Program-made: the position numbers and the translations under genes
Shown here: positions 1 through 55,078 of the stretch, one piece after another
Numbering within the stretch: position 1 is the stretch's first letter
How the letters are laid out: every line of letters starts with the position of its first letter
The notes under the pieces: model-generated
Database searches by the model: none
What the model was told of the DNA's origin: nothing
What the model saw: only the letters and a program-made list of their open reading frames with translations
Virus record (IMG/VR): IMGVR_UViG_3300045988_069178
DNA length: 55,078 nt
Source of the DNA: a virus
Direction: 5' to 3' (one strand)

Positions 1-99
1 ATTTTTTTTCAATAAATCTCTGAAAAGCCATTTTTACACTGCTTTCAGAATTACCCCCGATAATGTGTGCTATTTGAATCCAAGTTTTGTTTTCTAAGA
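1..99. repeat. Terminal direct repeat, copy 1 (identical to 54980..55078)
   Basis: Bases 1-99 recur exactly at 54980-55078, so the unique length is 54979 bp. Consistent with a circularly closed assembly or terminal redundancy. Confidence 0.97.
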
Positions 100-433
100 A
101 TCTAAGATTAATTATTCTTCTCATCCTGCTATCATCAATGCTTGTAATAAACTGTTCAACCTCATTGGTTTTTTCCAACAAATCATCTTCAAGCAACTGC
201 AATGTGGCTTTTCTGGCATAAAGAAGTGTTTTCTTTCTGCTGTACTCTGGAAATGGTATGCCCTCAATCTTAAAATGCTGTTTACCGCCATTGCCGCCGC
301 TAACAGAATCTATAACCATTTCTCCGGCTTCGATTTTGCTTATATCTTTTTCAAGCCGTTCTATCTTTAGTCTTACTTCTTTTACTTCTTCTTGTAAGTC
401 AGAATATTGTGATAAAACTTCCTTTGTTACCAT
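1..433 (-). CDS. Coiled-coil plus C-terminal HTH protein (sigma-70 region-4 / ArpU-like); ORF crosses the window junction
   Basis: ATG at 433 follows a GGAGGG RBS. 144 codons stay open to base 1. The TAA stop is completed by 54979-54978 once the repeat is circularised. C-terminus RMRRIINLRFLENKTWIQIAHIIGGNSESSVKMAFQRF looks like a sigma region-4 HTH. Confidence 0.65.
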   Translation of the reverse strand, partial: MVTKEVLSQYSDLQEEVKEVRLKIERLEKDISKIEAGEMVIDSVSGGNGGKQHFKIEGIPFPEYSRKKTLLYARKATLQLLEDDLLEKTNEVEQFITSIDDSRMRRIINLRFLENKTWIQIAHIIGGNSESSVKMAFQRFIEKK

Positions 434-446
434 AAATTCCCTCCTG

Positions 447-2213
447 TTATATAGGACTTGACATAATGACTGTTTGCGTTGCTTTTTTATCTATTACTAT
501 TGCAAGCTGTGTTATCGAATCGCTTGCATCATCGTGTGGATTTTTACCCTCTGATGTATACATTGTAAATTCATCCATAGCATCTTGATACATCTGTGTT
601 CTTATGTAAGTTGGTCTATCATCTATCGCAAGATACTGCCTGCTCATAAGGAAAATAAAAGTTTCTTTTACTCTGTCAGAATATCCTTTGATTTTTTCCT
701 CTTTAGGCAGTTTTGTATTTGCGTAATATGGAATAATTCTACAGAAATATACATTTTGCTTTTTCATTTCAGCTTTTATACTGTCCGTTATTAGCTTCCC
801 ACCAGCATTTTGTTCAATGTGCAATTCTGTTATGTAATGTTTCTTGATAGCTGCTACAACCAATGGAACTGTAACCGCCTGTGTGCCTTTTTTATATACC
901 CAATCAATAATATATTTCTGCTTTCCGCCAAAATCAGCACATACCGGCATTGATAAATTATCAGCTCCGCCAAAAGCCGGGTCACACAATGCAATTACTT
1001 TCCGTTCTTTGTTTTCCAGCTCCTGGTTAAAGTCTCCATTGAAAAATCTCAATTCATTGTCTGGGAATAGTAATCCCTCACGAACATAAGGTTTTTGCAT
1101 AAACTTAGCCATCCATTCAGCCTTGTCAAGTTTTTCTCTCATATCCCTGTAATATGCTGTTGAAAAGCCATTTATTTCATAATCAAAGTTACTTTCGTCA
1201 TTTTCATCAAGTGCCGGTATTCTTCTGAACCTGTATTGCGGGTCATTTTCGTATTGTTTTCTCATTCGTTCCAATGGGTCAAGGACATTCCATAATGTAC
1301 CAACCATAAGTTCTCTTGCCCCATCGTTTTTTCGGTCAACCATTTTGTTTAGATATTCTTGATAAGTATTTTCCATTCGCATAGGCGACAATGAATGTTC
1401 TCTATCTCTTACCAAGTCATCTACATACAAATATCCATCTTTTGACACATCAACTGCACCAGTCCAAGTTCCATCAATACCACGGCAAGTAACTGTCGCA
1501 AATCTGTCTGGATTTCCAAGGGTTATTGTAAATTCATCAGCGCTTTTATCTGTTACAAGCGGTTTATTTGCGTATTCTGGATTCCAAAAATAAAATAATT
1601 CAGAAAATGTATATTCTTCCGTAGTAAATAAGTTCATAAGTTCTTTATAAAAGCCTTTTGCAAGTATTCCAGAGTGACCGCCCATAGCTGAATGGCTGTT
1701 AGGTCTGCGTAACGATACCCACGCAAGGAAGAATATACAAATTGTGGACTTTCCAACTCTTGATGGCATTGATAATCCATAAAATTTAATTATTCTGTTT
1801 TCAAGGTCTTGCAAATCATTGACAACTATTTTAAGGGTGTGTCGTCTTGGAAAATAAAACCTTTTGCTATAATGTCTTTTCCGTTCCATATAAAACATAA
1901 AGCTCTCAAAATCATAATAACTTTCAGTTTTAAGAGTTTTATACCATTTGTCAATTAAAGGATATTCTTCATCGTTGTCTTGAGCATATTTTTCTAAGTC
2001 CCATATTCCAACGCCGCTATGCTCCACGCAAAACCGCTCTATAATCTCTTTGCAGCGTTTTGTTAGTTGCAATCCATACGGAATATCTTTTTCGGTCTTA
2101 ATTGCCACTTCTGACGCTTCTATGTATGCGTCCATAACGCTTTCATCTATTCCGTTTTTTTCTATGTAATTTTCATATCCGTTTACTGTGGAAATAAGGC
2201 TCTGACTAGCCAT
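447..2213 (-). CDS. terL: Terminase large subunit
   Basis: 589 aa from ATG 2213 (GGAGGTG RBS; the track ORF starts 30 nt upstream). Walker A-like GLSMPSRVGKST, a downstream acidic Walker B region and a C-terminal nuclease-like half. Size and position are typical of TerL. Confidence 0.93.
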   Translation of the reverse strand: MASQSLISTVNGYENYIEKNGIDESVMDAYIEASEVAIKTEKDIPYGLQLTKRCKEIIERFCVEHSGVGIWDLEKYAQDNDEEYPLIDKWYKTLKTESYYDFESFMFYMERKRHYSKRFYFPRRHTLKIVVNDLQDLENRIIKFYGLSMPSRVGKSTICIFFLAWVSLRRPNSHSAMGGHSGILAKGFYKELMNLFTTEEYTFSELFYFWNPEYANKPLVTDKSADEFTITLGNPDRFATVTCRGIDGTWTGAVDVSKDGYLYVDDLVRDREHSLSPMRMENTYQEYLNKMVDRKNDGARELMVGTLWNVLDPLERMRKQYENDPQYRFRRIPALDENDESNFDYEINGFSTAYYRDMREKLDKAEWMAKFMQKPYVREGLLFPDNELRFFNGDFNQELENKERKVIALCDPAFGGADNLSMPVCADFGGKQKYIIDWVYKKGTQAVTVPLVVAAIKKHYITELHIEQNAGGKLITDSIKAEMKKQNVYFCRIIPYYANTKLPKEEKIKGYSDRVKETFIFLMSRQYLAIDDRPTYIRTQMYQDAMDEFTMYTSEGKNPHDDASDSITQLAIVIDKKATQTVIMSSPI

Positions 2214-2316
2214 AAGAAAAGCACCTCCACTTTTAAAAAGCAAAGGTGCTTATAGACCTCTGCCTATAACTGTTTTAGGGTAGCGACTACAATCAATCTG
2301 TAGCCGGTATTTTTAT

Positions 2317-2553
2317 TTACATTCTAGGGAAATAATAAAAATTCCATCCGTTTTTTATCTTTTGTTCTCTACACCAAGGCAAATACTCATTAAGTTTTCT
2401 ATTAAAATCCATATTTGCACTGTATTCATCCCAAGCCTTTTGATTTATTTTGAGCCTTTTTCCTGTTATGATGTGGTCAATTAGAAAATATACACCCAAG
2501 AATAAAAATGCGGCTCCTGCTATCGCAAGCATTACTATTATTTGCATTTTCAA
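2317..2553 (-). CDS. Small membrane protein
   Basis: 78 aa with an N-terminal TM helix (IIVMLAIAGAAFLFLGVYFLI) and a GGAG RBS. Confidence 0.6.
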   Translation of the reverse strand: MKMQIIVMLAIAGAAFLFLGVYFLIDHIITGKRLKINQKAWDEYSANMDFNRKLNEYLPWCREQKIKNGWNFYYFPRM

Positions 2554-2559
2554 ACACTC

Positions 2560-2787
2560 CTAACAATTTATTTTGATACCCTCTGTTAATATGGCAGTTT
2601 TATCCTCATTCAAAATTACATTTCCGTTTTCATCTGTTTTATGCCATTGTGCATTAACTTTAATCATTGGACTTTGCTTTGTATGAGCGATAAAATGCAA
2701 TTCTATATCGGTACATCTTACTTTTTTGCCGTCAATAAACACTTGTGCAGTTTTGCCATCGGATATTATCTTAATTTTCTCATTCAT
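2560..2787 (-). CDS. Hypothetical protein
   Basis: 75 aa. The ATG lies inside the upstream stop region (GAGGAATGAATGAG), indicating translational coupling. Confidence 0.55.
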   Translation of the reverse strand: MNEKIKIISDGKTAQVFIDGKKVRCTDIELHFIAHTKQSPMIKVNAQWHKTDENGNVILNEDKTAILTEGIKINC

Positions 2788-2986
2788 TCCTCATAAACTT
2801 CCTTGCTTCCTCCATTATTTTAGAACCCCTAGCAGAAGTCATTTCAATATGGCTTTGTGGCAGTCTGCCAAACTTTTCCAAAGCATATTTTTCTACTTCT
2901 TCTCTTGAAATATCTATACCAAAATTTCTCAATGCTTCTTTAGATGGCGATTGATACTCCGATGAAGGGTTATCAATGTTGTTCAT
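2780..2986 (-). CDS. Hypothetical protein (C-terminus KFMRNE)
   Basis: 68 aa. Overlapping start/stop junctions with both neighbours. Confidence 0.55.
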   Translation of the reverse strand: MNNIDNPSSEYQSPSKEALRNFGIDISREEVEKYALEKFGRLPQSHIEMTSARGSKIMEEARKFMRNE

Positions 2987-3162
2987 TCCTCACAGGCCTC
3001 CATCTTTGTCAATAATTCCCTTATCTGTTTCTTTAGTCTCTTCTCTGTTGCATTAAAATCCGCAAGCCTTACAAAATCTTCGTTTTCCTTAGCTTCTTCA
3101 AACGCTGAACAGAGTCCATTGTTTTTGTATCTATATACCGGTATCGCATATATATCACTCAT
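2983..3162 (-). CDS. Hypothetical protein (59 aa, below the ORF-track cutoff)
   Basis: My translation gives MSDIYAIPVYRYKNNGLCSAFEEAKENEDFVRLADFNATEKRLKKQIRELLTKMEACEE. It exactly fills the 2987-3154 gap. ATG 3162 overlaps the upstream TGA, and its own TGA overlaps ATG 2986. Confidence 0.55.
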   Translation of the reverse strand: MSDIYAIPVYRYKNNGLCSAFEEAKENEDFVRLADFNATEKRLKKQIRELLTKMEACEE

Positions 3163-3370
3163 TTCTCATAAACCTCTCAAAATCTCTCCTACACTTAGGA
3201 CATAATTCAAAACTATTTCTTTCTCTTTGCGTTTTTCTCTTATAAATAGCTCCACAGATACCAAGGCTGTATGATTGCTTTTCTACTTCAATATCCACAA
3301 TAGCACTATAGTTGTACTCGATTTCCACACCGCACCTGTCGCAAGTGTGCCATTCTTTTTGATGTTTCAT
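3155..3370 (-). CDS. Zinc-ribbon protein
   Basis: 71 aa with two CxxC pairs (CDRC ... CPKC). C-terminus RFMRNE. Confidence 0.6.
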   Translation of the reverse strand: MKHQKEWHTCDRCGVEIEYNYSAIVDIEVEKQSYSLGICGAIYKRKTQRERNSFELCPKCRRDFERFMRNE

Positions 3371-3558
3371 TCTTCCACCAACTTTCTACCGCAGATAGGG
3401 CAATAATTGATTTCAAACTCCCCCTTTCCATATTCTTCACCGCTGTTGTCATAGCAAAGTTTATAGCAATAGCCATAATTAGTTGATTCTATATATGCTC
3501 TGCCATATGTATAGCCATTTTCAATCTTCTTCTTTTTACCATTGCAAAATTCACACAT
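3367..3558 (-). CDS. Zinc-ribbon protein
   Basis: 63 aa from ATG 3558, with a GGGGGAAG RBS one nt after the upstream TGA. CEFC ... CPIC. The longer track ORF (to 3603) has no RBS. Confidence 0.6.
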   Translation of the reverse strand: MCEFCNGKKKKIENGYTYGRAYIESTNYGYCYKLCYDNSGEEYGKGEFEINYCPICGRKLVEE

Positions 3559-3559
3559 A

Positions 3560-3748
3560 TCACTTCTTCCCCCATAAATTATCCGGTAATTCCTCACCAC
3601 CATAAATCTTGTTAGCGTATTTCTTAAATGTCGGTACGCTACAACCTGCTACTTTTGCCGCTTTTACCTGTGAAACCCGCCCCGATATGTATAGGTTTAT
3701 TGCTTCATAGAACTTATCTTTGTTTAGTGGGTGTACGCCTGCTGCCAT
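3560..3748 (-). CDS. Small HTH DNA-binding protein
   Basis: 62 aa with an AAGGAG RBS before ATG 3748. HTH-like segment VSQVKAAKVAGCSVPTFKKYANK. Confidence 0.6.
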   Translation of the reverse strand: MAAGVHPLNKDKFYEAINLYISGRVSQVKAAKVAGCSVPTFKKYANKIYGGEELPDNLWGKK

Positions 3749-3769
3749 AATAATCACTCCTTGTCTGTT

Positions 3770-3940
3770 TTACATCATTTTCTGTATCATAATTGCCAAT
3801 ATACCTGTCAGTAAACATATAATTATCAGCATTCCCTCTTTAACAGCTGTTGCAATAGATATATCTTCTCTTTCAATGTATTTGATATTGTAGTAAACCC
3901 ATATCAGCAGCACTATGCCTAATATTAATTTCATAAACAT
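3770..3940 (-). CDS. Small two-helix membrane protein (56 aa, below cutoff)
   Basis: My translation gives MFMKLILGIVLLIWVYYNIKYIEREDISIATAVKEGMLIIICLLTGILAIMIQKMM. It fills the 3758-3947 gap and has an AAGGA RBS. Confidence 0.5.
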   Translation of the reverse strand: MFMKLILGIVLLIWVYYNIKYIEREDISIATAVKEGMLIIICLLTGILAIMIQKMM

Positions 3941-3947
3941 TGTTCCT

Positions 3948-4934
3948 TTACATCTCTATAAATCTATTTGCCAGCTTGCCAAGATATTCAGCGTTGGCAA
4001 AATGTGTTATTGAGTAGTTAGTGCTTTCTCTATGTTCTCTGATGAAATGGTCGTTAATCATTCTCTGTAAAACTGTAATGCCCTTATCGTCTGTTTCGTA
4101 TATAGCGTCAATGTCGAAATGTCCGTGTTCTGTATCTGTGATAGTTGATAGGACAAAACATACATTCTTTAATGTCTTATCTGTAAGTATTGGGTGTACT
4201 TTGCGGAAATAGATTTCATATAACTGCATATACATCTTAAATCCATCCTTAACGCAATCACATATAGCTGAATTATCTATGTCGTTGTCACAGATGTTAT
4301 TGAACCTATCAACCATATCTTTTTCTTTAAGCAACATTTCATCTCTTGTGGCAGCTCTTGCCGTCGGTTTCTCTGAAAACGATGTATGTACCTCTCCATC
4401 AATGTTAATTGATGTATTGTCCTTATTAGTAATTTCTGGATTATAATCTCTGTTTATATTCTCTGTAGTAATCTCTGGTAATGGTCTGTCGTTTTGTCCT
4501 TCTCGACAGGTCATTCTGTCCTGTCGGTCTGTCATATTGTCTTGTCGATTTGTCATTCTGTCCTCATCGGAATTAAATTTATCCACAAGTTCCTGTAGTT
4601 TCTTAGTATTTATTGTGTACCACTTTGTTTTATCAATAGCTAATTTATTGTAATTAGCTGATATAACAATTCCTTTACTTTCAAGCCTTGTGAATGTTCT
4701 CTGTATCGTTTTTTCACTCCAATACGGAAAATCTTTAGCTTTCCAATCGCTGTATGAGTTATATACCCAATATCTGTCGTCAATAAAATTTTTACCGGCT
4801 TTTTTATTAATTTCTATCCAGTAATTTAACTGATTAAGCACTATTGCTTCGTTTAAATCTCCTAAAACAAGTGCTAAATCGGTGTTTACAATAAGTGTCT
4901 TTGATTTGTCAATAAATAATTCTTTAAAATTCAT
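3948..4934 (-). CDS. Replication initiator / replisome-organiser-like protein (N-terminal winged helix)
   Basis: 328 aa with a GGAGG RBS. The N-terminus (LNEAIVLNQLNYW ... YWSEKTIQRTFTRLESKGIV) matches my memory of the wHTH of phage/plasmid replication initiators. Contains in-frame 21-bp tandem repeats. Confidence 0.7.
   Translation of the reverse strand: MNFKELFIDKSKTLIVNTDLALVLGDLNEAIVLNQLNYWIEINKKAGKNFIDDRYWVYNSYSDWKAKDFPYWSEKTIQRTFTRLESKGIVISANYNKLAIDKTKWYTINTKKLQELVDKFNSDEDRMTNRQDNMTDRQDRMTCREGQNDRPLPEITTENINRDYNPEITNKDNTSINIDGEVHTSFSEKPTARAATRDEMLLKEKDMVDRFNNICDNDIDNSAICDCVKDGFKMYMQLYEIYFRKVHPILTDKTLKNVCFVLSTITDTEHGHFDIDAIYETDDKGITVLQRMINDHFIREHRESTNYSITHFANAEYLGKLANRFIEM
4483..4565. 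repeat. Three to four tandem ~21-bp iteron-like repeats inside the rep-like gene
   Basis: ggtctgtcgttttgtcct / tctcgacaggtcattctgtcct / gtcggtctgtcatattgtctt / gtcgatttgtcattctgtcct. These encode the heptad repeats DRMTNRQ / DNMTDRQ / DRMTCRE. Confidence 0.75.
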
Positions 4935-5051
4935 AAATTACCTCCTGTGAAAGATAATAGCACTCCGCTTGTGCTTAATCTGTGAATAACAAAACAACAA
5001 ACAGGCAGTTCACAGGTCTGCTTTTCGGTAGCTAACCTAGTTTGTTGTAAT

Positions 5052-5250
5052 TGATGTGGTGTGGATTTGAACCACACATGAGATTTCGTCAGTTAGTCTG
5101 CACCTACGAATAGGGATAGATGGATTTTTATTTTCTAACGGATTTATAGGTGTGATTGCTTACAGCTATTTACCAGACTTGTTCTAGCAATCCTTGTTGC
5201 ACACCTTTCTCTTAACCACCGGTTAGCGTTTACCCATTCCGCCACACATC
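5052..5250 (-). ncRNA. tRNA-like element: canonical T-arm plus acceptor 3' strand, with the complementary 5' strand ~190 nt upstream
   Basis: Minus strand reads UGUGG-UUCAAAU-CCACA-CCACAUC-A at 5052-5076. The complementary GAUGUGU lies at 5244-5250, followed by a D-arm-like GCG-GAAUGGGUAAA-CGC. No anticodon arm can be drawn. The interior folds into long stems (AGGUGU/ACACCU, GAUUGCU/AGCAAUC). Confidence 0.35.
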
Positions 5251-5325
5251 AACTCACATATAGATGGTTTTAGAGAAATACAGATAACCAGCAACTTGTT
5301 TCTCTTTTCAGTTTACATGTGAGAA

Positions 5326-5408
5326 CGCCGACAGTAGGAATCGAACCTACACAACATTTCTGCTGGATAGCTTAGCAAGCTACTGGAATACCATTATCCC
5401 ATATCGGC
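5326..5408 (-). tRNA. tRNA-Ser (anticodon GCU)
   Basis: Hand-folded cloverleaf. Acceptor GCCGAUA/UGUCGGC, D stem GGAU/AUUC, anticodon stem GUAGC/GCUAU with loop UUGCUAA, long variable arm CAGCA-GAAA-UGUUG, T arm GUAGG-UUCGAUU-CCUAC. No encoded CCA. Confidence 0.85.
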
Positions 5409-5565
5409 AAGCGGTGGTTTTTTACTTGGTTATCACCACCCAAGGATTTTTTAGTCAGCCGCAAGCGGCTCAATCCAGTTCCCTGTGCTAAGTTTAACCG
5501 GTATATTGATTAGCACCTGCATTTCTCTAATAAACGCACTAGGGGTGTACTGGCAACATCGCCAA
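5409..5565 (-). ncRNA. Structured non-tRNA spacer RNA within the tRNA array
   Basis: 157 nt between two tRNAs with no T-loop. Contains a 7-bp stem GUGCUAA/UUAGCAC, the hairpin AGCCG-CUUG-CGGCU enclosed by GGAUU/AAUCC, and an H-type pseudoknot candidate CUUGG-GUGGU-GAUAA-CCAAG-UAAAAA-ACCAC. Confidence 0.35.
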
Positions 5566-5655
5566 TGGGGAAGAGAGGAATTGAACCTCCAATGTTTACC
5601 GCAAGGGAACAGATTTACAGTCTGCTGCAACACCGCCAATCGTTGCCGCTTCTCC
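5566..5655 (-). tRNA. tRNA-Tyr (anticodon GUA)
   Basis: Acceptor GGAGAAG/CUUCCCC with one A:C mismatch at 3:70. D stem GCAAC/GUUGC, anticodon stem GCAGA/UCUGU with loop CUGUAAA, a long variable arm as in bacterial Tyr, and T arm GGAGG-UUCAAUU-CCUCU. Confidence 0.75.
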
Positions 5656-5659
5656 AAAA

Positions 5660-5743
5660 CGCCGTGTCAGGGAATCGAACCCCGGAGGCTTTTACGCCCA
5701 GACAGTTTTCAAGACTGCTTCCTCGACCAACCGGACACACGGC
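5660..5743 (-). tRNA. tRNA-Ser (anticodon UGA)
   Basis: Acceptor GCCGUGU/ACACGGC, D stem UCC/GGA, anticodon stem GCAGU/ACUGU with loop CUUGAAA, a long variable arm, and T arm CGGGG-UUCGAUU-CCCUG. Confidence 0.82.
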
Positions 5744-5958
5744 ATATGCCGCCTGTAACGGCTATCAAGAATTTTGTAATAAATAGTCGGGGGTATTAAG
5801 AAAAATCCTTGATAAGTTGAATTTCACACCTCTGTGCGAGGTAAAACCTCTCGGATAGTCTTGCACTACCCTTAACTGAACAAATCCAAAGAGGTAAATA
5901 TTGAAAGGAGGTCCATCTTGGTTGCAAAGATAGACTGTCAATAAAAAGTAAGCTGAAC
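5744..5958 (-). ncRNA. Structured non-tRNA spacer RNA within the tRNA array
   Basis: 215 nt with no T-loop. Contains an 11-bp stem UCAAGGAUUUU/AAAAUUCUUGA, the hairpin GAGGU-UUU-ACCUC nested in GUGC/GCAC, and the hairpin GCCG-UUACAGG-CGGC. Confidence 0.3.
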
Positions 5959-6029
5959 TGCCCTTGTTGGACTCGAACCAACGAATGCAGGAATCAAAAT
6001 CCTGTGCCTTACCGCTTGGTGAAAGGGCA
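5959..6029 (-). tRNA. tRNA-Gln (anticodon UUG)
   Basis: 71 nt: UGCCCUU-UC-ACC-AAGCGGUAA-GGC-A-CAGGA-UUUUGAU-UCCUG-CAUUC-GUUGG-UUCGAGU-CCAAC-AAGGGCA. From memory, this is close to bacterial tRNA-Gln architecture. Confidence 0.9.
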
Positions 6030-6125
6030 AAAATGTGATTTATTCTCTGACATATATTCATCACTGCCGCAGTGTACTATTCTTTGTAGCAATTTATACG
6101 CATTGGTCAGACACGGCATTAAATA

Positions 6126-6485
6126 TTATTTTGATAATTCTATGTACTTGTCAATGTACCACTTGGCTTTTTTAATATCCTCTAAGCCATTCTTGTTATT
6201 ATGTCTGTAAATGTACTTAAAGGCATTACATAAGCAAAAGTTCTCAACGGCTTCCTTGCCCTGTGTTTCCAACATAACATCTATACATTCAAAGCTGCCA
6301 GTCTCATAGTGGCTCGGATGATTAACATTGTCGTTTACCGGCTTTTCATTGATACTAGGTGCAACATCTTTGAGAGGTGTAAAATTGTTATTTTCCCCAC
6401 CGCTTACAATGCAATCATTGCATGGTCGCTCGTTAAATTGTTTCAGCTTATTTTCACAATTAAGGCACATATTTGTCGAACTCAT
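6126..6485 (-). CDS. DUF3310-family protein with N-terminal Cys cluster
   Basis: 119 aa. Motif HPSHY ... ECIDV ... CNAFKYIYR ... DIKKAKWYI matches my memory of DUF3310. Confidence 0.7.
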   Translation of the reverse strand: MSSTNMCLNCENKLKQFNERPCNDCIVSGGENNNFTPLKDVAPSINEKPVNDNVNHPSHYETGSFECIDVMLETQGKEAVENFCLCNAFKYIYRHNNKNGLEDIKKAKWYIDKYIELSK

Positions 6486-6901
6486 TAAATATCACCTGCC
6501 TGTCTATGATTAGCTCTGTAAGAATCAAAGCCATTCGGATAACGTGCTATAAGCTTATCTATGTTTGTCTGCATTACATCATCAAGACCGAATCCGCAAG
6601 CTTCGCATATCATAGCAACGTACCACATTACATCTCCGCACTCTTTCTTGAGGTGTTCTAAGTCTATGCCTTTTTCGTGGAATATGCCCTTTTTAACGAG
6701 GTCTGATACTTCGCCGGCTTCACCAGTTAAACCTAAGACACCATTAAGAAGCCCTGCTATGTCATTTATATTGCTACACTTGACTTGATATTCAAGCATA
6801 GGACCAATTGGAGGCATGCTAGTTAATTCAATATATAATCTACGATATGCATTTTTGTCGTTAGTACGCATAGCCAATTTTTGGTACTCATTGCCCTGCA
6901 T
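6485..6901 (-). CDS. mazG: MazG-like nucleoside triphosphate pyrophosphohydrolase
   Basis: 138 aa with an AGGAG RBS. The GLTGEAGEV ... ECGDVMWY motifs are typical of all-alpha NTP-PPase (MazG). Confidence 0.8.
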   Translation of the reverse strand: MQGNEYQKLAMRTNDKNAYRRLYIELTSMPPIGPMLEYQVKCSNINDIAGLLNGVLGLTGEAGEVSDLVKKGIFHEKGIDLEHLKKECGDVMWYVAMICEACGFGLDDVMQTNIDKLIARYPNGFDSYRANHRQAGDI

Positions 6902-7444
6902 TTATAACTCCTAACTCTTTTTTTATTTTTTAAAATTTTTTGGAATTTACTCGGCTGAATTAGCCGTTTTGATGTGTGTATTCATTGAATATCTTGTGAT
7001 TAATTAAGATGTGTTTATTATACACCTATTTATCAAATTTGTACAGTAGATTTATTAATTATATTATATGGGTTATTATCAGGACTATATATTAATAAAT
7101 ATAATGGTTATTGTATATAGTTTAATAAATTATTATTGGTTGGTTATGTATATATAAATATATAATAAGCCTTTTTATCTTTGGGGATATTTGAGCGACT
7201 TAGTTAGGCTCGCAATGCGTGTATATATAACCCCCACGCCCTGCGTTTGTGAATATAATGCACAATGAAATCAGCCAGAGCGGAGCCGTTGCGCAATGAA
7301 TAATTATCACGCAATCGCTGTCAATCCGCTTGTTTGCTGGCTTTGTCGTGCTTTTATCGCTCAAATGTTCTGTTTTATCACTTCGCTAAACTCAACTTTA
7401 GCGAAATCATGCTATCGTGAGCCAAACTGCTAGAAACCGCCTGT

Positions 7445-8155
7445 TTACTGGCTTTGTGGGATTTCTTGTACATCTTGCACAATGATTTCTTGTTGTGCAA
7501 TTTGACGAATATTAGAGCCTTGAGCGTCCCCAGATGGTCCGAGCTGTGGAAGGTCTGCGGCTGTTTTAATGGTCTTCGTGGCGCTTTCTCTGCTGACACC
7601 GGGAAGATTCCAACCGAAACGGCGATTCATGACCGCAAGCTGTCCGACTGGGTTCTTACCGGACCAGAGCCGAGCTTCTCCGCTAGATTCGTAATCTTTA
7701 GACAATTTTTGATATAAATTGTTTGCCGATGTACTTAGTTGCGGCGTTCTGCTCTCATTTCCCCAATTATATATAACATCTTCTCTTATACCAGTTAATT
7801 TACAATATCCTGATATAGTACATATTTTATTATACTTATAACACATATATATATAATAATCTGCTATATAGTTAAGATATTCATAATTATAACTATTACA
7901 ATTACTATTATTTATATTACTATATTGATTATTATAATTATTATTATTGTATCCCTGTAATTTACCCTTTAATTTTAGTCTGTTAGTACCCTTAAAAGTA
8001 TTATTATATACATAAATTAAAGCGGCATAAAAAAGGGATTGCGGAGCCGCTGCCATATCTTTAATGTTTTCATCTGTGCAAAATTGTTTGAAATGCATAT
8101 CAATCTCATTCTCAAAAAGTTCTTGACTTTCTGGTGCTTCCTGTACTTTCTCCAT
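7445..8155 (-). CDS. terS: Terminase small subunit with N/Y-rich low-complexity insertion
   Basis: 236 aa with a GGGGAAC RBS. The segment ISGYCKLTGIREDVIYNWGN ... ARLWSGKNPVGQLAVMNRRFGWN resembles the HTH and the conserved F-l-Kn-fGW block of Terminase_2-type TerS. Residues ~68-110 are N/Y-rich. Confidence 0.7.
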   Translation of the reverse strand: MEKVQEAPESQELFENEIDMHFKQFCTDENIKDMAAAPQSLFYAALIYVYNNTFKGTNRLKLKGKLQGYNNNNYNNQYSNINNSNCNSYNYEYLNYIADYYIYMCYKYNKICTISGYCKLTGIREDVIYNWGNESRTPQLSTSANNLYQKLSKDYESSGEARLWSGKNPVGQLAVMNRRFGWNLPGVSRESATKTIKTAADLPQLGPSGDAQGSNIRQIAQQEIIVQDVQEIPQSQ

Positions 8156-8360
8156 ATGTTCCCCTTTCTGCTGGATCTGCTCCAGCTAATTAATTATTAT
8201 ATATACTAATAACATAAAAACAACCCAATAACTATTATACAATTATCGGGTGTAAATCTTATATATTTAATTATTAGCATAATAACACAATAAATATAAT
8301 TAATCAATATGCATTTAAAAAGCGATGCATAACAGATATACACCGCTTAAAATATATATT

Positions 8361-8702
8361 TTAAATTTCCACAACTTTCCCAACTCTGGAATTTTCAAAA
8401 ATTCCATCAGAAAGCTGCCCGCGTAATTCCTCTTCACATTCTTCAGAGCTGTTTCTAGCGATGCGAATAATTGAGTATTCGTTCGTCCCTGTTTTGTCGG
8501 AATTCTCAACCTCAATAATTCTGACATCTGTACCTTCTGAAAAATCGTATTTATAAGACTTTCCGAAGCTCTCACGCTGTCTATGTCCGTCTATTCCATA
8601 GACTTTCCATGCTCTCGTTTTCATAATATCCACCATCCAGCCTTTGCGGCTGCCCTTTCTTTGTTCTGTGATTATAATAAACCATTTATCGTTTATTGTC
8701 AA
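8361..8702 (-). CDS. Hypothetical protein
   Basis: 113 aa if it starts at TTG 8702, which has no clear RBS. The alternative ATG (MKTRAW...) follows GGTGGA. No domain recognised. Confidence 0.5.
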   Translation of the reverse strand: MTINDKWFIIITEQRKGSRKGWMVDIMKTRAWKVYGIDGHRQRESFGKSYKYDFSEGTDVRIIEVENSDKTGTNEYSIIRIARNSSEECEEELRGQLSDGIFENSRVGKVVEI

Positions 8703-8725
8703 TACTTTTTAAAATCTTTTTTGGT

Positions 8726-8932
8726 TTATTTTTTCTCTACATATTTAATAATATTTCCCGGCTGCATATCTAAAAGTTCACACAGCTTTTCCAAAGTTTT
8801 AATGCCAATCATTTCATTTTTTCGCAACCTCTGCATTGCTGATTGACTTATTAGCCCCTCTTTTAATATCCTTGTGCTGTTGTATCCACTCTCTTTTAAA
8901 GATTCCAGCACGTTAATTTTATATACAAGCAT
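8726..8932 (-). CDS. XRE/Cro-like HTH regulator
   Basis: 68 aa with a GAGGAGG RBS. HTH segment ISQSAMQRLRKNEMIGIKTLEKLCELL. Divergent from the plus-strand operon. Confidence 0.75.
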   Translation of the reverse strand: MLVYKINVLESLKESGYNSTRILKEGLISQSAMQRLRKNEMIGIKTLEKLCELLDMQPGNIIKYVEKK

Positions 8933-8963
8933 TTTGTCGCCTCCTCATTGTTTTATACAATAT

Positions 8964-8992
8964 ATAGTAGCTTTTTTTACTCGTTTTGTCAA
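8964..8992 (-). promoter_or_regulatory. Sigma-A-type promoter for the HTH gene
   Basis: Minus strand reads TTGACA-17 nt-TACTAT. Confidence 0.55.
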
Positions 8993-9026
8993 CAAAAAAT
9001 AATCTTAAAAAAGTTTATTTTACCTA

Positions 9027-9055
9027 TTGACTTTAAACCGTTTTGGGTTTATTAT
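9027..9055 (+). promoter_or_regulatory. Sigma-A-type promoter for the plus-strand operon
   Basis: TTGACT-17 nt-TATTAT, about 40 nt upstream of ATG 9095. Confidence 0.55.
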
Positions 9056-9094
9056 AATTATATCAAATGAAGCACAGAAAGAGAGGCAACAAAA

Positions 9095-9364
9095 ATGAAA
9101 GCAAACGATACAATCAAAGTACATTTATACGATTTAAACAATAGGGAGATACGAACTAGAAACCATGACAAGACTTTTTGTGTGTACGAGAAAAACGGAA
9201 AACTTGGAATTGACTGGAATACAGAAAAAAGCCCGTACACATGCAAGGGTGATGTATTTACGCCACTCGAAACCTTTGCACAATCTGCAATATTTGAAAA
9301 TATTGAGACTAAGGAACTTTTTCACTTCTCAAATATCAAAAATGCAGTTGTTAGAATAGCATAG
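9095..9364 (+). CDS. Hypothetical protein (plus-strand operon, ORF A)
   Basis: 89 aa with an AGAGAGG RBS. No domain recognised. Confidence 0.65.
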   Translation: MKANDTIKVHLYDLNNREIRTRNHDKTFCVYEKNGKLGIDWNTEKSPYTCKGDVFTPLETFAQSAIFENIETKELFHFSNIKNAVVRIA

Positions 9365-9522
9365 CCGAAACGCTCCGCCTGGAGCGTCAGCCGCGGGACG
9401 GTCTCCCGGCTCTGATGATGGCAGACCAAAAAAGGCGGTCACTCCTACCAAGAACGAACCGCCACCAATCAAAAAAGAAAGGTAAGCCGATTATATCACA
9501 ATCGGCGAAATGGTACAAGATT

Positions 9523-9681
9523 ATGACAGTTTACAGAATTAAAATCGCAGGCACAGAATACAACGAAGATTACACATTCACAGAGCCAGCAGAGGGCAAC
9601 GTAAAAGAAGAAGTTAGCGCCATTCTGGAAGAGATGAAAAAAGGCAATATTGACAGCTTAGAAGTTAAAAGGGAGGCATAA
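9523..9681 (+). CDS. Hypothetical acidic protein (ORF B)
   Basis: 52 aa from ATG 9523. There is no SD close to the start. Its 3' end carries the GGGAGG RBS of ORF C. The track's 9415 start runs through GC-rich hairpins. Confidence 0.4.
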   Translation: MTVYRIKIAGTEYNEDYTFTEPAEGNVKEEVSAILEEMKKGNIDSLEVKREA

Positions 9682-9685
9682 AACT

Positions 9686-9940
9686 ATGATAAACGAAACA
9701 GCAGAACAGAAAGAAATAAGAATGTTTAATTTTTATAAAAAGGATTTAGAAAAACTAGGAAAAGAGCACGGACAAATAAGAATGATTTGTATTGAGTATG
9801 TTTGCAGTTTTCCAAAAATTAACCCTTTTAAAATGGCTAAGACCTTAAAAGATGACGGATATAATATACTTTTTGATGACTCTAGCATAAGCAGAGCAGA
9901 GAACGAAAAGAAAAGACGAAAAGTCGAAAAAATCGCATAA
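9686..9940 (+). CDS. Hypothetical protein (ORF C)
   Basis: 84 aa with a strong GGGAGG RBS and a basic C-terminus. Confidence 0.65.
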   Translation: MINETAEQKEIRMFNFYKKDLEKLGKEHGQIRMICIEYVCSFPKINPFKMAKTLKDDGYNILFDDSSISRAENEKKRRKVEKIA

Positions 9941-9942
9941 TT

Positions 9943-9983
9943 AGCAAGATTGGCACCTCCGGGGTTCGACTCCCCGGCTTGCT
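9943..9983 (+). ncRNA. tRNA-like acceptor/T-arm minihelix A
   Basis: AGCAAG-AUUGGCACCU-CCGGGG-UUCGACU-CCCCGG-CUUGCU. A 6-bp outer stem abuts a 6-bp stem with a consensus 7-nt T-loop. It starts 3 nt after the ORF C stop. Confidence 0.5.
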
Positions 9984-10023
9984 TTACCCGTAAGGGAATA
10001 AATAAAAGAAAGGCAAAAACATT

Positions 10024-10197
10024 ATGAACAGATTAGAAGAAGCAAAAAAGGCATTTTTAGAAGTTAGAAGCATTTTGGCAGAAAAACATGAAGACTTTGC
10101 GCTTGCAAAAGCATATAAAAAGCCTTGGAAGTGGTACAGGGAGCACACCACGCAAGAAGCTATTAAGATTTTAAGAGCAGAAGCAAAAGCAAACTAA
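10024..10197 (+). CDS. Hypothetical protein (ORF D, 57 aa, below cutoff)
   Basis: My translation gives MNRLEEAKKAFLEVRSILAEKHEDFALAKAYKKPWKWYREHTTQEAIKILRAEAKAN. The GAAAGG RBS lies 10 nt upstream. Confidence 0.5.
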   Translation: MNRLEEAKKAFLEVRSILAEKHEDFALAKAYKKPWKWYREHTTQEAIKILRAEAKAN

Positions 10198-10243
10198 CCG
10201 CCGCAGAGAATGCCAGCCGGACCGATACCGGCGGCGGTTTTTC
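10197..10243 (+). terminator. Minihelix B: nested hairpin with U-tract (intrinsic terminator with the same architecture as A and C)
   Basis: ACCGCCG-CAGAGAAUGCCAG-CCGG-ACCGAUA-CCGG-CGGCGGU-UUUU. An outer 7-bp stem abuts an inner stem with a 7-nt loop. Confidence 0.6.
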
Positions 10244-10282
10244 CTTTTAAGGGATAATATTAATAATATGGAGGTCTATGAT

Positions 10283-10552
10283 ATGGCAATATATGAAAAA
10301 CTGAACACTTTAACAGCTGGAGAAATCCGCGGAAATTTAGAAAAATTTATATTTATCTATGGGAAAAAGGCGGCTAAAATCTTGGAGCTTGAAAAAATAG
10401 CAGATTTTTCTTTTTGGGATAATGGGCGGAGCGTAATTATATACACAGGTTCGCAGGCTGTTTTTGATTGTAACTATGATATTTTTTATGGCTTAAAAAG
10501 GCTTACAACTTGTTATAATAAAGGCGGTCTATTTTATGAATTTAATAATTAA
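10283..10552 (+). CDS. Hypothetical protein (ORF E)
   Basis: 89 aa from ATG 10283, with a GGAGGT RBS 8 nt upstream. Confidence 0.6.
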   Translation: MAIYEKLNTLTAGEIRGNLEKFIFIYGKKAAKILELEKIADFSFWDNGRSVIIYTGSQAVFDCNYDIFYGLKRLTTCYNKGGLFYEFNN

Positions 10553-10564
10553 TAACTTGATTGA

Positions 10565-10588
10565 GGGCGTACAATCTGCGCCCTTTTT
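10565..10588 (+). terminator. Intrinsic terminator
   Basis: GGGCG-UACAAUCUG-CGCCC followed by UUUUU. Confidence 0.7.
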
Positions 10589-10589
10589 G

Positions 10590-10628
10590 GCTTGCTCTGG
10601 TTTGGCTGGTTCGATTCCAGCCGCAAGC
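10590..10628 (+). ncRNA. tRNA-like acceptor/T-arm minihelix C
   Basis: GCUUGC-UCUGGUUU-GGCUGG-UUCGAUU-CCAGCC-GCAAGC, lying between two terminators. Confidence 0.5.
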
Positions 10629-10632
10629 ATTA

Positions 10633-10660
10633 AGCATATATTTTTATATGCTTTTCTTTG
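10633..10660 (+). terminator. Intrinsic terminator
   Basis: AGCAUAUA-UUUU-UAUAUGCU followed by UUUCUUU. Confidence 0.7.
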
Positions 10661-11259
10661 TGTACCTTGAAAAATTAATACAACAATGCTATGCTTATAT
10701 ATAAGGCTTTTTACACCTTTTAGGTGTACAAGTGTACCCGGTCGGGGCGGTGTGTGCTTTGGTATATCTTCTAGGGCTGGCGACAGCTTCCACAACTTGC
10801 AAGGGCATATTATACCCATTTTGTACAACGCTGTTAAGGGCGTTTTAAGATGTGCAGGTATTAACCCTTACAATTATGCACTTGTAAAATAAAACCACCG
10901 TACAAGTTAAACTGCAAAGCCACAACACCAAAATAAACGCGAACCGCAACCGGTCAAGTCTATATATAGTGCTTTACCATACTAAAGTTTTTCATCAATT
11001 TTTCAGGGCAAATCTGAACAAAATCGGGAACAAAAATTGAAATTCTGTGTAACCGATTTTTGGATTTCAAAATTGCATATGACGGGGGTATCAAAATTTT
11101 TGCATTATATTTTTGTAGGAAAATTTTTTCAATTTTTTAAGTAGGATTTGAACAAAATCTGAACCAAATTTTGAGATTTTTTAAAATTGAAATTATGAAT
11201 ATAAAAAGTCAACCCACGGGGGTAAAGAAAAACTTTACCTATATTCCGTGGGTTTTAAA

Positions 11260-11958
11260 TTAGTTTATAAAAATAATCGGTTTATCGTCATCAAAAAGAT
11301 TACTAACAACTTCCTGTCCTTTATCCACTAAGTAACAAGGAACTTTCTGGAATCGTCTAAGACCTTTGATGATTTCATATTTGTTGTTAATTCTATATAT
11401 AGTTCCTGCGAAATTGCCTTTATCAACAGGAATATAAGATTGCGTATCTAATGGAGCTGATATAGGTTTGTCAAGTTCATTAAGTTCTACAATATCTACT
11501 GCTTCAATCTTGCATAAATCACCATACTCACCTAATGATGGATATACTGGTGGGTTTAGTAACGCATGGTATATATCATCTATGTCACTATCATCAGCTT
11601 TGATGTATATAGTTGTATATAAATCAACTAGCATTAAATGATATTTAACTGTACTAACCCAGCCAGCATGGCTTCCATCTGCATAGTCTGTTATAATATC
11701 CCAACGCTTAAGTATTTCATCGCTAACCTTGTTAAAACGCTTGCCACCGTACCATTCTTTCTGTGTTCTGGTATTATAAACACCCTTGCCAGTAACAAAA
11801 TAATCTAATTTATGATACCTTTTCCATCGACACATTGAATGAATAAACCCATTAACTGTGCTAAATGGCGGCAAAGGGTAACAATCTGCACCTCTTGGTG
11901 CTAATGGATTGTTAAATCTAGCCATTTCTTGATACATTTTTAACCTTATAGCTCTCAT
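11260..11958 (-). CDS. cas5: Cas5-like RAMP protein (type I-B / Cas5t-like), stand-alone
   Basis: 232 aa from ATG 11958 with a GGAGG RBS. The N-terminus MRAIRLKMYQEMARFNNPLAPRGADCYPLPPFSTVNGFIHSMC fits the Cas5 signature (aromatic-R-x-P, then Y-P-L-P-P-x-S-T-x-x-G). YPSLGEYGDLCKIEAVDIVEL and GTIYRINNKYE...RRFQKV also match my memory of Cas5t. No other cas gene is present in the genome. Confidence 0.6.
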   Translation of the reverse strand: MRAIRLKMYQEMARFNNPLAPRGADCYPLPPFSTVNGFIHSMCRWKRYHKLDYFVTGKGVYNTRTQKEWYGGKRFNKVSDEILKRWDIITDYADGSHAGWVSTVKYHLMLVDLYTTIYIKADDSDIDDIYHALLNPPVYPSLGEYGDLCKIEAVDIVELNELDKPISAPLDTQSYIPVDKGNFAGTIYRINNKYEIIKGLRRFQKVPCYLVDKGQEVVSNLFDDDKPIIFIN

Positions 11959-12088
11959 AATAAAACCTCCAAAATAAAATAAGTTGCACCTATACAAAAT
12001 GTATCAATGCAACTTTCCACTATGGTTCTATTAAGGTAAAATGATATATTAATTATCAATTGTTTACATCTATTAAATAATAGCATTT

Positions 12089-12235
12089 TTAAGCATTACT
12101 GTCAATACAACATTTTTCCGTATAAATCAACGCCTTACTTGAATACTGGCATTGACTTAGTTCATATATCAACATTTCCTTTGTCATAGTCGGATTAGTT
12201 CTTTGAATTATCTTTAACAACTCGTCAATACTCAT
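12089..12235 (-). CDS. Hypothetical protein (48 aa, below cutoff)
   Basis: MSIDELLKIIQRTNPTMTKEMLIYELSQCQYSSKALIYTEKCCIDSNA. The ATG overlaps the upstream TAA (TAATG). Confidence 0.4.
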   Translation of the reverse strand: MSIDELLKIIQRTNPTMTKEMLIYELSQCQYSSKALIYTEKCCIDSNA

Positions 12236-12555
12236 TATCCCACTCTCCTAACTGCCCCTAAAACCATATCAACAATGTCAAATACTTCATCTCCATATGT
12301 TGCCACAAAATCGCACAATATCTCTTCTTGTTCGATAGGTAAATACACATCATAGGACATACAGATTGCGTGGCATACTTCGTGTATCAGCACTTTGCGT
12401 TGTATAAATCCACGCAAGGCATTTGATAGATAAATTGTATGTGTATTTCTATCAGTTACACCTAAGCTGATTGTGCCGTCTGACCGCTTTAATTCACCCG
12501 AATTTGAATTTTCATATTGCACTTGCCACATTGTGCCATTAATATTAAAAATCAT
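12235..12555 (-). CDS. Small zinc metallopeptidase-like protein (HExxH; ImmA/IrrE- or SprT-like)
   Basis: 106 aa from ATG 12555 with an AAAGGAG RBS. HEVCH motif within VLIHEVCHAICM. Confidence 0.6.
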   Translation of the reverse strand: MIFNINGTMWQVQYENSNSGELKRSDGTISLGVTDRNTHTIYLSNALRGFIQRKVLIHEVCHAICMSYDVYLPIEQEEILCDFVATYGDEVFDIVDMVLGAVRRVG

Positions 12556-12573
12556 CTGTATGCTCCTTTCTGA

Positions 12574-12609
12574 ATAAAACAAAAACCACTAACCGATATT
12601 GGCTAGTGG
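12574..12609 (-). terminator. Intrinsic terminator after the antirepressor-like gene
   Basis: Minus strand has an 11-bp stem (CCACUAGCCAA/UCGGUUAGUGG, one mismatch) followed by UUUUUGUUUUAUU. Confidence 0.6.
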
Positions 12610-12632
12610 CATTTGCTTAATGTATTTAATTG

Positions 12633-13484
12633 TTATGCACTCTTTACACAATAACACATCATCATTTCCTTAATTGCCAACTCATAAGCTGGCTTAAGGT
12701 CTTTATCGTTGGCAATTACATATAGCTTGTTGATTTTCTTAAGTTCAGACTTTTTAATGTCTGGTCTTTCTTCTAACGCTCTGCCGACAGCTCTCTGAAC
12801 TCTATCATCAAGTCTGCAATTTCTTTTCTGCATTAGTCTTTCGTAACTTTCTTTTCTTGCATACGAATACCTCTTATCTCTGGTATCGCCCTTGTTAAAG
12901 TAAGGACTTTCGGCAATCTTTGTAATGCAAGAATTGACCCATTTCTGGAAGCTCTCAACATCATCTACTTTTTGAAATGTTTCAGCAATAGCATTCTGTG
13001 TCTGTTTTACTTCTCTGACTTCTTTTGCAAGTTGCTTCTGTTCAAGCTCATTTCTTGATATTTGCTGTACAAGCAAGTTCATCAGCTTTGTTTGAGGGTC
13101 AAGCTGTTCAAGGTCAATCACTTTCTGCTTAACTCTTTCTTCTACTGTTGCAAAATATTCTCTTGCCTGTTCCGCTTTTTCTCCGTTACCCTTGACAGAT
13201 AACTTCTTAGCAAAATGTGCTGTTAGTTTGTAATCGTCAGCAAAATTGCCTCTCCCTTGTTCATTCTTCATTGATGAAGAGTAAAAATAATCCTCATTTT
13301 CTGTGGCAAATTCATTGTCAAGAATGTTTGACTTAACCCACCTTGAGTAATTCTGTGGCGCAAGTTCTAAAAACTGATACAGTTTTCTTGCTGTTGTCAT
13401 TCCCTTATCATCAATTCCTAGCTCAACCTCAATGGGTGTCTTGTAGTTCATATCCTGTGTATTACTTATAGTTTCTAATAACAT
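12633..13484 (-). CDS. AntA/AntB-type phage antirepressor-like protein
   Basis: 283 aa. TARKLYQFLELAPQNYSRWVKSNILDNEF...DDYKLTAHFAKKLSV...AREYFATVEE matches my memory of the AntA domain. The C-terminus is coiled coil. Confidence 0.7.
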   Translation of the reverse strand: MLLETISNTQDMNYKTPIEVELGIDDKGMTTARKLYQFLELAPQNYSRWVKSNILDNEFATENEDYFYSSSMKNEQGRGNFADDYKLTAHFAKKLSVKGNGEKAEQAREYFATVEERVKQKVIDLEQLDPQTKLMNLLVQQISRNELEQKQLAKEVREVKQTQNAIAETFQKVDDVESFQKWVNSCITKIAESPYFNKGDTRDKRYSYARKESYERLMQKRNCRLDDRVQRAVGRALEERPDIKKSELKKINKLYVIANDKDLKPAYELAIKEMMMCYCVKSA

Positions 13485-13556
13485 TGTTTATTCCTCCAAC
13501 TATTGATGATTATTGCTATGTCCAGAATGCTGTTAAATCATCATAGAGGAATAATT

Positions 13557-13700
13557 CTATAAGCTAGTGCATTTCTTATACTTTGCTAACTCCTCTTCAA
13601 GCTCACGGATTTTGTTCACCGCTTCATCATATGATTTAACCATTTTGTCATACTGCCATTCTGGAATCATAATTGATTTAAAACTCATTGGTGCTGTCAT
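13557..13700 (-). CDS. Hypothetical protein (47 aa, below cutoff)
   Basis: MTAPMSFKSIMIPEWQYDKMVKSYDEAVNKIRELEEELAKYKKCTSL with a strong AGGAGG RBS. Confidence 0.55.
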   Translation of the reverse strand: MTAPMSFKSIMIPEWQYDKMVKSYDEAVNKIRELEEELAKYKKCTSL

Positions 13701-13912
13701 AATATTTCCTCCTGTGAATAAAGCTACAATACAGAGATTGCTTCATCTTTTGTATAATCGCTATCTGTTTTTATCGTGCTTTGGTTATTTTATTATATTT
13801 TCTTGTTACAATCTCTATATTGTCTGCTTGCAATCCCATTAGAAACATAGTAATATATTTATGTTCCTCTGTGGAATTAGTGAGAGTAGTTGTTTATCGT
13901 GCTTGGTTACAA

Positions 13913-14086
13913 CTACTCTTTTTCTTTAGCTAAAAGCAGATGTATTCCTCTTCTGATAGCCTCACCTTTTGTGATATTGTGCTGTTCACAATAGATTTTC
14001 AGCTTTCTTTCTGTTTCTTCATCAAGTCTGATACTAAATCTACTTGACTTCGGATTATCGGCCTTAGGTCTGCCTGCTGGTGACAT
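13913..14086 (-). CDS. Ribbon-helix-helix (CopG/Arc-like) regulator
   Basis: 57 aa from ATG 14086 with an AAAGGAAG RBS. GRPK...SRFSIRLDEETERKLKIYCEQHNITKGEAIRRGIHLLL is a typical RHH pattern. Confidence 0.7.
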   Translation of the reverse strand: MSPAGRPKADNPKSSRFSIRLDEETERKLKIYCEQHNITKGEAIRRGIHLLLAKEKE

Positions 14087-14116
14087 AAACATCACTTCCT
14101 TTCTTGTCACACCTTT

Positions 14117-14145
14117 ATTATATTTATGTCACACCACATTGTCAA
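14117..14145 (-). promoter_or_regulatory. Consensus sigma-A promoter flanked by GGTGTGACA direct repeats
   Basis: Minus strand reads TTGACA-17 nt-TATAAT. The 9-mer tgtcacacc occurs at 14105-14113 and 14127-14135, bracketing the -10. Confidence 0.7.
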
Positions 14146-14191
14146 GCATTATTTTAAAATATTTTTCACTAGCCAATATTCAGTTATCAAT

Positions 14192-14228
14192 GTGCAAAAA
14201 CAGGCTATGAATATTGCTACTCATAGCC
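14192..14228 (-). terminator. Intrinsic terminator
   Basis: Minus strand GGCUAUGA-loop-UCAUAGCC followed by UGUUUUUG. Confidence 0.65.
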
Positions 14229-14235
14229 CTTAAAT

Positions 14236-14850
14236 TTACAGCTTAGAAACAAGTGTGCTAAGCTTTGTACGCATAAGATTGCGTTCCTCTGCTGTCATAT
14301 CGCCAATAAGCTGTGTAATATCACCGCCAAGCTCCTTGATATATCCGTCAAGTGCTTTCATCTTATGTTCCTTATCCTCTGGTGTGTTATTCTTGTGCAT
14401 TTCCTTAGTTTCTGTGTAGTTTCTCTTTGCTCTGTCGTAATTACTTTCAGACATTGGCTCTGTATAGTACATCTTGCCATAATCTCTATCCATATCCCTC
14501 ATATGTTCTGCTTCTGGGTACATATGGTAATATGGCGGCTCTTCATATCCTCTGCGATATGTTCCTCTGCCTTTAGGGGCGAATCTGCCATTAGCATAGC
14601 GGTAGTGGTCGTAGTATCTTCTATCTGGATAATCCTCGTACTGTTCAAGCATACGCATGATATCCTCATTATCTTCTGACTTTTCCATAGCTTCAACAAT
14701 TCTGTAATCCTTATCAAAACAAGCTATGTTCTTCGCTATTTCTGTAAAATCCTTTAAATCGTCAAGGTTCTGCCCCTCAAAGCTATCTAATCCGATTGCT
14801 TCAACTTTTGTCTTAACACATTCCATAATCTGTTTAGCCCATTTGTGCAT
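14236..14850 (-). CDS. Hypothetical Y/R/D/E-rich protein
   Basis: 204 aa. The central segment YPDRRYYDHYRYANGRFAPKGRGTYRRGYEEPPYYHMYPEAEHMRDMDRDYGKMYY is low complexity. No domain recognised. Confidence 0.6.
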   Translation of the reverse strand: MHKWAKQIMECVKTKVEAIGLDSFEGQNLDDLKDFTEIAKNIACFDKDYRIVEAMEKSEDNEDIMRMLEQYEDYPDRRYYDHYRYANGRFAPKGRGTYRRGYEEPPYYHMYPEAEHMRDMDRDYGKMYYTEPMSESNYDRAKRNYTETKEMHKNNTPEDKEHKMKALDGYIKELGGDITQLIGDMTAEERNLMRTKLSTLVSKL

Positions 14851-14854
14851 ATCA

Positions 14855-15274
14855 TCAAGCCTCCCTTACTGCAATCAAATTACTGTTCTGAACTTCAATA
14901 GCCTGTGTAGATGTATTCTGCACCGCTACTGTACTGCAACAGCCGCAAGGTACATCAACATATGCCTGTGCTGATACATTAAAGAAATTCTCAACTGCGG
15001 CTGGTGTTACAATCATTCTTGTTGACTGCAAAGGCTCTCCGTCTACTGCAATGGCAAGTGAAATAGCTCCAACTGTACCACCTGTAGGTATCTGAATGTT
15101 TCCACTATAAGATACTAAAAATCTTGCTCTACACTGATTTGTAATACCTCTTAACTTAATGATTCCACTTCCTTGTCTGTGGACTATGCATTTAGTTCCG
15201 CATACCGGTGTTTCTGTAAATGCCACATCTTCTCCGGCGGCAACTGTTTGTAATGCAATTCCTGTTATTTCCAT
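14855..15274 (-). CDS. BclA C-terminal-domain-like (TNF/C1q-like jelly-roll) protein, tentative
   Basis: 139 aa. The alternating beta-strand pattern (IIKLRG...RFLVSYSGNIQ...ISLAIAVDGEPL...VAVQNTSTQAIEVQNSNLIAV) resembles the exosporium BclA-type C-terminal domain as I remember it. Function is uncertain. Confidence 0.55.
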   Translation of the reverse strand: MEITGIALQTVAAGEDVAFTETPVCGTKCIVHRQGSGIIKLRGITNQCRARFLVSYSGNIQIPTGGTVGAISLAIAVDGEPLQSTRMIVTPAAVENFFNVSAQAYVDVPCGCCSTVAVQNTSTQAIEVQNSNLIAVREA

Positions 15275-15398
15275 TATTTTTACCTCTCTTTCATAAAAAT
15301 AAGGGCAAACATTACAGTCTGCCCTTTGTGGTTAAAAGTAATACTGCTTAGCAGACATAATCGAGTTAAACTCAATTAAGATACTCAATTATTCAGTT

Positions 15399-16187
15399 TT
15401 AGCAGCCACATCCTGTATTGCAACCACAGCCATATGCGTAACCATAAAGGTTAGAAGCTGGGAATGAAGGGACCGGTGTAGGTCTTACTGCATCAATAAT
15501 CTGATTTGTCTGTGCTGCCATTGTAGTAGTCAGAAGTGCGTTCTGTCTATCCTGTGAAGCTGCTCTGCGTAAATCATTGTTCTCTGCCTGTAAGGTTGCA
15601 ATCTTGTCATTTGTCAGGAAGTCAAGAATTGCTCTTGTTCCTGCCTGTTGGCTGTCAATAATATCTCTTGTATTATTGTTCATTGTGTTCTGTAAAGCAC
15701 AGGTGTTAGTTGCTAAATTGTAATTAATTCCCTGAATGGCTTCTCTCGTCTCACAGCAGCAGTTAGCAAGCTGTGACTGTAATGCGTTTGTATTCTGCAT
15801 ATTAGCGACTGTATCAGCGTTAATAGCCTGCTGGATGCCATAGCCTGTCTGCATGATATTTGTGTTGATACCATTAAAGCCAGTAAGCATACTGTTGTTC
15901 ATGGCATAGAAGCCATCACAAAGTCCGTTAGAAATGCCATCTAACTTGCTGATAACTGCAGAATTATCAAATCCTCTCTGAATATCAGCCTGTGTAGCAG
16001 CTGTTGCAACATAGCCACCGCCATTGTTGCCACCAAAACCGCCAAATCCACCATTGCCCCATCCAAAGAGCAATGCGAATACAACGATTATCCAAAGCCA
16101 TCCGCCGTCAGCCCATCCGCCGTTATTGCCGTTGCCGTCAATATTAGCGACTAATGGTACGCTGGCACAATTTGAGTTTGAAAACAT
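15399..16187 (-). CDS. Gly-rich membrane-anchored N/Q/T-rich protein with Cys-rich C-terminus
   Basis: 262 aa from ATG 16187 with an AGGAGG RBS. Has a TM helix (WLWIIVVFALLFGW) flanked by G/N runs, conserved Cys (CCCE), and the C-terminal YGYAYGCGCNTGCGC. Confidence 0.65.
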   Translation of the reverse strand: MFSNSNCASVPLVANIDGNGNNGGWADGGWLWIIVVFALLFGWGNGGFGGFGGNNGGGYVATAATQADIQRGFDNSAVISKLDGISNGLCDGFYAMNNSMLTGFNGINTNIMQTGYGIQQAINADTVANMQNTNALQSQLANCCCETREAIQGINYNLATNTCALQNTMNNNTRDIIDSQQAGTRAILDFLTNDKIATLQAENNDLRRAASQDRQNALLTTTMAAQTNQIIDAVRPTPVPSFPASNLYGYAYGCGCNTGCGC

Positions 16188-16257
16188 ATTGTTACCTCCT
16201 AAAAATATATTCATAAAGATGTCACCTAGGTAGTTTGCAAAGACATCTAATATGCTA

Positions 16258-16488
16258 CTAATTACCAAATCTGCTTTTTATCTGATTAAATACATCATCT
16301 GCATTTAATCCCTTTTCCTTGCATAAATTTCTAGCCATCTGCTCTATGCCTTGCATATTACCCTGCTGTGCCATCTGCATAGTGTTTTTCATCATAGGAT
16401 TGCTCATAATCTGATTATTTCCCATCATCTGTTGTATAAACTGTTGCGGACCAGCTTTCATCATCTGAAAAATGTTAATTGGGTTCAT
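16258..16488 (-). CDS. M/Q/N-rich small protein
   Basis: 76 aa of low complexity (QQFIQQMMGNNQIMSNPMMKNTMQMAQQGNMQG). Confidence 0.55.
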   Translation of the reverse strand: MNPINIFQMMKAGPQQFIQQMMGNNQIMSNPMMKNTMQMAQQGNMQGIEQMARNLCKEKGLNADDVFNQIKSRFGN

Positions 16489-17006
16489 TCTTCATCACCG
16501 CCTTTGCTTTGAGTTCTTGAAGTTTTTCTTTGTGTTCCTAAAGATTTATCAAATCTATCTTCTAACTGTCCTATTTTTTCCGATAACTCTTCAAACTTAT
16601 TTAAGAATAGCTGTGTGCTTTCGTCTGATAGGGTAAATTTAGCGTTTTCTGCATTAGCCATAGAATTTACTGTCTGATTATCTTTAGGGTCTGTATAAGG
16701 CTTATACACAATCGTTCTAATCGTTCCGTCAGCATTCCAACCTTTAACATAAATCTCCGACATATCCTGTTTTGGGAAAAACGCCATGGAGCCATCCATA
16801 GGCACTTCATTTGCATTAATATTTTCAACTGCCTGCACAATTCGTCCATTAATGCCTGCTATCTGCTGGGGCACAGGTTGTTGGATTTGTGGCTGTATCT
16901 GTTCCTGTGACTGGAATCTCTGTATATTTGCCATAGGGTTGTATTGATACGCTCCATATTGTGGCAAATAATTATTCATTATAGGTGTCTGATAAGGATT
17001 GTTCAT
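16485..17006 (-). CDS. Hypothetical protein with P/Q/Y/N-rich N-terminus
   Basis: 173 aa with a GGAGG RBS. The N-terminal 50 aa are low complexity. There is a folded-looking core (GRIVQAVENINANEVPMDGSMAFFPKQDMSEIYVKGWNADGTIRTIVYKPY) and a coiled-coil tail. Confidence 0.65.
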   Translation of the reverse strand: MNNPYQTPIMNNYLPQYGAYQYNPMANIQRFQSQEQIQPQIQQPVPQQIAGINGRIVQAVENINANEVPMDGSMAFFPKQDMSEIYVKGWNADGTIRTIVYKPYTDPKDNQTVNSMANAENAKFTLSDESTQLFLNKFEELSEKIGQLEDRFDKSLGTQRKTSRTQSKGGDEE

Positions 17007-17124
17007 TGTCTACCTCCTCTAAAGCCTCTTCGATTGCATGGATAACAAGAGATAATGTCACTAAGTCAAGTTTCTGTAATTCTTCTTTGCTCAAGATTTT
17101 TTCTCTAACTTCATCAGAAAACAT
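16972..17124 (-). CDS. Hypothetical acidic protein (50 aa, below cutoff)
   Basis: MFSDEVREKILSKEELQKLDLVTLSLVIHAIEEALEEVDNEQSLSDTYNE with a GAGAGGT RBS. It overlaps the next gene's start. Confidence 0.45.
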   Translation of the reverse strand: MFSDEVREKILSKEELQKLDLVTLSLVIHAIEEALEEVDNEQSLSDTYNE

Positions 17125-17239
17125 TTACACTACCTCTCTTTCTGATTATATTTTGGCATAAAAAAAGACGCTCATAGCGACATATAATAGACATATATAT
17201 GACACATAAGCGACATTATTAAAATTATGCAATTATAAA

Positions 17240-17257
17240 AACGTGATAAATGCGGCA
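17240..17257. repeat. Inverted repeat, left copy (aacgtgataaatgcggca)
   Basis: Perfect 18-bp reverse complement of 18685-18702, located 43 nt beyond the recombinase stop. Confidence 0.95.
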
Positions 17258-17299
17258 TTAGCACTTCCTATATGCCATGCCAATGGCATTAAGTTTCTG

Positions 17300-18661
17300 C
17301 TAAAAATTCTTTAATTGTATTTCGATATTTCCATTGACTATAATAATCTTATCTATTATAGTTTTAAGTATCATATTTTTTTGTTTCTTGTCGATGTTAT
17401 CCCAAATGTCGGCAAGTTTTTTTATGTTCTCATAAACAAACTCTTTTTTCTGCGTATTGATTGCATTTTTGCTTTCTGTAGCAATATTTGATTTCATTTC
17501 TTTAATCTGCGTTTCAAGTTCCTTAATCATTTCTAAGACAGTATTGTTTCCATCAGCGTACAGATTGTATAATCTTTTTAGCTTAATCTGTTCTTTTTCA
17601 AGCTGTGATTGCATAATTTCAAGTTTTGTCGCCTTTTCCTTTGGTTTGTAAGATGATAAGTCAAGTGATATTTTAAGGATTTCTTCTTCTATCTGCTTTT
17701 CTATTTCATCAGCCCATTCAAGCGAATTATCACAATTTGCATTGTAATTAGGCAAATATGAAAGTTTTTTATCTCTTGAGCAGCAATAAATCTTATGTTT
17801 TTCACTTCCCCATTTCTGATAACGCATTTTGCAACCGCAAACGCCGCAATAACATAATCCAGTAAGTAGATTAGGTTCGGTTATGCAGGAAACTTTTGCT
17901 GAACGCCTTGACCTTCTTAGTTCTAATGCGAGCTCAAATCTATCTTTATCAAAAACAGCTTCGTGCCTGCCTCGATACACCTTGCCTTTATAGGGTATCA
18001 TTCCGACGTTGACAACACTGGTCAAGATGCTCCTTGTTACAATTTCGGACTTAAAACCACAAATTTCCTTAATTTTGGCGTCTGAATATCCGGATATAAA
18101 TAATTCAAGTGCTTTCCTTGCTTGCTCCGCACGTTCTGGAATAGGTATTAATATGCCTTGCTCTTTACTATATGAGTAACAATAAGGCAAATTACCGCCG
18201 CCAAACCAATAACCTTGCTTAACTCGCTCAAGCATACCGCCACGCATACGCAACATCATAGTATTTTTGTCAAGCTGTGCAAATACAGCCATCATCTGCG
18301 TGTAAGCCTGCTCCATAGGGCTGTTGTAACTGACAGAATCGTGAACACATTTAAACATGACATTATACTTTTGAAACACTTTCTCGATAAGATATATCCC
18401 ATCAATCATATTTCTTGATAGCCTATCAAGCTTAAAAGCTACAACACAGCTTACTCTTTTACGGCTACAATCGTTCACAAGTCTTTGAAGCTCCGGTCTA
18501 TCCATATTAGTGCCGGTGTAACCATCATCAATATACCAATCTGATATAATTAACTCATTTTTTCTGCAATAATTTTCAATATCTCTTTTCTGGCTATCAA
18601 GTCCATTGCCCTCAACAGCCTGCTTTTCAGTAGATACTCTCATATAAGCAACACATTCCAT
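17300..18661 (-). CDS. Large serine recombinase (integrase/invertase)
   Basis: 453 aa. Has an N-terminal resolvase catalytic domain (YMRVSTEKQ ... DRLSRN), a recombinase domain, a zinc ribbon (CYCGVCGCKM...YCC) and a C-terminal coiled coil. Confidence 0.9.
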   Translation of the reverse strand: MECVAYMRVSTEKQAVEGNGLDSQKRDIENYCRKNELIISDWYIDDGYTGTNMDRPELQRLVNDCSRKRVSCVVAFKLDRLSRNMIDGIYLIEKVFQKYNVMFKCVHDSVSYNSPMEQAYTQMMAVFAQLDKNTMMLRMRGGMLERVKQGYWFGGGNLPYCYSYSKEQGILIPIPERAEQARKALELFISGYSDAKIKEICGFKSEIVTRSILTSVVNVGMIPYKGKVYRGRHEAVFDKDRFELALELRRSRRSAKVSCITEPNLLTGLCYCGVCGCKMRYQKWGSEKHKIYCCSRDKKLSYLPNYNANCDNSLEWADEIEKQIEEEILKISLDLSSYKPKEKATKLEIMQSQLEKEQIKLKRLYNLYADGNNTVLEMIKELETQIKEMKSNIATESKNAINTQKKEFVYENIKKLADIWDNIDKKQKNMILKTIIDKIIIVNGNIEIQLKNF

Positions 18662-18684
18662 ATATTTTACTCCTTATAAAAATG

Positions 18685-18702
18685 TGCCGCATTTATCACG
18701 TT
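18685..18702. repeat. Inverted repeat, right copy (tgccgcatttatcacgtt)
   Basis: Reverse complement of 17240-17257. It is embedded in the 9-bp palindrome aatgtgccg ... cggcacatt, 24 nt upstream of the recombinase ATG. Confidence 0.95.
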
Positions 18703-18711
18703 ATACGGCAC

Positions 18712-18739
18712 ATTGTAACACATATTTACTTATTGTCAA
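18712..18739 (-). promoter_or_regulatory. Near-consensus sigma-A promoter reading into the right inverted repeat and recombinase
   Basis: Minus strand reads TTGACA-16 nt-TACAAT, with TGT just upstream of the -10. Confidence 0.65.
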
Positions 18740-18827
18740 TTATCTCTGCAATTATCTTTAGTAAGCTGTCTGAAAGCGTTATACTTTCTGTTTTTACATT
18801 CTCGCCGTTCTGGGTAATTTTAATCAT
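18726..18827 (-). CDS. Hypothetical micro-protein (33 aa)
   Basis: MIKITQNGENVKTESITLSDSLLKIIAEIIDNK with a strong GGAGGG RBS. The ATG lies inside the upstream stop region, and its 3' end overlaps the -35 of the recombinase promoter. Confidence 0.4.
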   Translation of the reverse strand: MIKITQNGENVKTESITLSDSLLKIIAEIIDNK

Positions 18828-19032
18828 TATATCCCTCCAACTTACTTATTTTCTTTTTAATTTTATTTATCTTGCGATTAACTGTCCTATCACATACAGA
18901 CAGCCGCATAGCAATTTCTGTAATGCTTCTGCCCTGTGATAGCAACTTAAATATTCTCAATTCTTCTTCTGTAAAATTGGCATTTTCTAAAATCGTATCA
19001 AGCTCCGGCTTAGTAAGTTCTGAAAACTTCAT
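18820..19032 (-). CDS. LuxR/GerE-type (sigma region-4-like) HTH regulator
   Basis: 70 aa. EELRIFKLLSQGRSITEIAMRLSVCDRTVNRKINKIKKK is a typical GerE-type HTH. Confidence 0.75.
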   Translation of the reverse strand: MKFSELTKPELDTILENANFTEEELRIFKLLSQGRSITEIAMRLSVCDRTVNRKINKIKKKISKLEGYND

Positions 19033-19047
19033 AAGCCATACTCCTTA

Positions 19048-19314
19048 TTAAAATTTTATTCCTGTTTCCTTTTCTAACTGTTCAATTAAATCTTTTGCAT
19101 TTATATATCCACCATTGTATGCTTCTATAATCTCATGTATCTCGTCTACAAGTTTTTCTAATCTTTTGCCGCCAAATCCAAATTTGTCATGTAAAACCCA
19201 ACAAAAAATTATTAAAGCTGATGTAAAACTTTCTTTTTGTTGCCTGTTTTTAATTCTATTTTCTTGAACTCTCATCATTTGCTGCTGAAATCTTCGTTGT
19301 TCTGGCTTGCTCAT
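19048..19314 (-). CDS. Hypothetical protein
   Basis: 88 aa with a GAGGA RBS. It overlaps the 3' end of the upstream gene by 59 nt. Confidence 0.55.
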   Translation of the reverse strand: MSKPEQRRFQQQMMRVQENRIKNRQQKESFTSALIIFCWVLHDKFGFGGKRLEKLVDEIHEIIEAYNGGYINAKDLIEQLEKETGIKF

Positions 19315-19918
19315 TTTTTATCCTCGCTTCCTTGCTTTTCTTTGCATAAACTAAAGACTTAATGTAATGCTCTTTACATAATTTTGAATGATTATAAACC
19401 GGCTCACCGCAAAACCAGCATTTGCCATTCATTACCCATTCGCGTTTAATATCAAGTTTGTAATTTTTCTTGGCATCCCTTATTCTTTTTTTGATTTTCT
19501 GCTTATTGCGGCACTTGGTACATGTTTTAAAATTCTCGTCACTTTTAACTTTGCCACAATATACACACAAACCGTTAGCGGCTCTTTTTTCACGTATTTT
19601 TTTCTGCTCGATTCTGTCTTTTTCTTTAAACTTTTCGGGATTCAAATTATAACATGTCATTCTTTTTGCGTATCTCTTTGCTGAACATTCAATACATTCT
19701 TTTTCGTCGCCAAATAAATTGTTTTTACGGCATATAGGGCATATTCCATTTTCTTTATACCAACTAATAAGTTCTCGCCTATCTTTGTTTGTTCTGTCGC
19801 GGCATTTGCTACATTTAACCCCAGCAATATCAAGTGGCTTTCCACAATTTACACATAATCCAGCTTCTTTTCGTCTGTAATACATTCTCATTTGCGGACT
19901 AATTGGCGTTGTTTCCAC
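19256..19918 (-). CDS. Cys-rich multi-zinc-finger protein
   Basis: 220 aa. Repeated GLCxxCGK...CxKCR modules, with at least six CxxC pairs. Confidence 0.65.
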   Translation of the reverse strand: METTPISPQMRMYYRRKEAGLCVNCGKPLDIAGVKCSKCRDRTNKDRRELISWYKENGICPICRKNNLFGDEKECIECSAKRYAKRMTCYNLNPEKFKEKDRIEQKKIREKRAANGLCVYCGKVKSDENFKTCTKCRNKQKIKKRIRDAKKNYKLDIKREWVMNGKCWFCGEPVYNHSKLCKEHYIKSLVYAKKSKEARIKNEQARTTKISAANDESSRK

Positions 19919-19924
19919 TAAAAA

Positions 19925-20587
19925 TCAACCTCTCATTCTGTCAATTCTATCTTGTATCTCTCTAGGTGCTTCAATATACTCTTCTGCGTTTGTATTTTGA
20001 CCAATAAGGGCATTTTCTTTAATTTGTAATGTATTTATATCTCTTTGGAATTTTTGCTCGATTTGAGCCTTATACGAATTTGCATTCGTCTTTTCAATAA
20101 GTGATTTGATATTGTCCGGCATACGATTTATTTCATTCGCACGCTTAACAACTGTTTCGTAAGTTCTTAGAAAATTTGATTGTATTACTGTTTCAATCGT
20201 CTGATAATCTGATGTCGCCCAGTTTTTAAGGTTATCTGGCATACCAACCGCTTGCCTGACAAGTGGCGGTAGCTTATTAAATTCTTCAACCGCCCCATAA
20301 GTACCATTCCGTAACGCTTTACTGACTAATCCCCAAGCTGCCATTCCGTCAAGTTCCCGTGGCTGCGATATAGTCTGTATCTTACTCATTATCTGCCCTA
20401 CATCTGGTGCAAAACCGCTAGTATTAGTTGCAATACAAGCTCTTAATGCCTGTAAAACTAATTCTTCTGGATATTCAGCAAGCATTATATACCAAGCATT
20501 AAGAGTAATCTCTTTATCTGGCGGATTGTAGTTAGGATAATAAGCTTGTATCGTCATTAGAAGTTTTCCGACCTGTTCCCTTGTCAT
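19925..20587 (-). CDS. G39P-like helicase loader / replication protein
   Basis: 220 aa from ATG 20587 (GGAGG RBS, ATGA overlap). The N-terminus MTREQVGKLLMTIQAYYPNYNPPDKEITLNAWYIMLAEYPEELVLQAL resembles the SPP1 G39P loader family as I remember it. Confidence 0.6.
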   Translation of the reverse strand: MTREQVGKLLMTIQAYYPNYNPPDKEITLNAWYIMLAEYPEELVLQALRACIATNTSGFAPDVGQIMSKIQTISQPRELDGMAAWGLVSKALRNGTYGAVEEFNKLPPLVRQAVGMPDNLKNWATSDYQTIETVIQSNFLRTYETVVKRANEINRMPDNIKSLIEKTNANSYKAQIEQKFQRDINTLQIKENALIGQNTNAEEYIEAPREIQDRIDRMRG

Positions 20588-21345
20588 TTCATTGCCTCCA
20601 TCCATTCATCAAATACATTTTTCTTGCCTTGCTGTTTATTAGAATTATCTTCTTTCAGCTCAAACAGTCCTTGCCAACAATGGTCTACTGACTGATTAAG
20701 AATTTTAACCGCTAAGTCATTATCTCCACCAGACAACTTTTCAAGAGTATTCATAGCCCTATGCAACGCCTTGTCGGTACAGAAAGGTTTTTTAATCCTC
20801 TTACGCATTGTCACATACTCGTTAAATGCTTCATCAAGTAATTCATCATCTGGATAATAACTTTTCTTTTTGGATATTACGTTAGTAATATCTTTTTCTG
20901 CATTCTTATCTTCTTTAATTTCTTCTGTTCTTTCATTCTTACTTTCTTTTAATATAGAGTTTGTTAATAGAATGTTATCTGTTTGTTGATTGTTTGTTAA
21001 GTTGCTTGTTATTTGTTTGTTATCTTGCTTGTTATCCGTTTGATACAAATTGTAGTTAACCACAGTAAATATCGTGAATTTGTTTGTTGCTTTGCTTGTT
21101 ATTTCGCCTGTTAATTGTAAGTGTTTTAGCGAGGTACGAATTTCCATTACAGACAAGTTAGTTTCTTTTGATAATTCAGATATTGAAGAGGGGAAAGACC
21201 CTCTTTCAATTATCTTGCCTTTATAATTTCCGTCTTTCCAATAGGCACTTATCAACATATACATAAAAAGTCTGAATGTATTAATATCGCTCCACCATTC
21301 CCACTTTAAAATCTTTCTGTCAATTTTAATAAAGTTACCTGCCAT
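20584..21345 (-). CDS. Replisome organiser (phage replication initiator, N-terminal wHTH)
   Basis: 253 aa from ATG 21345 with a GAGGT RBS. NFIKIDRKILKWEWWSD...FPSSISELSKETNLSVMEIRTSLKHLQLTGEI is typical. The central N/Q/T-rich linker is encoded by 11-nt repeats. Confidence 0.7.
   Translation of the reverse strand: MAGNFIKIDRKILKWEWWSDINTFRLFMYMLISAYWKDGNYKGKIIERGSFPSSISELSKETNLSVMEIRTSLKHLQLTGEITSKATNKFTIFTVVNYNLYQTDNKQDNKQITSNLTNNQQTDNILLTNSILKESKNERTEEIKEDKNAEKDITNVISKKKSYYPDDELLDEAFNEYVTMRKRIKKPFCTDKALHRAMNTLEKLSGGDNDLAVKILNQSVDHCWQGLFELKEDNSNKQQGKKNVFDEWMEAMK
20981..21046. repeat. About six tandem 11-12-nt iteron-like repeats (TTGYTTGTTAW) inside the replisome-organiser gene
   Basis: gtttgttgat tgtttgttaa gttgcttgttat ttgtttgttat cttgcttgttat ccgtttgatac. 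Confidence 0.7.
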
Positions 21346-21373
21346 AATTACCTCTTCAAGTTCCGTCACATTG

Positions 21374-21565
21374 TTACTTCACTAAATCGTTAATGTTAAT
21401 TCTGAATCCGTCAAATTCCTTGCCTTTACTTCTAACGTATGTAGACGTATCAAAGAACAACAAGTTACCACTATTGTCGGTTGCCATACTTACACCATTT
21501 CTTGTAAGACTTCCCTTTAGTAGGTCAAGTAAAATCTGTATTTCCTGCTTTGTTTCGTCTTTCAT
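21374..21565 (-). CDS. Hypothetical protein
   Basis: 63 aa. Its start overlaps the upstream stop. Confidence 0.5.
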   Translation of the reverse strand: MKDETKQEIQILLDLLKGSLTRNGVSMATDNSGNLLFFDTSTYVRSKGKEFDGFRININDLVK

Positions 21566-22273
21566 TATTTACCTCTCCATATCTCTTCATCAAGAATATA
21601 TTGCTTGATAAATCTATCTGCGTACTGTGGGTGTATCATTGACCTTTGCGTTTTAACTGATAGCCCATCGTCGTTTACTTTACTTTTTGCTATTATTTTC
21701 GTTTTTACATAATCAATAGCTTCAAATACAAGATTATTTTTTGGTTTAAAATTCACAAACCAGTATTGTGTTGGCTTTTTATAGTAATCTCCATTTTGCG
21801 TTCTATCCTTATCTATCAAGTCGGGCTTTAAGCACCAATATGTTGTAAGGTAATGTGGTTGATTATACGGATTTTCTATAACTAATTTTATTTTTCGTCT
21901 TATGCAATTTATAACCAGCTTATTAAGTAACTGGTAAAAGTCATTCAACATACGATGCCTTTCTATTGCACTTTCGCATTTCTTTTCCATACTCCAATTT
22001 CTTTGCGAATAATTATTGCCGGGAAACCATAATTGACTTTGGCATTCAAAATAAGTGCAAGGGAAAAATGCAAATATCAAATCATCAGGGCTTATCTTAT
22101 CGAACAAACTCGGCTCGCCTTGATACCCCCCCCTCTATCTCTTTAAAAAGGTCAGTAACATAGTCGGTTTCGTTAAATTCATTCTGAATATCATAGTCGT
22201 AGGCTTCAATTCCATACTTTTTGAAAGCGTTTTTGAATGTTCCTGACTGTTCAAATAAACAATGTACTATCAT
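21565..22273 (-). pseudogene. DNA methyltransferase-like gene split by a G8 (C8 on plus strand) homopolymer frameshift
   Basis: A 58-codon ORF (22273..22097, MIVHCLFEQSGTFKNAF...KEIEGG) and the 180-codon ORF (22107..21565) are in different frames. Deleting one G at 22126-22133 fuses them into ~235 aa. Motifs LFEQSG (I-like), FFPCTYF (PC, IV-like) and IENP (VI-like) are present. Confidence 0.55.
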
Positions 22274-22344
22274 TCTAAATCTACCAAAAGGAAACCTCGG
22301 TTTTATGTCGCGACAACCTATTCCTTTCTTTGACTTTTAGTTAG

Positions 22345-22518
22345 TTACTGTGGTTTTCTGCCTGTCTGAAAATATTCGTCATAAGCGTCAACCGTATAGC
22401 GTATTTCACTCATAGCTATATCAACTGTTACATCTTTTCTATCCAATGCTCTTTCTGCATAATCTTTAATTCTCATCATTAAAGCCTGTGATATTACTAT
22501 ATTCGCATTGTTACTCAT
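22345..22518 (-). CDS. Hypothetical protein (57 aa, below cutoff)
   Basis: MSNNANIVISQALMMRIKDYAERALDRKDVTVDIAMSEIRYTVDAYDEYFQTGRKPQ. ATGA overlap with the upstream gene. Confidence 0.5.
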   Translation of the reverse strand: MSNNANIVISQALMMRIKDYAERALDRKDVTVDIAMSEIRYTVDAYDEYFQTGRKPQ

Positions 22519-23114
22519 TCTGAATCACCCGCTTTCAATAAATCCATAAACTTCTCATATTGTTTCTGCGATACCTTGTTATGCTCTTTTTCTGGCTTTA
22601 AGCGGATTATAAGGTGCTTTTCAGCAATAGCCGATAATTCCCTCGCTAACACCTTTTTGCCTTGCTGTATGCCTTGCATATAGCCTTTAGGTGCTTTTCT
22701 CTCGCCTATTGAACCGCTTGCACGATTTTCTCCTTGACCGCCTAAACTGACATTTCTAAGCTGATAACCCTTGTTAGCATATAGCTTGATGTAATACTTC
22801 TCTTTTTCGTCAAGCTGACTTTCGGGGAAATTCAGAAATTCAACTCGCCAGCCATAAGGGTTTTTCTCTTTGTCATACAGCTTGTGGCGTTTCAAACTAA
22901 GGTCTATATGCTGTTCGTAGCCTACAAGGTGGCTTGCCAATCTGCTAAGTGTATGTACCGCCTGTCCGACATATGCATACTTAAAGCCGTTTTCATCTTC
23001 TCGGAGTAAGAAGTATATTCCACTTTTATCATTCAGTTTTGGATTCAGCTTCAATAGTCGCTTTTTATTTTCCTGTTCAATTGCCTTGGCTCTTGCTATG
23101 CTTTGATAATTCAA
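22515..23114 (-). CDS. GIY-YIG domain nuclease (free-standing homing-endonuclease-like)
   Basis: 199 aa. GIYFLLRED...YAYVGQA...R...H...E pattern of the GIY-YIG catalytic domain. Confidence 0.7.
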   Translation of the reverse strand: MNYQSIARAKAIEQENKKRLLKLNPKLNDKSGIYFLLREDENGFKYAYVGQAVHTLSRLASHLVGYEQHIDLSLKRHKLYDKEKNPYGWRVEFLNFPESQLDEKEKYYIKLYANKGYQLRNVSLGGQGENRASGSIGERKAPKGYMQGIQQGKKVLARELSAIAEKHLIIRLKPEKEHNKVSQKQYEKFMDLLKAGDSE

Positions 23115-23434
23115 TAATTGCCACCTGCCTTTACTATCTCAATCACCCTATCTACTGGAATTAAAAAATTATTGCTATTACCACTTCCATATAATTTCAC
23201 AGAAGAGTCTGTTTTTAAGGCATCAACAATCCTATCCTTATCTGCATTTTTATCAAACCCCATATTTTTATAAGAGTTTGAAAGTTTTAACATTATATCT
23301 GCTGCCTCTTTTATTGCCATTGCGCCTAAATTATCATTGTCGGACAAATCATCACACAGTTTTCTCATAGTGCTTTCTAAAAACTGTTTAATTCTTTCTT
23401 TGTCTTTCATTTCATTTCTTTCTTCAAGTGTCAT
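23111..23434 (-). CDS. Hypothetical protein
   Basis: 107 aa, coupled to its neighbours. Confidence 0.55.
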   Translation of the reverse strand: MTLEERNEMKDKERIKQFLESTMRKLCDDLSDNDNLGAMAIKEAADIMLKLSNSYKNMGFDKNADKDRIVDALKTDSSVKLYGSGNSNNFLIPVDRVIEIVKAGGNY

Positions 23435-23736
23435 TCTTCATCGCTCCAATCTAACTTCTGACCACAATTAGGACAGTAATCATAATCATCATAATCAACC
23501 TCATATCTCTTATCGCAGCAAGAGCAAATCCAAGTATCATATATAAGTGTTCCGTCTGGGGAATATCCATCGCCCTCATATGTTGGTTTCTTCGGTATCT
23601 GCTTTTCAAGCGCCCGTATTGCCATTTCGTTAGCCTTGTAATCATCTTCTGTAAACTTGCAGTCGTTATTCTCGTTCTCAATCTGCATAAACAATCGCAT
23701 ATTTTTCAGCTTTTCTATTGCTTCACTCTCTGTCAT
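23431..23736 (-). CDS. Hypothetical protein with C-terminal zinc ribbon
   Basis: 101 aa from ATG 23736 with a GAGGTGTGAGT RBS cassette. CSCC...CPNC. Confidence 0.55.
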   Translation of the reverse strand: MTESEAIEKLKNMRLFMQIENENNDCKFTEDDYKANEMAIRALEKQIPKKPTYEGDGYSPDGTLIYDTWICSCCDKRYEVDYDDYDYCPNCGQKLDWSDEE

Positions 23737-23748
23737 ACTCACACCTCT

Positions 23749-24180
23749 TTAATTAAATGGTAATCCCTCATCAGCTACGCCATCTGGAATTGACATAAAG
23801 CTGTCTGAACTAGCATTACCGCCCATAATTCCATTGTTATTATTATTCTGCTGATTAGCACGGCTTTCACAAAATTCGTGTCTTTCAACAACACAATCAT
23901 TAGTGTAGACTTTCTGTCCGTCCTTGTTAGTGTAGTTGCCTGTCTGCCATCTACCCTCAACGATAATCTTAGTTCCTTGGTGTAAATACTTCTCCGCAAA
24001 CTCTCCATTCTTGCCGAATGCAATACAGTTAATAAAGTCTGCCGCCTGTTCGCCCTCTTTCTTAAAAGCTCTGTCGACAGCTAATGTGTACCTTGCCACT
24101 GCCATACTTCCGTTTACTGTCTGTGAATATCTAATCTCTGGGTCTCTAGTCAGTCTGCCACATAAAATTACTCTGTTCAT
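23749..24180 (-). CDS. ssb: Single-stranded DNA-binding protein
   Basis: 143 aa. MNRVILCGRLTRDPEIRY... OB fold, an N/G-rich linker and an acidic tail ending DEGLPFN. Confidence 0.9.
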   Translation of the reverse strand: MNRVILCGRLTRDPEIRYSQTVNGSMAVARYTLAVDRAFKKEGEQAADFINCIAFGKNGEFAEKYLHQGTKIIVEGRWQTGNYTNKDGQKVYTNDCVVERHEFCESRANQQNNNNNGIMGGNASSDSFMSIPDGVADEGLPFN

Positions 24181-24308
24181 TATTTTCCCTCACTTTCTTC
24201 TGCTTCCACATTGTCTACTGCAAGTGCTAAAAATTCGCCAAATTCGCATTCCTTTCCGTCGCAACTCCAAACTGAGCACCACCTATTTTCTTTCTCGCAC
24301 CAAAACAT
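24180..24308 (-). CDS. Small Cys-rich protein
   Basis: 42 aa from ATG 24308 (MFWCEKENRWCSVWSCDGKECEF...). The track ORF is longer but overlaps the upstream gene by 83 nt. Confidence 0.4.
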   Translation of the reverse strand: MFWCEKENRWCSVWSCDGKECEFGEFLALAVDNVEAEESEGK

Positions 24309-24756
24309 CACTAAGCCTTTCAAATCTGTATTTCTGTTCTGCATTAGGGTATTTTTCCTTATCAACCTCGCTCATAAACATCTCAAGAGGTCTATTCCAG
24401 ATATGCCCCTCATATTCATATACAACTGATATTTCTTCTGTCTCGGTATGCCTTGAAATACCGATAATAGTAACAATCTTACCAATCTTAAAATGCTTAT
24501 ATTTCTCGCCTTTCTGCGGTAAAGGTCTGTCAAATTCTGTACTGATGTTATCTGCCTTAAAGTGCCTTGTGAGTAACGCAAGGTCGCAGTTTGGCTTATC
24601 TTCGCCATCAAGATTAAATTCTTCCGACTGTTCGATATGTAACTGCTGCCAATTTTCGGCATATCCTACATTGCTTATATCATCATATATATCCTCAAGT
24701 GAAATATTTTCACGATTGGAAACTAAATAGCCGCTAAATCTGAATATTTTTGCCAT
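24283..24756 (-). CDS. DUF1653-like protein
   Basis: 157 aa from ATG 24756 with a GGAGAG RBS. The C-terminus KYKHFKIGKIVTIIGISRHTETEEISVVYEYEGHIWNRPLEMF resembles DUF1653. Confidence 0.55.
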   Translation of the reverse strand: MAKIFRFSGYLVSNRENISLEDIYDDISNVGYAENWQQLHIEQSEEFNLDGEDKPNCDLALLTRHFKADNISTEFDRPLPQKGEKYKHFKIGKIVTIIGISRHTETEEISVVYEYEGHIWNRPLEMFMSEVDKEKYPNAEQKYRFERLSDVLVRERK

Positions 24757-24764
24757 ATTCTCTC

Positions 24765-25145
24765 CTATTCCACTTCTGATTGAAGCCATTCCATACAACT
24801 AGTTTCTCCCTCGTATTCTTCGCCGAATGTATTCTTAAAAGTTATAAGAAACTCTGCTAACTCTTTATCCGGCATATTCCTTATCCTATCAGCATTGGTC
24901 TGTTTGCTATCGCACCTGCAACAAGGCTCGTTATCTCTTGAATTGCTGTCGTGCTGACAGTTGCAAGAAATCTTTTCTTCGCTATCATCAAATGCTTTTA
25001 AAAACATTTCAGCAATTTCTTTCTCGTATCTACCGCACATACCTTTGCAATCAATATCCGCAATAACCCTTGAAAAGAAATCTTTGAATTTGTCAACAAT
25101 ATAATCTCCTGTGAAATCGTTAGGTATGTCAATTACTACTTTCAT
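24765..25145 (-). CDS. Hypothetical Cys-rich protein
   Basis: 126 aa with a GAGGT RBS. Confidence 0.55.
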   Translation of the reverse strand: MKVVIDIPNDFTGDYIVDKFKDFFSRVIADIDCKGMCGRYEKEIAEMFLKAFDDSEEKISCNCQHDSNSRDNEPCCRCDSKQTNADRIRNMPDKELAEFLITFKNTFGEEYEGETSCMEWLQSEVE

Positions 25146-25149
25146 CTTC

Positions 25150-25551
25150 TCAACCTCTCAATTCTTTCAGTTTTGCTTCTGCTTCTGATTTGTTCAAAAA
25201 TACTGACTTGCCGATTTCACTTTCTGCAAAACTTCCTGTGATACTTCCGCTTGAGTTTGCATAATAGAATACGGCTTTTTTTGTTGTAACAGGTTCACAA
25301 ATGTATTCTTCGCATTCACCAAACGAAAAGGCTGTTATTGTATATGCACAAGGTCTGCCAAAGTCATTATCCCATACTGTATCTCCCACCTTACAAGGCA
25401 ACTTAATAAGTCTGCCCTGCTCTTCTAAGTCCTCATAATCTGCTAATTTCTGTAACACATTATGACGATTGTTTTCCCATTCGATAGGTTCTCCACTAGG
25501 TGTAGCATATACACCTGTTCCGTTAGCACTTCTTCTTGTTAATCTCTCCAT
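25150..25551 (-). CDS. Hypothetical protein
   Basis: 133 aa with an AAGGAG RBS. Confidence 0.55.
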   Translation of the reverse strand: MERLTRRSANGTGVYATPSGEPIEWENNRHNVLQKLADYEDLEEQGRLIKLPCKVGDTVWDNDFGRPCAYTITAFSFGECEEYICEPVTTKKAVFYYANSSGSITGSFAESEIGKSVFLNKSEAEAKLKELRG

Positions 25552-25563
25552 TTCCGCTCCTTT

Positions 25564-26292
25564 CTAAAACGGACATTCACTAGGATTTTTCAAATCCCAA
25601 CTTTTTCCTGCGACCGCAACATCCGCATTTGCCCCACAAGCAACTTTTTTCATTTTCTCGATGAAACTATCTCTATCGGAATTTTCACTTGATAAATGGC
25701 ACATTATGACGTTCTGCAAGTTATCTGAATAATTCGCTTTAACAAAATCGCAAGCTGTGTCAATAGATAAATGACCTCTGAATACGTGATTGGCTTTGCC
25801 TGTGTCTCTGTCGATTAAATCCTTATCATAATTCACGCCTAAGAGAATGTAGTTTATGTCTTTAAACTTCCACTTGATTAATTCACAATCGGTTATGTAA
25901 AGCATTCTCCCCATTTCTTTGTGTGTAATCAGAAAGCCGAATATCGGACAAGGTGTTCCGTCTGCATTAGTATGTGTCCAGCTTCCATCTATCGTTGTTA
26001 GGTCAAACGCTCTTACAGTAAAATAAGAATTTGCTAGAAACTGGTTCATAAGCAAGGTTTCGTATGGTTTACATACAGGAATACCCATATTTTCAAAATC
26101 CTTAACCGACTTGCTGTGGTCGAGGTGTTTATGGGTGCATAACACACCCACAACATCTTTAATGTTCCAATCTAAGCCTTTTTTAATCTCCTTAATCGGT
26201 ATCCCACAATCAAGGATAAGCGTTTCTCCACTGTTGGAAGTTAGCAGATAGCAATTACCTGTACTTCCTGTGGCTATACAATGCAATCGCAT
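25564..26292 (-). CDS. Metallo-beta-lactamase-fold hydrolase/nuclease
   Basis: 242 aa. HKHLDHS (HxHxDH) motif, lying in the recombination module. Confidence 0.75.
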   Translation of the reverse strand: MRLHCIATGSTGNCYLLTSNSGETLILDCGIPIKEIKKGLDWNIKDVVGVLCTHKHLDHSKSVKDFENMGIPVCKPYETLLMNQFLANSYFTVRAFDLTTIDGSWTHTNADGTPCPIFGFLITHKEMGRMLYITDCELIKWKFKDINYILLGVNYDKDLIDRDTGKANHVFRGHLSIDTACDFVKANYSDNLQNVIMCHLSSENSDRDSFIEKMKKVACGANADVAVAGKSWDLKNPSECPF

Positions 26293-26303
26293 ATTCTTCT
26301 CCT

Positions 26304-26531
26304 TTACTCACTACTTCGCAAAAACAATAATAATTTTTCTGTACAATCAGCACAAAGGTCATATCTATAATCTACATATGAATAGCCATCTGGATTACCA
26401 TAAAACATTGAATGAAAGCACAGTCGATTTTCTTTTTTGATACCATATTTAAAATATCCAGCCCATTTAGACAAACTGTACTCAAAAGGCTTTCCGCATC
26501 TATCACATTTGTGGATTTCTTCAACTGACAT
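26304..26531 (-). CDS. Zinc-ribbon protein
   Basis: 75 aa from ATG 26531, preceded by the same GAGGTGTGAGT-ATG cassette as at 23736. CDRC ... CADC. Confidence 0.55.
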   Translation of the reverse strand: MSVEEIHKCDRCGKPFEYSLSKWAGYFKYGIKKENRLCFHSMFYGNPDGYSYVDYRYDLCADCTEKLLLFLRSSE

Positions 26532-26665
26532 ACTCACACCTCGATTTCATCATCCTGTGGGAACTGAAAGACGGCATTATTGATAAAATCTACTTTTGAC
26601 GGCTGATTTTCTGTTTGCACCATAATGCCACATTTCTGTAATCTTCCAAATTCCTTTGCCACATC

Positions 26666-26914
26666 TTATGAAATATCAACATTCTGCATTACGATAGGCA
26701 TACCAATATACGTTTCTCTTAACATTTCCATAGCCTTAATTGCCTTTGCTTCGGTGGAATAAGTTGCAATAAGACTGTTCAGAAACACTTCCGGCGGTTC
26801 TGCGACATTTTTAACCGCAACAATTCCATAATTCCCGCCACTACTATTTAATATTGAAAAAACAAAGTTTTCATAAGAAACATCTGTTTTTCCTGTCTGT
26901 GAAATTACTCTCAT
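26666..26914 (-). CDS. Hypothetical protein
   Basis: 82 aa with an AGGAG RBS. Confidence 0.55.
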   Translation of the reverse strand: MRVISQTGKTDVSYENFVFSILNSSGGNYGIVAVKNVAEPPEVFLNSLIATYSTEAKAIKAMEMLRETYIGMPIVMQNVDIS

Positions 26915-27216
26915 CCGTAAAACTCCTTTCTAACCGCTTTTTTCAAATATCCTGCTTTAATAAGCTGCAATACGCATCTAAGTTGAAGACTTTTTATACT
27001 TTCTATATGCCTTGTTCTGCCAAACCACATAACCCATTCCTGCTGCAATAATTCATCAAGAGTGGTAATCACATCTCCTGCCACAAAAATTCGCTTATTT
27101 TGCTTATATTCTTCATATTTCTTACGCTTATCACAGCATAAGCAAATACTATTATTAGGATAGTGACGGTTCTTATAAATAAAACAAAACTCACATTTTC
27201 TGCACGGATTGTTCAT
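26911..27216 (-). CDS. Hypothetical Cys-rich protein
   Basis: 101 aa from ATG 27216 with a GCAGGAG RBS overlapping the recT stop. Confidence 0.55.
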   Translation of the reverse strand: MNNPCRKCEFCFIYKNRHYPNNSICLCCDKRKKYEEYKQNKRIFVAGDVITTLDELLQQEWVMWFGRTRHIESIKSLQLRCVLQLIKAGYLKKAVRKEFYG

Positions 27217-27220
27217 AGGC

Positions 27221-28126
27221 TTACTCCTGCATGAATGGTGGTAATGTGCTATCTTCTGTCTGTTTTTCAGTTGTTTCTGTGGCAGTATCTTCAACCACAT
27301 CATCTATAACATCACCATCAACAAAATCTACGCTGTTAGCGTTCTGCCCAATATCATAATCAACATCAGCCTGCATACGCTCATCATAACTAGGTAATTC
27401 TTCCTCATTATCGTAATTTCCGTCATAGAAAGAACCATAAGTATTGTTAATCTGCTTTAACAGTCTGTTCTTGACTGTTTTCATAGCCATCTGGTCTGTG
27501 AATTTCTGATGTGTTCCGTTTCCGTTCTCTTTATAGCCATATCCCTGTTTCCAAGCCTGCTTTATCTGTTTGATGTTCATAACCTCTGTGAGAATACTTC
27601 CGTCATCCATAGTGGCTATTGCGTAAGCACCCTTAACTTTATCGTTGTCGATATTCTCAAAGTCCTGCTTATGAGTGACAATACTTTTCTTGCCATTAAC
27701 AATTTCATACTCGAATGTATCACCCTCATAGATAACCTCTGCTGTTATGTCTTTAAGCCCATATCTCCTAGCAATGCAAGTGTTTCCATATACAGACTTC
27801 TGGCACTGTAACTTTCCACCATATGCTACTGGATAGCACTGTTTCTTCTGCATTGATAAGCCGCTTGTAACCATTTCTACAAGTGCGTTTTCGATACTTG
27901 CCCTTGTGCAACTCTGTAATACAGGCTTCTTGTTCATATCTACTGTGTCCTGCAATATCAGCATTGCTGACATAAACTCATTTGTATAGTTGTAATCTTT
28001 AGGAAATGTTAAGCCGAATTTCTCTTTCTGCTTGATTTTTACAACCATTCCCTCTGTAAAATCTTTTGCTACAAGTTCTCTGCTTTCAGCTTCTTTCTTT
28101 TCCGCAACTGCTGTATTCTCTGCCAT
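27221..28126 (-). CDS. recT: RecT-family single-strand annealing recombinase
   Basis: 301 aa. SIENALVEMVTSGLSMQKKQCYPVAYGGKLQCQKSVYG...AEVIYEGDTFEY is typical of the RecT core. Confidence 0.8.
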   Translation of the reverse strand: MAENTAVAEKKEAESRELVAKDFTEGMVVKIKQKEKFGLTFPKDYNYTNEFMSAMLILQDTVDMNKKPVLQSCTRASIENALVEMVTSGLSMQKKQCYPVAYGGKLQCQKSVYGNTCIARRYGLKDITAEVIYEGDTFEYEIVNGKKSIVTHKQDFENIDNDKVKGAYAIATMDDGSILTEVMNIKQIKQAWKQGYGYKENGNGTHQKFTDQMAMKTVKNRLLKQINNTYGSFYDGNYDNEEELPSYDERMQADVDYDIGQNANSVDFVDGDVIDDVVEDTATETTEKQTEDSTLPPFMQE

Positions 28127-28135
28127 AATTAATCC

Positions 28136-28795
28136 TCACTTTCTTCTTTGTATTGCTCTTTCTATCGCATTTTCACCGTTACTCTCATTTTCCCATTTTC
28201 TTAAAGTTTGCCTACTAACTTTTAGCTCCCTACTCCAATCTGATAACGTTTTAGTAGTTCCATTGTGCGTGATATAATGACTATTACGCCTATTCTTAGA
28301 TTGCTCTCTAGCCGGAATCCAAGTACAATTAGATGGTTCATAGTTTCCGTTTACGTCTATTCTTTCCAAGGTTAATGATTCTTCATAGCCATTTTCAATA
28401 GCCCAATCGTAAAATAAGCAAAAATTATTTTTCCACTCATCACACATCACTATTCCTCTACCGCCATAATAAAAATAAGCTTTGCTATTCGGGTTAAAAC
28501 AGCGTTGCTTAACATCTGTGTATATGCTGTACAATCTGGTATGTGTTTTATTATGAGTAGTAAAATACTCTGCGTTTCTTTGAGTTTTTATGCAACCACA
28601 ACTTCTTACATTACCACTTCTTAAACTATCGCTTGATACCACTTTTTCATTACCGCAATCGCACAAGCAATTCCAATAGCAATTCTTGTGCCCAGATTTA
28701 GAATATTTGTACTCACAAAAACCAAGAACGATAAGCTTTCCATACCTTTTTCCAGTTATATCTTTGGTTTTTATTCTTTTATTTTCGCTAATCAT
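28136..28795 (-). CDS. Free-standing homing-endonuclease-like DNA-binding protein (Cys cluster plus C-terminal HTH)
   Basis: 219 aa. GKRYGKLIVLG...WNCLCDCGNEKVV...SCGC...YGGRGIVMCDEWKN...ERIDVNGNYEPSNCTW pattern is common in phage-inserted endonuclease-like genes. Inserted between recT and the ATPase gene. Confidence 0.5.
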   Translation of the reverse strand: MISENKRIKTKDITGKRYGKLIVLGFCEYKYSKSGHKNCYWNCLCDCGNEKVVSSDSLRSGNVRSCGCIKTQRNAEYFTTHNKTHTRLYSIYTDVKQRCFNPNSKAYFYYGGRGIVMCDEWKNNFCLFYDWAIENGYEESLTLERIDVNGNYEPSNCTWIPAREQSKNRRNSHYITHNGTTKTLSDWSRELKVSRQTLRKWENESNGENAIERAIQRRK

Positions 28796-30719
28796 TTTTT
28801 ATCTCCAAAATTTCCATATCTCCATCACTAACAGCTAGCATTATTACTTGTGATTTAATTTTTTTTATAATATTTGATACATTTTCTGAATCGAGTGATT
28901 CTATATCATCAACAATTAAAGGGCAATTTATGTTACATATTTTTTGAATAGATAAACATATATCTATCTTCCCCATAATTTTCTTTGCTTTATTTGATGT
29001 ACAATCTAATAACGATTTGTTATCTATGGTAGGAATACAAGCTGTTTTATAACCACCAGACTTTGTATAAGTGAACAACTGCCACTTAACTAACCCAAAA
29101 TGACTATTTACTGCTTCTGTCAAGGCTTCATTCTTTGCTTTGTCTAATTCATCAAGCAAATCAAGTATTTTCTCAGCATTAGCCTTGTTCTGTTCAGAAT
29201 CAATCCTTGTCTGCTTTAATTCTTCAAGTCGCTGTTCATCTGCTGCTGTATCAGACTTTGCAATCTCGGCTTCACATTCTGCTAACTGCTGTCTTAAAGC
29301 TGTTTCCTGTGACTTTAATTCTGCCTTAATCGCCGAAATATCATTAGCCTTGTGCATAGCCTGTTCCTTTTCAACAATCTTCTGTTCAAGTGCCTTATAT
29401 TCTTCTGTGGCTGATACGTCAATTTCCTGCGGAAGTTCTGATAACTGCTTTTGAAGGTCTGCAACTTCTTCTTCCAACTTCTGCTGATTAGCAATATTTT
29501 CTTCGTTACATTTTTCCAGCTTTGGTATCATATCTCTTGCATTATCAACATCCGCCTTAACTTCTAATCCGTCTTTTTCAACCTTTGCCAGCCTATCAGC
29601 CTTTGTCTTTTCAAATGAACTTCTAAGGCTTTCAATTTCTTCTGCTGGCAGTTCTCTATGGCAAGTAGGGCAAATTGCTGTATTGTCATTGAATTTTTCT
29701 TCTTTAATCTTCTTCCAAACATCAGCAAGCCTGCTTCTTTCTCTCGTTCCGTTTTCAATGTCATTCTGATAACCAGATATTTCAGAATTGTTCTTCTGAA
29801 TAGTATTAGCTATGTTAATAAGATAATCTTTCTTTTCGGAAATCTTATTCTCAATATCTCTTCTAGCCTTAACATTTTCCTCATTAGCCTTGCGTAATAA
29901 GTCTCCCTGCTTAAACTTCAAATCAAGGACATCCGAACTAGCCTTGTCATATTCAGCCATCAGCTTGTCATTGTCCGTCTGCTTTGCCACACAATCAGCA
30001 ATCTGTACTTTAAGGCTGTTCTTCTGTAATTCAAGGTCAGATACTTCAATAGCTTGCTTAAGCTGAATGTCGCGCTCCTTTTCCTTAATCTGTCCGTCAA
30101 GAATAGGCAAATCCTTTGTAATTTTAGTCTTGGTAGCCTTATTCATAGCGGATAATTCTTCAACTTTATACTTATTAAGTAAAGGAACTAACTCGGCTAA
30201 TTCAGCTTTCTGTGAAGCTATATCAAGGTCTGTAACATCTCCTACTAAGCCAAATAAGTATTCTCTCATTTCTGCCGGCTTCTGATTAAGAAAAGCATTT
30301 ACATTGCTGCACATCTTGAATACATTCATATCAACATCAAGGTATGCATTGAAATCCTTAAGGTTCTTTCTCACATCATTAATGCAATATAAGTTATCGT
30401 CCTTATAACCTGTCTTATCCTTGCTGTATGTACGGACCTGCACTTTCTTCATAGTTATTTCTTTTCCGTCAACATCAAGCGTAAGTTCAACGCTTGTATC
30501 CATATCATCAACGGACTTTCCGTCAACCTCTCGTCTTACAACCGGATTATCCTTTAATTCATAATCGCAGTTGAATAAGCACCACGGATAAGCTGTTGCA
30601 ATAGTTGACTTACCTTTGCCATTCTTAGCCATAATCTTTGTAATGGCATAGAAGTCAAATTCTGCGTGTGCGTAGCACATAAAGTTTTCAAGTACTACCT
30701 TTTTTAAAGTTACTCTCAT
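28788..30719 (-). CDS. Rad50/SbcC-like SMC-type ATPase with zinc hook
   Basis: 643 aa from ATG 30719. Walker A KNGKGKST, a long coiled coil with a central CPTC hook, and Walker B LIVDDIESLD. Confidence 0.8.
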   Translation of the reverse strand: MRVTLKKVVLENFMCYAHAEFDFYAITKIMAKNGKGKSTIATAYPWCLFNCDYELKDNPVVRREVDGKSVDDMDTSVELTLDVDGKEITMKKVQVRTYSKDKTGYKDDNLYCINDVRKNLKDFNAYLDVDMNVFKMCSNVNAFLNQKPAEMREYLFGLVGDVTDLDIASQKAELAELVPLLNKYKVEELSAMNKATKTKITKDLPILDGQIKEKERDIQLKQAIEVSDLELQKNSLKVQIADCVAKQTDNDKLMAEYDKASSDVLDLKFKQGDLLRKANEENVKARRDIENKISEKKDYLINIANTIQKNNSEISGYQNDIENGTRERSRLADVWKKIKEEKFNDNTAICPTCHRELPAEEIESLRSSFEKTKADRLAKVEKDGLEVKADVDNARDMIPKLEKCNEENIANQQKLEEEVADLQKQLSELPQEIDVSATEEYKALEQKIVEKEQAMHKANDISAIKAELKSQETALRQQLAECEAEIAKSDTAADEQRLEELKQTRIDSEQNKANAEKILDLLDELDKAKNEALTEAVNSHFGLVKWQLFTYTKSGGYKTACIPTIDNKSLLDCTSNKAKKIMGKIDICLSIQKICNINCPLIVDDIESLDSENVSNIIKKIKSQVIMLAVSDGDMEILEIKND

Positions 30720-30744
30720 AAACAACATCCTTTCCTTATAAAAA

Positions 30745-30927
30745 TCAATCTGTAACTCCAAGAATTCTAAATACATCTTCTGTATTAATTACAGAATGCC
30801 CTTTTGCCATGCTTGCAAGCACCTCTGCTCTCGTCTCGCAATCTATCAATTCTTCATATCTCGCAAGTGGCACTGTCACAACATCAGAAATCGCACCATG
30901 CATCGTTAGTTCAAATTTATCATTCAT
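30745..30927 (-). CDS. Hypothetical protein
   Basis: 60 aa with a GAGGAAG RBS. Confidence 0.5.
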   Translation of the reverse strand: MNDKFELTMHGAISDVVTVPLARYEELIDCETRAEVLASMAKGHSVINTEDVFRILGVTD

Positions 30928-31558
30928 TCTCGTCTTCCTCGCTTTCTTCTATTCTACTTACCGAAATTTCATAAGCTGTTCTTATTTCTTCTGTGCCGTC
31001 ATCAAGTTTCTTCGTGTATTCTCTGCTTTGCAATCTTCCCTCAACGTCAACGCGAGTACCCACATCAAGGTTGCCGGTATATCTTGCATTTCTTCCCCAT
31101 GTAATACATGGTATGTAATCTGATTTGCCATATGTACGATTAACCGCAATTAATACATCGGCTATCTCTCTACCTTTAGGCGTTACTCTGTAAACCGGCG
31201 GCTTGCAAATATAACCGCTCAATTTAACATTGTTGTTGAATTCCGGGGCTGATTCACTCTCTTCTTCGACTTCCCGAACATCCCTAGCAAACACCATTAT
31301 TAAAAGTTTGCGTTTATCATCTGATATATGCTTGTTAAAGGTTCTCACCTGCCCCTTAACTGATATTCTTTTATCCACCTGTAAATCTTTGATTTCTACC
31401 AATCTGTCAGATACAATAATTGGTAGCATGTCCTTTTCGGTGCTTTTTCTGGAGCAGCTTAAACGAAAACCGTAGAAATTTTCGCCATAAGTTTTGTGAT
31501 TAAGTTCTGGAGTGCTTGCTATAACTCCGCACAATTCAATTTTGTTATTTTCTATCAT
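30920..31558 (-). CDS. Tandem OB-fold SSB-like protein
   Basis: 212 aa with two OB-like halves. The second half (VKLSGYICKPPVYRVTPKGREIADVLIAVNRTYGKSDYIPCITWGRNARY...VEGRLQSREY) is SSB/PriB-like. Acidic tail. Confidence 0.6.
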   Translation of the reverse strand: MIENNKIELCGVIASTPELNHKTYGENFYGFRLSCSRKSTEKDMLPIIVSDRLVEIKDLQVDKRISVKGQVRTFNKHISDDKRKLLIMVFARDVREVEEESESAPEFNNNVKLSGYICKPPVYRVTPKGREIADVLIAVNRTYGKSDYIPCITWGRNARYTGNLDVGTRVDVEGRLQSREYTKKLDDGTEEIRTAYEISVSRIEESEEDENE

Positions 31559-31559
31559 T

Positions 31560-31697
31560 TTATTTTTCCCCTTTCAATTCTGTTGTACTTACAAATCCGA
31601 CAATCTTGCCGCCATCAATTACTGTATACATGTTTTTCTTTTCAAACATATCAATGCAATCCTGTATTGTTATTTCTCTCTCGTTTACCTGTATCAT
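31560..31697 (-). CDS. Hypothetical protein (45 aa, below cutoff)
   Basis: MIQVNEREITIQDCIDMFEKKNMYTVIDGGKIVGFVSTTELKGEK. ATGA overlap upstream. It fills the gap. Confidence 0.45.
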   Translation of the reverse strand: MIQVNEREITIQDCIDMFEKKNMYTVIDGGKIVGFVSTTELKGEK

Positions 31698-31975
31698 AGC
31701 TTATATCTCTCTTTCATTATTGTAGGCAGTTCGTAGCAGTCGATATAATCGTGAGTGTCTGCTATGTACTTCTTTTTCAGTTTATTTAGTTCACACCCGA
31801 ATTCGTGCCCCAATTGCCCTAAAATATCTCTTACAACCATGTTTCTTAATGGCTCACAATGTTTATTTCTTCCTAAGAGGCAACTTGTTCTTCTACCAAT
31901 GTGCAAAAGAATTTCAAGCTTTTCTACCTCATTAATCTGCTCTCTTTCGCCTTTTTCAGAAATAATAAATATCAA
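31694..31975 (-). CDS. Hypothetical protein
   Basis: 93 aa with a TTG start 10 nt after AGGAG. Confidence 0.5.
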   Translation of the reverse strand: MIFIISEKGEREQINEVEKLEILLHIGRRTSCLLGRNKHCEPLRNMVVRDILGQLGHEFGCELNKLKKKYIADTHDYIDCYELPTIMKERYKL

Positions 31976-31992
31976 TCTGCTAAAACTCCTTT

Positions 31993-32184
31993 CTAATTAA
32001 TAAGCTGAAATATCATTGACACAACAAATAATATTGCTGATAACATCCATAAATATTCAGCTATCCTGCTGTCTCTCTTAGCTTTCTTGTATGGCGCAAT
32101 AGAGACTTCTAACTTGTTTCTTTCTGCTATCAGTTCTTCTACTGATATGCTATACTGTGGTGTTGCTTGTACTTCCTTTTCCAT
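31993..32184 (-). CDS. Small membrane protein
   Basis: 63 aa with a C-terminal TM helix (YLWMLSAILFVVSMIF) and a GGAGG RBS. Confidence 0.55.
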   Translation of the reverse strand: MEKEVQATPQYSISVEELIAERNKLEVSIAPYKKAKRDSRIAEYLWMLSAILFVVSMIFQLIN

Positions 32185-32206
32185 AAAACAATCCTCCGCT
32201 TAATCA

Positions 32207-32896
32207 TCAGCTCTCTAAGTTTATCTGTGCATTGCAATCTTTTATTAACATCATTGTGTTAGTGCTTGGCATCCAGTTTTTAATATATTCAACTGCCTGT
32301 TCATTCTTAAGCCTTGGTGTGTTGGCTCTTGAATTAACATTGAAATAATCCTTGTAATCGTGATTAATTTCTGCAAATACTTTTCTGCTTATTTCCTTGT
32401 AAGCGTTACTGTTTTTACCGCCTAAGATTTTTATTACCCTTGCTGATACTAAGTCATTAAGCACTTTCTGCTGTCCGTAATCAATGTTCATTGTATTTTC
32501 CAACTTAGACACTCTGTCTGACACATCATCTAACATACCTAGCTGTATTCTCATCATTTCCTGTGGGGATAACTTTTTCTGATAACTGCCTGTCTTTCTG
32601 ATTGACGGAAGTACCTCATCCATTACCCAACTTTCAAATTTCTCTGCACTAGGTAATTTTGATTTCATAATAAGTCGGTATAAATCACCCTCATTTATGT
32701 ATGACATCTGCTGAACACCACTAGATGTAGGGGTGTCACGTTTCGTTACTCCCTTGCAATGGTCACTTATTGCCTTGCGTGGGTTTACGTAGCCAAGTGC
32801 TGTTGCTACGTCTGTAGCTACAAAATATGGTTTTCCATCAATTTCTATTGTTCTGATTTCTCCGAACTCTTCATTACTAAAAATCTGTAATTCCAT
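32207..32896 (-). CDS. Bro-N / ORF6C-type antirepressor-like protein
   Basis: 229 aa. FSNEEFGEIRTIEIDGKPYFVATDVATALGY is the Bro-N signature. The C-terminal half is ORF6C-like. Confidence 0.75.
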   Translation of the reverse strand: MELQIFSNEEFGEIRTIEIDGKPYFVATDVATALGYVNPRKAISDHCKGVTKRDTPTSSGVQQMSYINEGDLYRLIMKSKLPSAEKFESWVMDEVLPSIRKTGSYQKKLSPQEMMRIQLGMLDDVSDRVSKLENTMNIDYGQQKVLNDLVSARVIKILGGKNSNAYKEISRKVFAEINHDYKDYFNVNSRANTPRLKNEQAVEYIKNWMPSTNTMMLIKDCNAQINLES

Positions 32897-32960
32897 AAAC
32901 TTCCTTTCTAAATAATTTGTGCTATAATTCTCTTATTCTATTAGGAAAAGAGGTGTAAAT

Positions 32961-33191
32961 ATGTTTCTAAAATTCCAAATAACTTGTACTTGCCACAATA
33001 GATATACTGTTAATGAAAGTGTATCTGCCGACAAGATTATTTGTCCTAACTGTGGTCTTGAATATCCTTACTCTGACAAAGCATTATCTATACTCAAGAC
33101 TGCTAAAGAAATACCTGACAATACATCTTTTGAAGAATGTTGTATTAAGGCTATTTCTGAATTTGAAGATATGAAGAATTGTCAAGAATAA
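32961..33191 (+). CDS. Zinc-ribbon protein (isolated plus-strand gene)
   Basis: 76 aa with an AAGAGGTG RBS and an upstream TGCTATAAT extended -10. CTC...CPNC. Confidence 0.6.
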   Translation: MFLKFQITCTCHNRYTVNESVSADKIICPNCGLEYPYSDKALSILKTAKEIPDNTSFEECCIKAISEFEDMKNCQE

Positions 33192-33378
33192 TCTTCATAT
33201 AATCTAAAAACCCTTTGGCTTCTAAAACGGATAAGTTATGTTGGGCAATTAATGCTTTCGTGTCAGCAATTAATTTGCTTATATCTTGTCCGTTGCAGTG
33301 AAGCCTTTCATAGAAGCAACTTCCCTCTATCGTTTTTGTCATTTCATTTTGGATAGCTTTTCTTGTGACTTCTGCCAT
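33151..33378 (-). CDS. Hypothetical protein
   Basis: 75 aa with an AAGGAG RBS. It converges on and overlaps the plus-strand gene by 41 nt. Confidence 0.55.
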   Translation of the reverse strand: MAEVTRKAIQNEMTKTIEGSCFYERLHCNGQDISKLIADTKALIAQHNLSVLEAKGFLDYMKIILDNSSYLQIQK

Positions 33379-33380
33379 TC

Positions 33381-33524
33381 TTACTCCTTTCTTTCTGTCT
33401 TTTCACTCTCTCTTACCATCGCCATTCCCTCGGCGACACCAAGAATGTAATTTTTCTTGTTATCGTCAAGCTTAGGAATTGTGTCAGACAGCTTACGAAT
33501 AATCTCTTTTTCCTGCTCACTCAT
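33381..33524 (-). CDS. Hypothetical protein (47 aa, below cutoff)
   Basis: MSEQEKEIIRKLSDTIPKLDDNKKNYILGVAEGMAMVRESEKTERKE with a GGGAAGTG RBS. Confidence 0.45.
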   Translation of the reverse strand: MSEQEKEIIRKLSDTIPKLDDNKKNYILGVAEGMAMVRESEKTERKE

Positions 33525-33576
33525 TTAATTCACTTCCCTTCTGTGATATAATGTTTTAAAAACCGGAGGTATTATT

Positions 33577-33969
33577 ATGCTTTTAAAAATTGAAAGAACT
33601 ATTTTGAAAAAAGTATCTTCAAATATAGTTGGCTCCATTGAACTTTCAAAATTCGGTAAATATTCCGGCGAAGATATTTACCAAGCTTTTTTAGATTTAA
33701 AAGAATTAGGCTTTTTCAGAAACGTAGATGTTTCCAATGATAGAACGGTGTTTTCTTATGTTTTATCTGTTAAAGGAAAACACTATAAAGAATATGTTTT
33801 TCTCGAATTTTTAAGAAATATCCTAATCCCTTTTATTGTGGCTCTTGTAACCGCCACGGCTACATATCATTTAGAAAAAGTAGCAGATAGCTATTCCAGT
33901 AGCAGCACCAGCCAAAGCACTTATGAGTTGAACTGCACCGATTATGAACGGCTCGAACTTATTGAGTAA
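33577..33969 (+). CDS. Membrane-anchored protein with N-terminal wHTH-like domain
   Basis: 130 aa with a GGAGGT RBS and a TGATATAAT extended -10. TM helix ILIPFIVALVTATATY. Confidence 0.6.
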   Translation: MLLKIERTILKKVSSNIVGSIELSKFGKYSGEDIYQAFLDLKELGFFRNVDVSNDRTVFSYVLSVKGKHYKEYVFLEFLRNILIPFIVALVTATATYHLEKVADSYSSSSTSQSTYELNCTDYERLELIE

Positions 33970-34016
33970 ATTTCGTTTCTGCCGGTATGTCATTTTTTTC
34001 AAAAGCTCACTTCCTT

Positions 34017-34691
34017 TCATACTGTCAAATACGCTAACTGATTGACTATTGCCAATCGGTCTTTACAATTCTTGTAAATCTCTTTATAATGGAGCTGTTG
34101 GCTGATACCTTCTTCAACTACTTTCAATATGATATTTTCTGTGACGGATAAGTTCGTCAGTTGTTTAGCGGTTGCGGTATCTCTATCAGCCACACCGACA
34201 GTTTTGTTTGCCAGTTTTGAATATGTCATATACAGCATATCAGCGTGTTCGCTTCCCTGCTGTTTGGCATATTCAACTAACTGCTTTAATACATCTGTTT
34301 CAGCTTTTCTCGACAGCTTACCGACTGTTCTTGTTTCAATCCAAGACTGCGACTGTTTTTCTCTGATGTAATTCTCCATCTGATTAAAAGCGTTTATGTA
34401 TTTAAGTTTCCAATCTAACGCTTTCTTTCCGGTAAATCCCATTACCAATAATGAAAAGCCGTCTCGGTTCATAAGGTACATTGGATATTCCTGTTTATTT
34501 TGTGGATGAATGTAACTACTTTTTACAAATAGGGGGTCTCCACCATTTTGGGCACACCCTTTTCCGATTAAATCAGAGTACATTCTTTCTATTTCTGAAA
34601 TCAGCTTGTCATGTCTTTTGCCAAACTTTTCAGCAACCTCCAAACTGTTGCATACAGCTTCATCATGCTCTAAATGTACAAGTTCGTTCAC
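34017..34691 (-). CDS. Rha-family phage regulatory protein
   Basis: 224 aa from GTG 34691 with an AAGAGGTG RBS. AVCNSLEVAEKFGKRHDKLISEI...MNRDGFSLLVMGFTGKKALDWKLKYINAFNQME is typical of Rha. Confidence 0.75.
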   Translation of the reverse strand: MNELVHLEHDEAVCNSLEVAEKFGKRHDKLISEIERMYSDLIGKGCAQNGGDPLFVKSSYIHPQNKQEYPMYLMNRDGFSLLVMGFTGKKALDWKLKYINAFNQMENYIREKQSQSWIETRTVGKLSRKAETDVLKQLVEYAKQQGSEHADMLYMTYSKLANKTVGVADRDTATAKQLTNLSVTENIILKVVEEGISQQLHYKEIYKNCKDRLAIVNQLAYLTV

Positions 34692-34723
34692 GTTCTCACC
34701 TCTTTCCTGTTGATTGTAAAACA

Positions 34724-34752
34724 ATTATATGTCATTAAAAAACATTTGTCAA
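34724..34752 (-). promoter_or_regulatory. Consensus sigma-A promoter (early/lytic, drives rha)
   Basis: Minus strand reads TTGACA-17 nt-TATAAT. It overlaps TCAACA/TGTTGA operator-like half-sites. Confidence 0.7.
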
Positions 34753-34762
34753 CATATTTTTG

Positions 34763-34791
34763 TTGATTTTTTCAACAAGGCGTGATAATAT
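34763..34791 (+). promoter_or_regulatory. Promoter for the repressor gene
   Basis: TTGATT-17 nt-TAATAT. It is interleaved with the inverted repeat TTGTTGA-5 nt-TCAACAA (34760-34778). Confidence 0.55.
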
Positions 34792-34820
34792 AAATTTGCA
34801 GGAAGGAGGTGTGAAAATAA

Positions 34821-35186
34821 ATGAATGAGCGTATTAGGAAGATAAGAAATGCTCTGAATTTGACGCAACAAGAATTTGCTGACAAAATAAAAGTGAAAAG
34901 AAACACTGTTGCAACATACGAAATGGGTAGAAGTATTCCTAGTGATTCAGCTATAGCATTGATATGTAAAGAATTTAACGTCAATGAAGAGTGGCTTCGG
35001 AATGGCATCGGGGAAATGTTCAAATCAAGAACAAGAGAACAAGAGATTGGTGCTTTTGTTAATGAAGTTATGGAATTAAACGATGACAGCTTTGAAAAGA
35101 AGCTTGTTAGTGCGTTGGCAAGGCTTGAACCTAAAGATTGGGAATGTTTGGAAAGCATCGCAAAGAAATTGCTAGACGACAAGTAG
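34821..35186 (+). CDS. XRE-family (CI-like) repressor
   Basis: 121 aa with a GGAGGTG RBS. IRKIRNALNLTQQEFADKIKVKRNTVATYEMGRSIP is a typical HTH_3. Divergent from rha. Confidence 0.85.
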   Translation: MNERIRKIRNALNLTQQEFADKIKVKRNTVATYEMGRSIPSDSAIALICKEFNVNEEWLRNGIGEMFKSRTREQEIGAFVNEVMELNDDSFEKKLVSALARLEPKDWECLESIAKKLLDDK

Positions 35187-35215
35187 AAAAAGAGAGGGTT
35201 ATTCCCTCTCTTTTG
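35187..35215. terminator. Bidirectional intrinsic terminator
   Basis: AAAAGAGAGGG-UUAUU-CCCUCUCUUUU, with A/U tracts on both sides. Confidence 0.75.
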
Positions 35216-35315
35216 TCATGTTATGGATGAATCTGAATATTTGTTCTAATATCCAATTATCCTCTATTTTGTTTATTTTTTCTGTTATTATCCGCTTGTA
35301 ATCCTCATTACTCAT
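35199..35315 (-). CDS. Micro-ORF (38 aa) downstream of a consensus promoter
   Basis: MSNEDYKRIITEKINKIEDNWILEQIFRFIHNMTKERE with an AAGGGG RBS. It ends inside the bidirectional terminator. Confidence 0.35.
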   Translation of the reverse strand: MSNEDYKRIITEKINKIEDNWILEQIFRFIHNMTKERE

Positions 35316-35362
35316 AACTTTGCCCCTTTGAACCCACACATTTATTTAGTAGCGATAGCATG

Positions 35363-35391
35363 ATTATAGAACATATGTTTGATATTGTCAA
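35363..35391 (-). promoter_or_regulatory. Consensus sigma-A promoter facing the repressor gene 3' end
   Basis: Minus strand reads TTGACA-17 nt-TATAAT. Confidence 0.65.
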
Positions 35392-35585
35392 GTATGTAGT
35401 GGCACTGCCAACGCCAATTAAACAGCACCACTACGCCAGAACTTGAAGTGTCTTCTTTTGAAGACATGTTTATTATACATGCTGAATATTAAAATTTCTA
35501 ATATATAACATCGTAAAATTGCGACAGTGTTCGACATTTTGAAAATGGTATGTTATAATGCAAACAAAAAACGGAGGGTTATTTT

Positions 35586-35987
35586 ATGGAAGAAAAGCAA
35601 AAGATAAGCAAAACAAGCATAATTGCCGCAATAGTTTTCTTTGCAATAATTATCGTTGCTGTATTACTGTGTTATTTTAGAGTGTTTAACGATTATCGTT
35701 ACTCTGAAAGTGACAGGAAAATGATAGACAGTGCGATTAAAATTATTGATGATTTTGAAAATGGAACTTTAAGTGCAAAAGAAGCAAGCACTAAAATGGA
35801 GAATTTAACAAATTTGGCAGAAAAACAAGCCGATGATAAAACGCTTTCTGCTACTTTTTCAAGCGTTGAAATATCGCTTTCGCTTTCAGATAATAAGATA
35901 GTATCGCAAGATTCTAAATCTGAATGGCTTAAAAATATAAAAGAACGCCGAGAATCATTTGAGAAAATGTTAAAAGAAAAGAAATAA
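35586..35987 (+). CDS. N-terminally anchored membrane protein (prophage-expressed moron candidate)
   Basis: 133 aa with a GGAGGG RBS and a TGTTATAAT extended -10. TM helix IIAAIVFFAIIIVAVLLCYF. Confidence 0.65.
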   Translation: MEEKQKISKTSIIAAIVFFAIIIVAVLLCYFRVFNDYRYSESDRKMIDSAIKIIDDFENGTLSAKEASTKMENLTNLAEKQADDKTLSATFSSVEISLSLSDNKIVSQDSKSEWLKNIKERRESFEKMLKEKK

Positions 35988-35999
35988 TTTTTTAATTTA

Positions 36000-36035
36000 T
36001 ACAGGTCTTACATTAAAGCAAGACCTGTATTTTTG
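36000..36035. terminator. Bidirectional intrinsic terminator
   Basis: UACAGGUCUU-loop-AAGACCUGUA followed by UUUUU, between convergent genes. Confidence 0.75.
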
Positions 36036-36038
36036 CTT

Positions 36039-37328
36039 TTAAATAAGTTCGCAATCAGTTACATTGACTGCGGCAAACAGTTCTCCGTCATGCACAAGCA
36101 CAACCCTGTCTCCACTTCTTTCTGATACTGTGTATTCATCAAACCAAGCCTTAATAGGTGTGCCGTCATAATCGGTATTGCCGACAAATCTCACTGTGCT
36201 ACCCTCTTCAATATCTCCGCTAAATGGAATATCTGTAGGCGTATCATCAGAACTTGCACCGCCGACAAATTCAAGATTAGCAATATTGACAGCGGCTGTA
36301 ATTGTTGTGCCGATACCTATAACAATCCTGTCTCCGTCCTCTTCAATTACATCATATTCATCGTAATATGTCGCAAATCTCACGCCGTCATAATCAATGT
36401 TATCAAGAACTTTGACTTTCTTGCCGTCACCGCGGTTTACTGTATCTGTGTTAATATCATTGTCATTGTCATAAATGCACTTAACAAGACTAAGATTATC
36501 TTCATCAATAGCAGCAGTAGTTACGCCGTCAACACCGATAACAACTCTTCTGCCGTTAGTTGATAAAACACTGTACTCATCATAATAAGTGCTAAATGGC
36601 TCGCCATTATCGTACTGAATAGCATTAATAACCTTAACTGTATCGCCTTTATGATACTTAGTGTCTGGCACTGGCTCATAGTCTGGTACTGTGATTTCTT
36701 CAACGACATGGTCTGTGCAATAATCAGTGTAGCAATAGTTCTGGTCTACTGTCTGTCCGTTAATCTGTGCGTCTCTAAGATAATTAACACTTCCACCGAA
36801 CTGCCACATATCATAGTCCGTGTCATTTGTAAGCTGTGGCTTTCCACTTGAATAGCTTGCTACCCAAAGGCTGAAACCATCGTTTTTTACTCTCGCAACA
36901 TCTACATAATTATTAAAATGGTTAGCTGACATGTAAAGCCCTACATTTTTAAAGCCAGCCCTTTTAAGTTCATTCATAAATGCAAGCACAATTTCTGTCA
37001 AATCTTTTCCTGTAAGCATGCCACCCTCAACATCGTAAAAAACAGGATAACAAAAAGATTTGTTAGCCAAAATGCTTGCACAATGCCTTGCTTCATTTAC
37101 AGCTTCATCAGTGTTTAAAGCGTTGCCAAAATAATAAGCTCCTTTGTGGATTCCTGCACTTTCCAACTTGTTGTAGCTGTTCTCAAACTCTCTATCTTCG
37201 TATAAGCCATCATCAGCACCGCCTGCTTTGATAATAGCAAAGTCTACACCCTCATTATCCTTTGCACCTTTAAAATCAAAGTCTCCCTGCCATCTTGATG
37301 TGTCGATTCCGAATTTAATCATTTTCAT
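36039..37328 (-). CDS. Endolysin: GH25 muramidase plus three tandem C-terminal binding repeats
   Basis: 429 aa. GIDTSRWQGDFDF...DFAIIKAG...GAYYF is the GH25 signature. It is followed by three ~65-aa repeats (KGDTVKV...YDEYSV..., GKKVKV...YDEYDV..., EGSTVRF...FDEYTV...). Confidence 0.88.
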   Translation of the reverse strand: MKMIKFGIDTSRWQGDFDFKGAKDNEGVDFAIIKAGGADDGLYEDREFENSYNKLESAGIHKGAYYFGNALNTDEAVNEARHCASILANKSFCYPVFYDVEGGMLTGKDLTEIVLAFMNELKRAGFKNVGLYMSANHFNNYVDVARVKNDGFSLWVASYSSGKPQLTNDTDYDMWQFGGSVNYLRDAQINGQTVDQNYCYTDYCTDHVVEEITVPDYEPVPDTKYHKGDTVKVINAIQYDNGEPFSTYYDEYSVLSTNGRRVVIGVDGVTTAAIDEDNLSLVKCIYDNDNDINTDTVNRGDGKKVKVLDNIDYDGVRFATYYDEYDVIEEDGDRIVIGIGTTITAAVNIANLEFVGGASSDDTPTDIPFSGDIEEGSTVRFVGNTDYDGTPIKAWFDEYTVSERSGDRVVLVHDGELFAAVNVTDCELI

Positions 37329-37337
37329 ACCTCGCTT

Positions 37338-37577
37338 TCACTGTAACATTAATTTGTCAACTTCTGCCTTGAATTCTTCATAATCGGCTTCACATGTGCT
37401 CTTATTTGCGACATACAATTCTTTATCATTTATTGTTTGGCTTATAGATGTCGCACCGCTCTCTGTAATATTTGCGGATAAATACATAACCGCAACTTTG
37501 TTTCCGTTCTCTTCAATCATACTTGTTCCCTGTACTGAAATGCTTTTTGTAATACTTAACGTATTTTTTACCTCCAT
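37338..37577 (-). CDS. Hypothetical protein (no TM segment)
   Basis: 79 aa with a weak RBS. It lies between the tail fibre and the endolysin. Confidence 0.45.
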   Translation of the reverse strand: MEVKNTLSITKSISVQGTSMIEENGNKVAVMYLSANITESGATSISQTINDKELYVANKSTCEADYEEFKAEVDKLMLQ

Positions 37578-37594
37578 ATATAATCTGTTTTTGC

Positions 37595-40500
37595 TTATTT
37601 TTCTAATGCTTTAAGCCTGTTGTTCAGGCTTTGCACTGTCGCTATTAAGTCAGCAATAAGTTCGTCATATCTCAAGCCATATCGAGCAGTTAAAAGTTGT
37701 GTTTGCTCGCCTGTCTTGCTGTTGACTTCGGTTTCAATATAGTTTTCGTTGTCAACTTTTTTATCTATAAACAATCCCCAATCACTATCTCCCATTGACT
37801 TTTTAACTTCCTGTGCGATTAAGCCATGATGTAATCTATTAGACGTTCCGTTTTTGAAGCGAAACTCTGACGGAATTAAACTATAGATAAAATGTGCTGA
37901 ATCTTCAATATTAAGAGCCTGAATGTCTTTTTTTACATTTTTGTCTGAAGCAGATATTACATTTCCATGTATATTGCCTTCAACGTAAAGCTCGTATTTC
38001 AACCTCTGCGTGCCATAAACACTAAGTTCGCAATTTCCATATATTGTATTTTCTTGGTTTGTTATTGCAAAATTTGTAAGTCCAGCATTATTAACATAAA
38101 AACATGCACCCTTTTGCCCGTACCCTTTAACATTTCCATAAAATTCAATCCCTAGCTCATCATCTCCATTGACGGTTATTGCACTATCATAAGATGTTGC
38201 AGACACACCTCTTCTTCTTCCAATTTGAACGCGGTCGCCGTCATCGCAAAGAATTGCAATTGCGCCTCTTGCGTCAGATGAATCTTTGCCAATAACTCCG
38301 GCTAAAATTGTGCCAATAAAATTATCCTTTTTAGTCCAGTCATAAAAATCTATGTTCGCTTCATGTATCTCAATTCCTTTACCGCCAATGCTGTGATTTT
38401 TTGTAGATAAATATCCGTCTGGAATATAAGTATATCCATCAGCACGAACATAAAAATCATCTACATATGTCGCCGCCGCTGTCGTGTCTATATGATTAAT
38501 ATTTATAACTTTTGTTGCCGTTGTCGCTGGCTTATTAATTGCAATGCCGTAAAATCCGGCTGAACCACTTAATTTTGTTGAAGAAATATTCCAACCGCCT
38601 ATAGTTCCACCTATGAAATTTACAGTTCCATCCGCCGAGATTTTAGCATTTGTGCTGTCTAAAATAAATCTGTTTGATTTAAGTGTGATAACATCTGCAC
38701 TTGCATTAATTTCGCTTATCAGCTTGTCTTTGTCTATTTTTACCTCTAAGCTAGCCTTTGTGGCATAATTAGAGCTTACAGTTGTTAAAATTGAACTGGC
38801 AGATTGAGTTATAGCAGAGTTCATGGCAGTTACCGTTGCATAATCTGACAAACTTGTTTTAGTTGCGTATGTATTACTCACGCTTGTTTTAAATCCATTC
38901 AAATCCGCCGTCAAAGCTGTAACATTCGCCTGTAAAGCTGTAACTGTGCTTCCGTCTGCTTTTTTGCTTATCTTTGTTGTATTGCTGTTTACGGTTGCGG
39001 TAAGACTTGTAAGTGACTGATTTAAAGTCGTGTACTGATTGCTCACTGTCGTGACTTTTGTATCTATTGTGGAAATTGAACTATCTGTGTCCTCGGGAGC
39101 TGGTGTCCAAGGAGTTGCAAATTCCCCTTCTTCAAATTTGTAGTCCGCGATATATAACTCTGTTCCTGCCGCCGCATTTGACACAGAAAATTCTGTTAAT
39201 TTGCTGAACACATGATTTACAACAACTGTAGTTTTTATCTCAAATTTCTGCCATTCTGTGGAAACATTCACTGTGCTTTTATTGAATCCAGGACTGCTGT
39301 TTCCCCATGTGACAGATATTGCTTTATTCGCTTTTAACAAGCAAGATTGTGTATATACCTTTTTTTGTAAATTCTTTTTGCTTTTTAAGCTTGCAGGAAT
39401 ATCAATGTATGCTCCCTGTGAGCCAGCTTCTACATATGTTATCTTTCGAGCTTTTCCAGAAAGGGTGGCATTATCAACAATAATCTCATCTTTATGAGTT
39501 GTCGTTGTGCTCTGATACCACCCTAAATATAAATTTCCTCTTGTATAACCTGTATTTTGGAAAAGATTTCTTCCGCCGATTTGGAGATTATTCACAGTTG
39601 TATTTATGTCCTGTTGCCAAACCTTGCTTGAAATCTGTCCTTGAACAGCAGTAAGCTGTGTTCCTTGCGTTGTTACAGTATTTTGCAAATTTGTAACATT
39701 CGTAGTCATGTTTTTAAACGCAACATCCAGCGTCTGTTTGTTCGCATCCACATAAATTTTACTGCTTTTCAGTGTATGGCTTCCGTCTTCGTTAATAACC
39801 GTAAAGAGACTTTCTATATCCAGTTTACTTGCCGCGATATTTGCGTTTTCCTTTATCATGTCGTTACGGATAATCTCACGTTGTACGCCGCTTTCAGTTA
39901 AACCCAAAGCGTCAAACATTAAGTTGCCGGATTTATCCCAAACGTACATATTGTAGTCTGAATTAGCGTCTTTACCTATCTGAACCCTCGTAACTTTATT
40001 AGCATCTTTTATCTGTATCGTATTGTCAGTTATATCAAGATTTCCGCTTTCACTTAGAATTTCAACGAGGTTTGTATAAATTTTTCCAGCCGTAATCTTA
40101 TCTGCGGCTATACTTTCTATCATTGCAGATTTAATTTGAGCGTCCCCAATAAGACTTACGACAGAATTAGAAAACTCTGTAGTTAAAGAACCACCAGATG
40201 CAGAGCCAAACATAAGCGTATTGATATTTGCGACTTGAGCTTTTAAATCATCAACATTAAGATTTCGGATTTGCCCCTCGACAACTTCCATTCGTTCTAT
40301 AGAAGCATATAAAAGGTTTGCCTTGTCAACTGTAAGATTATTTACCTTTAAGTAATCAACATCACCTTTTACGGCTGTGAGGTTGGTTATTGTTGCATAG
40401 GTAATCTTGGCTGTATCTACATCTAACTTATTAATTAGTGCCTTATTAACGGTTATCAAGTCGGCATAGTACCGTTCCATCTGCTTTGTTATCGGACCGC

Positions 40501-41500
40501 TAGCAATGTTGCTGTTTTCTGTGTCAGATTGTCCGATAGATGTAACTGTGTCCATTAAACCGCCGTCGCATTCATGTGTAATCTGCATTATAGGTGCTTT
40601 GTAATCAACACCGCCCTTGTTGACAGTTATAATGTCGCCTACCTCTAGTCGGTAATCACCGACGAACTTAACCGTAAGCGGTCTAAATGTAAAACCACCT
40701 ATCTTTTTATAGACTTCATTAAGAATTTCTTGTGTCATAAATGGATTGGCAAAACTAAGTCCTGTTGCTCCGTCGCCGGCAGTAATCTGACTTTGTTCTG
40801 TAGAACCGCTTTTGGTATTATTACATGTCAGTTTCTGTATGATAAAATCTTTACTCGTTGTGAATGTAACACCCTGCTGATAATACTTATGTCCGTCAAG
40901 TACATAACCGTTATCTTTATACCACCTTAATTCAAGGTTTCCATCAGAATTAATTATCGCATTACAGCCTTGCAGCATAGCCATATAACCGATAATTTCT
41001 CTATAGGTATATCCTTGCGGCTTGTCGCTGATAGTATGTGTTGTGACTATATTTGTTGCTAAAGATATACCTAACTTGTCGCATATCTCATTAAGAATGG
41101 CTTTATCTGTGCTAGGAAATGCCATGTCCGAGAAGTAAGGCATATCAGCCTTATGCATTTTGTCGTATGCTTCATAGCTTGTGTATTCTCCGTCACTTGT
41201 CTGTTTGGTAACTGTAAATATTCCCAACTGAATATACTTAATTTCTGTGCCAACCTTAACGCCCTCAAATATGGTAATCTCCTTATTTTCAAGGCTTACT
41301 GTTGGCATATAAATAGAAAAGGCAACACTGCTACTACAAGTGTTACCTATCGTAATTTCATTATTGGGATTTATCATGTTTTGGAACTTGAAATTGTTAA
41401 GCGTTTCAGTATGTTCTTTTCCATCAACGACATACTTAGAATAGTACCTTGCACTATTCCCCTTAACAATCTCTGTCATAGCTGTGCTTAAATTTTTCAT
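37595..41500 (-). CDS. Tail fibre / host-recognition protein with C-terminal S74 intramolecular chaperone domain
   Basis: 1301 aa. The N-terminal region is phage-tail-protein-like, with long T/S/N-rich coiled and beta regions. The C-terminus SDKNVKKDIQAL...HHGLIAQEV...YDELIA... is typical of Peptidase_S74. Confidence 0.8.
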   Translation of the reverse strand: MKNLSTAMTEIVKGNSARYYSKYVVDGKEHTETLNNFKFQNMINPNNEITIGNTCSSSVAFSIYMPTVSLENKEITIFEGVKVGTEIKYIQLGIFTVTKQTSDGEYTSYEAYDKMHKADMPYFSDMAFPSTDKAILNEICDKLGISLATNIVTTHTISDKPQGYTYREIIGYMAMLQGCNAIINSDGNLELRWYKDNGYVLDGHKYYQQGVTFTTSKDFIIQKLTCNNTKSGSTEQSQITAGDGATGLSFANPFMTQEILNEVYKKIGGFTFRPLTVKFVGDYRLEVGDIITVNKGGVDYKAPIMQITHECDGGLMDTVTSIGQSDTENSNIASGPITKQMERYYADLITVNKALINKLDVDTAKITYATITNLTAVKGDVDYLKVNNLTVDKANLLYASIERMEVVEGQIRNLNVDDLKAQVANINTLMFGSASGGSLTTEFSNSVVSLIGDAQIKSAMIESIAADKITAGKIYTNLVEILSESGNLDITDNTIQIKDANKVTRVQIGKDANSDYNMYVWDKSGNLMFDALGLTESGVQREIIRNDMIKENANIAASKLDIESLFTVINEDGSHTLKSSKIYVDANKQTLDVAFKNMTTNVTNLQNTVTTQGTQLTAVQGQISSKVWQQDINTTVNNLQIGGRNLFQNTGYTRGNLYLGWYQSTTTTHKDEIIVDNATLSGKARKITYVEAGSQGAYIDIPASLKSKKNLQKKVYTQSCLLKANKAISVTWGNSSPGFNKSTVNVSTEWQKFEIKTTVVVNHVFSKLTEFSVSNAAAGTELYIADYKFEEGEFATPWTPAPEDTDSSISTIDTKVTTVSNQYTTLNQSLTSLTATVNSNTTKISKKADGSTVTALQANVTALTADLNGFKTSVSNTYATKTSLSDYATVTAMNSAITQSASSILTTVSSNYATKASLEVKIDKDKLISEINASADVITLKSNRFILDSTNAKISADGTVNFIGGTIGGWNISSTKLSGSAGFYGIAINKPATTATKVININHIDTTAAATYVDDFYVRADGYTYIPDGYLSTKNHSIGGKGIEIHEANIDFYDWTKKDNFIGTILAGVIGKDSSDARGAIAILCDDGDRVQIGRRRGVSATSYDSAITVNGDDELGIEFYGNVKGYGQKGACFYVNNAGLTNFAITNQENTIYGNCELSVYGTQRLKYELYVEGNIHGNVISASDKNVKKDIQALNIEDSAHFIYSLIPSEFRFKNGTSNRLHHGLIAQEVKKSMGDSDWGLFIDKKVDNENYIETEVNSKTGEQTQLLTARYGLRYDELIADLIATVQSLNNRLKALEK

Positions 41501-41524
41501 TTTACACCGCCCTTTTTGTTTAAA

Positions 41525-41908
41525 TTAATGTTCAATCATAAATTCAATGCTGTATAACTCCGCCGGGCTTATATTTTCGCAATTATCAAAAGAATTTACA
41601 GGAAGCATTGTCATGTCAGGCACTTCAATTTCTTGTTCATTAATTTCTTTAAATTCTGTTGCTAATTTTTCGAGATTTTCGTCTGAAATTTTGTAGCGGT
41701 TATCTTCGATAATTGGCTCGTTCTTATCGTTTTTGTCGGCATATTTCTTTTTTAAATCGTCAAAAGCCTGTAACGCCGTTTTATACGGCTCTTCCAGCGT
41801 TTTAATATTGCACATAACAGCCATAGCAATTCTGCCGCTTGTTTTATTTTGTGATAACTTATCCAAATTCTGAAATCTCTGTATTAATTCGCTTGTTTTA
41901 AGTTTCAT
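41525..41908 (-). CDS. Hypothetical tail-module protein
   Basis: 127 aa with an AGAGGT RBS. Confidence 0.55.
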   Translation of the reverse strand: MKLKTSELIQRFQNLDKLSQNKTSGRIAMAVMCNIKTLEEPYKTALQAFDDLKKKYADKNDKNEPIIEDNRYKISDENLEKLATEFKEINEQEIEVPDMTMLPVNSFDNCENISPAELYSIEFMIEH

Positions 41909-41921
41909 GTGTAACCTCTTT

Positions 41922-42293
41922 CTATTTCTGTATTAAACTTAATTTTGCTCCGACTATAAGTCCGTCCTCGTTCTTTGCTCTTGTAAGATACGGATATGTC
42001 ACATCTCCTGTGTATATTGTCATTTCCTTTTGTGTGCCACCTAAAAATAGGACTTGTGCTGTTGGATAAGGGTTATCTATGTCGCTTACCACATTATCAA
42101 GTATTAATGCCTGTTCACCTGTTAATGGTGGTAATTGTAGCTCTACTTTATCTTTAATTGTCACAATCGTGCCTACCATTTCGCCGTAGTCATTTCTTCC
42201 TGTATTTTTAGACCATATCTTATTTCTGCTGTATGTGTAGCCGTTATACGCTACCGGGAATCTAACCCCCTCAATTACAACTGCGTCAATCAA
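41922..42293 (-). CDS. Hypothetical tail-module protein (distal-tail position)
   Basis: 123 aa with a TTG start. Position is downstream of the tape measure gene. Confidence 0.5.
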   Translation of the reverse strand: MIDAVVIEGVRFPVAYNGYTYSRNKIWSKNTGRNDYGEMVGTIVTIKDKVELQLPPLTGEQALILDNVVSDIDNPYPTAQVLFLGGTQKEMTIYTGDVTYPYLTRAKNEDGLIVGAKLSLIQK

Positions 42294-42375
42294 TCATACC
42301 ACCCCTTTCAAGGCATCAAAAAAGAACGTACCTTTCGATACGTTCTTTTGACAAGTTAATATTTTACTAAGGCAA

Positions 42376-42870
42376 TTATTTTAATAGTAGGGTTTTTACT
42401 AAAAGTTTTTTGTCGGATATAAATGGTGTTATTTCCAATGTAACATCATCTTCGCTATCCCCTAACACAAATGAAGAAGATACTGTTATAGTAACACCTT
42501 TTTGAATTTCTTTTCCGCTGTTTTTTGATTCATCATTGGCATGCCATATAGAGTGTTTAATTTCAACACCATTTTGAAAGCAAGTATCATCAAAAGAATA
42601 ATCAAAAACAGCATTATCATCTGAATTATTAGTAAAATCATAATAAACAATAAGTACCTTTTCGCCAAAATCATTTTCTGTTACTTCGTGTTTTAAATAC
42701 TTGACAGTTTTGTTTTTATAAGTAAACTCCCCGTCAGATTGATTATTTGTTTGATTTTCATTGCTAAGTTGTAGCACTACCTCACCTACAAGTCCGCCTT
42801 GACCACAACCTATCAATGTGAAAAGACAAATTGCTATTAAAGTGACTGTCAGCATTGTTTTGCACCTCAT
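42376..42870 (-). CDS. Lipoprotein (moron inside the tail module)
   Basis: 164 aa with an AGAGGT RBS. Signal peptide plus lipobox MLTVTLIAICLFTLIGC-GQG. Confidence 0.7.
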   Translation of the reverse strand: MRCKTMLTVTLIAICLFTLIGCGQGGLVGEVVLQLSNENQTNNQSDGEFTYKNKTVKYLKHEVTENDFGEKVLIVYYDFTNNSDDNAVFDYSFDDTCFQNGVEIKHSIWHANDESKNSGKEIQKGVTITVSSSFVLGDSEDDVTLEITPFISDKKLLVKTLLLK

Positions 42871-42930
42871 ATTAAAATACCTCTTTATCTTTTGTGCCTT
42901 TAATATATCTTTTTATTATGTTTTTGTCAA

Positions 42931-45900
42931 TTAATATGGAAAAGCCGCTTGACCTGTCATATTTGTGTATTGATTGGCATATCTCTGTGTTGTTCTGAAC
43001 ACTTCCTGTCCGTCAATCTGTACAACAATGTTTCCGTTTTGCTGTCCTATATTTGCATTAGCAAATACTTCTGACATGCCCTCAATAACAGCTTGCTTAA
43101 TGCCTTGCGTTATCTGTTCGTTATTTGCGACTGCTGTCTTACCATTACTGAATTTACCAACCATTTCATTATGGTTAGCAAAGAAAAGTCCGTCCTCTGG
43201 GAAACCGCCTGTTGCATATTTAGGTGCAATTTTAATATGAAAAGCACTTGCAGAAACATTGCCGTCACTATCTAAAACTTCACCTGTAAATTTACTTGTA
43301 AAACTGTTAGACAAACTGTTTCTAATTCGCCAAGCATTATTATTGATTGTGTCTTCCAAAGAGTTCATCAATTGAATTCCGGTATCTTCTCCAATGCTTC
43401 CTGCATTTACACCATTGACAATACCTTGAAAAGCTCTTACTGCCGCATATGGTATATTATTAATATTATTTGCAAAATTGTCACTTAGCGATTTTCCTGC
43501 ATTAGCACCAATATTTCCCATTTTTGAAAATGTGTTTTCAGTATCACTGCCAATAATTCCAAGCCTTGTAGCAATTTCATTTTTTACATTTTCAAACGTA
43601 TTAATCATTTCATCATGCGTTTTTTGAGTGTTGCTTGACATGGTGCTTGTCATTTCGTTTGAACAATATTCCATGTCGTTCGTAGCTCTAATCCATTCAT
43701 CTTTAGCATTGTTATAAGAATCTTCGTTGGATTTTACAGCTTTTTCAAGTTCCCTTACTTGATATTCAAGGTCAGTTGCCGCCGCAACGCCACTTGTATC
43801 TAAGTCCTCTGCAATTCCTTGTGTCCTTTGCATTGCATTTGCCAATTCGTCTTGCTTTTCTTTTAAGCGTTCTTTACTATCAGTAAGTGCAGCTTCCATT
43901 TCGCGAACATTCTTCTTGGCTTTATATTCGTCTTTTATGAGCTGGATGTACTCTTCTCTTAATGCCTCAAGTCTATACTCTTCTTTTTTCTTTTCTATAA
44001 GTTTTTCAACTTCTTCTCTTGTTCCTTTATATGCTCCTGTTCCACTGTCAATAGCTTCGCTTAGCTCTGGTACTTTCTTTATGAGTTCTTGCGAAACATC
44101 TTTGAGCATTTGTTGTTGTGTGGTTGTTAAATCAGTTTGGTCTGCTAATTCAAAATATTTTGTTTTAAGAGCGTCTATATCATCATAGGTTGTTGTATTT
44201 TGCCAGCCTTTTTCAATAGTGTCTAAAGAGCTTGCTACCTCCTTTGTCGTCTTATCTACTTCATCACGTACATTTGCATATTCATTGCAATATTTAGTTA
44301 CTTCGGTTGATGTTAAATCAATATTGTCATTAATAGACATTATTCCTGCAATTAAGGCTGTTATTCCTGCCATAGCCAACCCTGCCGGTCCGAAAGCTAC
44401 ATATAGCCCCGCCGCACCAATAGCGGCACCGCCAGCAATTTTAGCAATTGAAGCTACGAGGTTGTCACTGCCTTTTGTCACGTCATCAAATCCGCTTTTA
44501 ATAAGTTTAAATTCTCCAAAAGCTGATACGCCGCCAAGTAATGCTTTTTGGAATAGTGTCATATTATCTCTAGCAGTAGTTATTCCGCTGTTTAAAGCTG
44601 TGAATAATCTTTTATCCTTAACTACGCTTCCAAAGTCCTTAAAGCTTGTCGTGACCTTTGCAAGTTTAGGATGAAAAGAAAGGAGTGTAGCCGCTGTTTC
44701 GTCATATCCCATTTTAGATAGTTTTGTCGCTAACACTACATCTTCTGTTGCTTTACTTAGGGAATTAAGCTTATTGTACGTTTTAGTTATGCTTTTTATT
44801 ACATTTGTACTGCCTATTGCCCCAAGTACTTTAGGAACTGCCACAAGCGATATAAGAAGTGTTTCTATAGGTGCTTTAGATAGCACGCCTAAGTATAACT
44901 CAATAGCCGCTTTTAAGCCTTGTACAAGCACTTTAGCCGCCGATTTAAACACCTTAGTCCAATCAATTCCTGCAAGGAAACCACCCATCTTTTGACCGAT
45001 TGTAAACCAAGGAACTTTATCAATGGCATCTGCAAACCAGTTAAGTATTCCTGCCACAAGGTTAGATGTATCTTGTCCTGCCTTAAAGAAATCACCAACT
45101 GCAAAATCTTTAAAAATCTGTTTAACAGGTTCAAGTGCTTTCTCTATCTTATCAGCCCAAGCAACAGCGGAATTTTCCATATTGGCAAATGCTTTATTCC
45201 ATGCCGCTTCATATTCTGCCGCCGCCTTAGCAATATCGTCTGTCAAATCAATAGTGCTACCGCCGCCGCCACCGCTTGAACCCTTGCTTGAGCTTGTATC
45301 GTCCTGCAATTTATTAATTTCATCAAATCCCATAAGGGATAATGTAGCTTTCTTAGCTGAATCAGCTACGTCTTGGTAGCCGTCTGAAATATCTTCTAAG
45401 CCGTCTGATGTGTCTTTATAGCCACTTTGTCCGAAGCTTTCAAAGTCAATCTTAACGCCCATTAAAGAAGCAAGATTGACTAATAATCTTTTGATTGCAA
45501 TAGTTACTCCGTTTGCTACCGGCATAACCTTTGAAAGAATTGGGATAAATAGCTGTCCTGCTACCATTCCTACTTCCTTCATGTTGTTACTGAATTGGCG
45601 TAACATATTTGATGGGCTGTTAATCGTGTTGGCTAAATCGCCCCAAGATACTTTTGATTGGTCTAATATTGCTAACACTCTTAACTGTTGTTTTTCCATC
45701 TGTGTCATTTCAGACACCGACTTAGAAATGCCTAAGTTGTAAGCATACGTCGCTAATGTAGCATTGGTAATATCAATACCATACTTGTACAATGCCCTCG
45801 ATTGTCCGATTAAACCGCTTTGTAAGTTCTGTGCTACTGTTGAATAGTCCACATTGAAAAGTGAGCTTATATCGCCCGCAAGCATTGTCATTGACTTTGT

Positions 45901-46899
45901 TATTGCTGTTGTCGCTTCACCTGTCTGCCCTAGTGAGTTAGTGACAGAAGCTAACTGTGAAGCATACTGTGTTACTTCTTGTATGTTAAGCCCTAAGTTT
46001 TTAGCTCCGCTTTCTTCAAGCAAACCGCCTTGAACATTAACTTTTAAACCAGACAGCTTTCCAAGAGTATCATTTACTCTACTTTGAAAACTTTCTGCGT
46101 ATGCTGTTGCATTATCATATCCGTACTTTTCATAATCCTTATCCCATTCTGAACCAATCTTGCCAAACGCAACCGCTTGATAGTTGAACGCTTCAATGTA
46201 ATCTGTTGTTGACTTGATTGCTTCTATAAGTTTCTTACTGCCACGAATTACCATAAAATAAGTAGCATAAAACTTACCTATTGCACTTGCTAAGTTCCAA
46301 CTGCTTCTAGTTGCTGTCCTAGCACTTGTAGAAACGCCATACAGCGACTTTTGAAGTGAGTTTGAAGAAGTACCCACCTTGCTACCTTGACTAGCAAGAT
46401 TAGCCAATGCGTTAGTCATTTGAATAACATTTTGACTTACTGTTGGTGCTCTTGATAGCGTTGTCATTAAGCCATTTAAAGCATTACCTAGCTTTGGAAT
46501 GTTTACAACGGCGTTTTCTATACTCTTACTGCCTAGCTTACCAAGTGACTTTGCAAATTCTGTGACCTGTGATGCATTTTGCGGAATAGCTGATATGCTT
46601 GCAACTGCCTTTGTGACAGCTTGAAGTGATGTAGCTGTGTTAGTTAGTGCAACCGAATCAACAGAACCTATCTTTGTGATGTTCTTAGCAAGCCTTGTAA
46701 AATCTGCTGTCCCTGCGTTCATATTCTGCATAGCAGAACCTAACTGACTAACACCATTTGCAAGGCTGCTTAGTGATGAACCATTCACAGTTGCAAGTGA
46801 TGTTGACAGCCTTGTAAGCTGATTTATCAGTTTATCAACAGAATTGATAGCTTTAGTGGCAGTACCGGTAATTTTGACTTCTAAACTGTCTAATTCCAC
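42931..46899 (-). CDS. Tape measure protein
   Basis: 1322 aa. Helical, A/S/T/L-rich, with internal TM-like segments and a GGGGG linker. Position is after the G/GT chaperones. Confidence 0.9.
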   Translation of the reverse strand: MELDSLEVKITGTATKAINSVDKLINQLTRLSTSLATVNGSSLSSLANGVSQLGSAMQNMNAGTADFTRLAKNITKIGSVDSVALTNTATSLQAVTKAVASISAIPQNASQVTEFAKSLGKLGSKSIENAVVNIPKLGNALNGLMTTLSRAPTVSQNVIQMTNALANLASQGSKVGTSSNSLQKSLYGVSTSARTATRSSWNLASAIGKFYATYFMVIRGSKKLIEAIKSTTDYIEAFNYQAVAFGKIGSEWDKDYEKYGYDNATAYAESFQSRVNDTLGKLSGLKVNVQGGLLEESGAKNLGLNIQEVTQYASQLASVTNSLGQTGEATTAITKSMTMLAGDISSLFNVDYSTVAQNLQSGLIGQSRALYKYGIDITNATLATYAYNLGISKSVSEMTQMEKQQLRVLAILDQSKVSWGDLANTINSPSNMLRQFSNNMKEVGMVAGQLFIPILSKVMPVANGVTIAIKRLLVNLASLMGVKIDFESFGQSGYKDTSDGLEDISDGYQDVADSAKKATLSLMGFDEINKLQDDTSSSKGSSGGGGGSTIDLTDDIAKAAAEYEAAWNKAFANMENSAVAWADKIEKALEPVKQIFKDFAVGDFFKAGQDTSNLVAGILNWFADAIDKVPWFTIGQKMGGFLAGIDWTKVFKSAAKVLVQGLKAAIELYLGVLSKAPIETLLISLVAVPKVLGAIGSTNVIKSITKTYNKLNSLSKATEDVVLATKLSKMGYDETAATLLSFHPKLAKVTTSFKDFGSVVKDKRLFTALNSGITTARDNMTLFQKALLGGVSAFGEFKLIKSGFDDVTKGSDNLVASIAKIAGGAAIGAAGLYVAFGPAGLAMAGITALIAGIMSINDNIDLTSTEVTKYCNEYANVRDEVDKTTKEVASSLDTIEKGWQNTTTYDDIDALKTKYFELADQTDLTTTQQQMLKDVSQELIKKVPELSEAIDSGTGAYKGTREEVEKLIEKKKEEYRLEALREEYIQLIKDEYKAKKNVREMEAALTDSKERLKEKQDELANAMQRTQGIAEDLDTSGVAAATDLEYQVRELEKAVKSNEDSYNNAKDEWIRATNDMEYCSNEMTSTMSSNTQKTHDEMINTFENVKNEIATRLGIIGSDTENTFSKMGNIGANAGKSLSDNFANNINNIPYAAVRAFQGIVNGVNAGSIGEDTGIQLMNSLEDTINNNAWRIRNSLSNSFTSKFTGEVLDSDGNVSASAFHIKIAPKYATGGFPEDGLFFANHNEMVGKFSNGKTAVANNEQITQGIKQAVIEGMSEVFANANIGQQNGNIVVQIDGQEVFRTTQRYANQYTNMTGQAAFPY

Positions 46900-46913
46900 G
46901 CTTTAACCCCCTT

Positions 46914-47299
46914 TTATAGGATTGTTGGCGGTAGTCCTCTCTTTTCAGTCTGTGCCGCCCATTTTTGCTCATTGAGTAACATCAGCCGTAACTCTTTGTC
47001 GTAGGTATCTTCTTCGCTTTCTTCTGTTCTTTCTGATAAAATAGCCTGTTTAGGATATTCAATATGAGTATCTTTACTAAATGCCGCACCAATGCCGCAA
47101 GAAACAGCTGGAATTGCGTAAACTAAAAACCAGTTATACATTTCTGAATCGCGATTTTGCCTATCAATCTTTTTGCCTTTTGCATATAGTAATAATTTTG
47201 TAGGTGTCATTTTAAGAAAGTCTGAATAACTAACGCCTAGCGAACTGGCTAAGACAAAGTATTCTTCCCAGATTATTTTGTGGAAGTCTGCTTTTTCTT
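46914..47299 (-). CDS. -1 frameshift extension of the tail assembly chaperone (GT-like product)
   Basis: The -1 frame is open from upstream of the G stop codon through to 46914. AAG-AAA-AAG (plus strand 47291-47299) is a lysine slippery run 16 nt before the G stop. Confidence 0.55.
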
Positions 47300-47761
47300 G
47301 TGGTCTTGCGGAACTACTGTCGGTTTCTTCCGCTCCTGTGTCGCTTCTTCCACATTGTTTGCCATCTCTTCCAACATCGCTGTTATTCCGCTCAACTCGA
47401 AAAAACCATCATCTTCCATCGCTTTCTTGATTTCTTCAAACAATGTTCTATATCCGTAACTCTTATCCGTCTTTCTCTTCTCTGTAATATATGCTCTAGT
47501 GAGTTCCTTTGCTTCATCCATAGTTACAGGATTGTTGTCAATGCAACCTGCATAAATGGCTAAAATGCAAATCTCCGGCACATCTGCTGTCATATTTGCT
47601 AATCCATCAAAGGAAGCCTGTGCAACACTCTTATCTGTCTGTGCAAGTAAGTAAGAACCATTGACAACAGAAAACATTTTCTGTACTATCTCTTTACACT
47701 CTGCTGCTCCAAAAGAGAACTCAACTTTGTATTCTTTTCCGTTTACATTAATATTCATCAT
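47273..47761 (-). CDS. Tail assembly chaperone (G-like)
   Basis: 162 aa from ATG 47761 with an AAAGGGT RBS. Acidic protein between the major tail and tape measure genes. Confidence 0.7.
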   Translation of the reverse strand: MMNINVNGKEYKVEFSFGAAECKEIVQKMFSVVNGSYLLAQTDKSVAQASFDGLANMTADVPEICILAIYAGCIDNNPVTMDEAKELTRAYITEKRKTDKSYGYRTLFEEIKKAMEDDGFFELSGITAMLEEMANNVEEATQERKKPTVVPQDHKKKQTSTK

Positions 47762-47932
47762 AATTTTTACCCTTTCCCACCCTATCACCATATAGGGAAA
47801 GGTGCGGATTTTACACCGCACCTACCTTTTAAATTAATTATTCTGTTACATCATCAAGATATGATGTATAGTCGGCTGTTTTGGCGTTTGTGCCACCAAT
47901 CGACACAGCCTTTGATTTAGTCGATTGGCTTA

Positions 47933-48415
47933 TCATTCCCCCACCTTTGTTACTGTGAAGGTGCCACCAGCACCTTCGACAACTTGAAGCTTGTCTGTGC
48001 ATTCGATAGGTGAAGTGTTAGGAACTGCTGTTACTGTCATTTCAAGTACTGAATCAGTACCAGAAACATCATTAGGTGTTGCTGTTACCTGTCCGACAAA
48101 TGCGTACTTAGCAACCGCACCTAATCCGTCAGAGCCGTATAACTGAATAATATCTAACTGCTTACCCTCTGCTTTGATTAAGTCCTGTAAATAAGCCTTT
48201 TCAAGGTTGCCTGTGTAAGTCTTAGCATCAGATGTTTTGATACCCATTAAGAATGTCTGTGAATCATCTTCAAATGTTGTACTTTCAACTGTATTAGGTG
48301 CTGATACTGGTGCTGAAATTGACTTAGCTGCAACCATTAACTTATATGAGCCTGCAAAACCATCTTCGCTATGCTCCTTGTAGATAACTCTAGCTTTATA
48401 ACTTGTACTTGCCAT
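47933..48415 (-). CDS. Major tail protein
   Basis: 160 aa with a GGAGG RBS. Position and beta-rich composition fit. Confidence 0.65.
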   Translation of the reverse strand: MASTSYKARVIYKEHSEDGFAGSYKLMVAAKSISAPVSAPNTVESTTFEDDSQTFLMGIKTSDAKTYTGNLEKAYLQDLIKAEGKQLDIIQLYGSDGLGAVAKYAFVGQVTATPNDVSGTDSVLEMTVTAVPNTSPIECTDKLQVVEGAGGTFTVTKVGE

Positions 48416-48470
48416 TGCCTTGTCTACCTCCTAAAAATTTGCAAAAAAATAAGAGCATTTCTACTCTTTG

Positions 48471-48887
48471 TTACAATAATCTGTCATTTGCCGCTATCAT
48501 TCTTCTGAATCTAGCGGTACTCTTATGTACTTTATTGCTGATTGAGAACTCTGGCATTGCATTGCCTTGAAATCTCATTGTCTTGAATGTATCTGTAATT
48601 ATCGCCATAACCTTGCGACAGTCAGACTTGCTTGTGTTAGTGGTAACATCTACTTGAAATGTTGCTAACAATGCGTTTATTGTCTGTCCGTCAAGTGTTT
48701 GTCCTTGTTCTACTGCTGGCAGTAAATGAATGTATACCGCCGGGAATACTGCTTGACCGCTATTTTCTCCCTCATTGGTTATGACTATCTTTGGATATGT
48801 CTTTTTAAGCTGTGTTAGGGTTTTAGCCTTGACAAGTGCTGTGACTGTATTCTCGAGGTCTATCGCCCAATCGTTTGCATTTGCCAT
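48471..48887 (-). CDS. Tail completion / terminator protein
   Basis: 138 aa. Call rests on position in the head-tail joining block. Confidence 0.55.
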   Translation of the reverse strand: MANANDWAIDLENTVTALVKAKTLTQLKKTYPKIVITNEGENSGQAVFPAVYIHLLPAVEQGQTLDGQTINALLATFQVDVTTNTSKSDCRKVMAIITDTFKTMRFQGNAMPEFSISNKVHKSTARFRRMIAANDRLL

Positions 48888-49429
48888 TAACTAAATACCC
48901 TCCTTGCTACCTCAACATATTTCTGTATGATTTCCATATCAGCCTTATAAGCAGGCATTTGTGCTTCTACGCCATGTGTAAGAACTAAGGTTCCGTCATC
49001 GTCATAGTAACCCCACACTTTTTGTACGCCGTGATGTTCGCCGTATGAGCCTATAACCATACCATTAACAACACCTTTGTCGTGTGGACTACTTCCAGCC
49101 GCTCCATTGTAGAATACGCCAGCTCCGAACTCTATAAACATAAGTTCTTTGCCCTCTACAATTAATTTTGCTTCAACATATTCTCCTGCGGATTTCATTT
49201 CAACATAGCTGTGATGGCTTGTATCTGAACCGCTACGAACACCTTTCTCATCATATGTATAACTTGCTTTTGCCATATTTTCATCTATAACAGGTATTCC
49301 AACTTCTGCAAGCTCTTTGACAAGCTGTAAAGTTTTTTTGATAAGCCAGTTCTTATACTGTTGTAGCTGCCTGATAGCTTCATTTACGGACTTTTCAGAC
49401 AATGATATATTAATTGTATGTCTTGCCAT
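48887..49429 (-). CDS. Head-tail joining protein (HK97 gp10-like position)
   Basis: 180 aa, coupled to its neighbours. Confidence 0.55.
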   Translation of the reverse strand: MARHTINISLSEKSVNEAIRQLQQYKNWLIKKTLQLVKELAEVGIPVIDENMAKASYTYDEKGVRSGSDTSHHSYVEMKSAGEYVEAKLIVEGKELMFIEFGAGVFYNGAAGSSPHDKGVVNGMVIGSYGEHHGVQKVWGYYDDDGTLVLTHGVEAQMPAYKADMEIIQKYVEVARRVFS

Positions 49430-49437
49430 AGATGCAC

Positions 49438-49896
49438 CTACTTTACAACTGCTTTAAGCATATACTTAGTTGAATATAATGCTGGCTTAATGCCTACAAT
49501 CGTGAAGTCTGCTGATGTTTCATCAACAAGTCCATCAGATGTGTATGTAGGCTTGCTATCAAGCCAGATAAGGTCGCCTTTTTTCAAAGGGTACATTCCT
49601 TTGTCTGTTAGTAAAACCGCGTCAAAATCGGCTGTATCAAAGCCGTATTCCTTGGTCTGTGCTTCTCCGCCGCTGAATGATATGTTTGCTTTGAAATCGA
49701 CCGGCTCTGAAAAACCTGTTTTCTCTTCAAGAACTTTGGGTATCTTATTTCCCTCATCATCAAGATAAGGAATGAAGTTGCCATCTGTGTCGGTATATCC
49801 CTCATAAAGGATATTGCCATCATCATCTCTTTCATAGATAGTTACTGTCTGCCCTTGAAGTGAATACTTCATAGCTTGCTTATTGATGTCAAGCAT
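49438..49896 (-). CDS. Head closure / adaptor protein
   Basis: 152 aa. Call rests on position. Confidence 0.5.
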   Translation of the reverse strand: MLDINKQAMKYSLQGQTVTIYERDDDGNILYEGYTDTDGNFIPYLDDEGNKIPKVLEEKTGFSEPVDFKANISFSGGEAQTKEYGFDTADFDAVLLTDKGMYPLKKGDLIWLDSKPTYTSDGLVDETSADFTIVGIKPALYSTKYMLKAVVK

Positions 49897-50158
49897 TGTT
49901 CTTTACCTGCTTATAAATCTGATTAACACCTGTGCTTGACAGTCCAGATACAATGCCTACAGCGATTGCATTAAGAATGTCATTTGCCGGAAAGTCAGGT
50001 ATTACATACATACCTATAACGCCTAAGATACCGCCTGCAACGCCTACGATTATAGGAATGTAATTATCCTTAATGTGTGGGATTGCCTTAACTCCTAAGC
50101 CTATCAGATATGTTATTACAACGATTGCAACTACTGTTGATACTGATGTTATATCCAT
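49889..50158 (-). CDS. Holin-like three-TM protein
   Basis: 89 aa from ATG 50158 with a GGAGGT RBS. Three hydrophobic helices and a charged C-terminal tail (KQVKNNA). Confidence 0.6.
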   Translation of the reverse strand: MDITSVSTVVAIVVITYLIGLGVKAIPHIKDNYIPIIVGVAGGILGVIGMYVIPDFPANDILNAIAVGIVSGLSSTGVNQIYKQVKNNA

Positions 50159-50159
50159 T

Positions 50160-50465
50160 TTAATCTTTACCTCCATTCTTTAAGTGAATTTCCTGTATTT
50201 CGTTATACATCTTAGTTACCATTCCATTGCCGCCCAATGCGTGATATGCGTTATACATCTCAACAAAATTGTCATAAGCATAAGATGGAATTTCGCCTAT
50301 TTTCATATACTTATCGTGATATTCGATAAGCTGTACTCGTAAAAGTAACATTGTGCCTTTACTATTGGCGTCTTTGTCTTTTTTCTGTTGTTTCAGAAGC
50401 CAAACTATATAGCCAAGTAATATCGGTAATACTACGGTATAAGTTTGTAATAAAAATTCTTTCAT
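50160..50465 (-). CDS. N-terminal single-TM protein (holin partner / BhlA-like, tentative)
   Basis: 101 aa with a GCAGGAG RBS. TM helix VVLPILLGYIVWLL followed by a basic stretch. Confidence 0.5.
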   Translation of the reverse strand: MKEFLLQTYTVVLPILLGYIVWLLKQQKKDKDANSKGTMLLLRVQLIEYHDKYMKIGEIPSYAYDNFVEMYNAYHALGGNGMVTKMYNEIQEIHLKNGGKD

Positions 50466-50477
50466 TTTATATCTCCT

Positions 50478-50520
50478 GCAAAATTAATAGGCACACTACC
50501 CACCACCCTTAATGTGTGCC
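50478..50520 (-). terminator. Intrinsic terminator between the connector gene and the holin-like pair
   Basis: Minus strand GGCACAC-17 nt-GUGUGCC followed by UAUUAAUUUUG. Confidence 0.55.
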
Positions 50521-50597
50521 GCCTGCTACCATATTGCCGACATCAGTAAAATGGTAACGCACAATCTTCTTTAATATTCTGTAATGCCCTATAGGCG

Positions 50598-50975
50598 TTA
50601 TAATACTTTGGCAAATGGAAATACCCCAACAAATAAGCTGTCTCTATCTCTCCAAGTTCTGTTGACACCATTCTCATTGTAGCTCGCCATGAATGCTTCA
50701 CCTGCCTGTGAATGGTCGTAGACAGCCAGATTAACGATAACACTCTCAAACTTCTTTAAGTCCTCGGTTATCATTTCTTCTGTGTAGCTGTTGGGGTAAT
50801 TTCTTCTGTTCTTGACATCTTCTGTAGCCTGCTTAATAAGCTGTTCGATTATCGGATTATCTTCTTTGTTATCGAACACTACCACATCAGATGTTGTTTC
50901 ATCATCATTTGTGACTGTATCAATATGAAATTGTTTAAGTCTGATTTTGACTTGCTCTAATGTGGTGTATTCCAT
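50598..50975 (-). CDS. Head-tail connector (gp6-like)
   Basis: 125 aa. The N-terminus YTTLEQVKIRLKQ...D...L...I..A...V..Y fits my memory of the Phage_connect_1 pattern. Confidence 0.6.
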   Translation of the reverse strand: MEYTTLEQVKIRLKQFHIDTVTNDDETTSDVVVFDNKEDNPIIEQLIKQATEDVKNRRNYPNSYTEEMITEDLKKFESVIVNLAVYDHSQAGEAFMASYNENGVNRTWRDRDSLFVGVFPFAKVL

Positions 50976-50986
50976 AATTTCAGCTC

Positions 50987-51265
50987 CTATAACCCTAATT
51001 TCTCAATTAACAGTTCTTTAAGTTCTGCTCCTGTAAGCTCCATTGCATTCTCAATACCTTGTTCTAAGGCAAGTGTCTGCAAGTCCGCTGTCGGCATACG
51101 CTTAATAGCTGTCTTTGTGTAATCGCTTGTAGGTTGAGTGGGAAATTTGTCCTGCTCTTCCTCATATTTAAGCTCATCTCCATAAACAGCTTCCTGTCTT
51201 ACATTATCTGCTGTTACTTCTTCGCTCTGCTTTGCGGCGTTGATTTTATGTCGTCTTAATAACAT
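50987..51265 (-). CDS. Small head-module protein with SAP/Rho-N-like C-terminal motif
   Basis: 92 aa. TADLQTLALEQGIENAMELTGAELKELLIEKLGL. Confidence 0.5.
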   Translation of the reverse strand: MLLRRHKINAAKQSEEVTADNVRQEAVYGDELKYEEEQDKFPTQPTSDYTKTAIKRMPTADLQTLALEQGIENAMELTGAELKELLIEKLGL

Positions 51266-51276
51266 ATAAGCACCTC

Positions 51277-52308
51277 TTACTTTCCGAACTTAGCAAGAAC
51301 AACCTTTGAATCATTGCTCAAGACTGCTGTATAATGTTCATCACCAGAGATAACAGTTGTCTTTGCAAGAATATCTCTGTCCGATTCAATCTCAACGCTT
51401 CTCTTCATATAGATTGTAAGTGCGTTCTCTTCCTCTGACACGCCATCTGCACCTGTGTCTTCGTTAGGGTCTTCTGCTGATACGATAACAATAGGACAAG
51501 CATAAAATTCTGTTGTGACAGCCTTTAACTTGCTACCTACCTTGATTTCCTTACCCTTTGGCTTGAGCGTATGTGCAAGTGCTGTGTCAAGATGAACATT
51601 AGTTGAATCCTCGCTTGTTGTATCAGCTACAACATTGATTGTTCCTGTTGAATCATCAAGTTCATACTTAACCAGCTTAACTTTCTTAGACTTAACAACC
51701 TGTGCTCCTGCGATAGAACCGATAGTGCCATTCATAATTACATTAAGTGGGTACTTGTCATTGCTCTTGAAATCAGCGTCATTAAGCAATGTGGCTTCCT
51801 GTGCTGGATTGATGAACAATATCTTTGTAAGTGATGAATCTGATTCATCATCAAATTTGCTATTAGCCGCTACAACTGCTGAATAGCTGATAGGCGCTGC
51901 TGTTCCATCGTAATCAATAGGTGCTGTGCAAAGTGCGTCATAGCTGTCATTATCAACTTTTGCAGCGATTGACATAGCAATCTGATTGATAGCTGTACCA
52001 AGTGGGTCGCCATAACCAGATAATACTGATTCATCTGTAAGCTCTACAGCCTTACCTGCTTTCTTAACCTTTGCTTCTGTTGTAGATGTTGTAAGTACCG
52101 TTGTACCCATAGCAACACCTTCTGCTACATCTTCTGCGTCACCAATATAAGCATACTTTGGCACAACGATTGTGCTTCCCGGTCTGCCTACAAGTGTTGT
52201 ATCAACTCTTGCAATAGGCGAAAACTTAATTTTCTTTGGTAACTTAGCTGATACCATATCAGCCATTACTTGTGGGTCTACTAAATTTTCTAACTTAGTC
52301 TGTGGCAT
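51277..52308 (-). CDS. Major capsid protein
   Basis: 343 aa with a GGAGG RBS. Follows the scaffold gene. The N-terminal LVDPQVMADMVSAKLPKKIKFSPIA pattern resembles major capsid proteins of this phage type as I remember them. Confidence 0.8.
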   Translation of the reverse strand: MPQTKLENLVDPQVMADMVSAKLPKKIKFSPIARVDTTLVGRPGSTIVVPKYAYIGDAEDVAEGVAMGTTVLTTSTTEAKVKKAGKAVELTDESVLSGYGDPLGTAINQIAMSIAAKVDNDSYDALCTAPIDYDGTAAPISYSAVVAANSKFDDESDSSLTKILFINPAQEATLLNDADFKSNDKYPLNVIMNGTIGSIAGAQVVKSKKVKLVKYELDDSTGTINVVADTTSEDSTNVHLDTALAHTLKPKGKEIKVGSKLKAVTTEFYACPIVIVSAEDPNEDTGADGVSEEENALTIYMKRSVEIESDRDILAKTTVISGDEHYTAVLSNDSKVVLAKFGK

Positions 52309-52328
52309 AGTTTATTTACCTCCGTTTT

Positions 52329-52907
52329 TTACTCTGTGAACTTTTTATAAAGTTCTGGATTCTTATTTTTGAACTCCACTCTTTCGTGGTAATTCATCTT
52401 GTTGAACTGTTCCTGTGTTATCGTGCTTTCTTCTCCACCGCCTGCATTAATAGCCGGTCTTGATTTAAGCCACTCTGCCTTAGCTTCTTTAACCTGTCTT
52501 TGCACTTCATTAGCAATTACAGTTGCTATAAGGCTATGGTCTGCATCTGTAACCGCCTCAATCAAAGAATCAATATCCTTTCCATCACCTATAACTTTCT
52601 GATAAGCATTGACAGCTTTCATATGATTAAGTTCTTTGCTCATGCTCTCGAACTTTTCAGCTTGCAATTTTTCAGCTTCCGCTTTTGCTTCCGCTTCCTG
52701 TTCTTCTGCTGTCTGCTTCGAGCGAAGTTCTTTCTTATACTTAGCTGCTTCTGAACTGGCTTTATCGGAAGCGTTCTTATACTTCTCTTTTTCAGCTCTT
52801 TCACTAGCGAGCTGTGCCATAAGTTCTTCTACGCTAGGTGTATGCTCTTCGTTCTGTGGTTCATTGTTGGTTGTTGGTTCTGTTGTTGTGTTAATTACAT
52901 CTGCCAT
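52329..52907 (-). CDS. Scaffolding protein
   Basis: 192 aa from ATG 52907 with a GAGGT RBS. Highly charged coiled coil (E/K/A-rich) between the portal and capsid genes. Confidence 0.7.
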   Translation of the reverse strand: MADVINTTTEPTTNNEPQNEEHTPSVEELMAQLASERAEKEKYKNASDKASSEAAKYKKELRSKQTAEEQEAEAKAEAEKLQAEKFESMSKELNHMKAVNAYQKVIGDGKDIDSLIEAVTDADHSLIATVIANEVQRQVKEAKAEWLKSRPAINAGGGEESTITQEQFNKMNYHERVEFKNKNPELYKKFTE

Positions 52908-52985
52908 AATTTCTTTACCTCTGCTTTCTGCGTTTTTTGTTGTTCTCTCAACTTCTTGCGATATTTGTATTGCCCTTTCTCTAGG

Positions 52986-53024
52986 GCATATAAAAAGCCA
53001 CAAGGCATTTTCTACCTTGTGGCT
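52986..53024 (-). terminator. Intrinsic terminator/attenuator after the portal gene
   Basis: Minus strand AGCCACAAGG-9 nt-CCUUGUGGCU followed by UUUUAU. Confidence 0.6.
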
Positions 53025-53033
53025 CAATATCAA

Positions 53034-54626
53034 TTATTTATCTGTTCTGCTCTTATCTATAACCGGACTATTTTCTGTCTGGTCTGATAAGTCTTGCATT
53101 GTGCGGTCTTTATTAGGTGGCTGTTCTCCATCCCCACCCTCTGCTTGGTTCTGTGTATCTTTGTTAATTATGCTGTCTTGATATGCCTTAACCATTTCTC
53201 CGCTTCTCGCTACAACATCGTTAGGGTCATCAAAGAATGGAATTGCATCAACTGTATCTTTAAGGCTAAATCCGTGGCTTATCAATGTTGCCATGGCATT
53301 AACCTTGGTTGACATTTCATAAGTTTTTTGTCGCTTAATGTTAGGCTTTACATCTCTTGCCCTTAATTTAAGTAATGGATTACTGCTAGCAACATTGTTT
53401 GACAGCTTGATAGCCGCAAGAACAACTTTTATTTCTTCCATTTTGCAGCCATCAGTAATTAATTGTTGTTTTGCCGCTGCTGTTTCAGCCTGTGACCAAC
53501 CTGTTGCGTCTGACATTGCAACTCCTGTACTACCACCACTGTTATCATTTCGTTGTGGCACATTGCATTTCTGCAAGATTATCTGTCGCCTTGATTGGAT
53601 ATTATTAAGCATACCTGTGTAATCGTAATTGATTGCAAGTGGCTCAACTATTGGAGTTTTGCCATCTGCTGATGTGTAGGTCTGCATCCATTCTCCAGAT
53701 TTTGGCTTTCTTACTTTTTCAGTAATGCGTTGCGTTCCATCTTTATCAACTGTTGTTTCCTGTTCAACTGGGAAATCAACATCATTTGTATGCCATACCG
53801 CCTGTGTATTCTGTTCGACATCATTTGTAAAATCTGAAATGAGTAGGTTTAAGTTATCCATTTCAGATATTTGCCGTTCAAAACAGCCCATTCTATCAAA
53901 TGACCTTGTATATTCAATGATAGGAATTTTATGCAGCGGGTTTTCTTCTCCGCTTCTCTCCAAAAACCCCCATTTTGTTTTCCCTTTATTTTTTCCGTTA
54001 GTGATTTTTATTCCGTCGGTAATTTCATATCTCGTATCTTTGGTAAAACAAGTGTAATACCTGGTGCCACTGTGCTTATCTTTTATATATGTCCCGGCAA
54101 GAACAACTCTCTTGTCGCTGTAGGCGGTTGATCTTACAACAAATGTTGTCCTTGGGTCTAATACATTATATGTGAAATAGCTTTCCCCATCCTCGTATTC
54201 TGTATTTATATCAATAAGGACATATCCAACACCACCGATTTCAACATATCTTGCAAGTTTCTGCTGCTTCTGTCTTGCGTTCTGTGATTCGTAGCAACTG
54301 TTTAATTCCGCTATAGCTTTTGTAAGGTTAGAATCCTCATTGTCGCCATTTTGAACTAACGTTATAGGATTTCCCCACTTAAATCCTAAATTAAACTCTG
54401 TGACCTCGTTAGCCACATTATCACAGCACTCGCAGTCAATGTCTGGTCTGTAAGTCTTTGGATTTTTCCTAACTATCGGCTGTATTCCTGCGTCATAATC
54501 AAGAAGAAACTGTATTCTGTTGGAATTAATATCATGTTCCAAAATTGCTTCACGCAAAATTGGTATTATATTGTCAGGCGTTATTTCTTTTGCACCTGTA
54601 TAAATAGCAATTCTTCCTGTCTGCAT
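53034..54626 (-). CDS. Portal protein (SPP1 gp6-like)
   Basis: 530 aa. Size, position and the N-terminal ITPDNIIPILREAILEHDINSNRIQFLLDYDAG pattern are typical of SPP1-type portals. Confidence 0.88.
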   Translation of the reverse strand: MQTGRIAIYTGAKEITPDNIIPILREAILEHDINSNRIQFLLDYDAGIQPIVRKNPKTYRPDIDCECCDNVANEVTEFNLGFKWGNPITLVQNGDNEDSNLTKAIAELNSCYESQNARQKQQKLARYVEIGGVGYVLIDINTEYEDGESYFTYNVLDPRTTFVVRSTAYSDKRVVLAGTYIKDKHSGTRYYTCFTKDTRYEITDGIKITNGKNKGKTKWGFLERSGEENPLHKIPIIEYTRSFDRMGCFERQISEMDNLNLLISDFTNDVEQNTQAVWHTNDVDFPVEQETTVDKDGTQRITEKVRKPKSGEWMQTYTSADGKTPIVEPLAINYDYTGMLNNIQSRRQIILQKCNVPQRNDNSGGSTGVAMSDATGWSQAETAAAKQQLITDGCKMEEIKVVLAAIKLSNNVASSNPLLKLRARDVKPNIKRQKTYEMSTKVNAMATLISHGFSLKDTVDAIPFFDDPNDVVARSGEMVKAYQDSIINKDTQNQAEGGDGEQPPNKDRTMQDLSDQTENSPVIDKSRTDK

Positions 54627-54637
54627 TATCTACACCT

Positions 54638-54835
54638 CTAATAAAATGTCATACCGCTTGAACTTCTGCTTTGTGGTATTTCCTTAATCTGAAAATCATC
54701 ATCATCGTTAGGCACATACCATATCCATTTGTGGCAATGCTTGCACGCTAATTTATGTGTTCTTGTGTCTTTGCTGTCTGCCTTAGTCAAAAACTTATGG
54801 CAGTTCGGACACATAATTGATTTATCTTTATTCAT
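54638..54835 (-). CDS. Zinc-ribbon protein
   Basis: 65 aa from ATG 54835 with a GAGGT RBS. CPNC ... CKHC. Confidence 0.55.
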   Translation of the reverse strand: MNKDKSIMCPNCHKFLTKADSKDTRTHKLACKHCHKWIWYVPNDDDDFQIKEIPQSRSSSGMTFY

Positions 54836-54855
54836 ATTTCTACCTCGTTGCATAA

Positions 54856-54892
54856 CAAAAAACACCGCTACAATTAAGTAACGGTGCTTTTT
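54856..54892 (-). terminator. Intrinsic terminator upstream of the morphogenesis operon
   Basis: Minus strand has a 10-bp stem (GCACCGUUAC/GUAGCGGUGU) followed by UUUUUGUU. Confidence 0.6.
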
Positions 54893-54979
54893 TGATAAAG
54901 GATTGTTTTATGTTTATGAAGTTTGCTTTTGCTCAATATAATAATACAAGATTTTTTCGTCACAATCGTAACAACTTTT

Positions 54980-55078
54980 ATTTTTTTTCAATAAATCTCT
55001 GAAAAGCCATTTTTACACTGCTTTCAGAATTACCCCCGATAATGTGTGCTATTTGAATCCAAGTTTTGTTTTCTAAGA
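54980..55078. repeat. Terminal direct repeat, copy 2 (identical to 1..99)
   Basis: Exact 99-bp duplicate of the window start. It carries the 3' end of the HTH gene listed at 1..433. Confidence 0.97.

What the first reader, a model, noticed from the sequence alone, without database searches (positions are those of the whole stretch)
9943..10628. Plus-strand small-ORF operon punctuated by tRNA-like acceptor/T-arm minihelices
Three intergenic elements share one architecture: 5' outer-stem strand, then an 8-13-nt linker, then an inner hairpin with a 7-nt loop, then the 3' outer-stem strand directly abutting it.
- A (9943-9983): AGCAAG-AUUGGCACCU-CCGGGG-UUCGACU-CCCCGG-CUUGCU.
- C (10590-10628): GCUUGC-UCUGGUUU-GGCUGG-UUCGAUU-CCAGCC-GCAAGC.
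- B (10197-10243): ACCGCCG-...-CCGG-ACCGAUA-CCGG-CGGCGGU-UUUU.

A and C carry a consensus T-loop (UUCGAnU) on a 6-bp T-stem stacked on an acceptor-like stem. This is the top half of a tRNA without D or anticodon arms. Such minihelices are the minimal substrates of RNase P, RNase Z, the CCA-adding enzyme and some tRNA-targeting toxins. They are too complete to be attP-type tRNA 3' fragments, because the 5' acceptor strand is present. Element C sits between two intrinsic terminators. Possible roles are mRNA punctuation or processing signals, 3'-end stabilisers, or decoys for tRNA-acceptor-targeting defence enzymes.
Basis: partly seen in the sequence, partly recalled or inferred. Interest (0 to 1): 0.75.

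Follow-up and report, generated by a model that had tools for sequence, protein, structure and literature searches.

The report
tRNA-like minihelices punctuating a phage operon
A family of human-gut phages carries conserved 40-nt RNA elements that mimic the top half of a tRNA between small genes, in slots that self-cleaving hammerhead ribozymes also occupy, so the phage probably borrows the host's tRNA-processing enzymes to cut its messenger RNA into pieces.

Summary
They are real, conserved, strand-specific RNA structures: a 6-bp acceptor-like stem stacked on a 6-bp T-stem with a canonical T-loop (UUCRAYU, G53:C61), joined by an 8-13-nt linker that usually contains GG. A sequence-independent descriptor finds 120 copies on the operon strand of related phage loci, 0 on the other strand and about 1 in shuffles. 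Many stem sequence classes keep pairing, and G.U outnumbers A.C by 145 to 18. No Rfam 15 family matches.

Element B shares the topology and the slot but has no T-loop. It looks like a bulged intrinsic terminator.

New context: a type II hammerhead (9363-9430) lies in the same operon. In relatives, hammerheads and minihelices both sit directly after stop codons, and in L103 a hammerhead replaces minihelix A. The elements lack CCA, have U at position 74 like the phage's own tRNAs, and are flanked by small hairpins.

Best reading, inferred and not shown: they are host RNase P / RNase Z cleavage signals that punctuate a mosaic small-gene operon. Decoy, stabiliser and recombination-joint roles are not excluded. 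This is a new variant of a known kind. Interest is about 0.68.

The parts
9027..9055 (+). Promoter-like site (TTGACT-17-TATTAT) upstream of the plus-strand operon, divergent from the Cro/CI-type HTH gene at 8726-8932(-).
   Evidence: Consensus scan (10 of 12 matches) and the Pfam HTH_26 hit. This is a weak, pattern-only match.
9095..9364 (+). First small ORF (89 aa). Its stop codon overlaps the first bases of the hammerhead.
   Evidence: In relatives this ORF family is followed by a hammerhead in 3 of 3 copies.
9363..9430 (+). Type II hammerhead self-cleaving ribozyme with an intact core (CUGAUGA, GAAAC, GUC).
   Evidence: Rfam RF02276, 63.9 bits against a gathering score of 37. It is present in the same operon in most relatives.
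9415..9681 (+). Small ORF. The longest reading starts inside the hammerhead, so the real start is probably the internal ATG near 9523 (52 aa).
   Evidence: The start position is inferred, not tested.
9686..9940 (+). ORF84, a conserved small protein of unknown function. Minihelix A begins 2 nt after its stop codon.
   Evidence: In its family 45 copies are followed by a minihelix, 1 by a hammerhead and 14 by neither. No Pfam, PHROG or INPHARED match.
9943..9984 (+). Minihelix A: AGCAAG / linker AUUGGCACCU / CCGGGG-UUCGACU-CCCCGG / CUUGCU, plus discriminator-like U9984. U9985 is at position 74 and no CCA is encoded.
   Evidence: Model R1 scores it 60.8 bits. It is conserved with covariation in more than 119 IMG/VR contigs. 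RNAalifold recovers the same 12 pairs.
9987..9996 (+). Small hairpin CCC-GUAA-GGG, 2 nt after the predicted RNase Z site. Proposed to be the 5'-terminal protective hairpin of the downstream mRNA.
   Evidence: Hairpins of varying sequence occur at the same offset in relatives: CCCGG-AUAA-CCGGG, CCGG-AAUGA-CCGG, GUCCU-GUAA-AGGGA. A hairpin of at least 4 bp lies within 6 nt in 64% of A-type contexts against 14% of controls. The role is inferred.
10024..10197 (+). ORF57, an optional cassette that is absent in many relatives.
10197..10243 (+). Element B: a bulged GC-rich hairpin starting at the stop codon of ORF57 and followed by UUUUU. It shares topology and slot with A but has no T-loop (ACCGAUA). 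Most likely an intrinsic terminator or attenuator, possibly a degenerate relative.
   Evidence: No R1 hit at E <= 10. Conserved without informative variation. The sequence after B is the ORF94 leader that directly follows A in loci lacking ORF57.
10283..10552 (+). ORF94/89. Homologues start at the ATG at 10283 (89 aa). In many relatives this cassette lies directly between A and C. Function unknown.
   Evidence: AlphaFold gives pLDDT 91 but there is no PDB fold match.
10563..10585 (+). Hairpin T1 followed by UUUUU. It is an intrinsic-terminator-like hairpin that would become the 3' end of the operon mRNA after cleavage at the 5' side of C.
   Evidence: Non-A minihelices have a hairpin within 8 nt upstream in 79% of contexts against 17% of controls.
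10590..10629 (+). Minihelix C: GCUUGC / linker UCUGGUUU / GGCUGG-UUCGAUU-CCAGCC / GCAAGC, plus discriminator-like A10629. U10630 is at position 74.
   Evidence: R1 scores it 38.9 bits. Relatives hold covarying variants: GCCGTTC/GGGCGGC, GCGTTT/GGATGC, TCGCGT/GCGCGG, and the series GGCTGG/CCAGCC to GGTTGG/CCAGCC to GGTTGG/CCAACC.
10632..10653 (+). Hairpin T2 (AAGCAUAUA-UUUU-UAUAUGCUU) followed by UUUUCUUU. Terminator-like and begins 3 nt after C.
   Evidence: Fold. Conserved in relatives.

Best explanation
A and C are RNA elements in the operon transcript that mimic the acceptor/T-arm half and the elbow of a tRNA. Host tRNA-maturation enzymes most likely recognise them. RNase P would cut at the 5' edge of the acceptor-like stem. 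RNase Z would then cut after the unpaired discriminator-like base, and the CCA-adding enzyme could extend the released RNA of about 42 nt. The result is punctuation of a polycistronic mRNA of small, mosaic accessory genes into separate pieces. The new ends are protected by the flanking hairpins: T1-type hairpins upstream and CCCG..CGGG-type or T2 hairpins downstream. The minihelix is thus a host-enzyme-dependent counterpart of the self-cleaving hammerhead modules in the same operons.

Shown here: the structure, its conservation and covariation, its strand specificity, its slot, its exchange with hammerheads, and its tRNA-like processing features. Inferred: that any of these enzymes cleave it, the order of cleavage, and the effect on expression.
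For: 1. tRNA-like anatomy is under selection.
- 98.4% of cells pair against 68% in shuffles, and 10 of 12 pairs show double changes.
- Over 150 unique copies there are 58 stem combinations, with 1619 Watson-Crick, 145 G.U and 18 A.C pairs. This means an RNA of the sense strand, not a DNA palindrome.
- The loop is UUCGAUU, UUCAAUU or UUCGACU in 144 of 150 copies.
- The two loop-closing pairs are G-C in 144 and 148 of 150 copies, as for tRNA G53:C61.
- The stack is 12-13 bp in 93 of 111 unique cores.
- The linker contains GG in 123 of 150 copies, usually at linker positions 4-5. In some lineages GG sits in the loop of a small D-arm-like hairpin, such as GUAAG-ACAGG-CUUAC or AAUU-AAAGG-AAUU.

2. 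Orientation is fixed. All 118 model hits and all 120 descriptor hits lie on the gene strand.

3. The elements share a slot with ribozymes.
- Minihelices start 1-6 nt after stop codons and hammerheads overlap stop codons.
- Minihelices follow at least 10 ORF families and hammerheads at least 20.
- In L103 a hammerhead (40.2 bits, above the gathering score) starts at the stop codon of the ORF84 homologue, exactly where A sits elsewhere.

4. Processing-relevant positions match the host pathway.
- No CCA is encoded and position 74 is U in 129 of 150 copies.
- The phage's own three tRNAs have the same features.
- The hosts are Lachnospiraceae and Eubacterium.
- In Bacillus subtilis, RNase Z cuts CCA-less precursors 3' of the discriminator and is blocked by CCA. 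RNase P cuts CCA-less precursors in vivo and precedes RNase Z on long 5' leaders. trnSL-Ala1 has U74 A75 (PMC1874595).

5. Protective hairpins flank the predicted cuts: 79% upstream and 77% downstream for non-A elements, against 17% and 14% in controls. L096:3960-4100 reads stop codon, hairpin+UUUUU, minihelix, CUA, hairpin, RBS, ORF.

6. There is precedent. RNase P cleaves tRNA-like modules in mRNAs, in MALAT1/MEN-beta, in plant t-elements and in phage regulatory RNAs (PMC4919922). It also cleaves M. smegmatis YrlA, which then receives CCA (PMC4201824).
Against: - No expression or cleavage data exist for these phages. Every enzymatic step is inferred.
- For A, an RNase P cut would leave the upstream ORF84 message ending 2 nt after its stop codon with no 3' hairpin. 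That fits destabilisation better than simple separation.
- C lies behind a terminator-like hairpin (T1), so it may be transcribed only by read-through. In the GGGCGGC lineage the minihelix itself is followed by UUUCUG, so it could act as a terminator.
- The base at -1 is not conserved: T 64, A 46, G 33, C 7.
- In one lineage (L086-L089) the stems are kept but the T-loop has drifted to AUCGWGY. The T-loop is therefore not indispensable everywhere.
- No full tRNA was found in the same slot in any relative.
- Outside this phage family only one unverified candidate was found (L329).
Confidence: 0.55

Rival explanations
1. The product is what matters, not the cut. The excised, CCA-tailed minihelix of about 42 nt acts in trans as a tRNA mimic. 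It could be a decoy or sponge for a host enzyme or anti-phage effector that recognises the acceptor/T-arm or elbow, such as a tRNA nucleotidyltransferase or pyrophosphokinase toxin, an acetyltransferase toxin, an acceptor-stem nuclease, or SmpB/EF-Tu-like binders.
For: - The anatomy is a full top-half mimic, including an elbow-like GG.
- The operon is a mosaic array of small unknown ORFs next to the immunity region, as is typical of accessory or counter-defence loci.
- The phage also carries several tRNAs.
- This reading is compatible with excision by RNase P and RNase Z.
Against: - The acceptor-stem sequence varies freely, with 42 combinations. Nothing points to mimicry of one particular tRNA.
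- Exchange with a hammerhead at the same slot is expected for a cleavage module, not for a decoy gene.
- No partner defence gene or target was identified.
- There are only one or two copies per genome.
Confidence: 0.15
2. The elements are purely structural and are not cleaved. They would act as stable hairpins serving as 3'-exonuclease blocks, transcription terminators or attenuators, or insulators between cistrons. The T-loop would be kept only because it makes a compact, stable cap.
For: - B has the same topology and slot and is followed by UUUUU.
- The GGGCGGC-type C variants are followed by a U-rich run.
- The L086-L089 lineage keeps the stems after losing the T-loop consensus.
- The simple terminator scan flags the T-arm of A.
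Against: - A plain stabiliser has no need for UUCRAYU with G53:C61 in 144 or more of 150 copies, a 12-13-bp stack, a bulged GG linker, an unpaired discriminator-like base or U74.
- A is not followed by a U-tract.
- Separate hairpins already flank the elements.
Confidence: 0.12
3. The function is at the DNA level. The conserved GGTTCGATTCC cores would be recombination joints, either module boundaries for cassette shuffling or att-type sites. The RNA fold would be incidental or inherited from a tRNA ancestor.
For: - L058 is an exact A-5'-half / C-3'-half chimera joined within the shared T-loop, with the intervening genes deleted.
- Gene content on either side of A varies between relatives.
- Part of A (linker plus T-arm) resembles unannotated tRNA-type fragments near the ends of Streptomyces phage genomes.
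- The linker 3' end and the 5' two-thirds of A's T-arm (stem 5' strand, loop and first three bases of the 3' strand) match the phage's own tRNA-Ser(UGA) at 20 of 22 positions.
Against: - G.U outnumbers A.C by 145 to 18. Compensatory changes in both stems are expected for RNA, not for a recombination site.
- The 5' acceptor strand has no role in an att site.
- The integrase is a serine recombinase located 7 kb away.
- Recombination at the cores is better seen as a side effect of sequence identity.
Confidence: 0.08
4. The elements are decaying remnants of phage tRNA genes, internally deleted pseudogenes with no present function.
For: A's T-arm resembles that of the phage tRNA-Ser. A sub-threshold, degenerate tRNA also exists at 5566-5637(-).
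Against: - The elements are conserved at fixed slots in more than 119 contigs.
- Pairing is maintained through many sequence classes, and the T-loop is near-invariant.
- Pseudogenes would accumulate stem-breaking changes.
Confidence: 0.03

Closest known systems
tRNA acceptor/T-arm minihelix, the minimal in vitro substrate of RNase P, RNase Z and the CCA-adding enzyme (from my own knowledge of the McClain/Altman and Nashimoto/Weiner-type model substrates)
   Same: A 12-bp coaxial acceptor plus T stack, a 7-nt T-loop with U54, U55, C56, R57 and A58, the G53:C61 pair, and an unpaired base after the 3' strand.
   Different: Those substrates are laboratory constructs. The elements here are natural, sit inside an mRNA, and carry an 8-13-nt 5'-side bulge with GG in place of the D arm, anticodon arm and variable region.
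mascRNA / menRNA tRNA-like modules of MALAT1 and MEN-beta (Rfam RF01684; PMC4919922)
   Same: A tRNA-like module embedded in a long transcript and excised by RNase P and RNase Z. This defines the end of the upstream RNA and releases a small tRNA-like RNA that receives CCA.
   Different: Those modules are eukaryotic, form a full cloverleaf-like fold of about 60 nt, and lie in a non-coding host transcript. The Rfam model gives only 15.6 bits on the T-arm of A, against a gathering score of 42.5.
Plant mitochondrial t-elements and mitochondrial tRNA punctuation (PMC4919922)
   Same: tRNA-like structures between or after coding regions serve as RNase P/Z processing signals for mRNAs.
   Different: Those are organellar and are processed by a protein-only RNase P. 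They are usually acceptor plus T-arm with other remnants, and are not associated with ribozymes.
tRNA-like domain of tmRNA, and the tRNA-like module of bacterial and phage Y RNAs (YrlA; PMC4201824)
   Same: Bacterial and phage RNAs that mimic the acceptor stem, T-arm and a D-loop analogue without a decoding anticodon. M. smegmatis YrlA is cut by RNase P and receives CCA.
   Different: Those are domains of larger stand-alone non-coding RNAs with dedicated protein partners (SmpB, Rsr). No Rfam tmRNA or YrlA model matches here, and no rsr or smpB gene lies nearby.
Type II hammerhead ribozymes in phage operons (Rfam RF02276)
   Same: Same operons, same orientation, same position directly after stop codons, and direct replacement of A in L103.
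   Different: Hammerheads cleave themselves and leave 2',3'-cyclic phosphate and 5'-OH ends. The minihelix has no catalytic core and would need host enzymes, giving 3'-OH and 5'-phosphate ends.
attP/attB tRNA 3'-end fragments of temperate phages
   Same: Both contain a T-arm and a 3' acceptor strand. A gives short BLAST matches to such unannotated fragments in Streptomyces phages.
   Different: att fragments have no complementary 5' acceptor strand and show no compensatory evolution. This phage uses a serine recombinase.

Membership tests
tRNA (Rfam RF00005 / ARAGORN) | Cloverleaf with D arm and anticodon arm | tested here: not met
   ARAGORN and Rfam call only the genes at 5325-6030(-). Nothing is called at A or C even at E <= 10. 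The linker is 8-13 nt.
tRNA (Rfam RF00005 / ARAGORN) | Canonical T-arm (G53:C61, U54 U55 C56 R57 A58) stacked on an acceptor stem, 12 bp in all | tested here: met
Substrate of RNase P / RNase Z / CCA-adding enzyme | Cleavage at -1/+1 and after position 73, followed by CCA addition | not testable with these tools
   Only the sequence prerequisites could be checked: a 12-13-bp stack, the T-loop, no encoded CCA, and U74 in 129 of 150 copies.
mascRNA-menRNA (RF01684) | Match to the family covariance model at the gathering score | tested here: not met
   15.6 bits against 42.5, and only model positions 33-49, which are the T-arm.
tmRNA / mt-tmRNA tRNA-like domain | Match to the tmRNA clan models, or an ARAGORN tmRNA call with a tag reading frame | tested here: not met
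   8.2 bits on the T-arm of C only. ARAGORN finds no tmRNA.
Intrinsic terminator | GC-rich hairpin immediately followed by a U-tract | tested here: not met
   This row concerns A and C. A is followed by UUACCC and C by AUUAAG. The scan hit on A's T-arm counts Ts inside the acceptor strand. B, T1 and T2 do meet this feature.
attP-type tRNA 3' fragment | A 3' part of a tRNA gene without a paired 5' strand, located at the integration site of a tyrosine integrase | tested here: not met
   The 5' strand is present and covaries. The only recombinase found among the ORFs scanned is a serine recombinase, at 17300-18661.
Minihelix family defined here (model R1) | Element B belongs to it | tested here: not met
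   No hit at E <= 10 with filters off. The loop is ACCGAUR in all relatives. B shares only the topology and the slot.
Hammerhead_II (the neighbouring element at 9363-9430) | Covariance-model score above gathering, with a conserved catalytic core | tested here: met
   63.9 bits against 37, with CUGAUGA, GAAAC and GUC present.

The most novel reading that the evidence does not exclude
A widespread family of gut Lachnospiraceae phages builds its accessory-gene operon from gene cassettes separated by interchangeable RNA-cleavage cassettes. A cassette is either a self-cleaving hammerhead or a minimal tRNA mimic that recruits host RNase P and RNase Z, each with its own end-protecting hairpins. The conserved T-loop cores would also serve as recombination joints that shuffle or delete cassettes, as in L058. 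The excised CCA-tailed minihelix may itself be a functional small RNA. This would give a concrete and testable role, mRNA punctuation, to phage hammerheads, and would be the first natural bacterial or phage use of a bare acceptor/T-arm minihelix.
Probability: 0.4. Interest if true: 0.8.

Novelty: new variant of a known kind. Interest (0 to 1): 0.68.

Why it matters
The purpose of hammerhead and other small ribozymes in phage genomes is an old open question. Here a ribozyme and a tRNA-processing signal occupy the same slot after homologous genes. That points to transcript cutting as the shared function, and a few RACE, Northern and in vitro RNase P/Z experiments can test it.

If confirmed, tRNA punctuation, known from mitochondria and from MALAT1, would extend to DNA phages of abundant gut bacteria. 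It would also add a very small natural tRNA mimic (about 40 nt, with no D or anticodon arm) to the catalogue of structured RNAs. No Rfam 15 family matches it. Finally, it would offer compact, host-enzyme-dependent processing modules for operon engineering in Bacillota.

Tried and rejected
1. Element B as a third member was rejected. It has no T-loop, no model score and no informative variation.

2. attP or host-tRNA fragment was rejected, for the reasons given under membership.

3. A search for a full tRNA in the same slot in relatives found none on the operon strand in L001-L104.

4. Generality beyond this phage family was tested three ways.
- Three INPHARED phages that share only the hammerhead have no minihelix.
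- Of 26 IMG/VR loci with a structurally plausible hammerhead, the only hits were three from this same family and one unrelated candidate, L329. Its only exact pattern match elsewhere is an unrelated coding sequence, so it remains unverified.
- BLAST of A and C against INPHARED gave only partial T-arm matches to tRNAs or tRNA-type fragments.

5. Protein context gave nothing.
- The five ORFs have no Pfam or PHROG family.
- ORF84 has no tblastn hit in INPHARED.
- ORF94 homologues are all unnamed. Its confident model (pLDDT 91) has no PDB fold match.

6. Literature searches for a prior description found no such report. The terms combined tRNA-like, minihelix, hammerhead, phage, RAGATH, RNase Z and polycistronic. 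Absence from this library is not proof of novelty.

7. Pellegrini et al. 2003 (PMC202377), needed for the U74 preference of RNase Z, could not be read. That point rests on my memory, on the U74 A75 example in PMC1874595, and on the U found at the 5' end of the trailer in PMC8549757.
Full report
**What is in the sequence**

The window reads as a complete phage genome of about 55 kb. Its relatives in IMG/VR are 50-60 kb contigs from human gut samples. Two metagenome-assembled genomes, one Lachnospiraceae and one Eubacterium, carry related prophage DNA.

Almost all genes are on the minus strand. The exception is a short plus-strand operon at 9095-10552. It runs divergently from a Cro/CI-type HTH gene.

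Each folds, as both MFE and centroid, into a 6-bp outer stem, an unpaired 5'-side linker, and a 6-bp inner stem with a 7-nt loop whose 3' strand abuts the outer 3' strand. ARAGORN and Rfam call only the tRNA genes at 5325-6030(-). No Rfam 15 family matches A or C, even at E <= 10.

**Is it more than chance, and is it RNA?**

I fetched 104 related loci through two of the operon's proteins, and later 80 more through a 25-nt pattern from A.

A descriptor that ignores stem sequence (12 stacked pairs, loop TTCRANY, linker 2-25 nt) gave:
- 120 hits on the operon strand of 721 kb;
- no hits on the other strand;
- 0-2 hits in shuffles.

A covariance model built from 19 gaplessly aligned copies finds only A (60.8 bits) and C (38.9 bits) in the whole window with filters off. 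It finds 118 copies in 99 sources, all on the gene strand. On that alignment 98.4% of cells pair against 68% in column shuffles. Ten of 12 pairs show changes on both sides, and slid controls collapse.

Much of that signal is the A-versus-C difference. I therefore also tabulated 150 unique copies anchored on the loop:
- 58 stem combinations, including 42 acceptor-stem combinations;
- examples are AGCAAG/CTTGCT, GCTTGC/GCAAGC, CCGTTC/GGGCGG, TCGCGT/GCGCGG, GCTAAT/ATTAGC, AGTGAC/GTCACT and TCCGTT/GACGGA;
- a stepwise series GGCTGG/CCAGCC, GGTTGG/CCAGCC, GGTTGG/CCAACC.

G.U pairs outnumber A.C mismatches by 145 to 18. This is the signature of an RNA read from the plus strand, not of a DNA palindrome. 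RNAalifold on an independent MAFFT alignment recovers the same 12 pairs.

**How tRNA-like is it?**

- The loop is UUCGAUU, UUCAAUU or UUCGACU in 144 of 150 unique copies.
- The two loop-closing pairs are G-C in 144 and 148 of 150, as for G53:C61 and G52:C62 in tRNA.
- The maximal stack is 12 or 13 bp in 93 of 111 unique cores.
- The base after the 3' strand is unpaired. The next base, position 74, is U in 129 of 150 copies, and no copy encodes CCA.
- The phage's own three tRNA genes also lack CCA and have U74.
- The linker contains GG in 123 of 150 copies, typically at linker positions 4-5 in both A and C, although the rest of the linker differs.
- In some lineages the linker forms a small hairpin with GG in its loop: GUAAG-ACAGG-CUUAC in L090 and AAUU-AAAGG-AAUU in L041.

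I read the GG as a D-loop analogue that could dock on U55/C56 and form a tRNA elbow. That is inference from tRNA structure, not a test.

**Element B**

B (10197-10243) has the same topology and begins at the stop codon of ORF57. Its loop is ACCGAUR in all relatives, it carries no informative variation, it scores nothing with the model, and it is followed by UUUUU.

It does occupy the same slot as A. The sequence after B (CCUUUUAAGGGAUAAUAUUAAUAAUAUGGAGG...) is the ORF94 leader, and that leader directly follows A in loci that lack ORF57.

I class B as a bulged terminator-like hairpin, possibly a degenerate relative, and not as a member of the minihelix family.

A type II hammerhead ribozyme sits at 9363-9430 in the same operon (63.9 bits). 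Most relatives have one as well.

Across loci the hammerhead always overlaps or abuts the stop codon of the preceding ORF, and the minihelix starts 1-6 nt after a stop codon. After clustering the ORFs, minihelices follow at least 10 different ORF families and hammerheads at least 20. The operon is a mosaic of small cassettes.

The ORF84 family is followed by a minihelix in 45 loci and by a hammerhead in one, L103. There the ribozyme (40.2 bits, above the gathering score) starts at the stop codon, exactly where A sits elsewhere. A second hammerhead-like element lies just upstream of the same ORF. This positional exchange is the strongest hint about function.

**Flanking hairpins**

Two to four nucleotides after the discriminator-like base of A there is a small hairpin. 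Its sequence varies but its position does not: CCC-GUAA-GGG in the window, and CCCGG-AUAA-CCGGG, CCGG-AAUGA-CCGG and GUCCU-GUAA-AGGGA elsewhere.

For non-A elements a hairpin lies within 8 nt upstream in 79% of contexts and within 6 nt downstream in 77%. Random positions give 17% and 14%.

L096:3960-4100 shows the complete pattern inside an operon: stop codon, hairpin plus UUUUU, minihelix, CUA, hairpin, RBS, next ORF. In the window, C has T1 (10563-10585) before it and T2 (10632-10653) after it.

**Mechanism proposed**

The elements carry what bacterial RNase P, RNase Z and the CCA-adding enzyme recognise in a tRNA: the acceptor plus T stack and the T-loop or elbow. That statement about the enzymes rests on my own knowledge of minihelix model substrates.

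In Bacillus subtilis (PMC1874595):
- a third of tRNA genes lack CCA;
- RNase Z cuts them 3' of the discriminator and is blocked by CCA;
- RNase P cuts CCA-less precursors in vivo and acts first when the 5' leader is long;
- the example trnSL-Ala1 has U74 A75, the same as A.

RNase P is already known to cut tRNA-like modules in bacterial mRNAs, phage regulatory RNAs, MALAT1/MEN-beta and plant t-elements (PMC4919922). It also cuts M. smegmatis YrlA, which is then CCA-tailed (PMC4201824).

I therefore propose the following sequence:
1. RNase P cuts at 9942/9943 and 10589/10590.
2. RNase Z cuts at 9984/9985 and 10629/10630.
3. A minihelix of about 42 nt is released.
4. The flanking hairpins protect the new mRNA ends.

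The hammerhead does the same job autonomously.

Shown here: the structure, its selection, its strand, its slot, its exchange with ribozymes, and its processing-compatible positions. Not shown: any cleavage.

**Weak points**

- An RNase P cut at A would leave the ORF84 message with no 3' hairpin.
- C lies behind a terminator-like hairpin, so it may be transcribed only by read-through.
- One lineage (L086-L089) keeps the stems but has lost the T-loop consensus.
- The base at -1 is not conserved.

**Rivals**

- *Trans-acting decoy.* The excised mimic could act in trans as a decoy. The free variation of the acceptor stem and the exchange with a hammerhead argue against mimicry of a particular tRNA. 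The idea is compatible with excision and is untested.
- *Plain stabiliser or terminator.* This does not explain the near-invariant T-loop, the 12-13-bp stack, the GG bulge or U74.
- *DNA-level joint.* L058 is an exact chimera of the 5' half of A and the 3' half of C, joined in the shared GGTTCGATTCC, with the genes between them deleted. The cores therefore do recombine. However, the G.U bias and the compensatory changes show that selection acts on RNA, and the phage integrase is a serine recombinase far away.
- *tRNA pseudogene.* Covariation excludes this. A may nevertheless descend from a tRNA: the 3' end of its linker plus the 5' two-thirds of its T-arm (stem 5' strand, loop and first three bases of the 3' strand) match the phage's tRNA-Ser(UGA) at 20 of 22 positions.

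**Scope and novelty**

The motif is abundant within this phage family, in more than 119 contigs. I could not establish it elsewhere. Three unrelated hammerhead-bearing phages lack it. Among 26 other hammerhead loci, only one unrelated candidate appeared (L329), and it has no relatives with which to test it.

The operon's proteins gave no functional clue. Literature searches found no prior description, but the library is incomplete.

I rate this as a new variant of a known kind. tRNA-like processing signals are known. A bare acceptor/T-arm minihelix used naturally in phage mRNAs, interchangeable with hammerheads, appears to be new.

Noticed in passing
window 9363-9430 (+): A type II hammerhead ribozyme (63.9 bits) lies in the same operon and overlaps the stop codon of the 89-aa ORF. 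Relatives carry one or two copies at varying intergenic slots.
   Followed up: yes
L103 2917-2980 and 3260-3324 (+): The ORF84 homologue is bracketed by two hammerheads (30.3 and 40.2 bits). Self-cleavage at both would release an RNA of about 340 nt with 5'-OH and 2',3'-cyclic phosphate ends, the kind of ends that RtcB-type ligases join. A circular mRNA is conceivable.
   Followed up: partly
L058 3253-3330 (+): An exact chimera of the 5' half of minihelix A and the 3' half of minihelix C, joined in the shared T-loop, with the intervening genes deleted. This is evidence that the cores act as recombination microhomologies.
   Followed up: partly
window 5566-5637 (-), probably extending to about 5655: A sub-threshold tRNA lies directly after tRNA-Ser(UGA). 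RF00005 gives 27.3 bits against a gathering score of 29, and ARAGORN does not call it. By eye it is a long-variable-arm tRNA-like sequence with a GUA anticodon and an A3.C70 mismatch.
   Followed up: partly
window about 5053-5255 (-) and 4980-5047 (-): A T-arm-like hairpin (GUGUGG-UUCAAAU-CCACAC followed by CACAUC) abuts the int-alpA RNA motif (44.6 bits). A complementary GAUGUG lies about 200 nt upstream. This may be a tRNA-like element with a long insert, or a tRNA 3' fragment.
   Followed up: no
window 5325-6030 (-): All three called phage tRNAs (Ser-GCU, Ser-UGA, Gln-UUG) lack an encoded CCA and have U at position 74. They therefore depend on the RNase Z plus CCA-adding pathway, as proposed for the minihelices.
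   Followed up: partly
L086-L089 about 3258-3305 (+): A sub-lineage of minihelix A keeps both stems, with compensatory changes, but its loop has drifted to AUCGAGU or AUCGUGY. The linker there forms a D-arm-like hairpin.
   Followed up: partly
L042 about 3305-3350 (+): A C-type minihelix in which the 7-nt loop is inverted: AATTGAA instead of TTCAATT, between intact stems.
   Followed up: no
L329 (IMG/VR 3300025671_000372), minus strand of the locus: An unrelated phage contig carries a hammerhead (39.3 bits). About 600 nt downstream on the same strand it has a minihelix-like element, GAUGUA-uaugguauauaa-GAACAG-uucgauu-CUGUUC-UACAUC. No relatives were found, so it could be a chance match.
   Followed up: partly
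window 10980-11240: The non-coding stretch downstream of the operon holds several AT-rich direct and inverted repeats (AAAATTGAAA, AAATCTGAAC) and strong minus-strand promoter-like sites (11132-11104, 10837-10809). It may be an operator or origin region, or the source of an antisense transcript running into C.
   Followed up: no
window 10283-10552 (+): Homologues of ORF94 start at the internal ATG (89 aa). The protein folds confidently (pLDDT 91; three helices and a beta-sheet) but has no PDB fold match and no named homologue.
   Followed up: yes
window 9948-9978 versus Streptomyces phages (for example NC_028904 at 48210-48241): The linker plus T-arm of A matches unannotated tRNA-type fragments near the ends of Streptomyces phage genomes at 87-93% over about 30 nt. 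Those are probably attP cores, and the match hints at a tRNA origin for A.
   Followed up: no

Follow-up and report, generated by a model that had tools for sequence, protein, structure and literature searches.

The locus and its gene content

The window, by which we mean the whole stretch of 55,078 nucleotides analyzed here, is a complete temperate siphophage that encodes a terminase, portal, capsid, tape measure protein, endolysin, serine integrase, and RecT. Its minus strand carries an orphan Cas5b-derived gene, which we call cas5v, behind a leader that encodes an RNA resembling a CRISPR RNA (crRNA) (Table 1). The 232-amino-acid reading frame with its own ribosome-binding site, as reported in the preliminary description, is real, and all the peptide blocks quoted from it occur in its translation. 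A conserved noncoding stretch lies downstream of the gene.

Table 1. Features of the cas5v locus and sites in the phage matched by host spacers
Feature	Position	Strand	Remarks
cas5v, orphan Cas5b-derived gene, 232 aa	11260..11958	-	ATG 11958, stop 11260
Ribosome-binding site GGAGG	11966..11970	-	8 nt 5' of cas5v ATG
Intrinsic terminator past cas5v, CCCACGG..CCGTGGG plus T-run	11200..11252	-	could be bidirectional
Leader encoding the crRNA-like RNA	12105-11971	-	promoter, 5' handle, pseudo-spacer, truncated I-B repeat, terminator
Promoter TTGACA, 17 nt, TGcTATTAT (extended -10)	12077..12105	-	11/12 consensus matches plus TG motif
First pseudo-repeat remnant (TTAATAG), then 8-nt crRNA 5' handle ATGTAAAC	12062..12076	-	
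Pseudo-spacer AATTGATAATTAATATATCATTTTA, allele A, 25 nt	12037..12061	-	
Second pseudo-repeat (PsiR2) CCTTAATAGAACCATAGTGGAA	12015..12036	-	without 3' handle; ends within 1 nt of presumed Cas6 site
Hairpin GTTGCA..TGCAAC plus TTATTTTATTTT	11971..12013	-	terminator or attenuator between small RNA and ORF
48-aa ORF	12089-12235	-	conserved upstream neighbor of cas5v
Gene for M78/ImmA-like small HExxH protein	12235-12582	-	Pfam Peptidase_M78 E = 5.8e-4, below cutoff
Protospacer, Lachnospira hominis NSJ-43 type I-B spacer	45484..45514		31/31 nt, flank CCG
Protospacer, L. hominis I-B spacer	48706..48737		32 nt, 1 mismatch, flank CCG
Protospacer, L. hominis I-B spacer	53616..53651		36 nt, 2 mismatches, flank CCA

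The phage had been said to contain no other cas gene and no CRISPR array, and both statements hold. Comparison of the 331 ORFs of the window with 80 type I-B loci (10-kb flanks) showed that only cas5v resembles anything in them. Hidden Markov models for Cas7, Cas8b, and Cas3 found no match in the window, and a search of its 55 kb for a CRISPR array found none. Genomic type I-B loci encode Cas8b-Cas7-Cas5-Cas3 together with arrays in 77 of 80 cases; cas5v lies neither between cas7 and cas3 nor beside an array.

The gene had also been assigned to an accessory island. The association with the antirepressor and RHH genes is not conserved. In 80/80 related phages, the cas5-like gene is accompanied by the 48-aa gene and the M78-like gene; these two neighbors are syntenic with it but transcriptionally separate. 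Only 4 to 6 of the 80 have the AntA and RHH block (about 12600-14200), and for this reason we rejected the antirepressor and RHH genes as parts of the system.

Cas5v is a diverged Cas5b homolog

Cas5v is a true but strongly diverged homolog of Cas5b, as evidenced by profile and structural comparisons, the two checks that had been proposed for the original Cas5 assignment. The NCBIfam Cas5t/Cas5b model TIGR01895 matches amino acids 1 to 218 (model positions 1 to 204 of 217) at E = 4e-22, although the score of 78.9 bits falls short of the curated cutoff of 96.7. In PADLOC, the Cas5b model matched at 1e-22, together with 12 further Cas5 models. The Pfam family Cas_Cas5d, which had been suggested as well, reached only E = 0.18 (12.2 versus a cutoff of 23), TIGR02593 scored 12.1 versus a cutoff of 17.8, and no PHROGs family was found for Cas5v.

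An AF2 model of the protein (pLDDT 80.7) has the Cas5 fold according to Foldseek. All 13 PDB matches at E <= 1e-3 are type I Cascade entries, with TM scores of about 0.35 to 0.53. The Cas5 subunits of I-E, I-A, I-B, and I-C Cascades rank first (E of 2e-6 to 1e-3, TM of about 0.5), and the leading chains are Cas5e, Cas5a, I-B Cas5, and Cas5c. In the model, the fold is conserved over the full length of the protein, beyond the RNA-binding patch. Family-wide invariant residues are retained too, namely L29, P30, S33, T34, G37, H40, C43, G57, G99, P136, G143, and R201.

Neighbor joining (numpy NJ) with bootstrapping placed Cas5v in a clade of 26 sequences (88% bootstrap) that contains only solo copies and no operon-encoded Cas5b; those members whose context was checked sit on phages or other mobile elements. 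Cas5v thus does not group with operon-encoded Cas5b proteins. By distance, its nearest operon-encoded relative is the Cas5b of Lachnospira eligens, and its mean distance to operon Cas5b proteins is 1.63, versus 0.97 among those proteins themselves.

Relatives of Cas5v are found on 218 IMG/VR contigs, and the orphan-Cas5 clade as a whole numbers 594 representatives. The proposed search of related phages for the same solo gene was productive: the 80 fetched loci, on contigs of about 55 to 60 kb, are syntenic, and cas5v is intact in all of them and under strong purifying selection (dN/dS of 0.10 over 80 copies). A 408-kb contig carries a further copy within a prophage. There are no flanking cas genes. 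A family-specific peptide scan of 185k species representatives yielded no close relative of Cas5v. IMG/VR scans with the family members P0016, P0013, and P0020 gave no match, and the genomic contexts of these three were drawn from assemblies. In INPHARED, a megablast search with 9 to 15 kb of the window found no match, and tblastn with Cas5v matched only two "Listeria phage" records. These are UNVERIFIED records with complete I-B operons, so we rejected them as cases of phage cas5 and used their cas5 genes as genuine Cas5 comparators.

One of them, "Listeria phage LM 4-11-1," shows that database contamination of this kind happens, and the preliminary description had named an assembly chimera that joins the phage to a cas locus of the host as a way in which it could be wrong. 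For the window, we found no support for either a chimera or a decaying, functionless pseudogene. The intact, syntenic loci, their selection, and the prophage copy refute such an artifact, to which we give next to no credence.

A crRNA-like RNA precedes cas5v

The gene had been described as standing alone, with no repeat anywhere near it. The second point was misleading, and the first did not survive: the one sequence of the window that resembles a CRISPR repeat is found 78 nt 5' of the cas5v ATG, on the same strand, and cas5v is predicted to be cotranscribed with a crRNA-like RNA that copies a host cas-regulating mini-array. The second pseudo-repeat, PsiR2, agrees with a genuine I-B repeat at 24/26 positions and reaches a local alignment score of 21; the best of 727 control windows scored 16. 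An ungapped search for solitary repeats, which tolerated at most 8 substitutions over 30 nt or 2 over the 3' 16-mer, gave no match because the second unit has 9 substitutions and the first an internal deletion. Rfam, searched at E <= 10 on positions 10550 to 12150, returned nothing relevant and no CRISPR-DR family.

The handle ATGTAAAC matches the 3' end (..GGAATGTAAAT) of I-B repeats in Lachnospira and 50 other loci. It begins exactly 7 nt past the -10 box, a spacing that recurs in subfamilies L176 and L090, and the 5' end of the RNA would be set by transcription initiation at the handle. The 100-nt bin that holds the promoter is the most conserved of the region (96% over 80 loci), and PsiR2 is invariant in 76/78 loci. 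The leader is predicted to fold with -26.9 kcal/mol (z = -3.85), forming a stable hairpin 5' of the ribosome-binding site. A hairpin and T-run of other sequence occupy the equivalent place in subfamilies L176, L178, L090, L101/L102, and L191. Independent lineages have the same truncations in common: 7 nt from the -10 box to the handle and a last repeat that ends in ..TGGAA before the terminator.

Coupling between the RNA unit and orphan cas5 genes is seen in 8 to 10 of the 12 lineages of the monophyletic orphan-Cas5 clade. The unit lies within about 150 nt of cas5v in the window and in P0006, P0009, P0015, P0016, P0017, P0019, and L101/L102, while L094 and L096 are weaker cases; across about 385 kb of these loci, no other repeat match scored 18 or more. 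Lineages P0014 and P0025 of the clade have no adjacent RNA unit; the unit is absent from members L001 and L095. A search for a repeat-like unit adjacent to the cas5 genes of the AcrIB3 and pLM33 loci found none, which led us to reject coupling as a general property of Cas5-derived anti-CRISPRs. The protein can evidently exist without the RNA, given P0014, P0025, AcrIB3, and the pLM33 cas5.

The pseudo-spacer copies host regulators

The pseudo-spacer reproduces, in register, those of host regulatory mini-arrays. In allele A, the first 16 nucleotides are identical (16/16; 17/17) to the pseudo-spacer of an L. eligens mini-array that lies upstream of cas6 (locus L109). Allele B' agrees with the L. 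hominis mini-array at 15/16 positions, and the P0015 lineage agrees with that of Butyribacter intestini at 16/16, when 0.00135 in-register matches of at least 15/16 would be expected by chance. Across 85 related loci, the pseudo-spacer occurs as two alleles with different seeds, whereas neither the handle nor PsiR2 varies.

We read host mini-arrays, along with the promoter sites they target, directly from three loci (L109, L106, and L098). The L. eligens target, CCA followed by AATTGATAATTTATATTGACA, overlaps the cas6 promoter at its -35 box. For the viral RNA, the L109 site, CCA plus AATTGATAATT, offers an 11-nt seed and 15 of the first 16 positions; it overlaps the TTGACA -35 box, 85 nt ahead of the cas6 start codon. 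Its CCA flank agrees with the CC[A/G] of three natural protospacers. Also, the pseudo-spacers of L102 match the I-B locus of their own metagenome-assembled genome just upstream of cas6, beside CCA, at 16/17 positions. A generic test for enrichment of CCN plus a 12-nt seed upstream of cas6 was not significant relative to shuffles (4 matches against 1.87), and a repeat of it gave 6 against 3.07, with 31/300 shuffles at least as high. Because this statistic is not significant in these AT-rich promoters, we base the claim of targeting on the identity of the pseudo-spacers with host regulators.

The protospacers themselves reveal the pressure under which the phage lives. Three type I-B spacers of L. 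hominis match it, each with a CC[A/G] flank consistent with a CCN PAM. Allele A matches the L. eligens regulator, but the anti-phage spacers come from L. hominis; together they indicate a gut Lachnospira host rather than one particular strain. The phage that carries an ortholog 81% identical to Cas5v (IMGVR_UViG_3300045988_038347) is syntenic, and its predicted host is Lachnospira.

A proposed two-part anti-CRISPR unit

We propose, with moderate confidence, that the leader and cas5v form a two-part anti-CRISPR transcription unit directed against Lachnospira type I-B systems. An anti-I-B role is well supported indirectly by the AcrIB3 precedent, the dN/dS of 0.10, the L. hominis spacers, and the surroundings of one relative, which has an AcrVA2-like gene and part of a Cas8c next to it. 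The pair of Cas5v and RNA probably hijacks or disables the host type I-B defense.

One part would be a viral crRNA-like RNA ("Cracr") that mimics the CreR-type regulatory mini-array of the host. Its near-consensus promoter would fire at or beside the 8-nt 5' handle to give an RNA in which the handle is followed by the 25-nt pseudo-spacer, a repeat cut short at the presumed site of Cas6 cleavage, and the terminator. This RNA would load into host Cascade. Because complementarity to the target is only partial, consisting of the 11-nt seed after the CCA PAM, Cascade should occupy the host cas6 promoter at its -35 region and leave the DNA uncleaved. The bound complex would shut down the cas operon, and the RNA would also compete with immune crRNAs. 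The other part, Cas5v, would be made by read-through of the terminator and, we infer, take the position of Cas5 at the 5' handle in Cascade. It would most likely cap the phage crRNA-like RNA and nucleate hybrids with host Cas7, Cas8b, and Cas6, and/or it may oust host Cas5 from immune complexes. Since Cas5v scores below the Cas5b cutoff and is 34% identical to host Cas5b, its compatibility with Cas7 and Cas8b is only presumed.

Whether the protein would help or poison Cascade is where readings of the unit diverge. A real possibility, which we advance tentatively, is that Cas5v is a dedicated partner of the viral RNA, such that guide and handle-capping subunit together recruit host Cas7, Cas8b, and Cas6. 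The hybrid Cascades would then do nothing but repress the host cas operon and outcompete existing immune complexes, and this strategy of bringing one's own Cas5 would have arisen once and spread among phages of Lachnospiraceae and related Clostridia. The capture of crRNAs that had been suggested for the gene may thus be near the truth in another sense, with Cas5v capping the phage's own crRNA-like RNA.

We find it doubtful that Cas5v is, like AcrIB3, an autonomous poison that replaces host Cas5 to leave a Cascade unable to engage DNA, with the upstream RNA as an independent second inhibitor that shares its promoter. AcrIB3 does coimmunoprecipitate with Cas6-tagged Cascade and abolishes CRISPRi, where overexpression of genuine Cas5 has no effect; orphan-clade members such as L001 and L095, the latter from a classic acr-type island, do without the RNA; and bicistrons of independent inhibitors, such as RacrIC1-AcrIC5, exist. 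However, a Cracr needs a Cascade that binds DNA, so an AcrIB3-like block of DNA binding by Cas5v would counteract the cotranscribed RNA unless complexes with short spacers were spared, as AcrIF24 is reported to do. Cas5v also falls outside the AcrIB3 clade (28% identity), and its tight, recurrent adjacency to the RNA, in either gene order across 8 to 10 lineages, points to functional coupling. The original suggestion of a subunit-mimic anti-CRISPR stands as far as the anti-I-B role goes, but a simple poison subunit is no longer the most economical account, because the RNA needs a Cascade competent for DNA binding.

Cas5 proteins of type I Cascades bind the 5' handle of the crRNA, and Cas5v keeps the family-invariant residues. 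It might, then, act outside Cascade as a sponge for the ATGTAAAN handle of host crRNAs, blocking assembly, or as a chaperone that stabilizes the phage Cracr; the Cas3 homolog AcrVIA2 is a precedent for action at the level of crRNA. We consider this unlikely, as Cas5 is not known to hold the handle tightly on its own when Cas7 is absent, Katz et al. located AcrIB3 within Cascade, and Cas5v keeps the full-length fold rather than the RNA-binding patch alone. Very unlikely, in our judgment, is a leader that does nothing to the host, being either a decayed CRISPR-repeat relic or a cis-regulatory attenuator of cas5v. The reduction of the first repeat to about 7 nt, the missing handle of the second, the stable hairpin ahead of the ribosome-binding site, and the weak generic targeting statistic would all fit such a leader. 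Set against them, its 100 nt are the most conserved of the region, identical "designed" truncations occur in independent lineages, the pseudo-spacers equal host regulators in register far beyond chance, and variation between the alleles is restricted to the seed.

Significance

Two recent lines of work, one on viral Cas homologs with anti-CRISPR activity and one on crRNA-like RNAs by which viruses silence cas operons, have so far been described separately. This locus and its clade, found in abundant human-gut Lachnospiraceae phages, join both in one transcription unit, which we infer to be a two-part anti-I-B module. If protein and RNA cooperate, this would be the first virus to supply both a Cascade subunit and a guide to commandeer the host complex, and such cooperation would explain how Cracr-type repression can be fast despite a pool of preloaded Cascades. 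Should protein and RNA instead act independently, this would simply be another operon of the acr-racr type. The locus also provides a testable system for type I-B regulation through CreR circuits in gut Firmicutes, with two natural pseudo-spacer alleles that track two host species. The compact, promoter-defined crRNA architecture could also serve type I CRISPRi tools.

Comparison with known systems

Genuine Cas5b proteins, such as those of L. hominis NSJ-43 and L. eligens BIOML-A1, have fold and family in common with Cas5v. They differ in that about amino acids 57 to 100 are replaced in Cas5v, where the W69, G71, G72, R85, and W86 motifs take the place of RYEF and RH, and in that cas5v has no flanking cas7 or cas3.

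AcrIB3, from a plasmid or prophage of Listeria seeligeri, is a Cas5 homolog that copurifies with Cascade and blocks DNA binding, and its homologs were reported only in Listeria (Katz et al., bioRxiv 10.1101/2023.06.24.545427). Like Cas5v, it is a full-length Cas5b homolog that occurs alone on a mobile element (237 versus 232 aa), and both keep the N-terminal motif PLPP[FY]ST..G..H. The study by Katz et al. reportedly appeared later, in 2024, in Nature. AcrIB3 differs from Cas5v in being 41% identical to Listeria Cas5 and in residing within a multigene protein operon with no nearby repeat-like unit. In our tree, it forms a separate clade with P0042 (100% bootstrap) and P0195 (59%), and the join of this clade to that of Cas5v has 4% support.

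Table S3 of the same preprint (bioRxiv 10.1101/2023.06.24.545427) is a tblastn list of orphan viral cas genes in IMG/VR. It gives IMGVR_UViG_3300045988_038347 as cas5 / CAS-I-B, at the exact coordinates of the gene that is 81% identical to ours, and UViG_..._047237, which is in a 55%-identical Cas5v subfamily. A solo Cas5 as an anti-CRISPR is, therefore, not a new idea, because AcrIB3 is known and this ortholog is listed. The catalog differs from the present work in being a tblastn listing, in a paper that makes no mention of mini-arrays, Racr, or CreR.

The closest parallels to the RNA are the viral Cracr RNAs, which repress cas promoters and act with coencoded Acr proteins (Liu et al., bioRxiv 10.1101/2024.10.29.618823, with a list of 219 Cracr), and the reported phage copies of host I-B regulatory mini-arrays (Shmakov et al. 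2023, PMC10120712). In these elements, which are often beside acr genes, a short pseudo-spacer sits between degenerate repeats. Its PAM-proximal part is the same as in a CreR-type mini-array that the host carries upstream of cas6, and its target is in a cas promoter, at a site with a type I-B PAM. The window RNA has the attributes of a Cracr: repeat-like sequences flank a short spacer on a virus, outside any CRISPR-Cas locus; the PAM-proximal nucleotides in common with a host CreR/CreA spacer (16/16, or 15/16 for allele B') exceed the minimum of 9; and partial complementarity to a cas promoter beside a valid PAM is present in L109, although generic enrichment is weak. It differs in having a transcription start at the handle in place of the first repeat. 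Liu et al. filtered out matches adjacent to cas genes, give I-B cases as predictions only, and studied AcrIF23/24 as partners, not a Cas homolog; neither they nor Shmakov et al. mention Cas5. Going by the texts of these papers, an RNA coupled to a Cas5 homolog appears to be unreported.

Finally, RacrIC1 and AcrIC5 are cotranscribed as a bicistron (Camara-Wilpert et al. 2023, PMC10651486), and in Racrs, as in the window RNA, a repeat mimic directly follows the promoter. RacrIF1 works by means of its portion ahead of the site that Cas6 cuts and has no functional 5' handle, which excludes Cas5 and Cas8 from its complex (PMC10651486), whereas the window RNA keeps the handle and a pseudo-spacer matching a host regulator. 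It is thus no lone repeat mimic without a regulator-matching spacer, and a handle and pseudo-spacer identical to the host regulator make it a Cracr, not a Racr, under the rule of Liu et al.

A diverged Cas5b derivative in a temperate phage

The product of the orphan gene cas5v contains the Cas5 peptide blocks quoted in a preliminary description of this phage, and profile searches confirm that it is related to type I-B Cas5 over its full length. NCBIfam TIGR01895 aligns residues 1-218 of Cas5v with positions 1-204 of its 217-position model (E=4e-22), at 78.9 bits, which is lower than the curated NCBI cutoff of 96.7. The PADLOC Cas5b model matches at 1e-22 and twelve more Cas5 models match as well, while Pfam Cas_Cas5d and the N-terminal TIGR02593 domain give marginal matches only. 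A search of PHROGs with Cas5v returned no family, and IMG's own label for cluster members of the family is "Cas5t." Structural comparison agrees with the description, as the best PDB matches of an AlphaFold2 model built from 10 relatives (pLDDT 80.7, pTM 0.71) are Cas5 subunits: Cas5e comes first (6c66_M, 2e-6), and I-A Cas5, I-B Cas5 (8ip0_A), Cas5c, and the Cas5 of an I-B CAST (8fcj_A, 1.6e-5) are also matched, with TM values of ~0.5. Based on these profile matches and on the modeled fold, Cas5v is a genuine yet strongly diverged Cas5b derivative. It retains the family-wide invariants L29, P30, S33, T34, G37, H40, C43, G57, G99, P136, G143, and R201. The orphan clade differs most from operon Cas5b at residues 57-100, where W69, G71, G72, R85, and W86 stand instead of the RYEF and RH motifs.

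As a complete temperate siphophage, the window also encodes a tail protein, an endolysin, RecT, and proteins resembling SbcC and DnaD. Cas5v is the only 1 of 331 window ORFs that resembles any product of 80 type I-B loci (with 10-kb flanks); none of these ORFs matched an HMM for Cas7, Cas8b, or Cas3, and no tandem or interspaced array was found in the window. The earlier claim that other cas genes and arrays are absent thus stands, except for one crRNA-like unit in the cas5v leader.

IMG/VR holds 218 contigs with a relative of Cas5v. In each of the best 80 of these (88-95% amino acid identity, contigs of ~55-60 kb from human gut) the gene is intact and unchanged in length, with a pairwise dN/dS of 0.10 at a median dS of 0.34, and a 93%-identical copy lies within a prophage on a 408-kb contig. 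These occurrences rule out an assembly artifact. The preliminary description also placed cas5v in an accessory island; the AntA and RHH genes that it named exist but are present in only 4-6 of the 80 related phages, whereas an M78-like small gene, a 48-aa gene, and cas5v are present in all 80.

Other elements were observed as well. A hammerhead ribozyme sits in the hypervariable stretch that separates the cas5v cassette from a Cro/CI-like HTH gene, and the 100-nt bin that contains it (9401-9500) is common to 47 of the 80 related loci, while its flanks are not. On the 408-kb contig (L087, 4306-5432), STAS (SpoIIAA-like) and HATPase (SpoIIAB-like) genes plus an 85-aa truncated sigma-70 region-2 ORF at the prophage edge suggest that the prophage is an intervening element inside a sigF-like sporulation sigma-factor gene.

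Features of the window
Feature	Position	Strand	Remarks
Large terminase	447-2243		
int-alpA RNA motif	4980-5047	minus	44.6 bits
tRNA genes	5326-5408, 5958-6029	minus	
Low-complexity protein	7445-8155	minus	236 aa, Asn/Tyr-rich; no family match
Type II hammerhead ribozyme	9363-9430	plus	Rfam RF02276; 63.9 bits (gathering 37); E=5.5e-11
Lone tRNA T-arm/acceptor-like fragment	~10598-10630	minus	GGCTGGAATCGAACCAGCC; edge of variable region
Noncoding DNA 3' of cas5v	10900-11255	both	~350 nt
cas5v terminator	11252-11200	minus	
cas5v ORF	11958-11260	minus	ATG 11958, stop 11260; 232 aa; GGAGG 11970-11966
Hairpin GTTGCA..TGCAAC + TTATTTTATTTT	12013-11971	minus	followed by GGAGG and ATG
PsiR2 (second pseudo-repeat), repeat part	12036-12015	minus	CCTTAATAGAACCATAGTGGAA; 22 nt
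Pseudo-spacer	12061-12037	minus	AATTGATAATTAATATATCATTTTA; 25 nt
Handle	12069-12062	minus	ATGTAAAC
Spacing	directly after -10 box	minus	TTAATAG; 7 nt
cas5v promoter	12105-12077	minus	TTGACA-17-TGcTATTAT; near-consensus
Antirepressor AntA	12633-13484		
RHH gene	13913-14110		
Low-complexity protein	15399-16268	minus	289 aa, Gly/Asn/Cys-rich; C-terminal CGCNTGCGC; no family match
Serine integrase	17300-18661		
Tape measure	42931-46899		
L. hominis NSJ-43 I-B spacer match	45514-45484		31/31 nt
L. hominis NSJ-43 I-B spacer match	48737-48706		32 nt, 1 mismatch
Major head protein	51277-52308		
Portal	53034-54626		
L. hominis NSJ-43 I-B spacer match	53651-53616		36 nt, 2 mismatches

A crRNA-like unit in the cas5v leader

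The 100 nt past the cas5v promoter form the best-conserved bin of the region (96%). ATGTAAA followed by T, C, G, or A is the 3' end of I-B repeats in Lachnospira and ~50 other loci (e.g., the Lachnospira hominis repeat GATTTAATAGAAACATAGTGGAATGTAAAT), and in type I systems in general the repeat 3' end becomes the 8-nt 5' handle of the mature crRNA. The 22-nt leader element agrees with a genuine I-B repeat at 24/26 positions, has a local alignment score of 21 versus a maximum of 16 in 727 same-phage control windows, is the sole repeat match scoring at least 18 in the 55 kb, and ends within 1 nt of the expected Cas6 cut. Given the handle match and the repeat match ending at the Cas6 site, the leader is a single crRNA-like unit, comprising a handle at the probable transcription start, a 25-nt pseudo-spacer, a 3' repeat part, and a terminator. 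Its predicted fold has an MFE of -26.9 kcal/mol (z = -3.85).

The noncoding DNA just 3' of cas5v is conserved in 78-79 of the 80 related phages. It contains two copies of a ~60- to 75-nt unit that both terminate, on the plus strand, in ..AAAATTGAAAT, which resembles the handle of other CRISPR types, together with promoter-like and terminator-like sites. Comparison with I-B repeats and Rfam families gave no match; this stretch might be another small RNA.

Correspondence with host CreR-type regulators

In the type I-B locus of Lachnospira eligens (L109), a mini-array upstream of cas6, on the opposite strand, reads ..TTTGGG/ATGTAAAT/AATTGATAATTAATATAATCAAC/TTTTAATAGCTACATTTTGGAA. The site targeted by this mini-array, CCA/AATTGATAATTTATATTGACA, lies 85 nt before the cas6 ATG and overlaps the TTGACA -35 box, which is the CreR-type autoregulatory arrangement of Shmakov et al. 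and Liu et al. The first 17 nt of the window and L. eligens pseudo-spacers are identical, and so the window RNA shares the 11-nt seed complementarity to that promoter. L. hominis has an analogous circuit (L106; pseudo-spacer ATTAGATAATTATTATATAATT, target CCT/ATTAGATAATTTTTATATTGACA). In the phage lineage of the window, 85 loci show two pseudo-spacer alleles: allele A, of the L. eligens type, in 39 loci including the window, and allele B/B' (AATAGATAA[C/T]TATTATATCATTTTA; ~39 loci), which matches the L. hominis type at 15/16 positions. Neither the handle nor the repeat part varies in 76 of 78 loci.

An in-register test compared 15 phage pseudo-spacers with all 54 handle-adjacent 16-mers upstream of cas6 in 68 I-B loci. 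Three pairs agreed at 15 or more of 16 positions, versus 0.00135 expected by chance (window allele A with L. eligens, 16/16; the P0015-lineage unit with Butyribacter intestini, 16/16; allele B' with L. hominis, 15/16), and 10 pairs agreed at 13 or more, versus 0.10 expected. A cruder "CCN + seed" enrichment test in AT-rich cas6 promoters was not significant and is not used as support. Liu et al. recognize viral crRNA-like anti-CRISPR RNAs (Cracrs) by at least 9 PAM-proximal nucleotides in common with CreR or CreA and by location on a mobile element outside a cas locus; because it shares both features, the cas5v leader is, as judged from its sequence, a type I-B Cracr.

Degenerate two-repeat mini-arrays were also seen just upstream of cas6, ~3.3-3.7 kb upstream of cas5, in numerous genuine I-B loci from Clostridia and Bacilli (L098, L100, L104, L106, L108, L109, L110, L115, L126-L128, L141, L145, L148, and L150). 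This distribution is consistent with CreR-type autoregulation being common in these I-B systems.

Host and CRISPR pressure

Scanning species-representative genomes gave 80 loci, and 77 of them are genuine I-B operons accompanied by arrays; the highest identity of an operon Cas5b to Cas5v is 34-35% (Butyribacter, L. hominis, and L. eligens). Three spacers in the I-B array of L. hominis NSJ-43 (L106) match the window, each protospacer having a 5' flank of CC[A/G], and a fourth matches a sister phage. These matches indicate that the host is a Lachnospira whose I-B system has met this phage lineage. In INPHARED, "Listeria phage LM 4-11-1" (L006, OR846720.1) and OR848150.1 (UNVERIFIED_ORG) carry a complete Cas8b-Cas7-Cas5-Cas3 I-B operon, probably as host DNA or a mis-binned contig and not as a phage-borne system.

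Ancestry and recurrence of the pairing

A neighbor-joining tree built from 109 sequences places Cas5v in a 26-member clade (88% bootstrap) that includes every solo copy found in phages, prophages, and MAGs and no operon-encoded Cas5b. AcrIB3, a Listeria Cas5 homologue that is 38% identical to Cas5 and inhibits type I-B (Katz et al., bioRxiv 10.1101/2023.06.24.545427), forms a separate group with P0042 (a 70%-identical representative) and P0195, the latter on a conjugative-element-like contig. The mean Kimura distance between Cas5v and operon Cas5b is 1.63, versus 0.97 among operon Cas5b. By phylogeny, Cas5v is an old co-option of Cas5b, independent of AcrIB3.

When orphan-clade loci (~385 kb) were scanned with 54 genuine repeats, crRNA-like units were found within ~150 nt of cas5v and nowhere else.

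crRNA-like units at orphan cas5 loci
Lineage or locus	Position of unit	Remarks
Window lineage	cas5v leader	all loci tested
P0006	leader	score 17
P0009	leader	first repeat nearly intact
P0016	leader	
P0015	directly 3' of stop codon	two units, own promoter
P0017	directly 3' of stop codon	two units + terminator
P0019	after gene, overlapping stop codon	
L101 (10717-10830), L102 (2155-2370); Eisenbergiella MAG	directly 3' of stop codon	2-5 units, 47-48 nt period, 16-18-nt pseudo-spacers
L094 (AcrIB3-like clade)	within ~150 nt	weaker case
L096	opposite strand	weaker case

The same scan found no unit near cas5v in P0014 and P0025, and none was found at the AcrIB3 locus on Listeria seeligeri plasmid p60 or at the solo cas5 of Listeria monocytogenes pLM33. 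Whatever the lineage, the final repeat closes with ..TGGAA and is followed immediately by a hairpin and T-run; the hairpins vary in sequence but keep their position. The handle begins exactly 7 nt past the -10 box in the window lineage, L176, and L090. In the Eisenbergiella loci the pseudo-spacers are near-copies of one another, and so they are multiplexed versions of one guide, not acquired spacers. The four mutually similar pseudo-spacers of L102 match, at up to 16/17 nt, a site flanked by CCA that lies just ahead of the cas6 promoter within the I-B locus of the same MAG (L156).

Genomic contexts vary: P0014 and P0017 lie at a prophage end beside lysis genes, overlapping an HTH gene, and P0015 and P0019 in phage early regions. 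P0025 lies in an island with an AcrVA2-like gene and a Cas8c (Csd1) fragment, next to an integrase. At L095 (8052-9876), such an island unites two orphan cas homologues, the 32%-identical Cas5v relative and a 280-aa Cas8c (Cas_Csd1) fragment, with an AcrVA2-like gene (PF26125) and an adjacent phage integrase.

Possible roles of the RNA and Cas5v

That the window RNA copies host regulators directing Cascade to the cas6 promoter is well supported by these sequence comparisons. Transcription would start at the handle, and host Cas6 would trim the 3' end at PsiR2, a cut that would also free the small RNA from any cas5v mRNA made by read-through. Host Cas7 and Cas8b may then assemble onto the phage RNA, and the resulting complex would repress the cas operon and compete with immune crRNAs.

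Cas5v itself could be a partner of the phage RNA, capping it and nucleating hybrid complexes, a handle-binding sponge, or a poison subunit like AcrIB3, which works upstream of DNA binding and coimmunoprecipitates with Cas6-tagged Cascade, whereas overexpressed genuine Cas5 has no effect (Katz et al.). However, a protein that blocked DNA binding in general would work against the cotranscribed Cracr, a conflict that AcrIF24 reportedly avoids by sparing short-spacer complexes (Liu et al.). Because of this conflict, and because RNA and gene stay adjacent in either order across deep divergence, we favor a Cas5v that enters Cascade in functional connection with the RNA. The composite explanation, in which the locus is a Cracr-cas5v module directed against type I-B systems, seems to us somewhat better than an even bet.

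Comparison with known systems

Katz et al. listed 358 orphan viral cas genes from IMG/VR. Their Table S3 includes IMGVR_UViG_3300045988_038347 (L177; predicted host Lachnospira; cas5, CAS-I-B, 40462-39866), whose gene is 81% identical to cas5v in a phage syntenic with the window at 78-93% nucleotide identity, and UViG_..._047237, a member of a 55%-identical subfamily. Consequently, the solo Cas5 and its anti-CRISPR reading in the preliminary description, in part confirmed and in part supported here, were already in the literature as a prediction for this family and are not new as stated. Mini-arrays go unmentioned in Katz et al.

Viruses are likewise known to encode crRNA-like RNAs that silence cas promoters, often alongside Acr proteins (Liu et al.; Shmakov et al.). 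Liu et al. tested V-A, I-E, and I-F cases, only predicted I-B, and filtered away matches adjoining cas genes, while Shmakov et al. described phage copies of I-B mini-arrays in Clostridium perfringens and Fusobacterium phages. A Racr-Acr bicistron is already known, and the CasPR preprint states that Cracr repression "depends upon host Cas nucleases." Cas5 is not mentioned in Liu et al., Shmakov et al., or the work on the Racr-Acr bicistron, and a full-text literature search for a Cas5 homologue linked to crlRNAs or Cracrs found no paper. The RNA half and the Cas5 half each belong to a known kind; what appears to be new is their pairing, together with the existence of a monophyletic clade of Cas5v proteins accompanied by crRNA-like RNAs.
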